Source: Catajapyx aquilonaris | Taxonomy: Eukaryota | DNA length: 64,000 bases | Assembly (NCBI GenBank): GCA_000934665.2 | Contig: KZ538367.1 | Span: 1-64,000 of the forward strand | Direction of reading: 5' to 3' | Part shown: piece by piece, positions 1 through 64,000 of the stretch | Position numbering within the stretch: position 1 is the first letter of the stretch | How the letters are laid out: each line of letters starts with the position of its first letter | Notes under the pieces: generated by a model | Seen by the model: the letters and a program-made list of their open reading frames with translations, nothing else | The model's database searches: none | Told to the model about the DNA's origin: nothing | Translations under genes and position numbers: made by a program

Positions 1-2245
1 AACAGATTTGGAACGAACCCTGTTGTTGCATCCATTTTATTTGGGTCTGCAACGTGTGCCCTCTTGGGTCGCCTTTACGTGGCCCGTTGGGTCACAACTG
101 TATGTGAAAAATGAAATACATATGTGGCACCTGTACTGCAGGATGGGGATGTTGAGCACACTGTGTGTGTTTCCCTGCAGTCACTATTATACACACTTGT
201 AGAAGAAATTAAACCACAATACCTAGGTACACAGATCGCTGCTTATTAGTATTACGAAAGTTGTAAACGAAGACTAAATACAATGCACCGGGAAATACAA
301 TAAAAGGGGCATTTGCTGCATGTTAGGAATCACAGGCGATGCAAAAATGTGTCACTATTTTNCCCCCCCACCCAGAAAGTAACATTTCTAGGTTTTTGAA
401 AAGGTCGATAATGTGAAACAGAAAATTGACCAACAGGGGCTACTTGTACATCAATAAAGAAATTAAAACTCGAGTCTTTAGGTGGGAATGCAATCTGTAT
501 TTCCTGCTCCAAATAAAAGTTGCAGCTAAAACACTGCTCATTTTGCACCTACAAACCAACTTCCACATCATATACTATATACAGACAGTGGGCAAGTTGC
601 AATAATCACATGTTAATTATTGTAACATCACCATCAGTAGGAAGTAATACACTGCATTACAATATTGTGCCTCACATACCCATCTTGGCAAATGCAGGGC
701 TTCTTTCTACAGCAGCTTATTTAATCATGTACTGTAAACTGCTGAATCATAAGTTCAGTGATATAGTTGGCATATACCCTCAACAATGATAGGCAGGTAA
801 TTAATGTGATGGAACCTGACAGCCATCTGAGTGACATGTACGGCTGTGGGAGGTAGGAGACAACAAACTTAGACAAGTATATACACGCATAATATCCATG
901 TTATCCATAGTCAGCATAGTGAAAATCTCCAAGCCACAAATTAAATTTTGTGACACTTATTTGCTCACAGGGTTGAACCTGAAGAATTTAATCTGGAACT
1001 AGGCTATAAATGAACAAAAACAATGACACATACAACCTGCTGTAACATACTCGCAAATTCTTTGCCTCTCACTCCTGGTGCAATACGAATATAAAACTTG
1101 AGTTTTTAACTTTGCTCATGGTAGTGTGGATAGGACAGTTGAATTGGCACATGTTAATGTCTGAGAATTTAAAATTGAGATTTTCAAACCAAACAATAAC
1201 ATGCGGAGTATCACCAGAAAAATGGAAGCCCTTGTATTTCGCGCTAATCACATGATCCTCAGCGCGTTAAGACCTTTCTTATTGTGGTGAACCGCAAACA
1301 ACAAAAAGGGAGGAGAACAGATAAATGTTTAGTTCAGTTCTGATATACATTACTTCTCTCCATTACTTAAATTAATTACAAAAAACATTACATCCTTAAT
1401 CTACTTCTTGACCTATTTCTGACCTATACCCTGTAAACTTACACTTGTACCAAAATGCAATGCTGCAGTGGTGTAGTCATTATTAAGTACAGGTACTTGG
1501 GGTTGGCTTGTGATGAAGATCTTGTGACACAGATATGTGTATACAATCACTGAAGAAATGTTTGGAACTGTGATTTCATTTCACTGCTACCTATTTCAAC
1601 CACACCTATATTTAGATGGTGACTGTATGCAAGAGTTAATAACTGTAAGTTATCTTATTCAGAAGACAAATATATCCAGTTCCTATCATTTTTTCTAAAA
1701 TGACACTCAAAAATAACCTGTACATCTAGTAAGACTAGTTACTCTTATCCTCAAGTGATGTGAACTCAGTTTAATTGAGCAGGTGCTGAGTATGAAATGC
1801 TAGAAACATGCGTACCAATCATGATTCCAGTGATAATGCTGTATATAATCACCCAGCAGTTGTTATACAGTGTGTTTCAGAATTTAGCTCACAACCATGC
1901 CAGTGGAAATCTCTCAGATGTTCACCTCAATTATTACCTTGGACAGCGCCGGCACACCATTACGAAAAGGTCATTAAATTAGCTTACCAATTACTCATAT
2001 AAGTTACTGCTACACTTGCCGGTGTAATGCCGAGAGTGTGGAAATGAGAATCCACATATTTTCATGAATACAGCTGTATGCTTAATTCTGAACACACTGC
2101 ACCTACCGCTGTACATAGTTGCTTGCACCATATTTTGGCAAAACCAGAGTTGTTGTCATTCTGTTTCAGGAGTGTGGCGGTCCTCATCCAATGTGCTGCT
2201 GGTTTGTTCCATTGGCCATCAGCACCAACTGAAGCCTACAAAGTC

Positions 2246-3965
2246 TTAATGGCAAGAAGGACTTGTTTTTCTCTCCAAGTCCCTGATGAGTGTTGCACCT
2301 TTCAAAGAGTTGCACCTGAACCCGTCCTTCTGAAGCTCGTTCCAGACCTCTTGCATCTCCTTGGTTGTGATCTGGTGTCCTATGAGCAGTGCCATGTAGT
2401 CGCAGGGATCGTCAGTGCGCTGCTCTCGCAGGAAGCTAAACTCCTCGTGGTGAAGGGCCACTACCCCCGCTGCTCTCCGGCTCATGCCAGTCACAAAAAT
2501 GTCCTCCATGTGGAAGAAGGGCAGCCTCAGGGCAGCTTGGTACAGAGGGGACAGGGCTGACCTCGACATCACATACCCAGCTCCTGCCAAGTACCCAGGG
2601 TACCGATGACCAGGATACATGTACCTGCAATGTTAATAAACGAGACTTTCACATGCTCATAAGATTGAGTGGTTCGTTCAATCCGCACCCCACACTTGCC
2701 ACAAAAGCCGTCGAAATGGATTATAAACTGATCCAAAATTTGAATTTTATTGGAGAACCACACACAACGGTGGCAACACTTCACACTGCGCATATCCCTG
2801 TTGACATGTGCAATCATTATTCTCACTGGGTTGTTCACTAAAAACCTATTTTGGTCTGCTTTCTGAATGGGAGCTTCCTGGAGCTTCTCATTTAGTGTAT
2901 GATGAGTTGATGACCAGATTGGTTTATTGTAACATAATATTATTGTGCCTTATTTGTGGACCAACCTTGGAGCATAGAACTTGCTGAACCTGTTCCTGTC
3001 AGGTGCCGCATCGCAAAAGTGGTTTCCGAAGATGAATCCAGAGGAGTCTGGGAACTTGTCCGGATGCTCCTGGATGTACTCGAGGAGGAGGAGGAGCCGG
3101 GGGATGTTGACGAAAGTGTCTTCGTCAGTCTTCATGACAAAAGCAGGTGGGGAGGAGGAGCAGTGGGTGTCGAGCCACTGGAGCATGTGCAATGACTTGA
3201 GGGTCAAGTTGTTGTACGAGTCCAGAAAGTCTGCCTGGATTATGTCCTCGTGCCTCTTGCTCTCTTCAACCACTTTGGCCTGCTTATATATAGGGATAGA
3301 TTGCATGCATGCTCACCATACCCGGTGCAAAGCTGCATGCAGTACTATACGCACCTGAAGGGTAGGTCCGAAGACAGGCATCTGCCCCAGCATGAAGGCG
3401 ACTCGGACCCCCCTGAAGGCATGCTGCCAGGAGGCCCAGGTGTCCCTGATGATGGCCCTGGTCTGGAGGTTTGTCGGAGGAGAGAAGACAAAGACCAGGA
3501 GGATCAGGTCGTCTGCAGGGTTTGTGGCCTGGCACAGCTCGGGCTGAGATATGACCAGGCTGCTCCTGCTGCTGCTGACCACTTCCTCCTCCTCCTCCTT
3601 GTTGTTGTTGTTTGTCTCAGCATACTCCAGCCCGGTAGATGTGCTCCTCTTCAGGTACCAAGAGACGTCTCTTCTTCTGGTCGTAGGCCAGCCTTCCACC
3701 TCACCTGTACATCGAAAGCAGCACAATAGCATGGATATGACAAAGAGTGGATGGAGTTGTTGTTTCACTCACCATCTGGTAAGAGTGGAATGTCGAAGTA
3801 GGAGGTGACAGAGTAGAAGATGATGATGAATAAGGCCGAGGTGAGGAGCCCAACGCAGCACCTGGGATGCCTCCTCTGGTATGACTTGCCGCTGTCGTAC
3901 AGGCAATGAGGCATCAGCAGGTGGTGGTGACGGTGATGGTGATGACCTTTGCTCTCTGCCATCAT
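2246..3965 (-). CDS. Beta-1,3-galactosyltransferase family (GT31) type II membrane glycosyltransferase, 4 coding exons
   Basis: Exons 3965-3773, 3704-3355, 3279-2966 and 2624-2246 join in frame through GT-AG introns. The product has an N-terminal TM segment (CCVGLLTSALFIIIFYSV) and the GT31 motifs RAIIRDTW, DIIQADFLDSYNNLTLKS, MKTDEDTFVN (DxD), YPGYLAGAGYVMS and EDIFVTG. Confidence 0.93.
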
Positions 3966-6071
3966 CCACAACTGTAAGTGGGACACACAATATAATAATC
4001 AACACTTGCCTATAGGAACTATACGTGGCTTGGTTGTTGTGCCAGGTAATCATGGCCGCAGCCAATCCACTGATGTTCTGATTGGATGGGCACTTTCTCG
4101 CGTGGGTTATTCTCTCCGTGCTCGCGCGGTTTTTCTCGGTGGTTATCCCGCTTCCTACAACTACATATGGGTCATTCTAAATTCACTTGCACTTTTCTTG
4201 TCCTGTAATATTAATTCCTCGTCAGCCTTTAACTGCTTTTGTTCCACGTTACTCTTACTTTTTAAATCATCTAATTACCTCATAAAAATGTATTAAATTA
4301 GTTTAAAACTTTATTTTAATAAGGTACGAGATAAATCCCCCCCCCCCCATCACAGCATCCACATAATGCAATAACTGTGACTGAAATCCAACGAACAAAA
4401 TTACCCGGGGAAAAAAGGGGAGTAAATATAGAACGACCCACATACCAATCGTGTCATTCTTCTGGGCACCTCGAGTGCTGCTGGGTCTATCTATAGTGAG
4501 GGAGGGCGTGTAAGTAGTAGACGTGGCAGCAAAGAAGGCGGCAATTACGACGCCCGCCGCCTCTCTACCTTTTGAATTATTCAAAGCCTTTTCTGCCCCA
4601 TAGTGCACTTGCATAAAAACCCCGTGTTCATATCGTGCATACCTAACTGATGTTTCCGGGAAGCCAGTCCCGCCATGTGTATACTATACATTATTAGGAC
4701 GTCGGCGTCTAACCGATCGGGTCGAACGAGTCCGATAAAACCTCACCCCCAGCAATGCTGCCGTATATATGTATGTGGTCTGCCTACAGGATGCGTCAGA
4801 ACTCCCCGTCAGCCAGCCGACAGACACACGTATCTAATGTCGACCAGCATAATATATAACTTGGCTCCTCCGACTTCACCCTATATACATACAAGTGCTG
4901 GCAAGCATAATAATTATGCACGACCTGCAGCTGGGACATGGTCTGATTCCCTGCGTGGATGACTGGTTGGATCATCAAGAAATGCCCTTTGTTCGAGGTG
5001 CGACATATATAAACCTTATTAAAAGTATATGCAGGCCGCCCAGCCGCAAGCCTATAGGCTGGATATAGAACATAAAAATATACACGCCTGGAAAATGGAC
5101 AGGCCAGAGAGTCGGTGAGCGGCATCAATGCGTGGTGTATACGACTGTGAAGTGTGAACATTATTTTGGGTGCCCCCGGGTGCCCCTTTGCGCAGCCATC
5201 CGCACTGCACCTTATACCCTGGAACGTAGGCTACACACACAGAGCCCCCGTCACCGTATACTTATCGAAGCCACATTACCACTCTCAAGTCGTATCCACA
5301 TTTCACACTTGCCTCATCTGTGCAGCAGCTGGATTATACCTTGGAGGTCTCATTCATCCTGCATCATAAATTATACTGTACCGGTACTGTACTGTGTACA
5401 TGAGGAGTCTCAAAGGCGGCTAAGTATTTTTTTTTAAAACTGGTCTTAAAATGAGCAAAAACTGCTGATTAACTTTCACGTTCCGATGTGCGTAAAGTAT
5501 ATAGGTGGATTACAACACTGTACTTGGTCAGTTACATTCACCTTTAGAAGCTTGTGCCGGTGACCGCTTGAACAAACAAAATAATATTTCCCCTGCGGCG
5601 CCCGGTCTTATTCTCATTTTGCTCCTTTCCCCTATATAATTACTACAGGTTGGACATGCCTCTTGTGTGGTTCTAAATATTCATTAGAATATAAGCTCTG
5701 CGGCTGGGAGTTTACGAAGGGAGTTGCCGGAGTCTCAAAAGGGTAGGCATGCACGAGAACAATGCTTGGAGCAGAGGAAAATGTCATTTGCAAATGCGTG
5801 GACCCAATATTATCGCATATGCTGCTTGACGAAGTAAGACCACGTGCGCTTGCGAAAATGGGTTATGTACCACCATGGCTACATATATACTGCTGATGAG
5901 TAGTACACCACCGTTCAGACTTAATGTATTTGGGACACACCCTGCTGGCCTGTATACACTCATCATGCTGGCATGAGGAAATAATAATCGCCAACAACCG
6001 CGGTGTAAATCCAGTTCCCATTGAGTGTCCATATGTTGAGACTTATTCCACGCATATGTATAATACGTATA

Positions 6072-6509
6072 CAGGGTGTATCAAAACTCTACCATAAGCC
6101 ATGTACCAATGGCATAAGGGGCACCAGAGCATCATTTTATGTAGAGGGGTCATCATGTATAGGCAGCCACATCACGTAGATAATTGACCTCAACCAACTA
6201 GTATAAAATAGCCTGGCAGGTATGTAAACCTTCAGCCGCCATCGCGTCACAGGTGAAGGTCGCAGCTATTTTCTGGGGGGCTACTGCCACACTGCTATTG
6301 GGGTAGTCACTAAGGGCTCTTAGAATGCAGTTCCCACCAGATGCACTGCTATTCTACAATCACGCTTAAGCGCAATCGCTACTACGCAAATGATCAATTA
6401 TCTACGTGATGTGGCTGCCTAGACATGATGACCCCTCTACATAAAATGATGCTCTGGTGCCCCTTATGCCATTGGTACATGGCTTATGGTAGAGTTTTGA
6501 TACACCCTG
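6072..6509. mobile_element. Non-autonomous DNA transposon (MITE), Tc1/mariner-like, 438 bp with 116-bp terminal inverted repeats
   Basis: 6072-6187 is the reverse complement of 6394-6509 with 1 mismatch. Ends are CAGGGTGTATCAAAA...TTTTGATACACCCTG, flanked by TA on both sides (6070-6071, 6510-6511). No transposase ORF. Confidence 0.9.
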
Positions 6510-9500
6510 TATATAGATTATATAGCAGATGAGGCCGTTGCTCGCCCCTTTTTAAATTGGTTTCCGATGCGAACAATGCGCGACTTGTTCCCTGGAACAA
6601 CTGGCTGAATGGAGGCTTGATGGGACTGCATCATGTGATGACACACGACATGCAGTGATTGGAATCAATCCACTGATTGGCTTCGATACGTACTGTTGAA
6701 AGGTTTCATATTGTGCAGCACAGGCCTGCTCCTATAATCTCGGTTCGTCGCGTGCGGGAAATCACCCATTGGATGACAACCTCATGTCGCCATTGATTTA
6801 TATAGTTACAAGCCATAGCTGCTCTGACTGACTGGTGAGACACATTTTATCAATTCCTCGAGATTCCATCCGGTGAGATCACGTGAATACGTGCTGACAA
6901 TATTGCTTCAGTGGTAATAATTTCAAATCCCAAAATCATCGCCATGCATTTGCCTCGCCGCATGAGCACGGACTGTGTTTGCCTCGTTTTCTGTCCCCCT
7001 TCACTAATTATGTATATTAAACAAGTCCAGCTGCAGTGCCGGGGACGCATCCAGTAGCAGCAGAGTGTGGGTTGCATATGATATACGCATAAGGATGACC
7101 GTGTTATAACATCTGATGAAGGTGCAGGGTTACGCAAACCGAGTTTGAAGGCGGATGGGCGGGCGGGGCAGCAGCATCCCGTTGAGACAAAACAGTCCAC
7201 TGGCCCTTCTCGCAATATTTCGGCAATTATTGTTACACCGAGACATCACCGCTTATAGCTTGCTTTTTATCTGATGTGCTGCGAGAAGAGATTTCAGGAG
7301 AGAGCGATGAATCTCCATTTGCTCCATTCAGATCGGCCGTATATTATTATTTTGTATATCAATCGTGTATTTGACTATTTCAGAAGGTATGACTCAGGCA
7401 GCGGCACATTTACTATGTAGGCTATTGGAAATTGCCAAAAATTTTGCTAAACACTATATTTCATAATCTGCCCAGGCAACATATGCCTTGGACGAAGAGT
7501 TACACAAAAATTAGTTCATATAGATGGCACTGGTCTTTTGGAATGGTTCGACTTGAGAAATGGGTTCGTCTGTAATATTAAACGCCAGCAGATCCTTGCA
7601 GAAAAAGGGCAGATGAAACCGACATGCACTTGAAACATCTGATGCCCAACTTTCCGCAATAATCCGCATAAAAGAAGGTCAAGATGCTTCCCCAATCCAT
7701 TTCGCCCCCTGTCCTCCCACATTGATCCTATATATATATTATTAATTGCTCGTGGCAATCACATGCAAAAGCCAGTTGAAAATTTGGCGTGGAATTGTAC
7801 ATACCGATATGCACACGCGAATCCTCTCATGCAGGTTGTACCAGTATTTCCACATGTGCAGCTCATGACACCTTGCTAATCACATAAGTGTCACGCAGAG
7901 ACAAGTTTGCGTGCAACACGTCCTGACAACCGGCCCTCCCGAGGAGAGGAAGAGGGCTTCTTCTTAACCATCGTCAACCATGCATTATGTATAGACCCCC
8001 CATGTCATCGAGATGGATGTGGTCACGTACATGCTACACTTGGTGATGCCCATCATGTGTCACTCACCAGAGACGTACGCTGCACACCCACAGGTGATGG
8101 GGCACATCATGTCTTCTGTAGAAGAACGGTATGCCTTTACACAACATGATCAGGAGCCACCCTCACCGGACACTATACCAATGTGAGGCGTGTATAAACT
8201 TGTTAGTATGAGTACTGAGAGTGCTGGGCAAGACATGGCCATTAGCATGCGTGAAGGGGCATGGGATTGCATGATTGGCGCATTCATTCGTCGATTGCCA
8301 TTGCGCTATTCCGTTCTTGCCGTTTATTTTTGAGAGCCCGCCGAAGCAGGTCGACAGCGGGTCTATAATATAATCTCTATCTATACATATAGAGGCAGAT
8401 ATGCCGATTCTGGCATAAATTAATATTGAAATCTGATGATTGCCAGCAAAAGTACTATATATACCGAGGTCTGTAGTACGCAAAATTTCTGGGAAAATCG
8501 AGGTACACAATAGGCCTATACATTGGAGCATTTATTAAGCATGTATCGACTGGTTCGTTTGCAGTCTTCAAAGACCACCAATCGACAGACCTATATACTT
8601 ATCCCCCAGCAGCCAAATGCGGGGGCGGGGGGGTTATACGTGTACACCGTGTATATGGCCTATTGCACAGGGAAATGGTCGTTCCGAGGAAAATTGCGGC
8701 CGCTGATTTGCGATTTATGTACACAGAGAAATATCGAAGGATAAAAATTCGTGTCATTGACCAAGAGACAGGCGCATTTCGCCAGCCATATTATGCGCGA
8801 AATAATACATGTATATAATAGACTATACGTTTTCTAAGTATATCGCTGGCTGAACAATGGCTGCGGAGGGCCGAGGCAGTATTCGGGGCTACTTTACATG
8901 ATGTATACAGTATACAGTATAGTGCATGGTAGGCTACTGCAGTCTACGTATTAGCCGGAGGACACTGGGGATTCGGGGGACATTTTTGCACACGTATTAA
9001 TCCCGGCCACTTCGCGCAAAGGTATTCAATTGCGTTATTTTCGTGATGGAGGTACAATCAAGTTGTACATGATGTCCTTTACTTTAAAATACGTCTTTTA
9101 AAAATAGATTTCTGTTCTGAAGTTGGCGGTCCCGTGCAGGAAGTCGCATTCAAAACAGACTCGCAATTGCTACCTTTCGTGCAAATATCTTCCTGCGCTT
9201 GTTATTTTATTGGACGTTGATTCCTTCCGATACTTACAAAGTTTGAAATAGTTGCGACTGCTTTCAAGAAGAAATTAGACTCGAAAAACTATGGAAAAGA
9301 ACCGAGTTGTATAATAATCACACAGTCGCCACAGAATATTGACCAGAAAATTGTTTCTCCCCTTAGAAGCCCTTCCCCCCCTCTGTGTCATCTCCAGGGA
9401 CACAATACTGTATACTCTGATTATGTTGATTAACGCGTGGCAATTAAAACCCCTTCACGCTGCCTTGCCAACATTCATCGCGTGCTCGCCACTGCACAAC

Positions 9501-12500
9501 AAAACAATACGTTGGTGTCAAGTATAGCAACGACCGAAAACCCCGACGTGTTTCTGTACAATGGAGCAAATCATACAGGCTTCACAACGGCTGGAAATAA
9601 AAATCGCCAGCACAAAAGCCATTCAGATGCAAATGCGGCGCCTCGTCCTCTTCTTTAAACCTGCAGCAGGCGAGGCAACATGGTCATCGTTGTTTCCAAG
9701 GTGATTTACGCAAGGTCCCCCCCCAGTCGCGGATATAATGACTACACGCTGAGCCGGTGTCCAATTTGAGGACATGTCACGCAATGCACGGCGCTATTGA
9801 AATGATTACATTCCGTAATATTATTACGAGATCCCGCGTTGCCCAGCACAATATGCACGGATTTACAAGTTGATATAGAAATTGCCCCCGGACAAATGAA
9901 AGCTAACTGCAGATACGCGGACCCGAAATTTTAACAACAGGGATAGACCCGTGCGGGTAAATATATCAAGACCTGATCGCTCCAGAGTCCGCCGATGTGT
10001 TGTATACGCAGGCAGTATTTATTACTTCCAATGCGAGACCGAGAGGAAATGTAAATTGCATCGGCTACAGATATCACCGTCGACCTTGAAATCGCGTTGC
10101 TAACTTTATATTATACAGACAGCTATAGGGGCCTCAGGCGAGGATGTATCCTCGCGTGAGACCATGATCCGATTTAACTGCATTAATCTTATACGCCAAC
10201 AGGTCCGGCGATGAGCACGACTCGACAATACCGCGGACCAACCACTGCGGTATGAAATACCCGCGACACTGCTGGTGTATGCCTTGAATATTGAGAGAGA
10301 GACTGTTGGATTGGGCGTGCGACTCTTACCTGATGAACGCAGCAGCATCGGTCCAGCTTATTGGAATAACGTGCGAATATGACGTGATGTGGCAACGAGC
10401 GACGTGGGGCATCGGTTCCGCTGCCAGTGTTGCTGGTGCTGGGTCAATGTGGTGGTCGAGCGTCGTGAATGCCTGAGCGTGCCTTGTTTGTCTGGCAGAC
10501 GGTGTCGGTCTTTGTGGCTTGACCGTGTGAGTGAGTTGGATAAAAAAAAATCAGCGACCCTGGCCTCCAAGGTCACCCGTCGTTCCCACGGAGCGCTGTT
10601 GTGAATCACACTTATTGCGTCCACTCATCTATATACACTGCTGCCCCGTATACGGTCTCATTCTTGAATGGAATATGATCAGAGGACCCCGGGGGAAAGG
10701 CCCGATCGATACAAAAGGAGGAGCCCAGATGCTGGGAACGTGGTGCTCCTTCACCTGGGATGCTGCTGACCAGCACCCCCCGGGTTCTGGGTTGAGTAGT
10801 AGATCACAGGCTCCGTCATCCGAGCTTGGGGAATGCACAGGCGATAGGCTCGAGTGGCTAAGACTCCGGCTTAAATCCCCCCGTGGCAATGTGGCATCAC
10901 CCCAAGGCCACAGGTCCCCTCTATTATAGCTTGAAAGTGGCAGAGTCTACGGCCGGATTATATTGCAGGCAGGCCACCAGTTATTTCCTACTCACTGGGT
11001 ACACTAGATGAGAGGCACAGCACACACGTGCCACCCTGATGCAGCATCCCTAGCTGCACCAACACACACACCCACTGCATCTTCTGTGGCCATCCCAGCC
11101 AGCTTCAGTGCCTCTGACTCTCACTCTGTTGTTGCTGCTGCTGTTGTAATCCCAGCACAGCCACACAACAGGCATCGGGCGCCGGCATCATCGGCCCTGA
11201 CTGGCCCCCACCTCCCCTCTCCCTTTGCCTGATGGATGATGCCCGCGCCTCCCTCCCTTCCCACCTCCCTTCTGCACAGACTCTGTCCCGTACAGTCTAC
11301 CGGGTGAGCAGGCAGGCTCAGACTCTCCTATATAGTATAGCCCTAGTTCCCCTGTATACGTACTATACCCACCCAACCGCCCCATCTGCCCATATTCCAG
11401 CATGGATTTATTATGCACATAATATGGACATTACACAGCCAAACAGTTCAAGTTGACCTAGGCATTATTAGGCAAGCAAAGCATGTGTGGACGGAAGGGT
11501 TCAAAGGGAGCTGGGTTGACTATATACCCATCTCGCGGAAATATTATTTCGCAACATCCTATATAGATAGAGAGGGTATCGCTTATGGGTTGGGGTGGTG
11601 GTCTATAAAGGTCAATAGTCTCGCTCGGGCGGGACCGTGTAGCCCCGGCACAGCAGAAGCAGATGCCCGCCTGCTCAATCCTAGTGCAGCAGGTGGCGGA
11701 TTCATCGATCCCGCACCGTCGTCGTCGTCGTCGTGCCTTGGCCCTATACTATAGCTGGCAGACAACCAACTTATAGTCTTCATAAGCTATATGGCTCTAT
11801 ACATCACCACCAGCGCTATATATAAAATGCATCGACTGACACGGCATGGATTTGTACCAATTTATTGGACCATCTATTGCCGGACCTTTCCCAGGGAAGC
11901 CACACCCACTTTTAACGACGGATCCAAATGCGAAATGAAAAAAAATATACATTGCGGGGAACACAATCCTGATGACGAACCCTCCTGTCGCCATCGATAT
12001 AATTATAATATTATATTAAGAAATGAATAAAATGATCGCGTAGTTTATTGTCGCTGAACCGCCGAGTGATGTGGCTGGACGTGTATATCGTGCCGCAGAT
12101 ATGCTGACTACTATTCAACTGGCAAGCCGGACCGCCAGTCAATCAATCGAGCAATCCGGCAATCAGTCAATCAACTCGGACATGGATCGCTCTCGTGCCC
12201 TGTTCTAATGATCGCCCCCTTTATACTTCCTGGTGACGCCCGGTCTCGTCCAATATTTAAGGTGTTCAAAAAAAAAAAAAGACAAAAAGACAAACCGTTA
12301 AAATGATGCGCGGGAACAATCTACGGTGTAGAAATGCCACTTGGTCTCCGACGCATCGTTACCCAAATAATAATGGCCCGCGCAGCACGCAAGGCGTGAA
12401 ATAGACGACTGGATAGCAGGATTGCCTTCCTTCCCGTACAAAATTCCCTTTTCTCTCAAAATAATGTAGAGTCGTTATATGTTGTGTTTGTGTCCCTGCA

Positions 12501-12945
12501 ATTCCACGTTCACCTGCATGTGACGAGCAGTGGCCGAGGGTGATGGAAGTGTCGTATTTATAGTAGTCCGGATCCTTGCAGAAAGACGTCGGGCAGCCCG
12601 AGACCAAATTGCATCACTAAATTCGTGGAAAGACCACAATAAGTTTTGCATACCGGTATGGGGCAATGGGGGTATATATAATTATATATTTTCTCCCTCA
12701 TTACTTCATTCCGAGGTGGTCATGCATCTCAATAGTTCACACAACTTACACACTGAAGTAACATTGCTTTCTCTGTCGTCGAGCGAATGGCCAACCATTG
12801 TCGAGTTTACTTATGACTGGCATTTATATATCGCACAGAGCGGTTGAAATTTAACTTACTAATATATACATAATATTTCAGCCCATTTACAGCCTAAAAT
12901 CAACTGTATAGATCCAGCTGCACCAAAGCTATTGGGTATATATGC

Positions 12946-13806
12946 TGGGTGATTCTCCAAAAACTTACCAATACCATGTCCCAGCATAATAACTCAAAAA
13001 TGGTTTGACTGAGAGAGTTGATATTTTAAACATTTGGAGAAGCAGTTGACACCTAGCCATCCCCATGAAAACAAAGAAAAATATTAAATTAAGTTTTACT
13101 GCAAAAAATGTCAAAGGGCCTAAAATCACTATTCATGGCATGTCCCGATCTCATTTTAAAGCATGCTATATTTTCTTACAATATATTTTATTATTAACAT
13201 TAGACAAGTTTCAATACTATAATTAAATTATACATAGTTGCAGGTATAAAGCAACATTTTTAAAACGATTTATTCATTTGACATGACCTTGCTGCATCAC
13301 TCCAAAGTGTGTCCCGAGTTTTCCCGGAAATAAAAAGTTCCCACTCCTGGCTCATTTTTCTATGTCACAAAATAGCTTAAATGTTTTGAAATAACTGTGA
13401 TTCCATAGCATGAAGGGTCTTCTTGAACCCACCGAAATCTCCATAGACAACGTTTGTTCTGGACCGTGATATTAATCCTATTGCATGCATAGGTCATTCT
13501 TCTGGCTCCCGAACTCCTGGAAATATTCACTCTCCTGGCATTAGAATATCAGAATTAGTTCTCCATATTTTTCCCTGATTTGTGACCTCATATAGAGTAA
13601 GGGCCGGTTTCACCGAGCTCAGTATATGATAAAACCAGGGTATTTCTCAAAATCCCTATCTATTTGTATGGATTTTCCTAAGGAAACCTGGTTTTATCAT
13701 ATACCAAGCTCGGTGAAACCGGCCCTAAGTGAGAATTTTTCCAGATTTTTAAAACAAGTTTTGAAATTCTTGCTTTGAAAATTGCAAGTTTTTGGAGAAT
13801 CACCCA
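12946..13806. mobile_element. Older AT-rich non-autonomous element bounded by 21-bp inverted repeats
   Basis: TGGGTGATTCTCCAAAAACTT (12946-12966) and its perfect reverse complement (13786-13806) bound an AT-rich non-coding interior. Flanks are TA-rich but the TSD is not clean. Confidence 0.65.
13601..13725. mobile_element. 125-bp PIF/Harbinger (Tourist)-like MITE
   Basis: 39-bp TIRs starting GGGCCGGTTTCACCGAGCT (13601-13639 vs 13687-13725, 2 mismatches), with a 3-bp TAA duplication on both sides (13598-13600, 13726-13728). Confidence 0.88.
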
Positions 13807-14446
13807 TATATGAAAAAGACTTTGACAGACGCCTATTTCCACGGGCTTCTTATGCACTCGACGACTGTACATGACGCATTGTTTTGCATGCAGTTACCGT
13901 ACAGAACTGTACACTGCTCGAAGGTGGGATTTTCCCTGCGGAACGGCATTTCACATTGCCGTAATATTAAATGGGAAAATGTCGCAGTCTTCGTGTCAGG
14001 ATAACAGTATCCCGTTCTGTCTGAAGAGCGGTTTTCACGGATTAGATTGTTTCTTTCTGAGGATAAAAATAAAGAAAAGCGACACTAACGAGTAAAGCAT
14101 AAAAATGATGATTGTGCCCTGTCATGTGCAGCAGCACTTCCATCGTTAATTGACAGAGAAAAATGCTAGCCAGCAGCATACGGTATATAGCCATCATCAT
14201 TATGTTAAAAATACGGGTAAAATGACGTTACAAATTTTGCACTGGATATGGGATGTTAGCCCAGACGCATCAGCGTCATGGCGTCAAGTTTATATTAATT
14301 TATGGTAAATATCACGTTACAGATTTTGTGTACATGTCCGGGATGATGTATAGTACACTTTAAGGCCACGTGTATATAAAAGTGGTGTGATCGTCGATGT
14401 CTGGGTCGTCGTCTCTATCTATATAGTGTGAAGTGCTGTTGTTGCT

Positions 14447-16798
<2,352 letters not shown>

Positions 16799-17564
16799 GT
16801 TTGTATAGTACGAGGAGGGTTGCCGGTGGTTGTTTCAAACCTGGTGGTCGACGACACCAGAGCGGATCAAATGGCTGGTTGTAAAAATGCGACTGCTGTG
16901 TTTCAGGGCAGTGGTGGTGCTGGACCTGAATGAAGCAGCCGGTGGTGGTGTGGGTGCGCTCTGGCGTCGGAGGGACACCGGACGGTGGATGGTGGAGAGG
17001 GGAGGGTCAAAGGGTGCGACCGACCTCTAGACACGACGATGATCGAATGTTGCGTCAACAGTGAATTTGTGTCAACAGGCTCCACAGGGGGTTGCCAAGG
17101 TGAGTGTACACATCCACACACAAAGTGAGTGACAGCAGAGGTGCCAAAATTAATGAGCAGCATCTTCCGGACAAATCCTGATGTGGCACAGAAAAACCCG
17201 ATGCTGACTTATATGTCCGTCACTTGTGAATCAGTATCTAGTTAAGTTGCATGAAATATATGCTGGCTTGATCAGCAGAGTAACAATGCTTCTGGAGGAG
17301 AACAATGCATCTCCAAGTTTGATTAAGGGGACGGGGGCGTGTGCTAATCAGAGCAGGCCATTGCGGCAGTCTAATTACTATCACTTATATGCTGCTTCCG
17401 AGATAAACTGGAGCACATTCCGGCCGTCGTTGCGGAAGTAACAGTATAGATAGGGCCTCTCTCTGCACGATCATGTATAGAGTCGGTCTGGTCGGGATGG
17501 ATGGTGGGTGCTGCTGTGTTGTCGCTTCCAGCTGAGGTGTCAGAAGCAGCGGTGTAGCTATATA

Positions 17565-17636
17565 GAAGAAGAAGAAGAAGAAGAAGAAGAAGAAGAAGAA
17601 GAAGAAGAAGAAGAAGAAGAAGAAGAAGAAGAAGAA
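17565..17636 (+). repeat. (GAA)24 microsatellite
   Basis: Perfect trinucleotide run ending 3 nt before the ATG at 17640. Confidence 0.97.
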
Positions 17637-17639
17637 ACA

Positions 17640-20600
17640 ATGGCCGCGACCATCCTCCTACTCAGACTCTCATTCCACTTGGGACTCCTCATTTGCATTG
17701 GCACCGGACACTCTCTCAAAATGTAAGCAACTACGTCCTATTCACGCATTGTTCATGTCACTTTCGCACAGACTCTTGTACGTCATGCTGCAGTGTCACT
17801 GTGGCATTCCGTCAGAGTCATCGACGGCTCCACATGCCTGACATTATTTATGGCACGCATCATACTTAGCTGCTTATAGGACAATCTCGGTTCATATACG
17901 CGCTGCTGAAAATTATTTGCGCGACCAGGAAATAAATTACGCGTAATTTGCCCGCTGCTATAAGTTGCCAAATACATCGTGCCAACAGCCTTCTATAATA
18001 TTATTCATATCAGCTAAATTAATTCCGAGAAGGCATTTATTCCGCAAAGAGCAGCGAATTATGGTCGCATTATAATATGAGGGCATTGTCATGTGACCTC
18101 CTCCTGCTTGCCACAAGGAACGATAATATTATTACTTTGAGACTCACGACCTTCGAGGCTGCTTTAACAGTAAAGTCGCTTTAATAAGTCAGTGTGGAAA
18201 TACCTCCCTGGGCTTGCCTATTCCACACAGACGCACACAATCATGTTAATAATCTCGACTCCGATAAAGCCTCCAAAAATATTTTCAGCAATGTCAGGAA
18301 TGCAATGTGATTACCCGCCTACATATAGGGAGAGAGGATGATGATGCTTCCACATAAGCTGCTTCTATAGCTAGAACACTTCTTGTAGTATAGCTCACTG
18401 ATGCGCATAATATTAATGATGTTGCACTTTCTGATGCACAGAAGCAGGCCAATGCACCAGTGGTTGATAATTATGAATATAATTAATATGAAACCTGAGA
18501 CGCATAACGAGCAGGGTCGGCACATTTTGGTCGACACTGAGTTAGAAATTGTGCAATAATAACACTGATGGGCTACAAGAAAAAACTTCTGTAATGAAAA
18601 TAGCAAATCTAAGACTAATTTCGAGGTGCTGAATACGAAAATGACAATAAAATTTGTCGATTGGCTCTAGTTTATGAGATACAGAGGTGGTCATTATTAT
18701 ACATATGGCCATTGTATGATACGGCCTACAAGGGAACATCTCGAATTTCTGTGTGAAGTTCAAGTGAAAAATGTGTTTTTCTGTTTTTTTGTATGCTGGA
18801 GAGAAACCACCGTTCCATAAAAACCCTGGTTCTCAAGAATCCATGAGATGCAGTGTCAAAAGGTGAGTGTCAAAAGGTGAGTGGTCAAAAGAATTCATGA
18901 GATGCGGTGTCAAAAGGTGAGTGGTCAGAAGGTGGTCAAAATGTCAAAAATTGACCCATTTTGCAAGGTTCTGAGGAAGCTGTATATTTTTCAAGTGATA
19001 TCGGCGAGGTTTTTAATGCATACACCGTCGCGTCGGTCGTCACCATTGTTGGAAGGGTGACAGCATGCATGGGGCGGTGTAGCACGCTGTATATATGCCT
19101 GAGTATACTTGAATGTTATTTTCATCTGTATATTGCAGAGTAGCGGACGAGCAGGACACGGACGTGGGCCAAATGACGGCAGTGACGAGAGGGCGTCCGT
19201 CCCATGACAACAAGATGCACATGAAGGTGGCAAACATGATGCCGTCGATGCGCCTTCGAGGGAAGAGGACGGGAGGGAACGTCGTCGTGCGTGTAGCAAA
19301 AGCGGCACGTCCACCGCATCCCATGAACGACTCCCTGGGTCTCTCTTCTCCGGGGAACGGAACCTGGCCGAAACAACCGCCAGTGCCCAGCACTGCGACT
19401 CTCCCTGTCCTCACCACCACTGCGGGCCACACGGCCACACCTGCCCCAGCAGTCCCGGTCATCCGACGTCCCAACACAGGCTTAACGTACAAGACGCTCA
19501 GGGTCCCGGGCAAGATGAGCCAGCACCGCGTCGTCTACGTTCCCAACAACAAGGCGACACGAGGTCCTCCAGCAGCACGGGTCAACCTGACCACCGCATC
19601 CGCCACAACCGCCACAACCGAGACCAGCACACCCCATGCTGCCAGTGTGACTAGTGTGACCCCTGACCTCAACTCGACTACGTCCCCTCCTCCTCCTCCT
19701 CCTCCTCCNCTCCTCCTCCTCCTCCTCCCCACTTCCCTGCCAGCGGCGACTACGTGATGAAGCGCAACCAAGTGGCCAGCATGAGTCCTTTGAGTGCCAG
19801 CTACAGCATGGTCGGAGGCGCCGGTCTGCCTCCCCAACTGTTTCAAAGCGACTGGTTCAGACCGGATGGGGATCCAGATTGGTGGTCCACCAACCTCAAC
19901 GACGCTGTCCCCTTGGGCCGCCAAGGAGTGTTTCAGCCGGCGGTGGCGCAGGTCGACTCCCCGATCGACGGGGGGAACTTGTGGGCTCCGAAGACACTCG
20001 ACAACCAGTATTACGACGGAACAGGGTACATACCCAATGGCCCACCGTACAACCCGGACGGCACCGCCTGGAAACAGCAAGATGCAGCCGCAGGCGTGAG
20101 AACTGCCTGGGAATTGCCGCAAAACACACCGACAGATGGCGGCACTTGGTGGAAATCACTGCAAAGCATGCCGACAGATGGAGCCACCGGTTTGGAAGCG
20201 GACCCTCAAACCAGGCCAAGAGATGGAGATACTGCTGGGTGGGAATATTCGCAGCATAGATCGAAAGAGTTAGGCACTGGATTGGAATCGCCACCTCCAG
20301 ACACTCCGACAGAGGCAGTTTGGAAATGGTCGAGAAACGAGCCAACATCTGGCGACAACAGACGGAAAAGCAATCCGGCGCAAGAGACGGATCCGGACAG
20401 GAACGGAGCAGGCGGCGAAGGCAGAAAAGGATGGGATTCGTCGGTCACTACGGAAAAGTCGACTACACCATCAGTCGACGACGACGACGACGACGACGAT
20501 GATGATGTTCCGGTACTTCCAGCAAGTTCCAGCAGCACTCTCATCGTGGCACCCGTTGTGAGAATGGGAAGTAGAATGAGCGAGCTGGAGGATCCGGTGA

Positions 20601-22271
20601 CGGTCGTCAGGACCAGCGCAATACCAGTCGTCCCTGAAGGAACGTGGCAGTCGTCGACCACCAACGTGGTGTCGCGCACCTCTCATCTGCTCAAGTCCGT
20701 GCCGTACCTGAGCGACCTGACCGTGGTGGTGGGTCAGCAGCAGGAGGGCAATAAGAGCTCGATGCGTCTGCACCGCCTGATCCTAGCCATGACCAGCCCC
20801 GTCCTGGAGGCCATGATCGAGAAGCTGAAGCCAGATCAGGCCATGGAGCTGGACGAGAACAGGGACAACTTCTCTAGGTTCCTGGCCTACGCGTACCAGG
20901 ACAAGCTGGAGGTGGAGGTCGCGGAGCACGCATGGCGCCTGTGGGACCTGGCTCTTCGGTGGCACGTGCTGCACCTGGCCAGGAGCTGCTCGGACGTGAT
21001 CGTGGGAAACCTGAGCGTGGGCAACGCACTGGAAGGGCTCCAGAGGGCCTGGGACATGGGCGACACTTACCTGCAGGAGCACATTCTCAGCTGGACGGAC
21101 GCTCACGCCACCGACGTCCTCAGGGAGCCATCCTTCCTCTTCCTTGGACCACAGCTGACCATGCACATCTTGTCCAGGCCCTTCCTGGACGCGATGGAAA
21201 CCGACGTCTTCCTAGCAGTGCGAGACTGGTCAGTATTAGCGTGCGTTCCACAGTGATCGGAATGTCCACACCATCTTATGTGTAATATATGTTTATATGT
21301 CTTACAGGGTCCGACAGAGGTCCCCTGGCGACGTGTCTGCCGCTGCCATCATGTCCCAGGTCCGTTGGAGCAACCTGGGAGCAGAGGACATCCTGAAGCT
21401 TGTGATACCGTCCGGCCTGCTCTCGGCTCAGAGATTGGTGGAGCTCCTCCAGGACGCCCTGCGCGTGCTGATCCCAGCCTCACGTGTGGGACACCCTCGC
21501 AGGTCGGACAGGGAGGTCCCTTGCTCCAGGATGGGACAGCAGGAGGCCAAGGCCAGGAGCACAGGCCTCCGACCCATGACCACCCCCAGGGAGAAGCACG
21601 ACCTCAGGTTCAGGGTCACCTGTCCCCAGGCAGAGTCCGGATGCTTCCTCTCGGCCATACAGGTCACCGAGCGCTTTCTTATCAAGGTATGACCCTGTCA
21701 CTTTTCGCTGCTGGTGCGCTGCTCAGGTCAAAAGTTGCGTCTGTAATGAGCTTGAATGGACTCGTGCTGAAGTCTGAAAGATGGATTGCAAATGGGGCTT
21801 TCCCCCCCTGAGCAGTATACAGTGTGGAGTATGATGGGAGGTCACAGTGCAATGTATCCGCAGGACTCGACGGACGCGTCGGTTTCGCTGGAGTCGGAGT
21901 CAGCGTCGCCCGTGTACGTAACGTGGTCGCTGGAAGACGTGACCCACGGCACCCGCCTGTTCAGGTACGCGGGTGACCTGGAACCCCCGTACGTGATCCG
22001 CCTGGCCAGGGCCGTCCGCATCGACGACCAGGTCGACTACCGGCTGTCCCTCGTCGTTCGACAGCCTCAGCAGGCCATCCAAACGACAGAGACAGCAGAG
22101 GAGGGCGTCGGTGGTCCAGCAACCAGCAAGGCATCCCTGCTGGAGGTGTGCAGGAACTGCGTCGAGGAGGTGACCTGCGGCTTGGTCACCATGACCTTCG
22201 CCAACGAACCGGACTCCTTCTTGACCACAACAACAGAGGGAATCTTCTACCGGTTTTTCTTCCTTCAGTAA
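17640..22271 (+). CDS. BTB-BACK-PHR protein (BTBD2/3/6-like C-terminal half) with putative signal peptide and long low-complexity N-terminus, about 985 aa
   Basis: Exons 17640-17722, 19139-21228, 21308-21686 and 21864-22271 have compatible phases. The frame break at 19709 coincides with an N in a CCT run. BTB-like: WQSSTTNVVSRTSHLL..SDLTVVVG..LHRLILAMTSPVLEAM..FLAYAYQD. BACK-like: ETDVFLAVRDW..QVRW. PHR-like: AVRIDDQVDYRLSLV..EEVTCGLVTMTF. Exon 1 is less certain than exons 2-4. Confidence 0.8.
18835..18950 (+). repeat. Imperfect compound tandem repeat in intron 1 of the BTB gene
   Basis: Three copies of GTGTCAAAAGGTGAGT plus degenerate copies, nested in two copies of AAGAAT(C/T)CATGAGATGC(A/G)GTGTCAAAAGGTGAGT. 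Confidence 0.85.
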
Positions 22272-22677
22272 CCAAGCCTGCTGTAATAAGTCCAGCCTGA
22301 TGACGTTGCATAAGGCAATCATCAATGCAGACATTACGACGTTGTTGTTACGACATTATTCGAGATTGTCCAAACCAGTCCTCGCCCGTCTGAAAATATC
22401 ATGTTGAAACGTTGACTAAAATCGTCACTTGAGCGTTGAGCCATCATCACGATTGTACAAGTATGCTCATTAAATTACACCCATCATGACTCAAATACAG
22501 CTTAGACTGAAATATGATACAAGTGCGCACACTTCCTCTGGGTTCTTTGCAATAATATTCCAAGAAGAATTTGCTCAATTTCATTTAATTTGCTACGGGT
22601 TCGATTACAGAGTTAATCCCATGTTCATGTTCATGTTACACGTCCTTGGGTGGCACACAAAAAAAATATCCTGCCAG

Positions 22678-24080
22678 TGAGATGGCCCTCGTGGAGGTGT
22701 GATGGTGTGGTGGACTAACCAACAGGGAGTTTCTATCATTTAAATAGGCAACTCTAATAAGTGAAAGTATATCCGACACGCGATCGTGATGGGCCGAAAC
22801 AGCCAAACCAGCAAGCGGGGACCAATTTCGCCCTGAGAAGTGCCAATGGAACCCAAATCCGACGAAAGTAATAGTAGCCTCTTCAGAAACAGGTTGTGTT
22901 TGATGACTTTTACGCTCACTCAGACTTCAATTTGTGAAACATATAATATTAACAAGCAATGTGGTTAAAGGCGCGGATATTATCAATCAGAGTGTACAGT
23001 AAAGTTTCCCCGTAGAAATAAATGCGAGTGTAATGAATGCGGAGCAATATATTACTTGAGCGGGTCACGCGTAATGCAGTGACATATCCTGTCTGAGTAA
23101 CCTTACGTAATGCAGTCCCCTTTGGAGATTAATCCCTCCAAATAATTTATTGTCACTCATTTCACAAACTATAGTTATAGGCTATAATTATACGGTATGA
23201 TGATATCAAAATGTATAAAAGAACCTGGAAAAGTTATTGGCGAAATTATTGTATGGTTTGTAGGTTCAGTGACAGCTTGGAAGCAATTTATGACTGGTAG
23301 TAGTTCACTTTATTAGAAATCCCACGAGTAACTGGTGACATCTAGAATCACTCACTCTCTTGTTGCTATACAAGAATAGTACGGTAAGTTCCTTGAGTTA
23401 CGGCGTTTGACAACTTGTACAGCAGTTTTTCATTGAGTTACCACGAGTTTCTTGGAAATGCCAAACCATTTGTGCTTACCTGTAGGACGTGCATAAATAC
23501 TTTTTCGACTGATTTTGGACACGCCACAACATGGACTGTCTGCAATAAAAAATATGCCAGCCGGGTTCACCTCCCATCAACAAAAATGATGGGATTAATC
23601 ATTCCAATACATACAAGCTGGAATATCGTGGCCATAAAAGTAATGTGTATGTGGTCACTGAACAATATGTTGTCGCACTGTAGGCTAATGAAATGAAGTG
23701 CGTATATTTAAGTAAATGTGAAAATCAGGCGAGATAATAAAAGATCAAGTTAGAGTGCAACAATAAAGCGATTATTCAGAGAGATTAATATATCGGAATC
23801 ATCATTGGCAAAGATTTGGATTCCCATAAGGGACACAATATACACTGATGGGGGTGGGGAAAAAGGAGACTGATGTGTGTGGATTCGAGTTCGTCGTTCA
23901 TTTGCATGTTTTGTTCCTGTCGGATCTACAGCAGGTGCCAGAGGGGTTAGACACTTGAGAATAAATTGTGATGAACAGCTGATTGGGCCGGACTGGGCAA
24001 TTAGGGTAAATCTCTCTTGCAGGTCAGGAGAGCCACAATGGACCAATTTTGCCAACGTGACTGTATGGTGCAATCATTAG
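22678..24080 (+). pseudogene. Possible decayed multi-exon gene for an extracellular protein (LDLa-like relic)
   Basis: WRCDGVVD*PTGS at 22692-22730 resembles the LDL-receptor class A consensus with Cys replaced by a stop. Several AG/GT-bounded exon-like blocks follow, some with stops. Confidence 0.3.
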
Positions 24081-24280
24081 TGTTGTCCTTGAAGACTTGA
24101 AGTAGAGGCGGCATGAAAATGCCATGCCACTGAGCATGTACTGTACAGTACCGTAGTTCCTGTCACCCTGACAAGGTAGCCTACACTTCAAGGAGGTTAT
24201 GGTGAGCAGTATAAGTTGCTCGTTTAGAGAATGTCACTGCTGCATCATCATATAATATACGTACGTATACTATAAAAACC

Positions 24281-26335
24281 CTAAGGGAGATACGGGCCAA
24301 AGTACTGCCTCCCCATGTAGCGGTACCTGAAATACTTGTCCTTGACCCACCGGCACAACCTGCTGACCCCAGGGTGCACTGCCACTTCGTAGGCGAAGGC
24401 TGCCATGCTGAAGACCCACCCGGAGACAATCAGTCCGAAGGGACCGAACAGCTTCTTCCTGGAGAGAGGCTTCCTCTCTTCCTCCTCGTCCTCTCCCAGC
24501 AACTCATCATCCTTCTCTTTGTCGTCACGATGCTCTGCTGGAGAAGGCCTGCCCCTCACTGACTGGAGCAGGTTGTTGTACGACTCCATGTCCATGTAGT
24601 GGGCGAGCAGGCCTCCCTCCAAGAAGGCCTGGGTTCCCCTGTAGAAGGCCAGGTAAGAAGGGAAGTCCTTCGGGTAAGCACTTCCCGTGTACATGTTGAC
24701 GGCCACCTCGCTCTTGTCGAAGTACGGGATTTTCCCGTCCTGGTCGGCGTGTTTCCACAGCTGCAGCCTCATCATGGCTTCAATCCCAAAGCAGGCGGCC
24801 CTCGCCTCGGCGCACCTCGTGATGCACTCGTCGTACGTCGAGTACAGCACCATACTCTCCTTGATGGACTGGTGCAGTGGAAGGTCCAAGTCTCGCAGGA
24901 ACACGGAGTACACCAGTCCGTTGATGTTCTCAGCGCCGACCTCGTACTCCATGTCCAGCAGGTCAGAAAAGGTCACAGGGAGCACTTCCTTCCTGGGGAT
25001 GGCCACGAATGAGAAGACGGCCTCCTGGTAGCCGCAGGTGATGACCATGGCCAGGAAGAGCCAGAAGGCCAGGAAGGTGCGGAAAGCATCTCCTGCAGGG
25101 ACCTCCCGGTTGGGAAGCTGCTCCAGGAAGGACTGGAGGAGGTACTGGCACACGTAGGCCAGGGGACTGGAGGGCCCTTCCCAGTCAGGGTCGAACAGGG
25201 ACCTCCTTCTCAGGAGGAGCCAGGCCGAGAGGATGCCGATCGCTGTTCCGAACAGGATGCAGAGCCAGACTTGGGCCGAGTAGGGCCAGAATATGGTCTG
25301 CCAGGACCAGACCGGGCCAGCATGTGCCCGGACGAAGAAGAACCCCGAGTAGAAGACGGGAAATCCCAAATTGACATGCGTCATGGAGTCTGCCTGGAAC
25401 AGCGCCACTACCAGCGTGTCAGCGCTCCCGCTGGTCAGCTCTCTGATGTATCCTATCCAAGTCCCGTTGTGCAATCTGCTCGTGTATATCTCCTCTGCCG
25501 TCAGGTCCTTCAAGTAGAGGTCCCACCTGTAGTTGAAGGCGAGGCCGAACTGATGCACGGCCATCTCGACAAAATCCAGCTTCCAGAAGCCTTTCTCCCT
25601 GATCTTGTCCTCCACTCCTTCCTGGGTGATCTGAGCGTGGAATGGGATCTTGAGCTTCCTGTTGTTCAAGTTTAGGGTTGTGTCGGGAAAGAGCGTGTTC
25701 CGCTCGTGAGGTGCGGTGTCGGGGTAGGAGCCCAGGGAGGTCGTGGCCGGGTCACCGTGGTTGCAGTAGAAGCAGATGGTGTACAGTTCTAGAGAGGACG
25801 GGCCCGATGGCTGCACGGCCAGTTTGAATGTCCAGCCTCTGGCGACGTCGAGGCTCAATGCCCTGGTGGATGGTTCCTTCCTGGTCCAGACCACGAAGAA
25901 GTCCCTGTGTCCCTGCGCTCGGATGCTGAAGGCGTGGTGCAGACTGAGCCTCCTGAGCCCGCTGGTCGTGTCGCTGGTCAGGAAGTGGACCACGCAGTCG
26001 CCTCCTGGGGAACTCATCCGGTCGTACCAGTCCCACAGATCAGCTAGGCTCCGGTGGTCAGGGGCCCGGAACTGGTCTGGAACACGGAACTTGAGGCAGA
26101 ACCGCTCTTCGCCGCTCATGTTGGCCAGCACGCGTTGGAAGGCGTCTGGAACGCGGGCAAAGTCATGCGCGAACACCAGGCTGCACCTGGGAAGGATGTC
26201 CCACACCAGGCTCGACAAGAAGTCTGCAACCGTCCAATCTGACAAAGACAAGTACTGTCCGTAATACGGCAGGACACTTGTCGCGAGTGATAAGATGGAG
26301 CACAACACCAGACCGTGCTGATGCTTGCGGGACAT
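24281..26335 (-). CDS. Divergent ionotropic receptor (variant iGluR chemoreceptor), intronless, about 684 aa
   Basis: Single ORF; ATG 26335 has good context (CACCATG) and is followed by a hydrophobic leader. Motifs: NGTWIGYIRELTSGSAD (S1), IFWPYSAQVW (pre-M1), SFLEQ (pore), FRTFLAFWLFLAMVITCGYQEAVFSFVAIP (M3), EGGLL and PLSRKKLFGPF (M4). Confidence 0.92.
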   Translation of the reverse strand: MSRKHQHGLVLCSILSLATSVLPYYGQYLSLSDWTVADFLSSLVWDILPRCSLVFAHDFARVPDAFQRVLANMSGEERFCLKFRVPDQFRAPDHRSLADLWDWYDRMSSPGGDCVVHFLTSDTTSGLRRLSLHHAFSIRAQGHRDFFVVWTRKEPSTRALSLDVARGWTFKLAVQPSGPSSLELYTICFYCNHGDPATTSLGSYPDTAPHERNTLFPDTTLNLNNRKLKIPFHAQITQEGVEDKIREKGFWKLDFVEMAVHQFGLAFNYRWDLYLKDLTAEEIYTSRLHNGTWIGYIRELTSGSADTLVVALFQADSMTHVNLGFPVFYSGFFFVRAHAGPVWSWQTIFWPYSAQVWLCILFGTAIGILSAWLLLRRRSLFDPDWEGPSSPLAYVCQYLLQSFLEQLPNREVPAGDAFRTFLAFWLFLAMVITCGYQEAVFSFVAIPRKEVLPVTFSDLLDMEYEVGAENINGLVYSVFLRDLDLPLHQSIKESMVLYSTYDECITRCAEARAACFGIEAMMRLQLWKHADQDGKIPYFDKSEVAVNMYTGSAYPKDFPSYLAFYRGTQAFLEGGLLAHYMDMESYNNLLQSVRGRPSPAEHRDDKEKDDELLGEDEEEERKPLSRKKLFGPFGLIVSGWVFSMAAFAYEVAVHPGVSRLCRWVKDKYFRYRYMGRQYFGPYLP

Positions 26336-27056
26336 GGTGCTCAATAAGACCACCAACAACTCTACAGCAAATAATGAAAGCGCATTTCCACATTCGCTGA
26401 AATGAGCATTTCCCGATCGTGCTGGGTGATCAGCTGAACATTTCGTCACTGTCGGCCTGTATACTACGAGGCATGCAAAGCTCGTACACTGTACAGAACA
26501 ATACACAATAATTATTAGACCGCGGACACATTTCCTTATTTCAGCAATCATGGCCATAATTGCGACAGGGTATAATTTATTTCATCGATGTTCAAGATGC
26601 TCGACTGATTTCGTTGCCGCTGTAAAAGGTCTGCCCCAACAGAATTAATAAATTACTAGCAGGGTCGAGCAGGGTACCCGGCGTTGATTGCCCGGGTATA
26701 TGTTGGGGTGCTGGGGTAAAGGTACCGGGTACGTATATGTTTTAGGAAGTTTGTTTGTATAAATTTGCGTTCCATATACACTCGAAACTCGATATTCCCC
26801 AAAATAGGCCTCATTATAAGTCACAATAAGCCAAAGTTTGTCACTATCTGTGATAGATTACCTCCTTCGGTTATAGTCGACGCAGATTCTAACGCAGATA
26901 TTGGAGAAAAGAGGAGTGCGGATAGAGTTGGCCCCTGAGGAAAAACTGCACAGCCATGTGTTTTTTTCCGTGAATTTTCGACCCCTTCACCCCCCAACCC
27001 CGCCTCACACCCCCACATAGTTCCATATATGTTTGCCCTGAAGAACTTTAATGTAT

Positions 27057-27267
27057 CACCCGCGAGCATAAACATGGAGACGGCAGGCCCTCACCTTCGG
27101 CAGGCTGCAATGCCAATTGAAGCTATTACGGTATCAAATATACTGTCATAAATACACGAACACACGCCTGATGCAGCTAACTCGGTCCAAAAAGAGTTCA
27201 TTAATTTGAGTCGGATAGAGAAAGGTCAAAAAAGGGCCTGCCGTCTCCATCTTTATGCTCTCGGGGG
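27057..27267. mobile_element. 211-bp MITE-like element with 35-bp inverted repeats
   Basis: 27057-27091 vs 27233-27267 match 32/35 as reverse complements. No clear TSD. Confidence 0.7.
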
Positions 27268-28237
27268 TACGTACAGATTGCCTGGTGGGAAATTTGGGTT
27301 TCAACACTGACAATGAGTAATTTTGGTAAATACTGTGTTTTTTTTGTATTTATTTGCGTCTGGAAGTTAGTCTACTTTCAAATCCCACAAAATCCCGGAA
27401 TGACGCATAGTCTACGATGCGAACTCACGTGGGGTGGCCAATAGCGTAATATTGGCGGATGCGTTGAATTTACGGCGAATGGACGTGTGCAAAAAGAGAG
27501 GCGCAAGATATAATTATATATAGATGCAATGAAAAAATGCAAAGCCCCTGATTTAATTTGCTGGGTATTGTTGCGCGAGGGCATCTCACTGTGATTGGGA
27601 AATTGGAGAAAGAGTAATGATTGTTGATATTGTCAATTGATGTTGGTTTATATTGTTGAGTCGTTTATTATTGTTGAGGAGGGAATAGTGATTGGAATCG
27701 GGAATGTGCTTATTGTGGGAGTTTGGCTTATAAATTATTTTCGGTAGCTGAATCAACCCTCGATATATGCGGTGTAGGGGCCTTCCCTCCCTTATATGAT
27801 AAGGGACAAACAAAAACTCACAAGCTCACAAACATCCTAATTCATAGATATGCAGATGTAGGCTACATAATTATGTAGATGTAGATTAATCCTTAATAAT
27901 TCGTTTACTCGATGAAGTTATTTGGGCAAGATACCTTGATGATATGGACTGAAAAATTAATAGGCTCCGAACTAATAGGCCTACTATAATTTTATTGCGT
28001 CCAAAATATACAATGAACACAGGTGACGTTACACGACAGCACGGCTGTCACGCTGTCGTTGTGTTGGTACAGCATTTTGTGCAAAAGAAGAAGTTATTAT
28101 CATTGTGCTCTGTGACGCAATCTTGGATAAAGTGGCGTCACGACGTGCTCTTTCATTATTGACTGCTGGTCCGTCTGAAAAGGGCAGAGGTTGTGACAAC
28201 CGCAACATTGGTCAAAGAACCCAAGACAAAGCGAGAT

Positions 28238-30472
28238 TCAGGGCAGAAAGGGATGTCGGACGACTCGGACGGACGAGCGTCGTCGTCGACGACAGTGCTG
28301 TCGGAGAAGGTGCTGGAGGTGCTCCAGGAGGAACCCGGCCAGGCTCACCACCCACCCGGACACCACCAGGGCGCACGGGCCGTACAGCTTCTTCGTCGTC
28401 AGGGGCCTCGCCTCCTCCTCCCCGTCGTCGCCTCCACCGTCGTGGTCGTCGTTGTAGTCGTCGTCGATCTGTTGACGAGAGCGGAGTCGAATTCGCCTGA
28501 GGGCCTCCATCATGTTTGCTAGCTTTAAGAAGTGCGTCCACTTCATCAGCATGCCATTCTCGATCAGGGTTCTGGCGATCCGATCGCAGGTGAGTCTGGC
28601 CACGTTGTCCTTGGCGAAGGAGAGGCCGGAGATGACGGGGAGGGCCAGCTCGGTCTTGTCGTTCAGGAGGAGGCGGCCGGAGGAGTCGATCTGCTGGTAC
28701 ACGTGGGGCTCCATCAGGATGCTGGTCCCCAGGCAGGCTGCTCTGCCAGGGAGGCACTTCTCCAGGCACTCGCCGAAGGTCGCCTGGGAGGTCGCCTTCC
28801 GCACGACGGCCTGGTGCAAGGGGAGGTCTCCGGCCTGGCTCACCACCGAGTACACCACGCTGTTCATGAACTCCACGTTGATGTCGTAGCCCGAGTCCAG
28901 GAGATCCCGGAAGGAGTACGGGAGACGCTCCCTCCTGGGGACTGCCACGAAGGAGAAGACCATCTCCTGGTAGCCGCAGGTCAGGACCATGGAGGTGAAC
29001 AGCCAGAAGCAGAGGAACATGCGGAAGGAGTCGGGTCTGGGAACCTCCTTGTTGGGCACCTGCTCCACCAGGACACGGGAGCAGAAGGACACGCACTCCA
29101 ACAGGGTCCTCTTCACCCCGGTGGTGGACGGGGAGGAACAGTCCATCCTCATCGTCCTCTGCTGTCGGGTGTAGGCGATTGAGAGGAGCCAGTGGCAGAC
29201 GAGGGAGGACAAGAGGGTTCCGAAGAGGATGAGGGCCCAGACGGAGGGCTGGTAGGGCCACCAGATGGTCTGCCAGGACCAGACGGGCCTGGCGGTGCCT
29301 GTGACGAAGGTGAACCCGGTGTATATGGTGGGGAAGAGGTAGTTGAAGTGGGTCATGGCGTCGGGGCTGTAGAAGGCCAGGGGGACGAAGTCGCCCTTGC
29401 CCTTCATCACCTCCCCTGGGTAGCCTATCCAGGACCCGTTGCCCATCCGGCTTTTAAGGAACTCATCCACGGTCACGTCCATGTTGTAACTGTGGGATGT
29501 GCAGTTCAACGCTTTGGAGGCATACAGGGTCAGGGCTTCGTACATGTTTATGCTGACGTGACCTTCCTTGCGAACCCTCTCCTCCAGTTCGGGCGAAGAG
29601 AGTTTCATGTGAAAAGGAAACATCAGCACACGACCGTTCATGTCTCTGGTCATGTCCGGAAAGACGACGTCCCTTCGAGACACGTCCAGTCCAGCAGGGA
29701 ATGGCCCCAGGAAGAGGTTCCCTGGCCTCCCTCCCTCCCTGCAGAAGAAGCAGGCGGTGTGCAGGTGGAGGACTGCAGCTGGCCTCGAAGTGTTGCTTCC
29801 ACGACGGTGCTGGGCGACGTGGACGGCCAGCTTGAACTTGAGTCCCCTTGCCAGCTGGCTCCCCTGCAGGAGATCCTCCACCGCCGCCGCCGTGGTCCCC
29901 TCTCCACCACCACTCCAGAGGACGAAGTAGTCCTGGTCCATCTGCATGGACCAGGTGTAGGCGGAGAAGACCGCGGCCCTGGTCACCCTGTCGTCGAGGG
30001 TCGGATGAGTGATGGGAGAGGAGACCAGATGCAAGGCGCACTCTCCCAGCTTCCTCCTCCTCTCGAACCGGTCCCACAGGTCACGGACTGACCTCTTATT
30101 ATTCGTGCGACCCTCCGATGACCCATCATCGGGGAAGGGAGCAAAGTGGCTCGGGACGAGGAGGGCGGAGGACAGGCGGTACGACAGGTGCATCCTGGAG
30201 AGGAGTCTCTGGTACGGGAGGGGCATCAGGGTCATCCGGTCATTGGGTCCACCTGCTGGGTCGTGGGTCAGGACCAGGCTGCATCGAGGGAGGGTCTTCT
30301 CCAGAAGGGTGGTCATCAGGTCAGCCAGCAGGGCGTGTTCTTGGCCGTCATCGTCGTCACTTGGTGTCGCTAAGTTTGTTTTTACATTTATCATCGTACT
30401 GGCCACCCCGACCAGAAGCACCAACGCCACTAGGAATAATGTCTTCAGGAAATCCTTAGCGCAGCACTTCAT
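28238..30472 (-). CDS. Divergent ionotropic receptor, intronless, 744 aa; tandem paralog of 24281-26335
   Basis: Signal peptide (FLKTLFLVALVLLVGVAS), NGSWIGYPGEVMKGKGD, PVWSWQTIWWPYQPSVW, VLVEQVPN, FRMFLCFWLFTSMVLTCGYQEMVFSFVAVP, IENGML and PLTTKKLYGPC. Confidence 0.93.
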   Translation of the reverse strand: MKCCAKDFLKTLFLVALVLLVGVASTMINVKTNLATPSDDDDGQEHALLADLMTTLLEKTLPRCSLVLTHDPAGGPNDRMTLMPLPYQRLLSRMHLSYRLSSALLVPSHFAPFPDDGSSEGRTNNKRSVRDLWDRFERRRKLGECALHLVSSPITHPTLDDRVTRAAVFSAYTWSMQMDQDYFVLWSGGGEGTTAAAVEDLLQGSQLARGLKFKLAVHVAQHRRGSNTSRPAAVLHLHTACFFCREGGRPGNLFLGPFPAGLDVSRRDVVFPDMTRDMNGRVLMFPFHMKLSSPELEERVRKEGHVSINMYEALTLYASKALNCTSHSYNMDVTVDEFLKSRMGNGSWIGYPGEVMKGKGDFVPLAFYSPDAMTHFNYLFPTIYTGFTFVTGTARPVWSWQTIWWPYQPSVWALILFGTLLSSLVCHWLLSIAYTRQQRTMRMDCSSPSTTGVKRTLLECVSFCSRVLVEQVPNKEVPRPDSFRMFLCFWLFTSMVLTCGYQEMVFSFVAVPRRERLPYSFRDLLDSGYDINVEFMNSVVYSVVSQAGDLPLHQAVVRKATSQATFGECLEKCLPGRAACLGTSILMEPHVYQQIDSSGRLLLNDKTELALPVISGLSFAKDNVARLTCDRIARTLIENGMLMKWTHFLKLANMMEALRRIRLRSRQQIDDDYNDDHDGGGDDGEEEARPLTTKKLYGPCALVVSGWVVSLAGFLLEHLQHLLRQHCRRRRRSSVRVVRHPFLP

Positions 30473-33400
30473 TTTCAGTCTTTGTTCAGTGGGTCAGACC
30501 TGTCCACTTACTCTGTCAACTCTGACTGAATTTTATCACCTACGCACTGGGAACGGAAAAGTGTTATTAACTGCTCAATTATTCATTATAGCTATTCCCT
30601 CCAAGATTGACATTAACTTGTAAGCTAGGATTTCAAGCCATATTGATTAGAGTACATTAATACCGAAGTCTGCATACCTAGGATCAGATAAACGGCTTTG
30701 GCCTTGGCTAAATAGCAATTATTGGCAAGTACGACATATTGGCAAGTTATAATTATGCTCGGCCCACTTACCTTTCAACATTTCAACATTGAGCAAACGA
30801 CAGACCCGTACCAAATACTGCGCAAGTGTTTTGAACAATTCAGATCAAAGTTCTATCAATTAAAATTAATAATGTACTCCATTATATGTTTGGCATATAC
30901 CGCATCACACGACCAGATGTTTTGATTCAATTTTTACACAACCTGGGAAATGTAGCCTACTAGGATCACATTCCGCATAGCTTATTGAATGGTGGTACAC
31001 TCGGGGCAACAGCAGCTTCTTTTTTTAAATAAAATATTTTGTCTAAGCCGCTTAATTTAAAAGAGTAACTTTTGCAAAGTTTGTTACGTATGTATAGTAT
31101 TTAGTGCACCGTGTAGGCTACTGTGCGGCATGCACTAGTCGGCCAAACGTGATGTAAGAGAAGTCGAGGGATCGCTTATCCGGCCTGAGAAATGACGGTT
31201 ATGAGCCTCATTGCGTTAAGTAGCAAAATGCTTGCCAAGAGTCCCAATCAGGAGAATGTGTCCACATGCGCATACTGCATAATATGGAGTCTTTTCCTGG
31301 ATAACTCCACTGCAATCCAATTGGAGTTCGTTACCGGTTCATGGCGCAATTATATACTAAGCCAGCAGTATGTTGCACGCCCTCTAACTGCCTCATTTTG
31401 CTGTGTAGGCCTATGTACATGGTGTCTCCGCATCGTGGGAGGAGGTTTATGCAACGTGTGACAAAGAAGAGGTAATGGTCATCTGACTGTCTTCATTAAC
31501 AGGATCACGCTGCGCATCATTGTACCCATTACCATCTCAACTATATTACTTGTACATACTGTGCCCCATTATAACCAACGAGCACACTTGGCAAGTCCTT
31601 AGGATGGCTTAAAGACAGGTATTAGTGTAAACAATAGCAGGTTCCCTATATAAGAAACAATAACAAATAATGACAGCTGCTGTTTATTATTATATAGTGT
31701 TGTTGTTGGGCCGTAGTAAAATAAGTAGGCTACAGAGTGTTTCATGAGGTGTGTTTTTTAGCCATTGATGGTGGATTTGCTTTATGTCAGAGAGGTTTCG
31801 GAAGCGTCATCATTACCGAGGACGTTGGCTATTTGCCTTCATCCATGACGAATGAAATATCATGACAGGCATTCACAGTATAACCTGCCTTTTTAAGTTT
31901 AAAAAAATACGTGTAAGTGCTTACTTGGCCGTTTTTATTATTTTCAGGTTTCGTACTTTTGTAGGATGTAGTCTAGTTGACAGCTATCAAGATCATCTTT
32001 CCTCGCCCAGTCGTCCCTGTATCACAGTTAAATAAACAATCAAAATCCTACTGGCTGCGGAACTCTCTGATGATCTCTTCGCCAATGCCGTGACAGAACG
32101 AAAAATGCGACAGAGTATAATTGGACACTATTTTCATTATATTCTCAGGCAAATAAAATTATACGATGGTAATAGGGTCGCAAATAGAGTTTATAGAGGT
32201 CCAATAATGTAAATTTATGACTCCTCCTGCAATAATCGTTCAACGTCGGGATAATCTTCGGGTAATAATAAGGGATAGGTGACAGCATCACTATTGGCCA
32301 AAAAGTGAAACTTTTCAGTTCTCTGCTTGGATTGTCCTTGTGTCCTCACAACTTAAATGATAATGATTTTCTGGATTCGGCCAATTCGTATGCTTCAGTA
32401 TTGCTCTTGTTGATTCAGTTTTTGGCCCAATCCACTCCATTACGCGGGATATAATGATTATAATCACACGTCAGTTTGGCTGTTTCACTGATTCCTAACC
32501 CAAGCGAATAATGTCGCGGAGGAATATATGACGGGGCTATATAGAGACAACCAAACTAGCACGTACGCCTGTTTGTTGTGTGGAAGAGATCGAGTGTGCT
32601 CCCTACATACACTCGACGGAAGTATGTGACATGATTGTGCTGCAAAATGTTGCGTAAATAATTAACTTGTTCGTGCTAACCCCATCACGTGATGCTGGCT
32701 ATATACGTATGACGGTGTATGCCACTGTAAAAACATGTTCTGTTTGCCATTTGTATGCCATTTGATCATTTCTCTGTTTCAGTGGAGGCTCATGTGAATG
32801 ATGTGAAAGGCTGCATGTAGCCACTTTTTCATCTTCAGATAATAAACAAACAAACCGGAATCTACCAAAACAACACACGCAGCAACTATTGAACTGCAAC
32901 AATAGTGCCAGCATGTTATGGCAGGCATTTTGTACTACTTACTTTTGTCATTGTTGTTTCCGTTTTCCCCTGCAAACCACTCACTGTGGTGACTTGTATT
33001 TGTTTAATTAATATCCTGTGGGAATAACGAGAGTATATACTGTATAGCCTGTCCCTGCTGGGATGCCTTATCTTCATCCTGCGACATTCAAGTCCTTCGT
33101 CATACGCCAGCATAATAGGGGTACAGTACTACTTTATACAGTGATGCTGACGGGGGTGAGAGAGGGGGAGATTAGATGATGGAGAGAGGGAGAGGGGATG
33201 GGAGATAGGAAGAGAGAGAGATAACTGACTAATTGAAGAAGAAAGCCCGTCGCTAATTGAGAGGTCCTCACTGATGGACATTGGCTCTTCATGCAGGTAG
33301 TACCCTTTGCACATTGTCCATACGGCAAGCACAACTTTTCTGACATGTAAGTAGGCCTACAGTATACGTATAGAGTAGGCTAGATGTACATAACGTGCTG

Positions 33401-34129
33401 TGTAAGTACATCGTGACGAACTAACGGAACACTGAAGTGGCATTATCAACACCCGGCCCAAGCAAGCCCCACCTTGTAATTTACTCTAACAAGATATGGG
33501 TCAAATTGCTTTGGAATTATTCTCTTTGTCGCAGACATACTCTGCCGTTTCCCCACGAGCTTTTTTACTGTCCTGAAACCTTACAGGCAGATGCTTAGAT
33601 AACAGTGTATAAAGCAGACCCATAATGAGGAACCTATATTGCAGAACTAGCTGGGATTTATCCTTGGATTTATCGATAGGCTATAATATATTTTATTATT
33701 ATTGTAGGCTACCACATTTTCAGTCGTACATAGTATTCCCAGAGTATTCCATTCAGCCGATTTCGTGTCGCCCAGAAGGTTCGTGTTGTATTGTAGCCTA
33801 CACCTGTACCGTTCCTATACAGAGATGGTGTATGAGACTATGAGTGACGTTAATCAAATAGGGCAGCCCCAACAATTCCCAATTTTTGTCTATCCAGCAA
33901 GTTCACCTGGGTAAACTAGGCCACGAAATAATGTCAAATAACTTCAACTTGCTAGCCTCCTGCTGATGTTCATTAGGACGCGGTTTTATTTTGTAACCAA
34001 TATATACAGTCTCAATCATGTGCTGCAACAAAGTGGTGTGTATAGAATGAAACAGTCAAACTGCGCCCGTTGAATGAAAATAATGGATTATACTCGGTGT
34101 ATATACGCACGGATGTGTGATATCGTACA

Positions 34130-34391
34130 CTCACTCACTCACTCACTCGCTGGCTGAGCTATAGGCAAAAACGACCTTCGCTCGTTTGGCCTGCAAGAGA
34201 AACTGCCGTTCAGTTGAGTGAAAGTTGACCACCGGAGCTGGCTCTCTTGGCTCGGCTCTCTCTCTCTTCTCTTATTAGACACCTTTATTATTCCATCATC
34301 ACCAACTAGCTCGACATCAACCTGCATACGACTCCGCAACTTCACGTGCCACACACGCATGCACGTGAGGCCTCATCGAATCTCCGGCCGG
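34130..34391 (+). promoter_or_regulatory. Probable TSS region and non-coding first exon of the SLC17 gene
   Basis: A (CTCA)n run gives repeated Inr-like TCACTC at about 34130-34148, and there is a strong donor CGG|GTAAGA at 34391/34392. The SLC17 ATG exon begins with an acceptor (tttttgcag at 36513), so an upstream exon is required. Confidence 0.5.
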
Positions 34392-36529
34392 GTAAGAAAT
34401 CAGTGTTTCGAGTGACTCTATGTTATAATCGTGTGATGTCGGAACATATGGAAGCTGTACCAACCGAGTCACCATCATCACTCTGATGATAGACTGTGGG
34501 TTGTTTTCAAAGGGAGAAAAAGTGGTAGTGTTGACAGCTATAGGACGTGTGTGTGCGGGCGTATACGTGTATGGTATAATAATTTCTTGTGTAACTTCCT
34601 ATTTTGACATTACGAGTAGACATCAGCAGATTAGTGTCCGTGTGTGTCACACAAATTGATAACCTTGCGGGGTTTTGGAGCCAAGTAGTGGACCAATCGT
34701 GTCTCTTGCTGCCACCACCCCTACCAGCAACCCACTCGCGACAACAAACACTATCTTTTCTGCTGACTATACGAAAATCCAGTCTGCTTCTCAGCATCTC
34801 CAGCACCAGAAGACCTCGGAGGAAAATATATTCGGGAGGAAAGTAGGTGCTAAAATAATTATACCATTCGCGCAAGTTTTACCATTCGGAGGTGTCAACT
34901 CTGCATCAGGCATGTATATATGTCTCAGACGCACTTGTTGTTTTTCCGCTAGGAAATTATTCCCGTTTGCATATTTCCTGCGACGCCGCCGGATGCTAAT
35001 GAACGTACGAATCGCGTTCATATAAACAAGCAGCATGTTTTGGAAAAAGTCGAGAGGGGAAATCAGCTCTTATCTCGAACTGCGCATTCACAAGCTTCCC
35101 GCAGCAATAATAATTATGCACACACAATGGAGTTACGAGAATTGTTAATAGTCGTTAAATGGAGGGGAAACGGGGGCAGTGCTGTGTGGGCTGCTGCATG
35201 TGCAATTTCCCGCAAATCCCAACTTTTTTATAAAAAAATCCGCTACTGAATAAGCCATTTCACGTGTCTTGAATGCCACCAACTACAACAGTGCGCCTCT
35301 GCTTTGTTATGGTCGCATGATCCGTCATATTTACTCGCGTGCTATTGTTATAATGTAACAATCTGTGACTGAATATTTTCATGCTTAGTAGTGCTTGAAA
35401 TAATATGCCCATAACTCACAAGTCACCATTTTCACGTATACTTGATATGCACTACTTGCAGTTATAGCACATTTGATGGCCTTATGACTAGTATGGCATC
35501 CATTGTCCTGTGCATGGCCGTTCGCTGTCTAGTTCAAGTCTCGAGTTCAAGAAGAAGTAAGGGAGATAATTATTTAGAGATTATATACATTTTCTAGTCC
35601 AGTTGCACCAGTCGGTTGGAAGCAACAATCACTTGCTGTGATTGTTGCTATAGGGTGCAAAATGGGCACTCTCCTGAGATAGCCCCATCTTATTATACTG
35701 AAAGAATTGGGGCAGTGAACAACCCTGTAAAAACATGCTAAAAATATGGCAATCTCGTCGCGTCATGGAGGAATATTTTTACTTCGTGGCGCTCAAAATA
35801 ATAGTGTGGTGTACACAGTACTAACCTATTCGACCTCTTTTTGAACCTTGGATTTAGATGATTTCATCTACGAATCCTATTACAAAAATAATTCTCAATC
35901 GCTAGTTGGAGGCAAGGTCGCAGTCGGTTTGCATAATTGCTTATAAATAAAGCATCTTTTTCTTTCACGCACTCGTACGAAAAAAAATGTAGAAAAAAAA
36001 ACTGTATGGCACGTTGCTGCCAAGAATATTTTTCCTAATGAGTGGGAATTATCCGAATGTCGCTTTTGCCGTTTTTGGCGTGATGGATTCCGTAAAGGCC
36101 ACGAGATAATCACGCATTATTTTTTTGCACTATACGTGAAACAGAAACCGTGAATGCATAATGTACGGAGAATGCAAATCTACATTGGGCGGGTTCTATA
36201 TACGAATAAGTGTATAACACACGAGTTTCAGCCAAGTTGTTTAGGTGACCTCTCCTTGAATCCTAGATGCCTGAGTCGCAGTATATAAGAGTGGTCAAAC
36301 CAGCACGTGCTTTTATCGCCAGAGGCACGTGCGGTCGTGTAACTACTGCCGATTGACCACACGTGTGTGCGGTTAGGTGGGGTGCGAAGTACCGCGCCCA
36401 GCTCATTCCTATAATAATTAATGATATGCAGCATGACATACCACGTGTACTCATGCAATACGCACGTCGTTGCTATATACCACTTAATGTTGATTTGTTA
36501 TTATTTTTTGCAGCACCACCCATTCCGAT

Positions 36530-39500
36530 ATGAAGCCGAATTCGCCCATTGAAGAGGAGAGCTATTCGGACAGACCTCCATGTAAATATAAAGATAATAA
36601 ACGCTTAATTGCATAGCCCATTTGATGCAGACATCCGGCCCAGTCGATTTATATAGGCGGAAGCAATCACAGCAGATAACAATGAAATGTCACTTCTTCG
36701 TGGTATAGTGCTACGAAATTTCCGGAAATGCGACAATCCGAGATGCAATTGAGCGAATTTTTGTATAATAATAATCACATGGAGAAGTTGTCATCGTCAA
36801 TAATAATATGAGAATGATATATGAATGTATTGGCAGCATGCATCGGTGTGCGTCACCTGATAGTCCTGATGAACTTTTTCGGCGTGTTTCTGGCGTACGC
36901 CCTGCGAGTGAATTTGTCTGTGGCCATCGTGGCCATGGTGAATCACACGTCCACAGGGAACCACAGCGACTTCCACTCGCAGTGTCCCGCCACCGACAAC
37001 GCCACTGCTGCAGCCGACGTGTCTGCGATGCCAACGGTCAGTGCAGGTGATGTGCCAAGTGACTGCCAATCTTTTATTAACGGCGTTCTTCTTGCTTATT
37101 ATCCCCTAGGAGAGCGGTGAGTTCGAGTGGGACGAGGAGAAGCAAGGGGTGATCCTGGGGGCCTTCTTCTGGGGCTACACCCTGACCCAGATCCCAGGTG
37201 GCATCCTGGCAGAGAAGTACGGAAGCAAGCTCTTCGTCGGCTGTGGTCTGCTGGTCACCGCCATCTGCACCTACCTCACCCCAGTCGCAGCCAGGGCAGG
37301 AGGGTACGCGGCCATGGTCGCCATCAGGGTCCTCGGGGGTCTCGGAGAAGTATACATACATACATACACGCACAATTATTAAGCTTAAGAATCGTGGTGC
37401 CCATAACCATCACTGTTGATGGAAAGAATATACTTAGACCTCCGTGTGCTTGTGGGCAGGGTTTATTAGGTAAAGATCTAGTCACATTCACAGCAGGCTG
37501 TGTTGAAATTGGATTCGGCCTCCTATTATTCATGGTGAAACGTACAGATGTAATACAGTATGAGATGTTCCCCCTGAAAGTATAGTTCGGTGCCTTTGCC
37601 ATCGGGTGAATTTTCTTCCAAGTCAATGCTCTCGACTTTATCGTCAACGGACTGTTGCATAAAGTCGCATGAAGTTGTCTGGAAGCTATTCATTGAACTC
37701 CTGCGCCTACAGTAGGCTATTACTCTTTGCACAACACGATTTGAAATGAATGCCTCAATTCAAATCTAAGATTAACATTTTCATGAGAGCTGACTGCTAT
37801 AATATATATTATCCGTTTTATTGTGACCGGCGACAATAACAAGTCTTGTAAACACGTATAAAAGTTAGGAGTTCACTATTCTGAACTTCTTGTTGACATT
37901 ACTATATTATGGTGAGCTGGAAAAGGATAAAGAAAAGCATAATTATCAGAATAGCAATCATGGTGTCCGTTTAAAAAATTGCAATAGGAATAGTATGTAG
38001 CCTACTGTATAGGTTGCAGTCCACAATTTTCCTTGGAGTCAAATTTTGATCAAAACGACAATATATTCTGATCGTTTATAATGATTCTGATTTTTTTTTT
38101 CAGGGCGTGATGTTTCCTGCCATCCACTCTCTTCTGTCTCACTGGTCTCCGCCGAAAGAAAGGAGCAGGATGTTCTCTCTTTCTTATGCTGGTAAGTTGG
38201 ACTTTATTTGAAACACGAATGAAGAATGCATGGCTTGATGTTCTACAGCATGTTGTCCGGCGATGTATTTTGTGTCAGTTCGGAAGGTGTAGAATATTGC
38301 TCTTGATTGTGTGTGCTATGGCATGGTTGCAGGCACGTTTGCAGCTCCGGTGGTGACCCTTCCGGTGTGTGGTTACCTGGCGGCCAGCAACTTCTTGGGC
38401 GGATGGCCGTCCATCTTCTACGTGTTCGGCACCGTCGCCGTCGTATGGTTCGTCCTCTGGATGGCCACCGTCTACAACAGCCCCGCGGAGCACCCATTCA
38501 TTCCAGAAGCAGAGAAGATGTACATACTCAACTCCCTCGGGGGTCAAGCCAGCATTAAGGTGAGTACTGTAGTATACATCATGCATTATATTATATCATC
38601 AGAGACGTGATCTGCTCGTTTTACAATAAATAATTTGTCGTTGAATGATCAGAAGCCGTCCCCTCCTTGGAGGAAGATCTGGACGTCTCTTCCGATGTGG
38701 TCAATTCTGTTGGTCCACACTGGTCACAACTGGTTCTTCTACACCCTCCTGACGGAGATGCCCACATACATGAAGAACATCCTCCGGTTCAACACCAAAA
38801 GCGTTTGTCCCCGTCTTTGCCTCTTATTCTTTCTGCTCATATTGTGCCATATGATCAGAGCATGTGTATTATTCCTGCATGGTCATAACTGTACTATGTA
38901 TTTCCCCCCTTTCTGTTCATCGCCAGAGTGGTCTGTGGTCGTCCTTGCCCTTTCTGGCCATGTGGGTGTCGTCAGTCACAGCAGGGTTCGTCGCTGACTG
39001 GGTCATCGGGAAGAAGTACCTCTCAACCACCAACACCAGGAAAACAGCCAACGTTGTAGGTACGTTGTTGTATCAATGACAAAAAAGACAGTCGTATCCG
39101 ACGTTACATCCTGCATTGCATGTGTTAGATGTGTCGCAGTCTGCATTTCGTTTCATCATGGATAATAATAGCCGTTTTGTCCAGGCCACTTGATTCCTGC
39201 TGCGTTCCTGATCGCTGCTGGTTACACTGGCTGCAATGCCATGCTGACGGTGGGCTTCCTGACTGCGGCGGTGGGCACCAACGGACTGTCCAGGGTGGGC
39301 TACGAGATGAACCACCTGGATCTCTCCAGGCACTTTGCAGGAGTCCTCATGGGCATCACCAACTGCGTCGCCAACGTCCCCGGCATCCTGGCACCATTCG
39401 CAGTCGGATACCTCACCAACAATTCTGTCAGATATCATCTTTTTTCCCCCCTTTATAATATACGTATTATCCAGGTCACAGCACACGCCAACTGAACTGA

Positions 39501-39771
39501 TTTCTATTATCTTTTCCTCCACCAGCAAACATTCCAGCAGTGGAGGATAGTGTTCTACATATCGGCTGCTGCTGCTGTGCTTCCAGTCCTCTTCTACGTG
39601 ATATTCGGGTCTGGAGAGAGACAGGAGTGGGACTACGTTGAGGGAGAAGTAGAAGAACCACCACCGTCGTCGTCGCCCATGCCCCTCCATCAGAACGGTT
39701 CAAAGGCGGCGTCCAACGGCGTCGACAAAGACAGAGGAGACGGCACAAGGACAGTGTCCAGCAGACTCTAA
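36530..39771 (+). CDS. SLC17 family (sialin/vesicular glutamate/Na-phosphate cotransporter-like) MFS anion transporter, 9 coding exons
   Basis: Exons 36530-36581, 36837-37036, 37110-37349, 38104-38191, 38333-38559, 38653-38802, 38927-39059, 39185-39426 and 39526-39771. Motifs: YALRVNLSVAIVAMVN, FEWDEEKQGVILGAFFWGYTLTQIPGG, WSPPKERSR, GGWPSIFYVFG, LLTEMPTYM, NHLDLSRHFAGVLMGITN. Confidence 0.95.
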
Positions 39772-40188
39772 TAAGCAACGATTTTTAGCCTTTTTATTGC
39801 GTGACGCCGGGATTTCCCATCTGCCGAAGAGAGACCAGCTCTACTATGATATTAAAATATATATAGCCCCAAGACGTTGACCTGACGTACGCCATGTCGC
39901 GAATGACGAAGGCAAGACGCCGGATGTGTGTATACATAACAGAATGTGTTGCCAAACATTTTTTTATCCCTCTTGTATAGCACTGTCGTAATTCTGTTCA
40001 AGTGTGCTTCTCGAGTGCGCTCTGTGAGAGAAAGATGGACAATAAATGCATGGGTGTTAATAACGAAGGACTGGTCGTGTTTTCCATTATTATGTTCCTT
40101 GTTATATGATGAGTGTTGTGTGTGCAGTACTTTAACTATAATGAGATGGACCCAGAGGTATGTTTGTATTAGGCGCTCGTGACGCCCT

Positions 40189-40310
40189 GTCACGTGATGA
40201 GAAGATGGCTTCCGGTGCCTGCGCCAAGAAAGAACCTAGGCTGCCCCCCAGCGCCGCCAGTCGTCCGCCGGGTGCAAGCAACGGTCATGTGACGGAAGAA
40301 GTGACGTCAC
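40189..40310 (+). promoter_or_regulatory. Dynein heavy chain proximal promoter motifs
   Basis: E-box palindrome TCACGTGA (40190-40197), YY1-like AAGATGGC (40202-40209) and CRE palindrome GTGACGTCAC (40301-40310), all within 300 bp upstream of ATG 40474. Confidence 0.5.
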
Positions 40311-40473
40311 GCCAGCCAGAGGGGTGTTGGCTAGTCTCTGGTCACCTACCTTTCTGTTCTGTTTCGAGGTCACAACCTCTCTCTCTCTCTGTTGGTTTGA
40401 CCTTTTGACCCAGCGAGTAGTAGAAGGCAGAGGAGGGCAGGGTCCGTCCCACCCACACAGACAGACGGACACC

Positions 40474-43400
40474 ATGCAGCAGCAGTCGTCCGGGGCGACA
40501 ACGGCCGAGGGAGAGGATGTGGGCGGCCCCGGGGCAGGGCCGGCGGTGGTGGAGACCCCTCGGTTCGTGTCCTACCTGAGGAGGCTGGCCTGCCTGCATC
40601 TGGAGGAGGCCGAGTGGGCATCGGAGGATGGGCAGCCGCCGAATAAGGGGCAGCAGGCCCTGGAGCAGCTCCTGGCCGACAGGGCCAACCTGGACTGCAT
40701 CAGGAGGTTCCTCTCCGACCCGCAGGCCAGGGCACTCCTGCTCCAGAGGACGTCCAACAAAGGTACTCGCTCTCTGCCATGGCCCCAATGCACACACACA
40801 GCCTGATTGCCTTCCTTTTTATTCCAGAGGAGGAGAGTGTTCAGGGCGAAGAGGGCAAGGAGGAGGAAGGGATTGTCACCTACCAGCTGTCCACTGAAGT
40901 GGGATTCTCAAGCACGCGGGCCACGGCCTTGGTCCTGCTGAAGCGAGGCGCTGTTGTGGAGGCGGACAAGGGCCTCCCTGCCCAGCTGCGCACCGTGCTT
41001 CTCTCGGATGGCTCCCCGTACGAGACCTTGCACGCGTACGTGTCCGGATGCGTTGCACCCTTCTTCAAGTCATACGTCAAGGAGAGTGGACGGGCAGACA
41101 GAGACGGAGACAAGATGGCACCCTCCGTGGAGAAGAAAATTGCGGAGCTGGAGATGGGGCTGATGCACCTCCAGCAGAACATTGAGATACCCGAGATATC
41201 CCTAGCGGTGCATCCTGTCATTGCGCAGCTCATCCGAAAGGCAGCCGAGGAAGGAAGGAAGGCTCGCGTGTCTGACCTGGGTGACAGAGCGGAAGACTCG
41301 GTGCTCCTGAACCAGCTGCAGAACGGGGTCAACCGCTGGATCAAGGAGATTCAGAAGGTGACCCGTCTCGAGAGGGATCCCTCCTCGGGAACGGCCCTGC
41401 AGGAGGTCAGCTTCTGGCTGAACCTGGAAAGGGCCCTGCTGCGAATTCAGGAGAAAAGAGAGAGTCTTGAGGTCGCACTCACCCTTGATGTGCTCAAGCA
41501 CGGGAAGAGGTTTCATGCCACTGTCTCCTTCGACACAGACACAGGTAAGCATGCGCACTAGGGTTGAGTAATTAGGAGGAAACAATTATTGCTTGGCATG
41601 TCTGAATCAACATTTCTTTCTCTCCAAAGGTCTGAAGCAAGCCCTGTCCACGGTGAATGATTACAACCCTCTGATGAAGGACTTCCCCATCAACGACCTC
41701 CTGTCGGCCACTGAGCTGGAGCGTGTCCGCATGGCCCTGCAGGGGATCTTCACTCACCTGCGCAAGATCCGCAACACCAAGTACCCCATCCAGCGTGCCC
41801 TGCGCCTTGTGGAGGCCATCTCCAGAGACCTGATGGCCCAGATGCTCAAGGTGCTTGGCACCAGGCGCATGATGCACATCCCTTTCGAGGATTTTGAGCG
41901 GGTTGCGTCTCTCTGCCAGGACGTGTTTTCTGCATGGGATGATGAGTATGACAAACTGCAAGGGTTACTCAGGTTAGTACACTTTATTAACATTTCCCTG
42001 TCACTTCCTGCTTGAATTCTTTGTAATGATACTAATGCGGAATGCTGCTCAACAGGGACATTGTGAAGAAGAAGAGGGACGAACACCTGAAAATGGTCTG
42101 GAGGGTTGCTCCAGCCCACAAGAGGCTCCAAGCCCGCCTGGAGCACATGCGCAAGTTCCGCAGGCAGCATGAGCAGCTGAGAACAGTTATTGGGAGAGTG
42201 CTGCGGCCTCAGCAAGGAGGCCAGGGTCAAGGGGAGGCCACAGATGGGCAGCAGCCAGGAGGAGAGGAGGGAGGTGATGCCTCTGTGTCTTCAGGAGGGG
42301 ACTCGGGACACCCTTCCCTGGACTGGACAGACGCCACTGCAATTGAGGAGGTCAACATCGCTTACGAGAATGTCAAGGAGGTCGACTGCCTTGACATTGG
42401 TAAGGCCACTCGCTTGTGTGACCCTTATCCATTGGCAGTTATGTGAATTATGGTGTTGATTTGACCTGCGTGTAATTTATTCCCAGGCAAGGAAGGAGCG
42501 GAGGCATGGGAAGCGGCAGTGCGGCGTTACGAGGAACGCATTGACCGTGTGGAGACACGCATCACAGCTCGTCTCCGAGACCAACTGGGAACGGCCAAGA
42601 ATGCCAACGAGATGTTCCGCATCTTCTCCCGCTTCAACGCCCTGTTTGTCCGCCCACACATTCGTGGAGCCATCCGTGAATACCAGACCCAGCTGATCCA
42701 GCGTGTCAAAGATGACATTGAGGCACTTCACGAGAAGTTTAAGGTGCAATATCCGGCCAGCAAGTGCTGCAAGATGTCTCATATGAGGGACCTCCCACCT
42801 GTGTCCGGCTCAATCATTTGGGCGCGCCAGATTGATCGCCAACTGGGGGCATACCTGAGGAGGGTTGAGGACGTGTTGGGTCGCGGATGGGAGAACCACA
42901 TCGAGGGACAGAAGCTGAAGGCAGACGGAGACAGCTTCAGAGCTAAGCTGAATGCGCAGGAGATATTCGACGAGTGGGCCAGGAAAGTGCAGGCCAGGAA
43001 TCTGGGTGTTTCGGGAAGAATCTTTGCTGTTGACAGCCAGAGATCTAGGTCAGTCTGTGGGAGGTGAAACGGTTTCTCTTGATGTTTTCCTAGACGTTCC
43101 ATAACTGGTAAATTTTTGCAGATCTGGTAGAGGAGGAAGTGTGCTGAAGCTGAAGGTGAACTTCCTTCCCGAGATCATTACCCTGTCGAAGGAGGTGCGC
43201 AACCTCAAGAACCTCGGGTTCCGTGTCCCTCTGGCTATAGTGAACAAGGCCCACCAGGCGAACCAGCTCTACCCGTTTGCAATCTCCCTGATTGAGAGTG
43301 TCCGCACCTATGAGCGGACCCTGGAGAAGGTGGAGGACAAGTCCAGTGTGCTCATGCTGGTTGCGGGTGTGAGGAGGGAGGTGCAGGCCCTGATTGGAGA

Positions 43401-46400
43401 GGGGATTGGACTGGTGTGGGAATCGTACAAGCTGGATCCATACGTGCAGAGGCTGGCCGAGGCAGTGTTTGGGTTCCAGGAAAAGGTTGACGACCTCCTG
43501 GTCACCGAGGAGCAGGTAAGGACACGTGTGAGACTGAAAAGCAGCTGGATGCTGAGACAATTCCGTGTTTTCAGGTTGAAGCAGATGTGCGCTCCCTAGC
43601 AACATGTGCCTACTCAGCCAATACTTTCGCCGATGTTCTCGGCAAGATCCAGCGGGCTGTGGATGAGCTGAGCCTGAAGCAGTACTCCAACCTGGGTGCT
43701 TGGGTGTCCAAGTTGGACGAGGAGGTGGAGGCTGTGCTGGCTGCTCGACTGGAGGCTGGCATAAAGGCCTGGACACGAGCACTGCAAGGGGAGCGGGATC
43801 CAGGGATGGATCTCAGCATGGACACTGATGCGCCAGACAAGCCCGCCCACCGTCCTGGTGGAGATCCACAGGTACCTCCCAACGCCCATTTGATTCTGTT
43901 TGTACTAATGGAGATCCTCTGCTCATTTCGTAGCCTGTCTGTGGAAAGGCTGTTGTGCTGTGTAATAAGTAGTGCTTGTCTTCTTTCACAGCTGCAAGTG
44001 TTGGTGCACGAGGTGCGCATCACAAATCAGACCATGTACTTGCACCCAAGTGTGGAGGAGGCCCGCCTGCAGATCATGCAGCAGATGTTTGCCTGGCAGG
44101 CCATCGTGACCTCCCAGCAGCGCATCCAGTCCACTAGATACCAGGTCGGCCTGGAAAGGGCATCCTCCTCACAGGCCCAGAAGACGTACCGCAACCTGTC
44201 CTCACGCCTCCCGGCAGGAGCTGCTGTCCTGGAAAAGGCATACGAGGCGGTTGAAACGTGTGTGGCAGATGTTCATGAGTACGTCGCACGTTGGCTGTGC
44301 TATCAAGCCTTGTGGGACCTGCAGCCAGAGTCCCTGTATGGTCGGCTTGGAGAAGATGTTGGCATATGGATGCGATGCCTGGCCGACATTAAGGCAGCTA
44401 GGGCCACGTTTGACACTGCAGATACCCGCCGCGCATTTGGTCCTGTGGTGGTCGACTATGCCAAAGTGCAGAGCAAGGTGTCACTCAAGTACGACTCGTG
44501 GCATCGTGAGGCCCTGGGCCGCTTTGGGTCGCTCTTGGGGGCTGAGATGAGCCGCTTCCATGGGCAGGTTTCGCAGTCCAGGTCTGAATTGGAGCGCCAG
44601 AGCATTGAGGCATCAAGCACATCTGAAGCAGTGGGCTTCATTACCTACGTGCAGCGCCTGAAGGCACAGATGCAGGCATGGAGCCAGCGAGCGGAGCAGT
44701 ACAGGTCGGGCCAGCGCCTGCTGGAGAGGCAGCGCTTCCAGTTCCCTGCTGGATGGCTGCATGCAGACCACCTGGACGGAGAGTGGTCTGCCTTCAACGA
44801 GATCATCCGACGCAAGGATGCTGGGATCCAACAACAGGTGGCCAGCCTGCAGGCCAAGATTTTGGCCGAGGACAAAGTGGTGGAGGCCAGGACCAAGGAG
44901 TACCTGGTCGAGTGGGAAAGGAGCAAGCCAGTCGCCGGACAACTCAGACCAGATGAGGCCTTGCAGAGAATCCAGGTGAGGAGGTGTCACTCGTGATGCT
45001 TGAACACAATTCGAGGGGTTTTGCGGAAGAAGCAAAAGCCTAATCGGTTATATCCTCCTTTAGGTGTTTGAGGGCAAGTACTCTCGGCTGAAGGATGAGC
45101 GAGACAATGTGGCGAAGGCTAAGGAGGCCCTTGAGATCCAAGGAGGCGGACTTGCTTCAGGCGAGCATCTGCAGGTGGCTCTGGAGGAACTGCAGGATCT
45201 GAAGGGAGTTTGGTCGGAACTGGGAGGAATCTGGGAGCAGATTGAGGAGCTGAAGGAAACCGCCTGGCTCTCCGTGCAACCTCGCAAGCTACGCCAGCGA
45301 CTGGACGCCCTTCTGACCCAGCTTAAATCTCTGCCAGCCAAACTGCGTCAGTATGCCTCTTACGAGCATGTGAGGGGCGTGCTGCAGGGCTACACTCGTG
45401 CCAACCTCCTGGTGGTTGAGCTGAAGTCAGACGCCCTGAAGGAGCGTCACTGGAAGCAGCTAATGCGGCAGCTCAGGGTTCAGTGGGTCCTCTCCGACCT
45501 GACCCTGGGGCAGGTCTGGGATGTTGACCTGGCACAGAATGAGGCTGTGGTTAAGGACGTGATTTCCGTGGCCCAGGGAGAAATGGCCCTGGAGGAGTTC
45601 TTGAAGCAGGTTCGTGAGTCATGGCAGGGCTACCAGCTGGACCTGGTCAACTACCAGGGCAAGTGCAGGCTGATCCGCGGCTGGGACGAGCTCTTTGGCA
45701 AGGCGAAGGAGCACACCAACAGCGTGGCTGCCATGAAGCTCAGTCCGTATTACCGGGTGTTTGAAGAAGAGGCTCTGGCCTGGGAGGAGAAGCTGAACCG
45801 CATCTCCGCCCTCTTTGACGTGTGGATTGACGTCCAGAGGCGCTGGGTGTACCTAGAAGGAATCTTCTCCGGGAGTGCAGACATCAAAGCCCTCCTGCCC
45901 GTTGAGACCTCCAGGTTTCAGAGCATAAGCGCAGAGTTCCTCGGACTCATGAAGAAGGTAGGTTCACCTCCCTAATTTGCTACGCACGTTTGCAATGATA
46001 TTGTTGATAACCCGGCACTTTCTTTTGCATTATTAGGTTGGCCGATCCCCAATGGTTGTGGATGTCCTGAACATACCTGGAGTGCAGCGTTCCCTGGAAC
46101 GCCTGGCTGACCTGCTAGCCAAGGTTCAGAAAGCCCTTGGAGAATATCTGGAGCGAGAGAGGTCATCTTTCCCACGCTTCTACTTTGTTGGTGATGAGGA
46201 CCTTCTTGAGATCATTGGCAACAGCAAGAACGTGGCCCGCCTGCAGAAGCACTTCCGCAAAATGTTTGCAGGGGTTGCGTCTGTCCTGCTAAGTCCGGAT
46301 GACACGTCGGTCACAGGTGTGGCTTCCAGAGAGGGAGAAGAGGTGCAGTTTGAAATGCCTGTCAACACCGTTGAGCACCCAAAGATCAACGAGTGGCTGG

Positions 46401-49400
46401 CCATGGTTGAGCGGCAGATGCGGGTCACCTTGGCCTCGAGACTCTGCAAGGCTGTTCAGGATGTCCGCCGCTTTAAGGATGGGGCAATCGACCCACAGGC
46501 TTACATGGAGTGGTGCGACTCATTTCAAGCGCAAATTGTGGTGCTTGCGGCACAGATATCCTGGAGTGAGGATGTTGAAGCTGCACTGGAGAAGAAGAGC
46601 GGTGGGAAAGCACTGGAGAAAGTGTTGGCCCAGGTGGAGGCAACCTTGACGGTACTGGCGGATTCAGTCCTCCAGGAGCAGCCGGCGCTGCGTCGTCGCA
46701 AGCTGGAGCACCTGATCAACGAGTTTGTGCACAAGCGCACTGTCACACGTCAGCTTGTGTCTATGAAGGTGTCCAGTCCCCGTGACTTCCACTGGCTGTC
46801 CCAAATGCGGTTCTATTTTGACCCATCCCATCCGGACGTCCTGCAGCAATTGTCCATTCGTGTGGCCAACGCACGGTTCAACTATGGATTTGAGTACCTG
46901 GGAGTCCAAGACAAGCTGGTTCAAACCCCGCTCACTGATCGCTGCTACCTGACCATGACCCAAGCGCTTGAGGCACGTCTGGGTGGGTCACCATTTGGGC
47001 CAGCTGGCACCGGGAAGACGGAGTCAGTGAAGGCCCTGGGACACCAGCTGGGACGGTTCGTCCTGGTTTTCAACTGCGACGAGACCTTTGACTTCCAGGC
47101 CATGGGGAGGATTTTTGTTGGGCTGTGTCAAGTGGGAGCGTGGGGCTGCTTTGATGAGTTCAATCGACTGGAGGAAAGGATGCTTTCGGCCTGCTCGCAG
47201 CAGATTCAGACCATCCAGGAGGCACTCAAGTCGTCCTCGGTGGCTCAAAAGGAAGGAACGGCTCCTGGGGCCACACCTCCACCTCTAGGTGAGCACTTTG
47301 CACTTTTGGAAAGTGAACTTGAATCATTGCGTTGTGCACGTTTCAGGTGGCATAACAGTGGAGCTGGTGGGTAAGCAAGTACGGGTAAATCCAGACATGG
47401 CCATCTTCATCACGATGAATCCTGGATATGCGGGGAGGTCCAACCTGCCAGACAACCTGAAGAAGCTCTTCCGGTCGTTGGCCATGACTCAGCCGGACAG
47501 GCAGCTAATTGCGGAGGTGATGTTGTTCTCTCAGGGATTCCGAACAGCTGAGAAACTGGCCAGCAAGATAGTTCCATTCTTCAAACTCTGTGACGAGCAA
47601 CTGTCCAACCAGTCCCATTACGACTTTGGACTGCGAGCCCTCAAGTCCGTGCTGGTGTCTGCAGGGAACGTGAAGCGGGAGAGGATACAGAGGATAAAGA
47701 AGGAGGAGGAGTCGGTGGAGGAGTCGGCCATTGCGGACAACCTGCCGGAGCAGGAAATCCTGATCCAGTCTGTGTGCGAGACCATGGTGCCCAAGCTGGT
47801 GGCGGAGGACATCCCGCTGCTCTTCTCTCTGCTGTCCGACGTGTTCCCTGGAGTGGCCTACACCCGGGCCAGGATGGAAGGACTCAAGGAGCAGATCAGG
47901 AGGGTCTGCAAGGAAGAGTACCTCGTCAGCGGGGAGGGGGAGGAGCAGGGAGGGGCCTGGATGGAAAAGGTCAGTCTCGTCCACACTCCTTGTGTTCCTC
48001 TCGGCTCCCAATGTCAAGGTGCGCTTTAGGTTAGAAGTAGTGGACCAGCCAGAAATTAGTATGACAAAGTATCACTGTCGTAAGCTTAAAGCATTAAAGG
48101 TGATGCCTAGAACCGAAAGTTGTGATGTCATGGCCATACGATGTATACCTAGGTAGCAGCTTGCAGTATAGTAACAGAATCGAATGAAAGAGAGCTCAAT
48201 GCATTGGAGGTGCCGGAGAAAGAACTGATGCATTCAGCTCTTTAAGTGTACTTAGCTGCAGTTGCATTATTTTCAACCCTGCATTTACGTGCATGACGTT
48301 GAACTCATTATGCCTGTGAGGGAGCATGGCGCAATCTGGCATGACGGATTGGACCTGTGCGTCGCATCAGTAGATGTGGTACTTTGAAGGAGAGAGTACC
48401 TTGAATTGGGAGCGGATAGAGTAGTTTTTTTGGGCGGTAGAGTTAGGTGGGTTGGGTGACTAATACTGTTTGCTTCTCCCACCCCTGGACACTGACAAAA
48501 AAGGGGGAGTCTTGGTGCGAGAAGGTAGGCCCCACCCCCCTTTAAAACCCCCTGAGAATTGAATCCCTCGACTTTGTGTGGTGGTGTGCCTCCTGCTGGG
48601 TCGTGACGCTGTTTTCTGAATCACAGGTGCTGCAACTGTACCAGATCAGCAGCCTGAACCATGGCCTGATGATGGTGGGTCCTTCTGGTTCTGGAAAGTC
48701 AACTGCCTGGAAGGTCCTCCTCAAGGCCCTGGAGCGACTGGAGGGCACCGAGGGAGTGGCCCATGTGATCGATCCAAAGGCCATCTCCAAGGAAGCGCTC
48801 TACGGCACCCTGGATCCCAACACGCGGGAGTGGACGGACGGACTGTTCACCCACGTGCTCAGGCGAATCATCGACAACGTCAGGGGTGAGATAGGGAAGC
48901 GCCAGTGGATCATATTTGATGGAGACGTGGACCCAGAGTGGGTTGAGAACCTCAACTCCGTACTGGATGATAACAAACTGCTGACCCTCCCTAACGGAGA
49001 AAGGTTGTCCCTTCCGCCCAACGTCAGGATCATGTTTGAGGTGCAGGACCTTCGGTATGCCACCCTGGCCACTGTGTCCAGGTGTGGTATGGTTTGGTTC
49101 TCTGAGGACGTCCTTTCCACCGAGATGATCTTTGAGAACTACCTCTCCAGGTAAGCCACTTGTTAGCGTGGTGCGAACTCTACAGTAGTCGTCATCCTAT
49201 TGAAAGCAAGGGTCGTTCAGCTTCAAAGTTAATGGTCTGAACCAGTAATTTTTCAAGGGTTGGTTTTACGAGGTTCTGATTTTCTTGTGTGTCGGACAGG
49301 CTGCGCAACATTCCCCTGGAAGAAGCAGAGGAGGGTGACTCCTTGCTGATAATTCCACCTGTGGCCGGACGGGAGAAATCCGCAGCCAACGTGAAGGAGG

Positions 49401-52400
49401 AGGAAGGCGTGTCCTCAGTGCTGCAGCTGCAGCGTGAGATTGCAGCCGTCATCCACCCGTTCTTCGGCCCCGATGGCATGGTGGTCCGCTGCCTGGAGTT
49501 TGCTTCTCGGCAGGAGCACGTGATGGACTTCACCCGCCTCCGTGCACTCTCATCGCTCTTTTCCATGCTGAACCAGTCCGTCAGGAACGTCCTGCATTAT
49601 AACCACTCCCACCCAGATTTTCCTCTCACCCCGGACCAGCTTGAGAAATTCATACCAAAGGCTGTTGCATATGCTGTCCTGTGGAGCTTTGCCGGTGATG
49701 CCAAGCTGAAGGTCAGTTTGATATTTCCACTGTTATTCCCTTGAAATAATTGTAGCGCATTGGATGGTAACATCCACTTAACACCTGCTTAACACTCATT
49801 GCTTGTGGTGATTCTGCAGGTGAGAAGCGATCTTGGTGACTTCATTCGTTCCGTGGCTACCATTCCAATGCCGCCTGCCGGGTCAGGTCAGAGTGGCCCA
49901 CCAGTGGTGGACTATGAGGTGAACCTGCTCAGTGGGGAGTGGACTCCGTGGGCGGCCAGGGTGCCGCACGTGGAGGTGGAGACCCACAAGGTGGCTGCCC
50001 CTGACGTGGTTGTCCCCACCCTGGATACGGTCAGGCACGAGGCCCTCCTGTACACGTGGCTGGCTGAGCATAAGCCGCTGGTTCTGTGTGGACCGCCCGG
50101 GTCTGGAAAGACCATGACCCTGTTCTCGGCCCTGAGGGCTCTGCCTGACATGGAGGTCGTGGGGCTCAACTTCTCCTCAGCCACTACTCCCGAGCTTCTT
50201 CTCAAGACACTTGATCACTACTGCGAGTACAGGTTAGTCCCTGCACTGATTGTGTATCAGTAGTTTGCGACATACAAAGAGGACACGAGAAATCTCTGCT
50301 GTTCGCAACTTGTGTCAGAATATGTTGACCATGTGTTTCAGACGCACCCCAACCGGTATGGCCCTTGCCCCTGCGCAACTTGGGAAGTGGCTGGTCTTGT
50401 TCTGTGACGAAATAAACCTCCCGGAGCTGGACTCGTATGGCACCCAGAGAGTCATCTCCTTCCTTCGACAGCTGGTTGAGCACAAAGGGTTCTACCGCGC
50501 AGGAGACCAAGCCTGGGTCAGGCTTGAGAGGGTGCAGTTTGTCGGAGCATGTAATCCACCGACTGACCCGGGAAGGAAGCCCCTCAGCCACAGGTTCCTC
50601 AGGTGAGTCACACAAGTTGGTCACATTTGGTTTCAATGCGAAATTGGGCTCCCCATCTTTTTGAGCGATGCAATGTGCATTGGATGTGTTCACTTCCAGA
50701 CACGTCCCAGTGATATATGTGGACTACCCGGGCGAGACCTCCCTGAAACAAATCTACGGCACTTTCAACCGTGCCATGCTGCGGCTTGTTCCTCCTCTAC
50801 GCCCCTTTGCGGAACCCCTGACTGCAGCCATGGTTGACCTGTACCTGCAGTCGCAGGAGCGCTTCACTCAGGATATGCAGCCACACTATGTGTACTCACC
50901 TCGTGAGATGACGCGGTGGGTGAGAGGAATTTGCGAAGCCATCCGTCCCCTGGAGGAAGGGCTTGATTCGGAGGGGCTTGTGAGGCTCTGGGCGCACGAG
51001 GCCCTCAGGTTGTTCCAGGACCGACTGGTGGATGCGGAGGAGAGGAGCTGGACCGATCGCACGGTTGACTCAGTGGCCCACACTCACTTCCCAAATGTGG
51101 ACCTGAACAAGGCCTTGCAGAGACCCATCCTCTTCTCCAACTGGCTCAGCAAGAACTACGTGCCTGTCGAGAGAGACGAGCTGAGGGAGTACGTCCGTGC
51201 CCGACTCAAGGTCTTCTACGAGGAGGAGCTGGACGTCCCCCTGGTGCTGTTTGACCAGGTGCTGGAGCACGTCCTGCGCATCGACAGGATCTTCCGCCAG
51301 CCGCAAGGGCACTTGCTCCTCATCGGCGTGTCTGGCGCAGGGAAGACCACTCTCTCCCGCTTTGTGGCCTGGATGAATGGATTGTCAGTCTTCCAGATCA
51401 AGGTACACATCACTCAATGACCTGACGTTCACAGTAGACGTGAACAGGTACTTTTAGTAGTAGAGGGCGTTGTTGATGAGATTGTCACATGTTGGCGGGA
51501 GGGCTTAATTAATTGTCCTCAACGTGACAGGTGCACAACAAGTATCGAGGAGAGGACTTTGATGAGGACTTGCGTCAGGTGCTAAGACGGTCTGGGTGCA
51601 AGGATGAGAAGGTGTGCTTCATCCTGGACGAGTCCAATGTGCTGGAGTCTGGATTCCTGGAGAGGATGAACACCCTGTTGGCCAATGGGGAGGTTCCTGG
51701 CCTCTTCGAAGGAGACGAGTTCACAACTTTGATGACCCAGTGCAAGGAGGGAGCACAGAGGGAGGGGCTGATGCTGGATTCCAACGAGGAGCTGTACAAG
51801 TGGTTCACGCAGCAGGTCATGCGCAATCTGCACGTTGTCTTCACCATGAACCCATCCTCGGAGGGGCTCAAGGACAGGGCTGCAACGTCTCCTGCACTGT
51901 TCAATCGATGTGTTCTCAACTGGTTTGGGGACTGGTCGGACGCGGCACTCTTCCAGGTCAGTTTACTTCATGGCCATCTATTGCTGTGAAGAAGTTCTTC
52001 GTAAAGGAGCATTAGACTCGCAGTGATATTAATGAGGTAATAATTGCAGGTGGGTCGTGAGTTTACGGCCAAGATGGACCTGGACCGCCTGAGCTGGAGA
52101 TCTCCGGATGTGTTCCCCGCTGCTGCCCCAGCTCACGTTCTTCCACAGCCTCCGACGCATCGTGATGCTGTGGTGAATGCATTTGTGTACGTCCACCAAA
52201 CGCTGCATGGAGCCAATGCCCGACTGGGGAAGAGAGGAGGACGAACCATGTTTATCACTCCACGACACTACCTGGACTTCATCCAGCACTTTGCACGGCT
52301 CTATCACGAGAAGCGGGCAGAGCTGGAAGAGCAGCAGCTCCACCTGAACGTGGGCTTGACCAAGATAGCCGAGACTGTGGAGCAGGTGGAAGAGATGCAG

Positions 52401-55400
52401 CGTTCCTTGGCGGTCAAGTCCTTAGAGCTGCAGGCCAAGAACGAGGCTGCCAATGCAAAGCTGCGGCAGATGGTGAAGGATCAGCAGGAGGCCGAGCGGA
52501 GAAAGGTGCAGAGCCAGGAGATACAGGCCATGCTGGAGCAGCAAACCATCAAGATCGCACAGAAGAAGGAAGACGTCATGGCTGATCTGGCACAGGTCGA
52601 GCCTGCTGTCATCGAGGCGCAACAAGGTACAGTACCCGCTGCCATCACACACTGCTGACGTACGTTTACTCTTTGTGATGTCAGCATTGATGACAAACGT
52701 TGATATAATTCTTTTGCCATTAAGTGTCGCCTTCCGACAAAAGCAAGCTTGCAGAGGAATATCCACTGCAATAATACCTTTTCCGGAATCACTTTCACAA
52801 AAAAAAGGATTAGTGTCAATTATCACAGGTGCTTTTTCGAATTCACGACAAAGTGTTGATGAAACCCTCAGGATTATGTAAACTCTCTTGGCTTTTGGCT
52901 GCTGACCCCTTTCCCCCCCGCAACTAACATGAGCCCACTAAACAGCGGTGAAGTCAATAAAAAAGCAGCACCTGGTGGAGGTCCGCTCGATGGCCAATCC
53001 TCCAGTGATGGTGAAGCAAGCCCTGGAGTCCATCTGTCTCCTTCTCGGAGAGAATATTTCCGAGTGGAAGTCCATCAGACAGGTCATCCTTCGGGAGAAC
53101 TTCATCTCGACCATAGTCAATTTCAACACAGAAGACATGCAGTAATAATCTACAACCCCAGCTCTGAATTGCCCCCCACTTTTGCCCTCCAACCCCCTCC
53201 GCATGTTGCTGTTAATGAGTAGCGGTTGGTATGTTGTTTTGGTGTTGCATGGGACCCTTTCCTTTTATGCATGCAGCGGTCAAGTCGATAAAGAAGCAGC
53301 ATCTGGTGGAGGTGAAGTCAATGGCCAACCCTCCCATGCTGGTCAAGCTGGCCCTGGAGTCCATCCTCTTCCTGCTCGGGGAGAGCGCCCTCGACTGGAA
53401 GGCCATCCGGGCGGTCGTCATGAGAGAGAACTTCATCTCGACCATTGTCAACTTCATCACTGAGGATATCACGTGAGTAGGAAAAGGGAGGAGGAGGCCT
53501 TGTCCGCAAGTGAGTCTAGTCTCTTGGTGTACTCTTTTTTTTCTACTACCCCATTTCCTCCTGCCTATGGAACATGGCATGTAGATGTACATTGTTTACT
53601 TCAAATGCTGCGTTACTGAAATTAAAAAAAAAGCATTAATTAGTGCAGAAATTCTGTGTACTGAAAGTTCTACATGTCGTAAATGGAGTTGGACCATTGC
53701 ATGCGGAAACCTGCTTTTCCCCCCACCCATTTTTTTTTTGTCGTGTGTAACCTAACGAGCAAGTACTCACCTAACGATGCATTTGCAGTGATGATGTGCG
53801 TGACAAGATGCGAAACCGCTACCTGAGCAACCCGGATTACAACTTCGAGAAGGTGAACAGGGCTAGCCTGGCATGCGGCCCCATGGTGAAATGGGCAGTG
53901 GCACAGATCAACTACGCGGACATGCTGAAGAGGGTGGAACCGCTCAGAGAGGAGCTGCGGTCGCTGGAGACGCAGGCGGAGGAGAAGAAGTCTCAGGCGG
54001 CAGAGATGCAGGGTGTGATTGCGCAGCTGGAGCGCAGCATCACGGCCTACAAGGAGGAGTACGCCCAGCTCATCTCTCAGGCGCAGGCCATCAAGACTGA
54101 CCTGGAGAGCGTCCAGGCCAAGGTGGACCGCTCCATTGCCCTCCTCAAGTCCCTGGGCATGGAGAGGGAGAGGTGGGAGGCTGGAAGCGAAACCTTCCGC
54201 GCTCAGATGGACACCATTGTTGGGGACGTCCTCTTGTCCGCTGCTTTCTTGGCCTACGCTGGGTACTTTGACCAGCATTACAGGCACTCCCTCTTCTCCA
54301 CCTGGAGCCAGCACCTGTCCAGTGCGGGAATCCTCTTCCGACATGATATCGCAAGGACGGAGTACCTCTCGGATCCAGACCAGAGGCTCAGGTCAGTCCT
54401 CGTGTTTTCATTGTAAGGCAAGAATGTAATCAACACTTTATTTTGCTGTCCCATCAGGTGGCAGGCGAATGCCCTCCCGACGGATGACCTCTGCACGGAG
54501 AATGCAATCATGTTGAAGCGCTTCAACCGCTACCCGCTGATAATCGACCCATCCGGGCAGGCTACAGAGTTCCTCATGAACGAGTTCCAGGAACGCAAGA
54601 TTACCAAGACCAGTTTCCTGGACGACTCTTTCAGGAAGAACCTGGAGAGTGCACTCCGCTTTGGCAACCCCTTGCTCGTCCAGGACGTGGAGAACTACGA
54701 CCCAATACTGAATCCGGTGCTGAACCGTGAACTGCGGAGGTCAGGAGGGCGTGTCCTAATCACTTTGGGTGACCAGGACATTGACTTGTCGCCATCCTTT
54801 GTCATATTCCTGTCGACACGTGACCCAACCGTGGAATTTCCTCCCGACGTGTGCTCGCGTGTCACTTTTGTCAACTTCACTGTGACGCGATCGTCCCTGC
54901 AGTCACAGTGCCTGGACCGGGTTCTGAAGGCGGAAAGGCCTGACATTGATGAAAAGCGACAAGACCTGCTGAAGCTTCAGGGAGAGTTCAGGCTGCGCTT
55001 GAGGCAGCTTGAAAAGTCTTTGCTTCAGGCACTGAATGATGCAAAGGGCAAGATCTTGGATGACGGCAGCGTGATTGCCACCCTGGAGACCCTGAAGCGA
55101 GAAGCGGCGGAGATCAGCCGCAAGGTGGAGGAGACGGACCTGGTCATGGGCGAGATTGAGTCTGCCTCCCAGCAGTACCTCCCTCTGAGCCAGGCCTGCT
55201 CCAACATCTACTTCACCATGGACAGCTTGCACCAGGTCCACCACCTGTACCAGTACTCTCTCAGCTTCTTCCTGGACATATTTGGGGCCGTGCTGCACTC
55301 CAACCCGCACCTGAATGGCATCCAGGACCACGACAAGAGGCTGGACATCATCACCAGTGACCTATTTGAAGTCTGCTACGAGAGGGTTGCCCGAGGGATG

Positions 55401-58080
55401 CTGCATGTCGACCGACTTGCATTTGCCATCCTCCTCTGCCGCATACACCTCAAGGTGAGTGCACTGGCTGGCCGTTGCTTGCAGAACACGTTTATATTTT
55501 TCTTGATTCCAGGGCAACCCATCTGAGGCGTCGTTTGAGGAAGAGTTCCAGCAGTTCCTTCGAGGTCGTGAGGGAGTGGCCACACCGCTGGGGCCTGATC
55601 CGGCCTCGTCCGACCTGGTGTCTGGGCTGAGCCAGGAGCAGCGCGAAGCTATGACTCGCTTGGCTTCCCGCCTGCACTCCTTCAGGCGCCTTCCGCAGAG
55701 AGTGGCTGAATGCCCTGACTTTGCCAGGTGGCTGCAGGCGTCCAGCCCAGAGTCTGATGTCCCAGAGATCTGGGAGGAACTAGCTGGCGACACATCCAAG
55801 GTGCGGCTGGCCATCATGCACCTGCTCATCGTCCAGGCATTCAGACCAGACAGGTTCGTAGCAGCGGAAAATTGTGGTTGGTGACATGACTAAATTTGCT
55901 GCTCATTCTCATTGCAGATTGATAGCGGCTGGGGAGAGGCTTTCAGCAGCTACTCTTGGCCCAGAGTTCATGGCTGCTGCCGAGAGAGAGCCTGACCTTA
56001 GACAGGTCGTGGACAAGGAGGTCACAGCTGCCACACCACTGCTGTTCTGCTCTGCACCTGGGTTTGATGCTTCGGCTCGTGTGGATGACCTTGCAGCTGA
56101 GCTGGGCCGACCCTTGGCCTCCATTGCCATTGGATCAGCGGAGGGCTTTGGGCAGGCAGATCGCGCCATCAACATGGCAGCCAAGTCTGGGCGATGGGTG
56201 CTGCTGAAGAACGTGCACCTGGCCCCGCAGTGGCTGCTTCAGCTGGAGAAGAAGCTTCACTCGCTCCAGCCACACTCCGCCTTCAGGCTCTTCCTCACCA
56301 TGGAGATCACGCCAAAGGTTCCAGCCAACCTGCTGAGATGTGGGCGCGTCTTTGTGTTTGAGCCTCCGCCTGGCATCAAGGCCAGTCTGCTGCGGACATT
56401 CAGCACCGTGCCTGCCTCCAGGATGATGCGCCCACCATCGGAACGTGCCCGGCTATACTTCCTGCTTGCATGGTTCCACGCTGTGGTGCAAGAACGTCTC
56501 AGGTATGTCATTGGCTCTTTTTGACGCCAGTTGGGTCAGAAAAGGTGTGACTGACGATGAACCAATTAATTTCGCAGATATGCGCCATTGGGTTGGGCCA
56601 AGAGGTATGAGTTTGGAGAGTCAGACCTGCGTGTGGCATGCGATACCCTGGACACCTGGGTGGACCAGGTGGCGATGGGAAGGACCAACTTGCCCCCAGA
56701 CAAGGTCCCGTGGGAGGCTGTCCGCACCCTGCTGGCAGAGTGCATTTACGGCGGGAAGATTGACAATGCATTTGACCAACGGCTTCTCGGAAGTTTCCTG
56801 GACAAGATGTTTACGGCCCGAGCTTTTGATTCCGACTTTGCGCTGGTGGCCAGCGTGGATGGTGGTACTGAAGGTGGACGCCACATTCTCATGCCTGAAG
56901 GTGTGAGACGAGACCAGTTCCTCCACTGGGTTCAGGCCCTCTCCGATCGCCAGACCCCGTCCTGGTTGGGTCTGCCCAACAACGCGGAGAAGGTGCTGCT
57001 GACCAACCGGGGCACGGATCTGATTGCCAAGCTGCTGAAGATGCAGATGTTGGAGGACGATGACGTTGATGATGTTCCAACCACGCCTGTAGCTGCTTCG
57101 CTCTCCCTGACTGGACCAGAGGAGGCAGGGCTCTCCAGCCTGGGCGCGTCTGATGGCAGGCCACCTTGGATGAGAGTGCTGCACACCTCGGCACAGACAT
57201 GGCTTGAAATGCTGCCCTTGTCACTGCAGGTATAAGGGGTCTCTCTCTCTATGTTGTGGCCTGGCTGTATCACTGTGCTTCATGGGTACCATTTCTCATT
57301 TTCCAGACCCTGCGACGCACTGTTGAGAACATCAAGGACCCGCTGTACCGTTACTTCGAGCGTGAGGTGACTTCCTGCTCGCGGCTCCTGTCTGAGGTGA
57401 GGCATGACCTGGAGGACGTGGTGCTGATATGCCGTGGTGAGAAGAAGCAGACCAATCACCACCGCGGGATGGTGAGCCAGCTGGTCAAGGGGATCCTGCC
57501 CCAGGGGTGGCGCAGGTACACCGTACCATCAGGATGCACTGCGATGCAGTGGGTGACCGACTTTGCAACCAGGGTGAGGCAGCTGCAGGGATGCTCCAAG
57601 TCTGTGGCGGAATCTGGAGGTGCTGCAGGGCTGAGGGGGGTCAGGGTCTGGCTTGGAGGGCTGTTCAACCCGGAGGCATACGTCACGGCCACGCGGCAGT
57701 GCGTGGCCCAGGCGAATGGGTGGCCCCTGGAGGAGCTGGCCCTGGAGGTGAGCGCCTCGGAGGAGGAGTCTGCGGGTCAGCAGATGGACAGCTGCAGCTT
57801 TGGAGTGTCCGGCCTGAAGCTGCAGGGAGCGGTCTGCAGGAGCAACCAGCTGCACCTGACCTCCACCATAATGACGGAGCTTGGCCTGACCCGCCTGCGC
57901 TGGTTCAGGGCCAGCCCGGGGCAGGACCTGAGCAAGGGCAAGATCACCCTCCCGGTCTACCTGAACGCCACCAGGGCAGAGCTGCTGTTCACCGTGGACC
58001 TCAACGTGGCCCCCAACCAGGACCCCCACTCCTTCTACGAGCGTGGCGTCGCCATCCTGGCCTCCACCGCACTCAACTAG
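40474..58080 (+). CDS. DYNC1H1: Cytoplasmic dynein-1 heavy chain (Dhc64C/DYNC1H1 ortholog), about 25 exons per transcript
   Basis: Consecutive ORFs joined by short GT-AG introns. Tail motif [21 protein letters not shown]-loops [24 protein letters not shown] and GVSGAGKT; stalk [31 protein letters not shown]-terminus [15 protein letters not shown]. Confidence 0.99.
48504..48524 (+). CDS. DYNC1H1: Candidate 21-nt alternative microexon of dynein heavy chain (GESWCEK)
   Basis: aag|GGGGAGTCTTGGTGCGAGAAG|gtaggc, phase 0-0, inside the gene's longest intron. It is preceded by branch-like TGACTAAT and a pyrimidine tract and resembles the upstream exon end GGAWMEK. Confidence 0.55.
52946..53141 (+). 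CDS. DYNC1H1: Dynein MTBD mutually exclusive exon A
   Basis: 196 nt, acag|CG...CA|gtaata. Encodes [65 protein letters not shown]. Confidence 0.93.
53277..53472 (+). CDS. DYNC1H1: Dynein MTBD mutually exclusive exon B
   Basis: 196 nt, gcag|CG...AC|gtgagt. Encodes [65 protein letters not shown]. Confidence 0.93.
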
Positions 58081-58673
58081 TCTTTCTTCTTAATAGTCTT
58101 TATTATAATGTATTCCATCAAGCTTCTTTGTTTGTTCCCCGGTTATTTTGCAGTCGCAAAGAGGTTATGGGCTTTAATCGTTCGATATTAAATGTTTGGT
58201 GTAGCACGCAACGTCTGGTCTTTCATTACAACTGCAGGCTTTTTTTTCATCGCTCGAGGAATGATAATAATAAATATTGTCTGTATGACCATCAATGGAA
58301 CAGTTGCTGATAATAAGCTGCTGTCCATGTAGCTGCTACCGGGAAATGGGGTGGTGGATTGCAGCAGCTGCGCGGTTTGCGATGATTTGCGTATGATCCC
58401 GACAGGTGGGGACACCGTTCGTCCATGGCTGTTTGTTTGTGGTTTCCGCGACGTCATTATACAGCATCTCTGACCACTGCGGGTCGTCTCCTGGCCAGAG
58501 AACCGGTTCCATTCCGCTCTCGTTGTTCTTCGTTCTAAATAATCCCCGTTGGTCAGGCCATGGAAGCTTGGTAGGTAGGTAGCTGCCCACTGCCGTTCGG
58601 GTCATCAGGTCAGACGACCCTGCTGGCTGGCTGGCTGGCAAGAAGAGAGTGTCTGCCATCTCCGTTCCAAGCC

Positions 58674-59873
58674 ATGGACGGCCACAGCGACGACCCACAG
58701 GTCAACACAGGTCAACAGGAGGCGGGACTGCTGACCCTGGTGGTGCGGTGGTCTGGGAAGGAAATCCCCCTCCCGCCTTTCCCCACCTCCGCCACCGTCC
58801 TCTCCCTCAAGGAGGCCATCACCACCGCCACTGGGGTCAGAGGGCACAGGCAGAAGCTGCTCAACCTCAAGCACAAAGGTACTGTGCCCACCATCCCACC
58901 CACCACGGAATATGAAACCTAGCTGCGGCCGTTCTTATAGGGAAAGCGGCGGAGGATGCCATCCTGCTGAGCGACCTCTCCCTGAAGCCAGGCTTCAAGG
59001 TGATGATGATGGGCTCCCTGGAGGTGGACATTGCAGAGGCAGGGGTCGTTCCAGAGGACGCTTCCGAGGTGGTCAATGACCTCGGAGGGAGCGAGGATGG
59101 GGCCGACGATCAGCCCGCTGTTGGGAAGGACGAGGAGGAGGAGGCCGCCCTCGAGAAAAGACAAGAGCACATCGACAAGGTAAGCACCATTCAGAGATGT
59201 GCTTGGCCGGATGATGATGACCATGTTGCTGTATTGGCAGGTGGCGAGACGCGTCCGTGAATACCAACCACGCATGCTGGGCCAGCCACGTCCGGGAAAG
59301 AAGCTGCTGGTCCTCGACGTTGACTACACCCTATTTGATCACCGCTCAACGGCACAGAGTGCGGCGGAGCTCATGCGACCCTTCCTGCACGAGTTCATGT
59401 CGTCTGCCTACCTGCGATACGACCTGGCCATCTGGTCGGCAACGTCCATGCGATGGATAGAGGAGAAGATGCGACTGCTTGGAGTCAGCTCCTCCACCAG
59501 CTACTCCCTTCTCATGGTCGTGGATGCAGGCGGGATGATAACGGTCCACACTTCCAGGCTGGGAGTGGTCCAGTGCAAGCCCCTGGGCGTCATATGGGGT
59601 CAGTTCCCAGGGGTCTACACCAAGGAGAACACCATCATGGTGGATGACGTTCGCCACAACTTCCTGATGAACCGCCGCAATGGGCTGCGCATCAGGGCCT
59701 TCCGCCGGGCACACCGCAACCGCCAGAGCGACAGGCAGCTGCCCATGCTGGCCAAGTACCTGGAGCTCATTTCCGACGAGAAAGACCTGTCCGCCCTGGA
59801 CCACTCCAGATGGGAAAAGACTGTGAGGGAGAAGCATCCTGATCCAGACGGGGACATTCCCCATGAGCTGTAG
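58674..59873 (+). CDS. UBLCP1: Ubiquitin-like domain-containing CTD phosphatase 1
   Basis: Exons 58674-58878, 58941-59179 and 59241-59873. UBL domain (LVVRWSGKE..RQKLLNLKHKGK..KVMMMGSLE) and HAD motif LVLDVDYTLFDHRS, plus IWSATSMRWI and NTIMVDDVRHNFLMN. Confidence 0.96.
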
Positions 59874-60809
59874 ACAGAAGCAATTTCAAGGGCAAGACAG
59901 TCGTCAGCCAGTGTGAAGTCGCACCCTCAGTTATGGTTGTGAAATTTTGCCGACACAGACAGAAACCAGGTGGCAGGGGAGTGCTTTTTGCACGCTCTTC
60001 GGAGGTAGCGTGCAATTGCTGTGCCTGTGATAACTCAAACAGTTTTCGGTCCTGCGGTAATTTTTTGTTGGGAGAAGATCCTTCTAGGATCAATATTTCC
60101 CTGCGTGATAATAACAGTATGACATACAAGGAATGCAACCTGTACGACTGACAATCAAACAATGAACCGGGAGAGGTTGCCTTCTTGTTCAAATAGTATA
60201 CGTAATGCTCTTTTGTTTGTTTGTTTTCTTATTTGCATTGGGATGAGCTGGCGTTTGCATATTAACGAGTGTGTAGCCTCTTTAGAATATTGCTAGCCAG
60301 TGGCATCCATGGAGAAACTGCTGGGTCTTCTTCTATTGGCATGTGTGGTGGGAGATGGAGAGGAATCACTGGCAAGGGCAAAGGTATCACTACTGGTCAG
60401 CAGGTGATGGTTTTGGAAAAATTGAGCTACAAATTTTTAGAGTAGTTATTTTTTGAAGGTCCACTTGTGTGGGACTAGTAAAAAGTTCTGCTTACTTTTA
60501 GATAACAGTAAAAGTTTCTTCTCTGTTTGAAATAACCCTTGCCTTTTGTCTCGCAACTTGTTATTTCAGCCTCTCTCCCCCCCAGTCATCACTGGCTCTG
60601 TAAGTTATGGAGTACCGTGCAATTTATTCATGAAAGGCAAAGTCCGTGGCTGCCAACCCAATTTTCACATGCAATGTAAAATAGCGAGTGATGTAGGCCA
60701 AATTGGTTTGGTGCGTAGTGTGTAAGTAGATTTGATCTTGGGGATGGAGGTTAGTTCATTGAAGTGCGAGAATGAAGCCTGTCCAGCTGGAGACCAGCTG
60801 AACATGCCA

Positions 60810-61910
60810 CTAGTTGCAGGAGGCGTCAAGCTTATCTGCAGAGCCCTGAGCGAGAGAGAACTTGGGGATTGGCGAGTTCATCAGCTTCCATCCTGCTTTG
60901 GTCCCACTTAGCTCCTCTATCACGATCATGCTGGCAGGCGGCAACTTCTGGACGATCCGGAGGAAGGTGTCCTGGCCACTCATGTGGTCGCCTCCCAGGA
61001 GGGACCTGACGGCGGCCTCCAGGCTGGACGGGTGAGCCACCACCAGGACATCTCCGTTACCTTCAGGATCTCTTGTGCTCCTTGGAGACGTGTGCGGCAC
61101 TGGAACTGGCGGGCAAAATTCCATGCCAATTAGCGGAAGGGAAAACCAAAGTAGATCTGCGAATTGGCTTACTTGGAAAAGTGTATGGAAAGTGTTCATC
61201 CTGGAGCGATGAGTCGAGGATGGAAGTAATGGTGAAGCAGGTGCGCCCGTAGTATGTTTCCAGCACTTCTCCAGAATAGTTTTTGAGGAAGCTGGTCAGG
61301 GAGGACGCTTCCAATGCAGGGGTGTATTCCAGGTCAACCTTGAAGCCTGCTCTGACCAGCTCATTCTTGGTCATCCACACGGGCAGGGAAGTGGAGCTCT
61401 GCGGGTTCTCCTGTCGGTGGAGATGCAGCCACTGGAAGAGTCCTGGCTCAATCCGGATGGGGATGGTGGAGGAGAGGTCCATCCCTTGGAGGACCTGGAA
61501 GCAGGTCTCTATGCATCTGAGGGAAGGGGAGGAGTACGCCTGGGTGATGCGGGCAGACTTCTTCTTCTCCTTCAGCGCCTCCCCCACCAGGCCGCACTGG
61601 ACGCGGCCCACCTGGGTCAGCGGGCTGTCCCCCTTGAAGGACTTGGGGTAGCCCTTGCGACGGGGCATGGACCAGGGAAGGTTCAGGTCGGACTGGTGGT
61701 ACATTTCACCTGCAATAAATAATAATGCAGCAAAATAAATAAATGAACCCTGCTGCTGGCTGCCTCATATGGCTATGATGTACCTTGTCTGGTGAAGCTC
61801 TGCTCCATCCAGTTCGGGATGGTCGAGTCCGTGTCCTGCCCGTGGCTCAACAGGTAGACTCGACGCCCCCTTGGCCGTGGCTCTGCTGACTTGCATGCCG
61901 CCGCCGCCAT
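60810..61910 (-). CDS. Histidine phosphatase (PGM-like) domain protein, UBASH3/Sts and ecdysteroid-phosphate phosphatase-like, about 319 aa
   Basis: Exons 61910-61784, 61709-61173 and 61105-60810. Motifs: RRVYLLSHGQ, DLNLPWSMPRR, DSPLTQVG, YSSPSLRCIETC, IRIEPGLFQW and VLVVAHPSSLEA. Confidence 0.88.
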
Positions 61911-62192
61911 CGATTTACCTTGATTTGAACTATAAACAGGCAAAACCTGCCTGTTTTACCTTAACAATTATTGGAAATGAATGTATGGCCCCATGGAAAC
62001 CCCTGCCCACTAATTATCCGGAATGAGCATTGTTGCGTGTATGATTGGCCCTCAATAATGGGTTTGAATTGAGCGCCAAACGATGGTATCGCTCGTGCGT
62101 GTACCGCCATCGTTCATGGCGATGATGACGATGCTGCGGTAGTAGTAATAATCGTTGGTGTCTCCCTCCCTCCCTCCCTCCCCCCTTCCAAG
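61911..62192. promoter_or_regulatory. Probable bidirectional promoter
   Basis: Only 282 bp separate the divergent start codons at 61910 (-) and 62193 (+). Confidence 0.6.
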
Positions 62193-63080
62193 ATGGCGTC
62201 CCGTGGAGGATCCCGCCAGCATGTGGAGGCCCTGGTCAGGTGCGGGCTCAGGGCCTTCTCAGGGCTCGGGGCAGCAGGGCCGACACCACCAGGAGGGGCT
62301 GGAGCAGGGCCTGCAGAGGAGGCTCCTGTCCCACCGCCCCACCTCCTGAAGGCGCTGATGGAGGCCGCTGGGAAGGTCAAGGCCGAGGACCTGGGTCTGT
62401 CGGACAGGTACGTCAGGGACAGGTTCTACCCACCCGACGACGCCACAGCCGACGCCACCGCCAGCAGCACCACGTCGGCTGGCAGGAGGCGAAGCAGCAG
62501 CGGGAGGGCCGCGCCTCCAATAGCACCAGCCGCCTACATTCCCATCTACGAGGACCAGCAGGTCTGTTCGCCGCATCTCCTTATTGTTCCTTCAATGCTT
62601 CTCTCCCTGAACTCCGTGCTTGGGTATTCGCAGGTGACCATGGGGATATTCGTGCTGCGTGACGGCTGCAGCATCCCCCTCCACAACCACCCCAACATGA
62701 CTGGGATCCTGAGGGTCCTCCTGGGGAGGGTGAGGATGCAGCCCTACAACCCCCTGCCCACCCGCGGGACCCCCTCCTCCACCCTCACGCTGGTTGTGCA
62801 GCCGCCCGTGGACCTGGGCGCGGGGGATCTGCCAGTCCTCCTCACCCCGACCAGCGCCAACCTGCATGAGATCACCACCCAGGGAGACCACCCTGCCGCT
62901 TTCCTGGACATACTGGGCCCTCCCTACAGCCCTGGCCAGGGACGGGACTGCACCTACTACACACCCATCTCACCCCCTGCGGAGGAGGAAGGGGGCCTCA
63001 CCACCCTCAGGGTCAGGCCAACCAACCCTCCAACCACCTTCTGGACGGAGCACTGGCCTTACGAGGGGCCTCCGCTCTAG
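62193..63080 (+). CDS. ADO: 2-aminoethanethiol (cysteamine) dioxygenase
   Basis: Exons 62193-62561 and 62634-63080. Cupin 3-His site IPLHNHPNMTG...NLHEI, plus AAFLDILGPPY and RDCTYY. Confidence 0.93.
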   Translation: MASRGGSRQHVEALVRCGLRAFSGLGAAGPTPPGGAGAGPAEEAPVPPPHLLKALMEAAGKVKAEDLGLSDRYVRDRFYPPDDATADATASSTTSAGRRRSSSGRAAPPIAPAAYIPIYEDQQVCSPHLLIVPSMLLSLNSVLGYSQVTMGIFVLRDGCSIPLHNHPNMTGILRVLLGRVRMQPYNPLPTRGTPSSTLTLVVQPPVDLGAGDLPVLLTPTSANLHEITTQGDHPAAFLDILGPPYSPGQGRDCTYYTPISPPAEEEGGLTTLRVRPTNPPTTFWTEHWPYEGPPL

Positions 63081-64000
63081 GGGAGGGAAGCAAGCATCCA
63101 TCGTCCACAGGTAAAACCATCTCTCTCAGAATAGGCAAATGGTCAGAAGCAGGTGGCAAAGAAACACAGATTTTGTCACTTCCATTGGATGGCATATTAT
63201 TTTGTCCACTCTTTCCAGGGAGTGAGTTTTATTTATTATAAACTCAGTATTTACAAGTATACATAACAATAGGCACATACTTAAATTATTGTAACAGCGT
63301 GTCTTTATGCCATATGCTTCATGTCGACACACCATGTGCAAGGCAATGACCGTTCCCCAGTGAATTGCTGCACTAATGGCCCATCACCTTGTACATTGTG
63401 TGCATGCCAAAAGTTAAGACGTACACATTGCCTCCTTCACAAGTTAGGAATGCGCCTGGGATTGCATGCGGAAATGTTTGGGCGTGCCACCACATGCATC
63501 CTGTAACATTCAAAATACTTTGCAGGTACCAACGTGGTGGTTGTTTACGACTTCTCATCTGCATGATATTGTCAAGGCCATTACTGGGAAACGAATAAAT
63601 TATCCAGTTAATTGTCCTAACCTAGACCACGTCCCTCATACGCACATGAATGTGGCTTGTGTTGTCGGTATACGGATGGTGCCTTGAACCGTTACAACAT
63701 TTTCAAAGTGAAGAAGAATGGGCAAGTGACACTACTCAGCCTGCGTGCACTTTTTCCAGGCGCGTATGCAGGATGGTTTTACCTCTGGACGCTCAATGCT
63801 GTATGTACCAACAATGCACGTTGTAAATAAATTGGCCTCTGCGTTCATTCATGCAAGCCCTGCCCTTCTTTCCCTTTATTGTGCTAACTGAAAATTGCCA
63901 CTGTAGAAGCCACGAGTGGAGAGGAGAGGTAAAAAATATAACAGGGCTAGGGTTTGGGGTGCTGACAGCGGAAGACACAAAAAATGTCCGTCTCAGTCCT

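Follow-up and report, generated by a model that had tools for sequence, protein, structure and literature searches.

Cytoplasmic dynein-1 is generally treated as having one heavy chain, with its variety coming from accessory chains and cargo adaptors. The window analysed here, 64,000 nt of contig KZ538367.1 of Catajapyx aquilonaris, carries a dynein gene in which two adjacent and homologous exons encode the microtubule-contacting half of the microtubule-binding domain (MTBD), a second exon of a kind that is not known to us from mammals. This raises the question of whether a single gene supplies the motor with two exchangeable versions of its track interface or whether the second copy has another explanation. 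Our analysis indicates that the two exons most probably form a true mutually exclusive pair in a single dynein-1 heavy chain gene, giving two isoforms that differ at 17 residues.

The host gene and the duplicated exon

The gene and the features around the duplicated exon are as follows.

40647..58077, + strand: cytoplasmic dynein-1 heavy chain gene (minimum extent)
52050..52626, + strand: constitutive upstream exon (end of AAA4 and stalk coil CC1), open frame, phase 1 end
52627..52945, + strand: intron 1, 5' of exon A, 319 nt, GT..AG
52946..53141, + strand: exon A, first alternative MTBD exon (helices H1-H4), 196 nt, AG/GT flanks
53142..53276, + strand: intron between exons A and B, 135 nt, with a good pyrimidine tract before exon B
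53277..53472, + strand: exon B, second alternative MTBD exon, 196 nt, AG/GT flanks
53473..53788, + strand: intron 3, 3' of exon B, 316 nt, GTGAGT donor and CTAAC-containing acceptor region
53789..54391, + strand: constitutive downstream exon (remaining MTBD including H6, and coil CC2), identified by Pfam MT and a contig of the public run X1

Among the subset of exons scanned, Pfam domains follow the order of a dynein heavy chain (tail, AAA modules, stalk/MTBD, C-terminal domain), with DHC_N1 in the open reading frame (ORF) 40647-41558, DHC_N2 and AAA_6 in 46037-47371, AAA_8 and MT in 52044-52625, MT in 53790-54413, AAA_9 in 54417-55523 and Dynein_C in 57208-58077. Arthropod records named 'dynein heavy chain, cytoplasmic' share 80-85% identity with the AAA5 exon. 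Exon A matches residues 3296-3358 of human DYNC1H1 (E 1.5e-25) and exon B residues 3296-3359 (E about 1e-24); the MTBD exons reach E values of 1e-25 to 1e-27 against DYNC1H1 chains, whereas the values for DYNC2H1 are 0.04-0.7 and those for axonemal chains no better than 1e-5. Judged by its sequence, the host gene is a cytoplasmic dynein-1 heavy chain, the orthologue of DYNC1H1 / Dhc64C. The ordered domains, the DYNC1H1 matches and the AAA5 identity all uphold the initial annotation, which had called it a cytoplasmic dynein.

Both alternative exons are preceded by AG (52944-45 for exon A, 53275-76 for exon B) and followed by GT (53142-43 and 53473-74), start in phase 1 and leave two bases of a split codon at their end. 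The upstream exon, which lies between AG at 52048-49 and GT at 52627-28, ends its frame with IEAQQ plus one base; its start is uncertain by about 3 bases, and one X1 contig has a loose end at 52047. The DDVRDKM frame of the downstream exon, which covers Pfam MT positions 176-340, continues from either exon A or exon B, and an X1 contig begins exactly at its start at 53789. The two copies differ at 49 of 196 bases. These changes alter 16 of the 64 full codons and the 3' junction residue (H/T), giving 17 of 66 residues, and leave another 18 codons different only synonymously, so that identity is 75% at the DNA and at the protein level. A tblastn search of one exon against the window returned the other exon as the sole match (75% identity, E 8e-30), a resemblance well above what chance would give, and self-comparison of the window revealed no other duplicated exon within 40000-58500. 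The direct repeat starts no more than 3 bases from where the exons begin, exact direct-repeat families stop within the exons, and the introns flanking exons A and B are unrelated in sequence. Direct reading and computed translation thus agree with the original description of two tandem 196-nt exons that share their phases, have intact AG/GT sites and are both in frame. A recount gave the same 16 of 64 codons, H/T junction and synonymous changes, and the motifs quoted for H1 (EVRS/EVKS) and around H3 are present in the sequence.

The DYNC1H1 matches and the four helices predicted for each exon support the proposal that the duplicated exon covers the final residue of CC1 followed by MTBD helices H1-H4. 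Folded alone, exon A gave helices at residues 6-13, 20-32, 40-47 and 52-57, and exon B gave the same four; these single-exon folds are of moderate confidence (mean pLDDT 69.1 and 77.6) and served for helix limits only. The initial annotation had spoken of splicing that swaps the motor's foot, which holds for H1-H4 but not for H6 and the two coiled-coil arms, which are constant; the swapped piece comprises 65 residues between identical flanks. Differences between the copies fall in H2 (5), the H2-H3 loop (4), H3 (3) and the tail after H4 (3), with one each at the end of H1 and in the H3-H4 link, and version B is the more hydrophobic at about 5 of the differing positions. The basic residues of H1 and H3 (KK 5-6, K41, R44 and R49) are identical in exons A and B, and among them K3298/K3299 (exon positions 5-6) alone are named as interface in the parts of the literature consulted. 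The net charge of the copies also looks equal in a hand count from the translations. Given the identical main basic residues and the apparently equal charge, it is most likely that the two forms differ quantitatively and not in kind. Candidate differences would be the microtubule on/off rate, the preference for tubulin isotypes or modifications, and the coupling between movement of H1/CC1 and stalk registry.

Splicing and the probable basis of exclusivity

Splicing was followed in contigs of a single public run (X1) from one study, whose nature as RNA is unrecorded and which may come from the same organism. It was the only run found to contain the stretch, no run recorded as RNA being listed for it; it contains 0.43 of the words, and 7 of 7 aligned pieces are at least 99% alike to the window. 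The junctions 53141>53789 and 53472>53789, which the initial annotation had proposed to count, were both found in X1 contigs with GT..AG ends, at depths of 3.9 and 2.9, respectively, although the short side of each joint has only 30 letters and contig depth is a poor measure of abundance. Exons A and B are thus both spliced to the same downstream exon, A with B skipped. A further contig removes the neighbouring 66-nt intron 54392-54457, and another spans 52147-52618 of the upstream exon; depth is absent in intron 1 from 52672 onward and is 1.83 in the bin 52588-52671, which includes the end of the upstream exon. One contig lies over intron 3 (53486-53722, depth 2.2) and represents unspliced RNA or DNA, implying that the run is not purely mature mRNA. 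X1 has no cover at 52672-53007 and 53176-53343, over the 5' parts of exons A (52946-53010) and B (53277-53358) or at either upstream junction, and we therefore infer the skipping of exon A in B-containing transcripts from the frame.

Computed translations of the upstream exon, exon A and the downstream exon, and of the same chain with exon B, are both open. Joining A to B, or skipping both, shifts the frame and introduces stops, as had been predicted: 196 is 3x65+1, so that both exons or neither give a premature stop. A length that is not a multiple of three is also what frame-enforced (NMD-coupled) exclusive splicing requires, and we infer that exclusivity of the productive mRNA follows from the reading frame. 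In the scheme that we favour, one 196-nt exon would long ago have been duplicated in tandem, producing two versions of the segment from the end of CC1 to H4, and each mRNA would take one version, joined to the same flanking exons, to yield two heavy-chain isoforms. Exclusivity would be enforced at least by the reading frame, with double inclusion or skipping leading to premature stops and presumably to nonsense-mediated decay, and RNA pairings with intron 3 that mask splice sites may contribute.

Exon A has the donor GTAATA and a weak acceptor with a displaced pyrimidine tract; in intron 1, a CTAAC-like branch motif sits some 25 nt 5' of the AG, and the pyrimidine tract, read by eye, is found farther upstream. 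Intron 3 carries arms of inverted repeats that would pair with the exon A donor (53126-46; intron arm 53639-59) and with the exon B acceptor (53264-81; intron arm 53692-709). In this single genome, no more than 3 of 200 mononucleotide shuffles did as well in 4 of 18 tests of pairing between a splice site and an intron; these tests paired intron 3 with the A donor, the B acceptor and the downstream acceptor, and intron 1 with the B donor. Pairings of intron 3 that mask splice sites may help exclusivity, and we offer them as a lead only. No docking/selector structure stands out among the whole-intron duplexes, for which 126, 158 and 193 of 200 shuffles were as good or better. The pairing of the downstream acceptor with intron 3 overlaps itself. 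Steric hindrance was considered as the cause of exclusivity and rejected, as the intervening intron is 135 nt long and the same gene removes an intron of 66 nt.

Occurrence in other animals and selection on both copies

The same arrangement was found outside the window. Among 79 related metagenome loci, the tandem pair is clear in 12 and weak in 3 more (15 in total), and a single copy was seen in 64, of which 27 have at least 1000 nt on both sides. In all 10 complete pairs the AG falls at the same position and the GT sets a length of 196 or 199 nt, each equal to 1 modulo 3. Loci with the pair include:

L002, L006-L009, L050, L057, L072, L073 and L076, same strand: metagenome tandem pairs, copies 69-1197 nt apart

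Identity within these and other pairs elsewhere ranges from 36 to 52 of 64, compared with 48 for the window pair; both window copies belong to the conservative kind, whereas insect-type loci have their divergent copy in the upstream position. In L057, L072 and L076, and likewise in L009 and L073, the first copies are alike among themselves and so are the second copies, implying that both have been kept over long times in other lineages.

Protein records extend this picture. Two copies occur in one record of the fish Coryphaenoides (P0001), in the fish-like records P0002 and P0003, and in P0004, whose second copy resembles a sea-slug sequence. The records of Apis cerana and Bactrocera dorsalis use an alternative type, in contrast to those of Oryctes, Parnassius and Danaus, and the exon type also differs between Araneus and Caerostris and between Rhipicephalus and Amblyomma. 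When exon B was compared with protein representatives, 7 of the 150 matches listed had two or more matched stretches, and P0001 was the only two-exon read-through among these; P0064 has a partial repeat, in P0282 and P0288 an intron breaks up a single exon, and the MTBD-repeat proteins P0230, P0283 and P0354 are unrelated. A search with residues 1-60 of the Apis cerana record returned no new alternative-type record. The turtle record P0361, considered as an alternative exon, was rejected as a gappy canonical model of low identity. Trees of 66-67 columns were built from 145 rows (quick) and 43 rows (careful), leaving out the three MTBD-repeat proteins and the cut or interrupted records P0288, P0282, P0328, P0346, P0100, P0325, P0060, P0300, P0355 and P0352. 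Both trees fail to resolve the origin of the copies, and AU tests reject neither a clade of A and B (p-AU 0.314) nor a clade of all alternative copies with A (0.289).

Comparison of exon A with exon B by the Nei-Gojobori method gave dN 0.165, dS 1.09 and dN/dS 0.15, with 14, 9 and 26 differences at the first, second and third codon positions. Of 20,000 copies randomly mutated to the same divergence, none showed as few as 16 residue changes, and a stop arose in 79%. Such a dS, reached with neither stop nor indel, is difficult to reconcile with the idea that one copy is a minor, unproductive or slowly decaying duplicate in a gene that works with one MTBD, an idea that can draw on the weak acceptor and GTAATA donor of exon A and on the 64 single-copy loci, which imply that one copy suffices in many animals. 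The positions invariant in 118 other unique DHC1 segments (I4, E11, P18, P19, W40 and F52) are kept in both exons, and each copy has about 6-7 rare residue states, an even spread that argues against either being the decaying copy of the other. Exon B does carry rare core changes, C30L and L31F, at positions where C30 is found in 113 and L31 in 86 of the 118 segments, and where L at 30 and F at 31 were seen in 1 and 2 of 118. These replacements could reflect relaxed constraint, and decay of one copy would also fit with RNA-type support from one low-depth run. However, the depths of the two joints, poor measure as contig depth is, are similar, and both copies have long persisted in the other lineages described above. 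We consider a decaying duplicate unlikely; dN/dS and the retained invariant positions support purifying selection on both copies, as the initial annotation had suspected.

Another explanation, less probable still, is that transcripts with both exons or neither are frameshifted and degraded, so that the choice of splicing sets the level of dynein and not the isoform. Double inclusion and double skipping do both give premature stops, and the 135-nt intron would be long enough to splice, so that double inclusion need not be sterically excluded. A switch of this kind would nevertheless leave unexplained why both copies conserve their protein sequence and why the length class is kept in 10 of 10 complete pairs elsewhere, and the joints 53141>53277 and 52626>53789 are absent from the X1 contigs, which have no cover there. 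A fault of the assembly, or a pair of collapsed haplotypes set next to each other, is a general possibility that we find hardly credible, as the copies are 25% divergent with unrelated introns between and around them, separate X1 contigs match each copy without difference and join each to the downstream exon, and the arrangement recurs in 12 of 79 unrelated contigs.

Known systems and the meaning of the exon pair

Taken as a mutually exclusive pair, the window exons have a precedent in SmDHC1 of Schistosoma mansoni, which has one extra mutually exclusive exon (Pillmann et al. 2011, PMC3228551) that is also mentioned by Kollmar 2016 (PMC5100056). Like the window pair, it involves the DHC1 family, an exon of equal length, split codons at both ends and strong homology, and it was judged mutually exclusive because DHC alignments admit one copy only (PMC3228551). 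Measured by the criteria of Pillmann et al. 2011, the window exons are neighbouring and internal, equal in length (196/196 nt) and 135 nt apart; they have conserved splice sites and phases, are homologous and encode the same structural part as judged by DYNC1H1 residues and helices. SmDHC1 differs in belonging to another phylum and, compared by description, may or may not concern the same exon; the excerpt available from that report gives neither a function nor a wider distribution (PMC3228551). In our literature search, a mutually exclusive DHC1 exon was found only in PMC3228551 and PMC5100056, whose available excerpts name neither the MTBD nor a function, and no measured functional difference between such isoforms was found. 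A review of dynein subunit families reports splice isoforms of the intermediate chains, and heavy-chain splicing did not turn up in a word search of its available text (PMC1331979). The novelty that the initial annotation had left to a literature check is lower than hoped, since a mutually exclusive DHC1 exon is already in print and the tandem pair occurs in many animals; the window pair adds to a known but barely described kind of exon pair.

The muscle myosin gene Mhc of arthropods resembles the window gene in that one motor gene carries homologous, equal-length, mutually exclusive exons for the motor domain. Mhc, with multiple clusters of several exons and known isoform-specific mechanics, differs from the window gene, which has one cluster of two exons, and belongs to another motor superfamily with another track. 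Mhc of Daphnia magna is cited beside SmDHC1 (PMC3228551). Diversity of the MTBD itself has been described for axonemal dyneins such as DNAH7, where changes in the small MTBD alter engagement with the microtubule lattice (Lacey et al. 2019, PMC6629372). This variety comes from separate genes and an added flap, whereas the window pair involves splicing in one gene and substitutions only. H1 and CC1 are the part that moves on microtubule binding, and chimeric MTBD constructs and single-molecule assays exist (PMC6629372).

Beyond this gene, we tentatively raise the possibility, which falls short of being probable, that the dynein-1 of many animals is a two-foot system, in which H1-H4 modules with different microtubule behaviour are used according to tissue or stage. 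The alternative module pair would then be either old or repeatedly re-invented, and would extend over this arthropod, insect-type and other metagenome contigs, and chelicerate, mollusc, fish and frog records, with affinity, run length or the choice of tubulin isotype or modification as candidate differences. The alternative type or the pair is present in bees, flies, spiders, ticks, molluscs, fish and a frog, which opens the question to tractable animals. A conserved, selected and expressed choice between two forms of the MTBD half that contacts the microtubule would diversify the interface of motor and track and, if true, would mean that dynein-1 is also regulated where it meets its track, at a level outside the adaptor-centred view of the field.

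Anatomy of the exon pair and its gene

The microtubule-binding domain (MTBD) of this cytoplasmic dynein-1 heavy chain gene (DHC1) contains two tandem alternative exons, A and B, which share their flanking exons as follows.

Exons around the alternative choice
ends 52626, + strand: upstream exon, GT at 52627
52946-53141, + strand: exon A, 196 nt, AG before and GT after
53277-53472, + strand: exon B, 196 nt, AG before and GT after
starts 53789, + strand: downstream exon, AG immediately before

In both exons, two bases at the start finish a split codon and two at the end open the next. The copies are unlike at 49 of 196 bases, with another residue given by 16 of the 64 full codons and by the 3' junction codon (H or T), and with synonymous-only changes at 18 more codons. 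Sequence reading and translation confirmed the layout in the initial annotation (two 196-nt copies with intact AG/GT sites, the same phases, and a frameshift when both or neither is used), and our counts equal its counts of residue differences beside many synonymous changes. The direct repeat begins at most 3 bases from the exon starts and its exact families stop within the exons, while the surrounding introns share no likeness. We found no third copy within the window and no other duplicated exon of the dynein gene (tblastx E 1e-5, 40000-58500).

The assignment to cytoplasmic dynein was upheld by Pfam domains in dynein order, from DHC_N1 (ORF 40647-41558) through Dynein_C (57208-58077), and by both exons, whose hits to mouse MTBD structures and to human DYNC1H1 residues 3296-3359 have E values of 1e-25 to 1e-27, against much poorer scores for axonemal and dynein-2 chains. 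The adjoining AAA5 exon is 84% identical to an Apis cerana record (maximum for any record, 85%) and about 80-81% identical to tick and isopod records, from which we take the source to be an arthropod lacking near kin among named records. About 25 kb upstream, on the opposite strand, lies a tubulin gene, a long open frame at 14450-16138 (- strand; Tubulin E 5e-32, Tubulin_C E 2e-53).

Other frames in the Pfam scan
19667-21253, + strand: BTB-domain frame
24284-26581, - strand: 766-residue open frame, no Pfam family
28241-30493, - strand: weak Lig_chan match (ionotropic receptor-like)
59184-59870, + strand: NIF-type phosphatase
62073-63077, + strand: PCO_ADO frame (cysteamine dioxygenase-like), downstream of the dynein gene

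Splicing of exons A and B

We examined a single public sequencing run of unrecorded type from one study, X1, available as contigs (32 million letters), which contains a fraction of 0.43 of the sampled words of the stretch. All 7 of its pieces on 52000-54500 are at least 99% alike. One contig carries the exon A joint 53141>53789 (647 skipped, GT..AG, depth 3.9) and another the exon B joint 53472>53789 (316 skipped, GT..AG, depth 2.9), each with 30 letters on the short side, indicating that X1 includes spliced, RNA-derived sequence. A separate contig starts precisely at 53789, the bubble expected if two isoforms share the downstream exon. The donors of A and B are thus both used with one acceptor, and B is skipped when A is used. 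Of the four junctions named in the initial annotation, these two were recovered; at the pair, the cover of X1 is confined to the 3' portions of A and B and their downstream joints, short of the upstream junctions 52626>52946 and 52626>53277, and we therefore infer A-skipping in B-containing mRNA from the frame. Within intron 3, between exon B and the downstream exon, lies a further contig (53486-53722, depth 2.2), which may represent unspliced precursor, a retained intron or library DNA. A 66-nt GT..AG intron (54392-54457), an example of how short introns get in this genome, is excised in a third spliced contig.

As for how exclusivity is enforced, steric exclusion is rejected because the intron between A and B is 135 nt long. 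The frame rule holds: translation stays open with A alone or B alone, and both or neither leads to a frameshift with stops. Whole-intron pairing was not above chance. Among duplex tests of splice sites against introns, 4 of 18 beat nearly all mononucleotide shuffles, and pairings of the B acceptor and of the A donor with adjacent stretches of intron 3 are among the four. Three inverted repeats join these two sites and the downstream acceptor to such stretches, at duplex energies that beat nearly all the shuffles.

Inverted repeats with intron 3
53126-53146 / 53639-53659: exon A donor
53264-53281 / 53692-53709: exon B acceptor
53598-53615 / 53772-53789: downstream acceptor

These repeats may form competing structures, which we regard as a lead and not a finding.

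The swapped segment and selection on it

Numbering residues from the first full codon (V; mouse number = 3293 + index), the KK at positions 5-6 corresponds to mouse K3298/K3299, which the available passages of two papers place on H1 at the tubulin interface (PMC4987762; PMC6629372). The same passages treat E3289 (CC1) and R3382, E3378 and E3387 (H6), all of which fall in the constant flanking exons. Folded alone, each exon gave predicted helices at 6-13, 20-32, 40-47 and 52-57 with moderate confidence (mean pLDDT 69.1 for A and 77.6 for B), and these four probably correspond to MTBD H1-H4. Together with the match to DYNC1H1 3296-3359, this agrees with the H1-H4 coverage proposed earlier. According to section 6 of PMC6629372, H1 with CC1 is the sole part that moves much on binding; the mobile element and the bulk of the domain core therefore lie in the swapped piece, and H6 lies outside it.

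The 17 residue differences comprise one at the end of H1 (R/K13), five in H2 (20, 21, 24, 30, 31), four in the H2-H3 loop (36-39), three in H3 (42, 45, 47), one just past H3 (48) and three in the tail (60, 64, junction residue), H4 being unchanged. K5, K6, K23, K41, R44 and R49 are common to both exons, and net charge, counted by hand from the translations, is equal. Written from A to B, the changes Q24L, S38L, S42A, Q45A and N60I each give B the more hydrophobic residue.

Nei-Gojobori comparison of A with B gave dN 0.165, dS 1.09 and dN/dS 0.15, and differences at codon positions 1, 2 and 3 number 14, 9 and 26. Every one of 20,000 copies randomly mutated to equal divergence had more than 16 residue changes, and 79% acquired a stop. 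Compared with 118 other unique DHC1 segments, the remainder of 140 after exclusion of 22 that contain indels, both exons retain every invariant position, which together with the dN/dS bears out the purifying selection claimed for both. Rare states occur in each (A: V20, Q24, I37, E39, L48, M64, H65; B: K13, M20, L30, F31, L38, V47, I60). Neither exon can be singled out as normal, with the other as its degenerate partner.

Related pairs in other animals

A protein search with exon A returned four double-scoring proteins, all gene calls reading through two tandem copies: P0001, from the fish Coryphaenoides rupestris, and three further records including P0004. A Ranitomeya frog record (P0207) has a second, fish-like exon type, and a Plakobranchus sea-slug record (P0165) has a second type as in P0004. 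Three other proteins, P0230 (937 aa), P0283 (746 aa) and P0354 (459 aa), contain 2 to 5 tandem repeats of an MTBD H1-H4-like unit, nearly identical to each other in P0230; built of such repeats, they were rejected as dynein heavy chains.

We fetched the DNA around relatives on metagenome contigs (79 loci). Two same-strand copies occur at 12 loci, with 10 complete pairs and 2 in which the contig end truncates the first copy; every copy in the complete pairs has its AG at an identical codon position, and its GT sets a length of 196 or 199 nt. One copy occurs at 64 loci, 27 of them with at least 1000 nt on both sides. Three loci nearly identical to one another (L020 93-167, L021 112-186, L024 124-198) contain, 203 nt ahead of the intact copy, a 25-residue stretch that weakly matches the middle part of the MTBD exon and could be a decayed or very divergent second copy.

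Among named partial records, the insertion-free exon type occurs in Apis cerana and Bactrocera dorsalis and the inserted type in Oryctes, Parnassius and Danaus; A and B lack the one-residue insertion present in beetle and butterfly records. The types are unlike between Araneus and Caerostris and between Rhipicephalus and Amblyomma, and both occur inside single animal groups. The counterpart of the Apis type at loci L006-L008 is the upstream copy. In L057/L072/L076, and likewise in L009/L073, first copies resemble first and second resemble second, implying that those pairs are older than the split of their carriers. For all pairs together, trees on 66 columns did not separate a single duplication from several.

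The precedent in invertebrate motor genes suggested earlier exists for DHC1 itself: Pillmann et al. (PMC3228551) and Kollmar 2016 (PMC5100056) report a mutually exclusive exon in Schistosoma mansoni SmDHC1, and the available text of neither names its MTBD location, distribution or function. DYNC1H1 is unmentioned in the main text of a human survey (PMC5740500), and the available part of PMC5147784 says of Drosophila Dhc64C only that several isoforms are maternally deposited. No further accounts of DHC1 mutually exclusive exons were found in the open-access papers searched; subscription journals were outside this scope, and earlier mentions are possible.

Taken together, exons A and B are a real, selected and expressed alternative pair encoding the H1-H4 half of the MTBD in dynein-1. 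This kind of pair was already known and is here shown to be widespread, the Catajapyx pair being one more member, and the functional meaning of the choice between A and B is worth testing.
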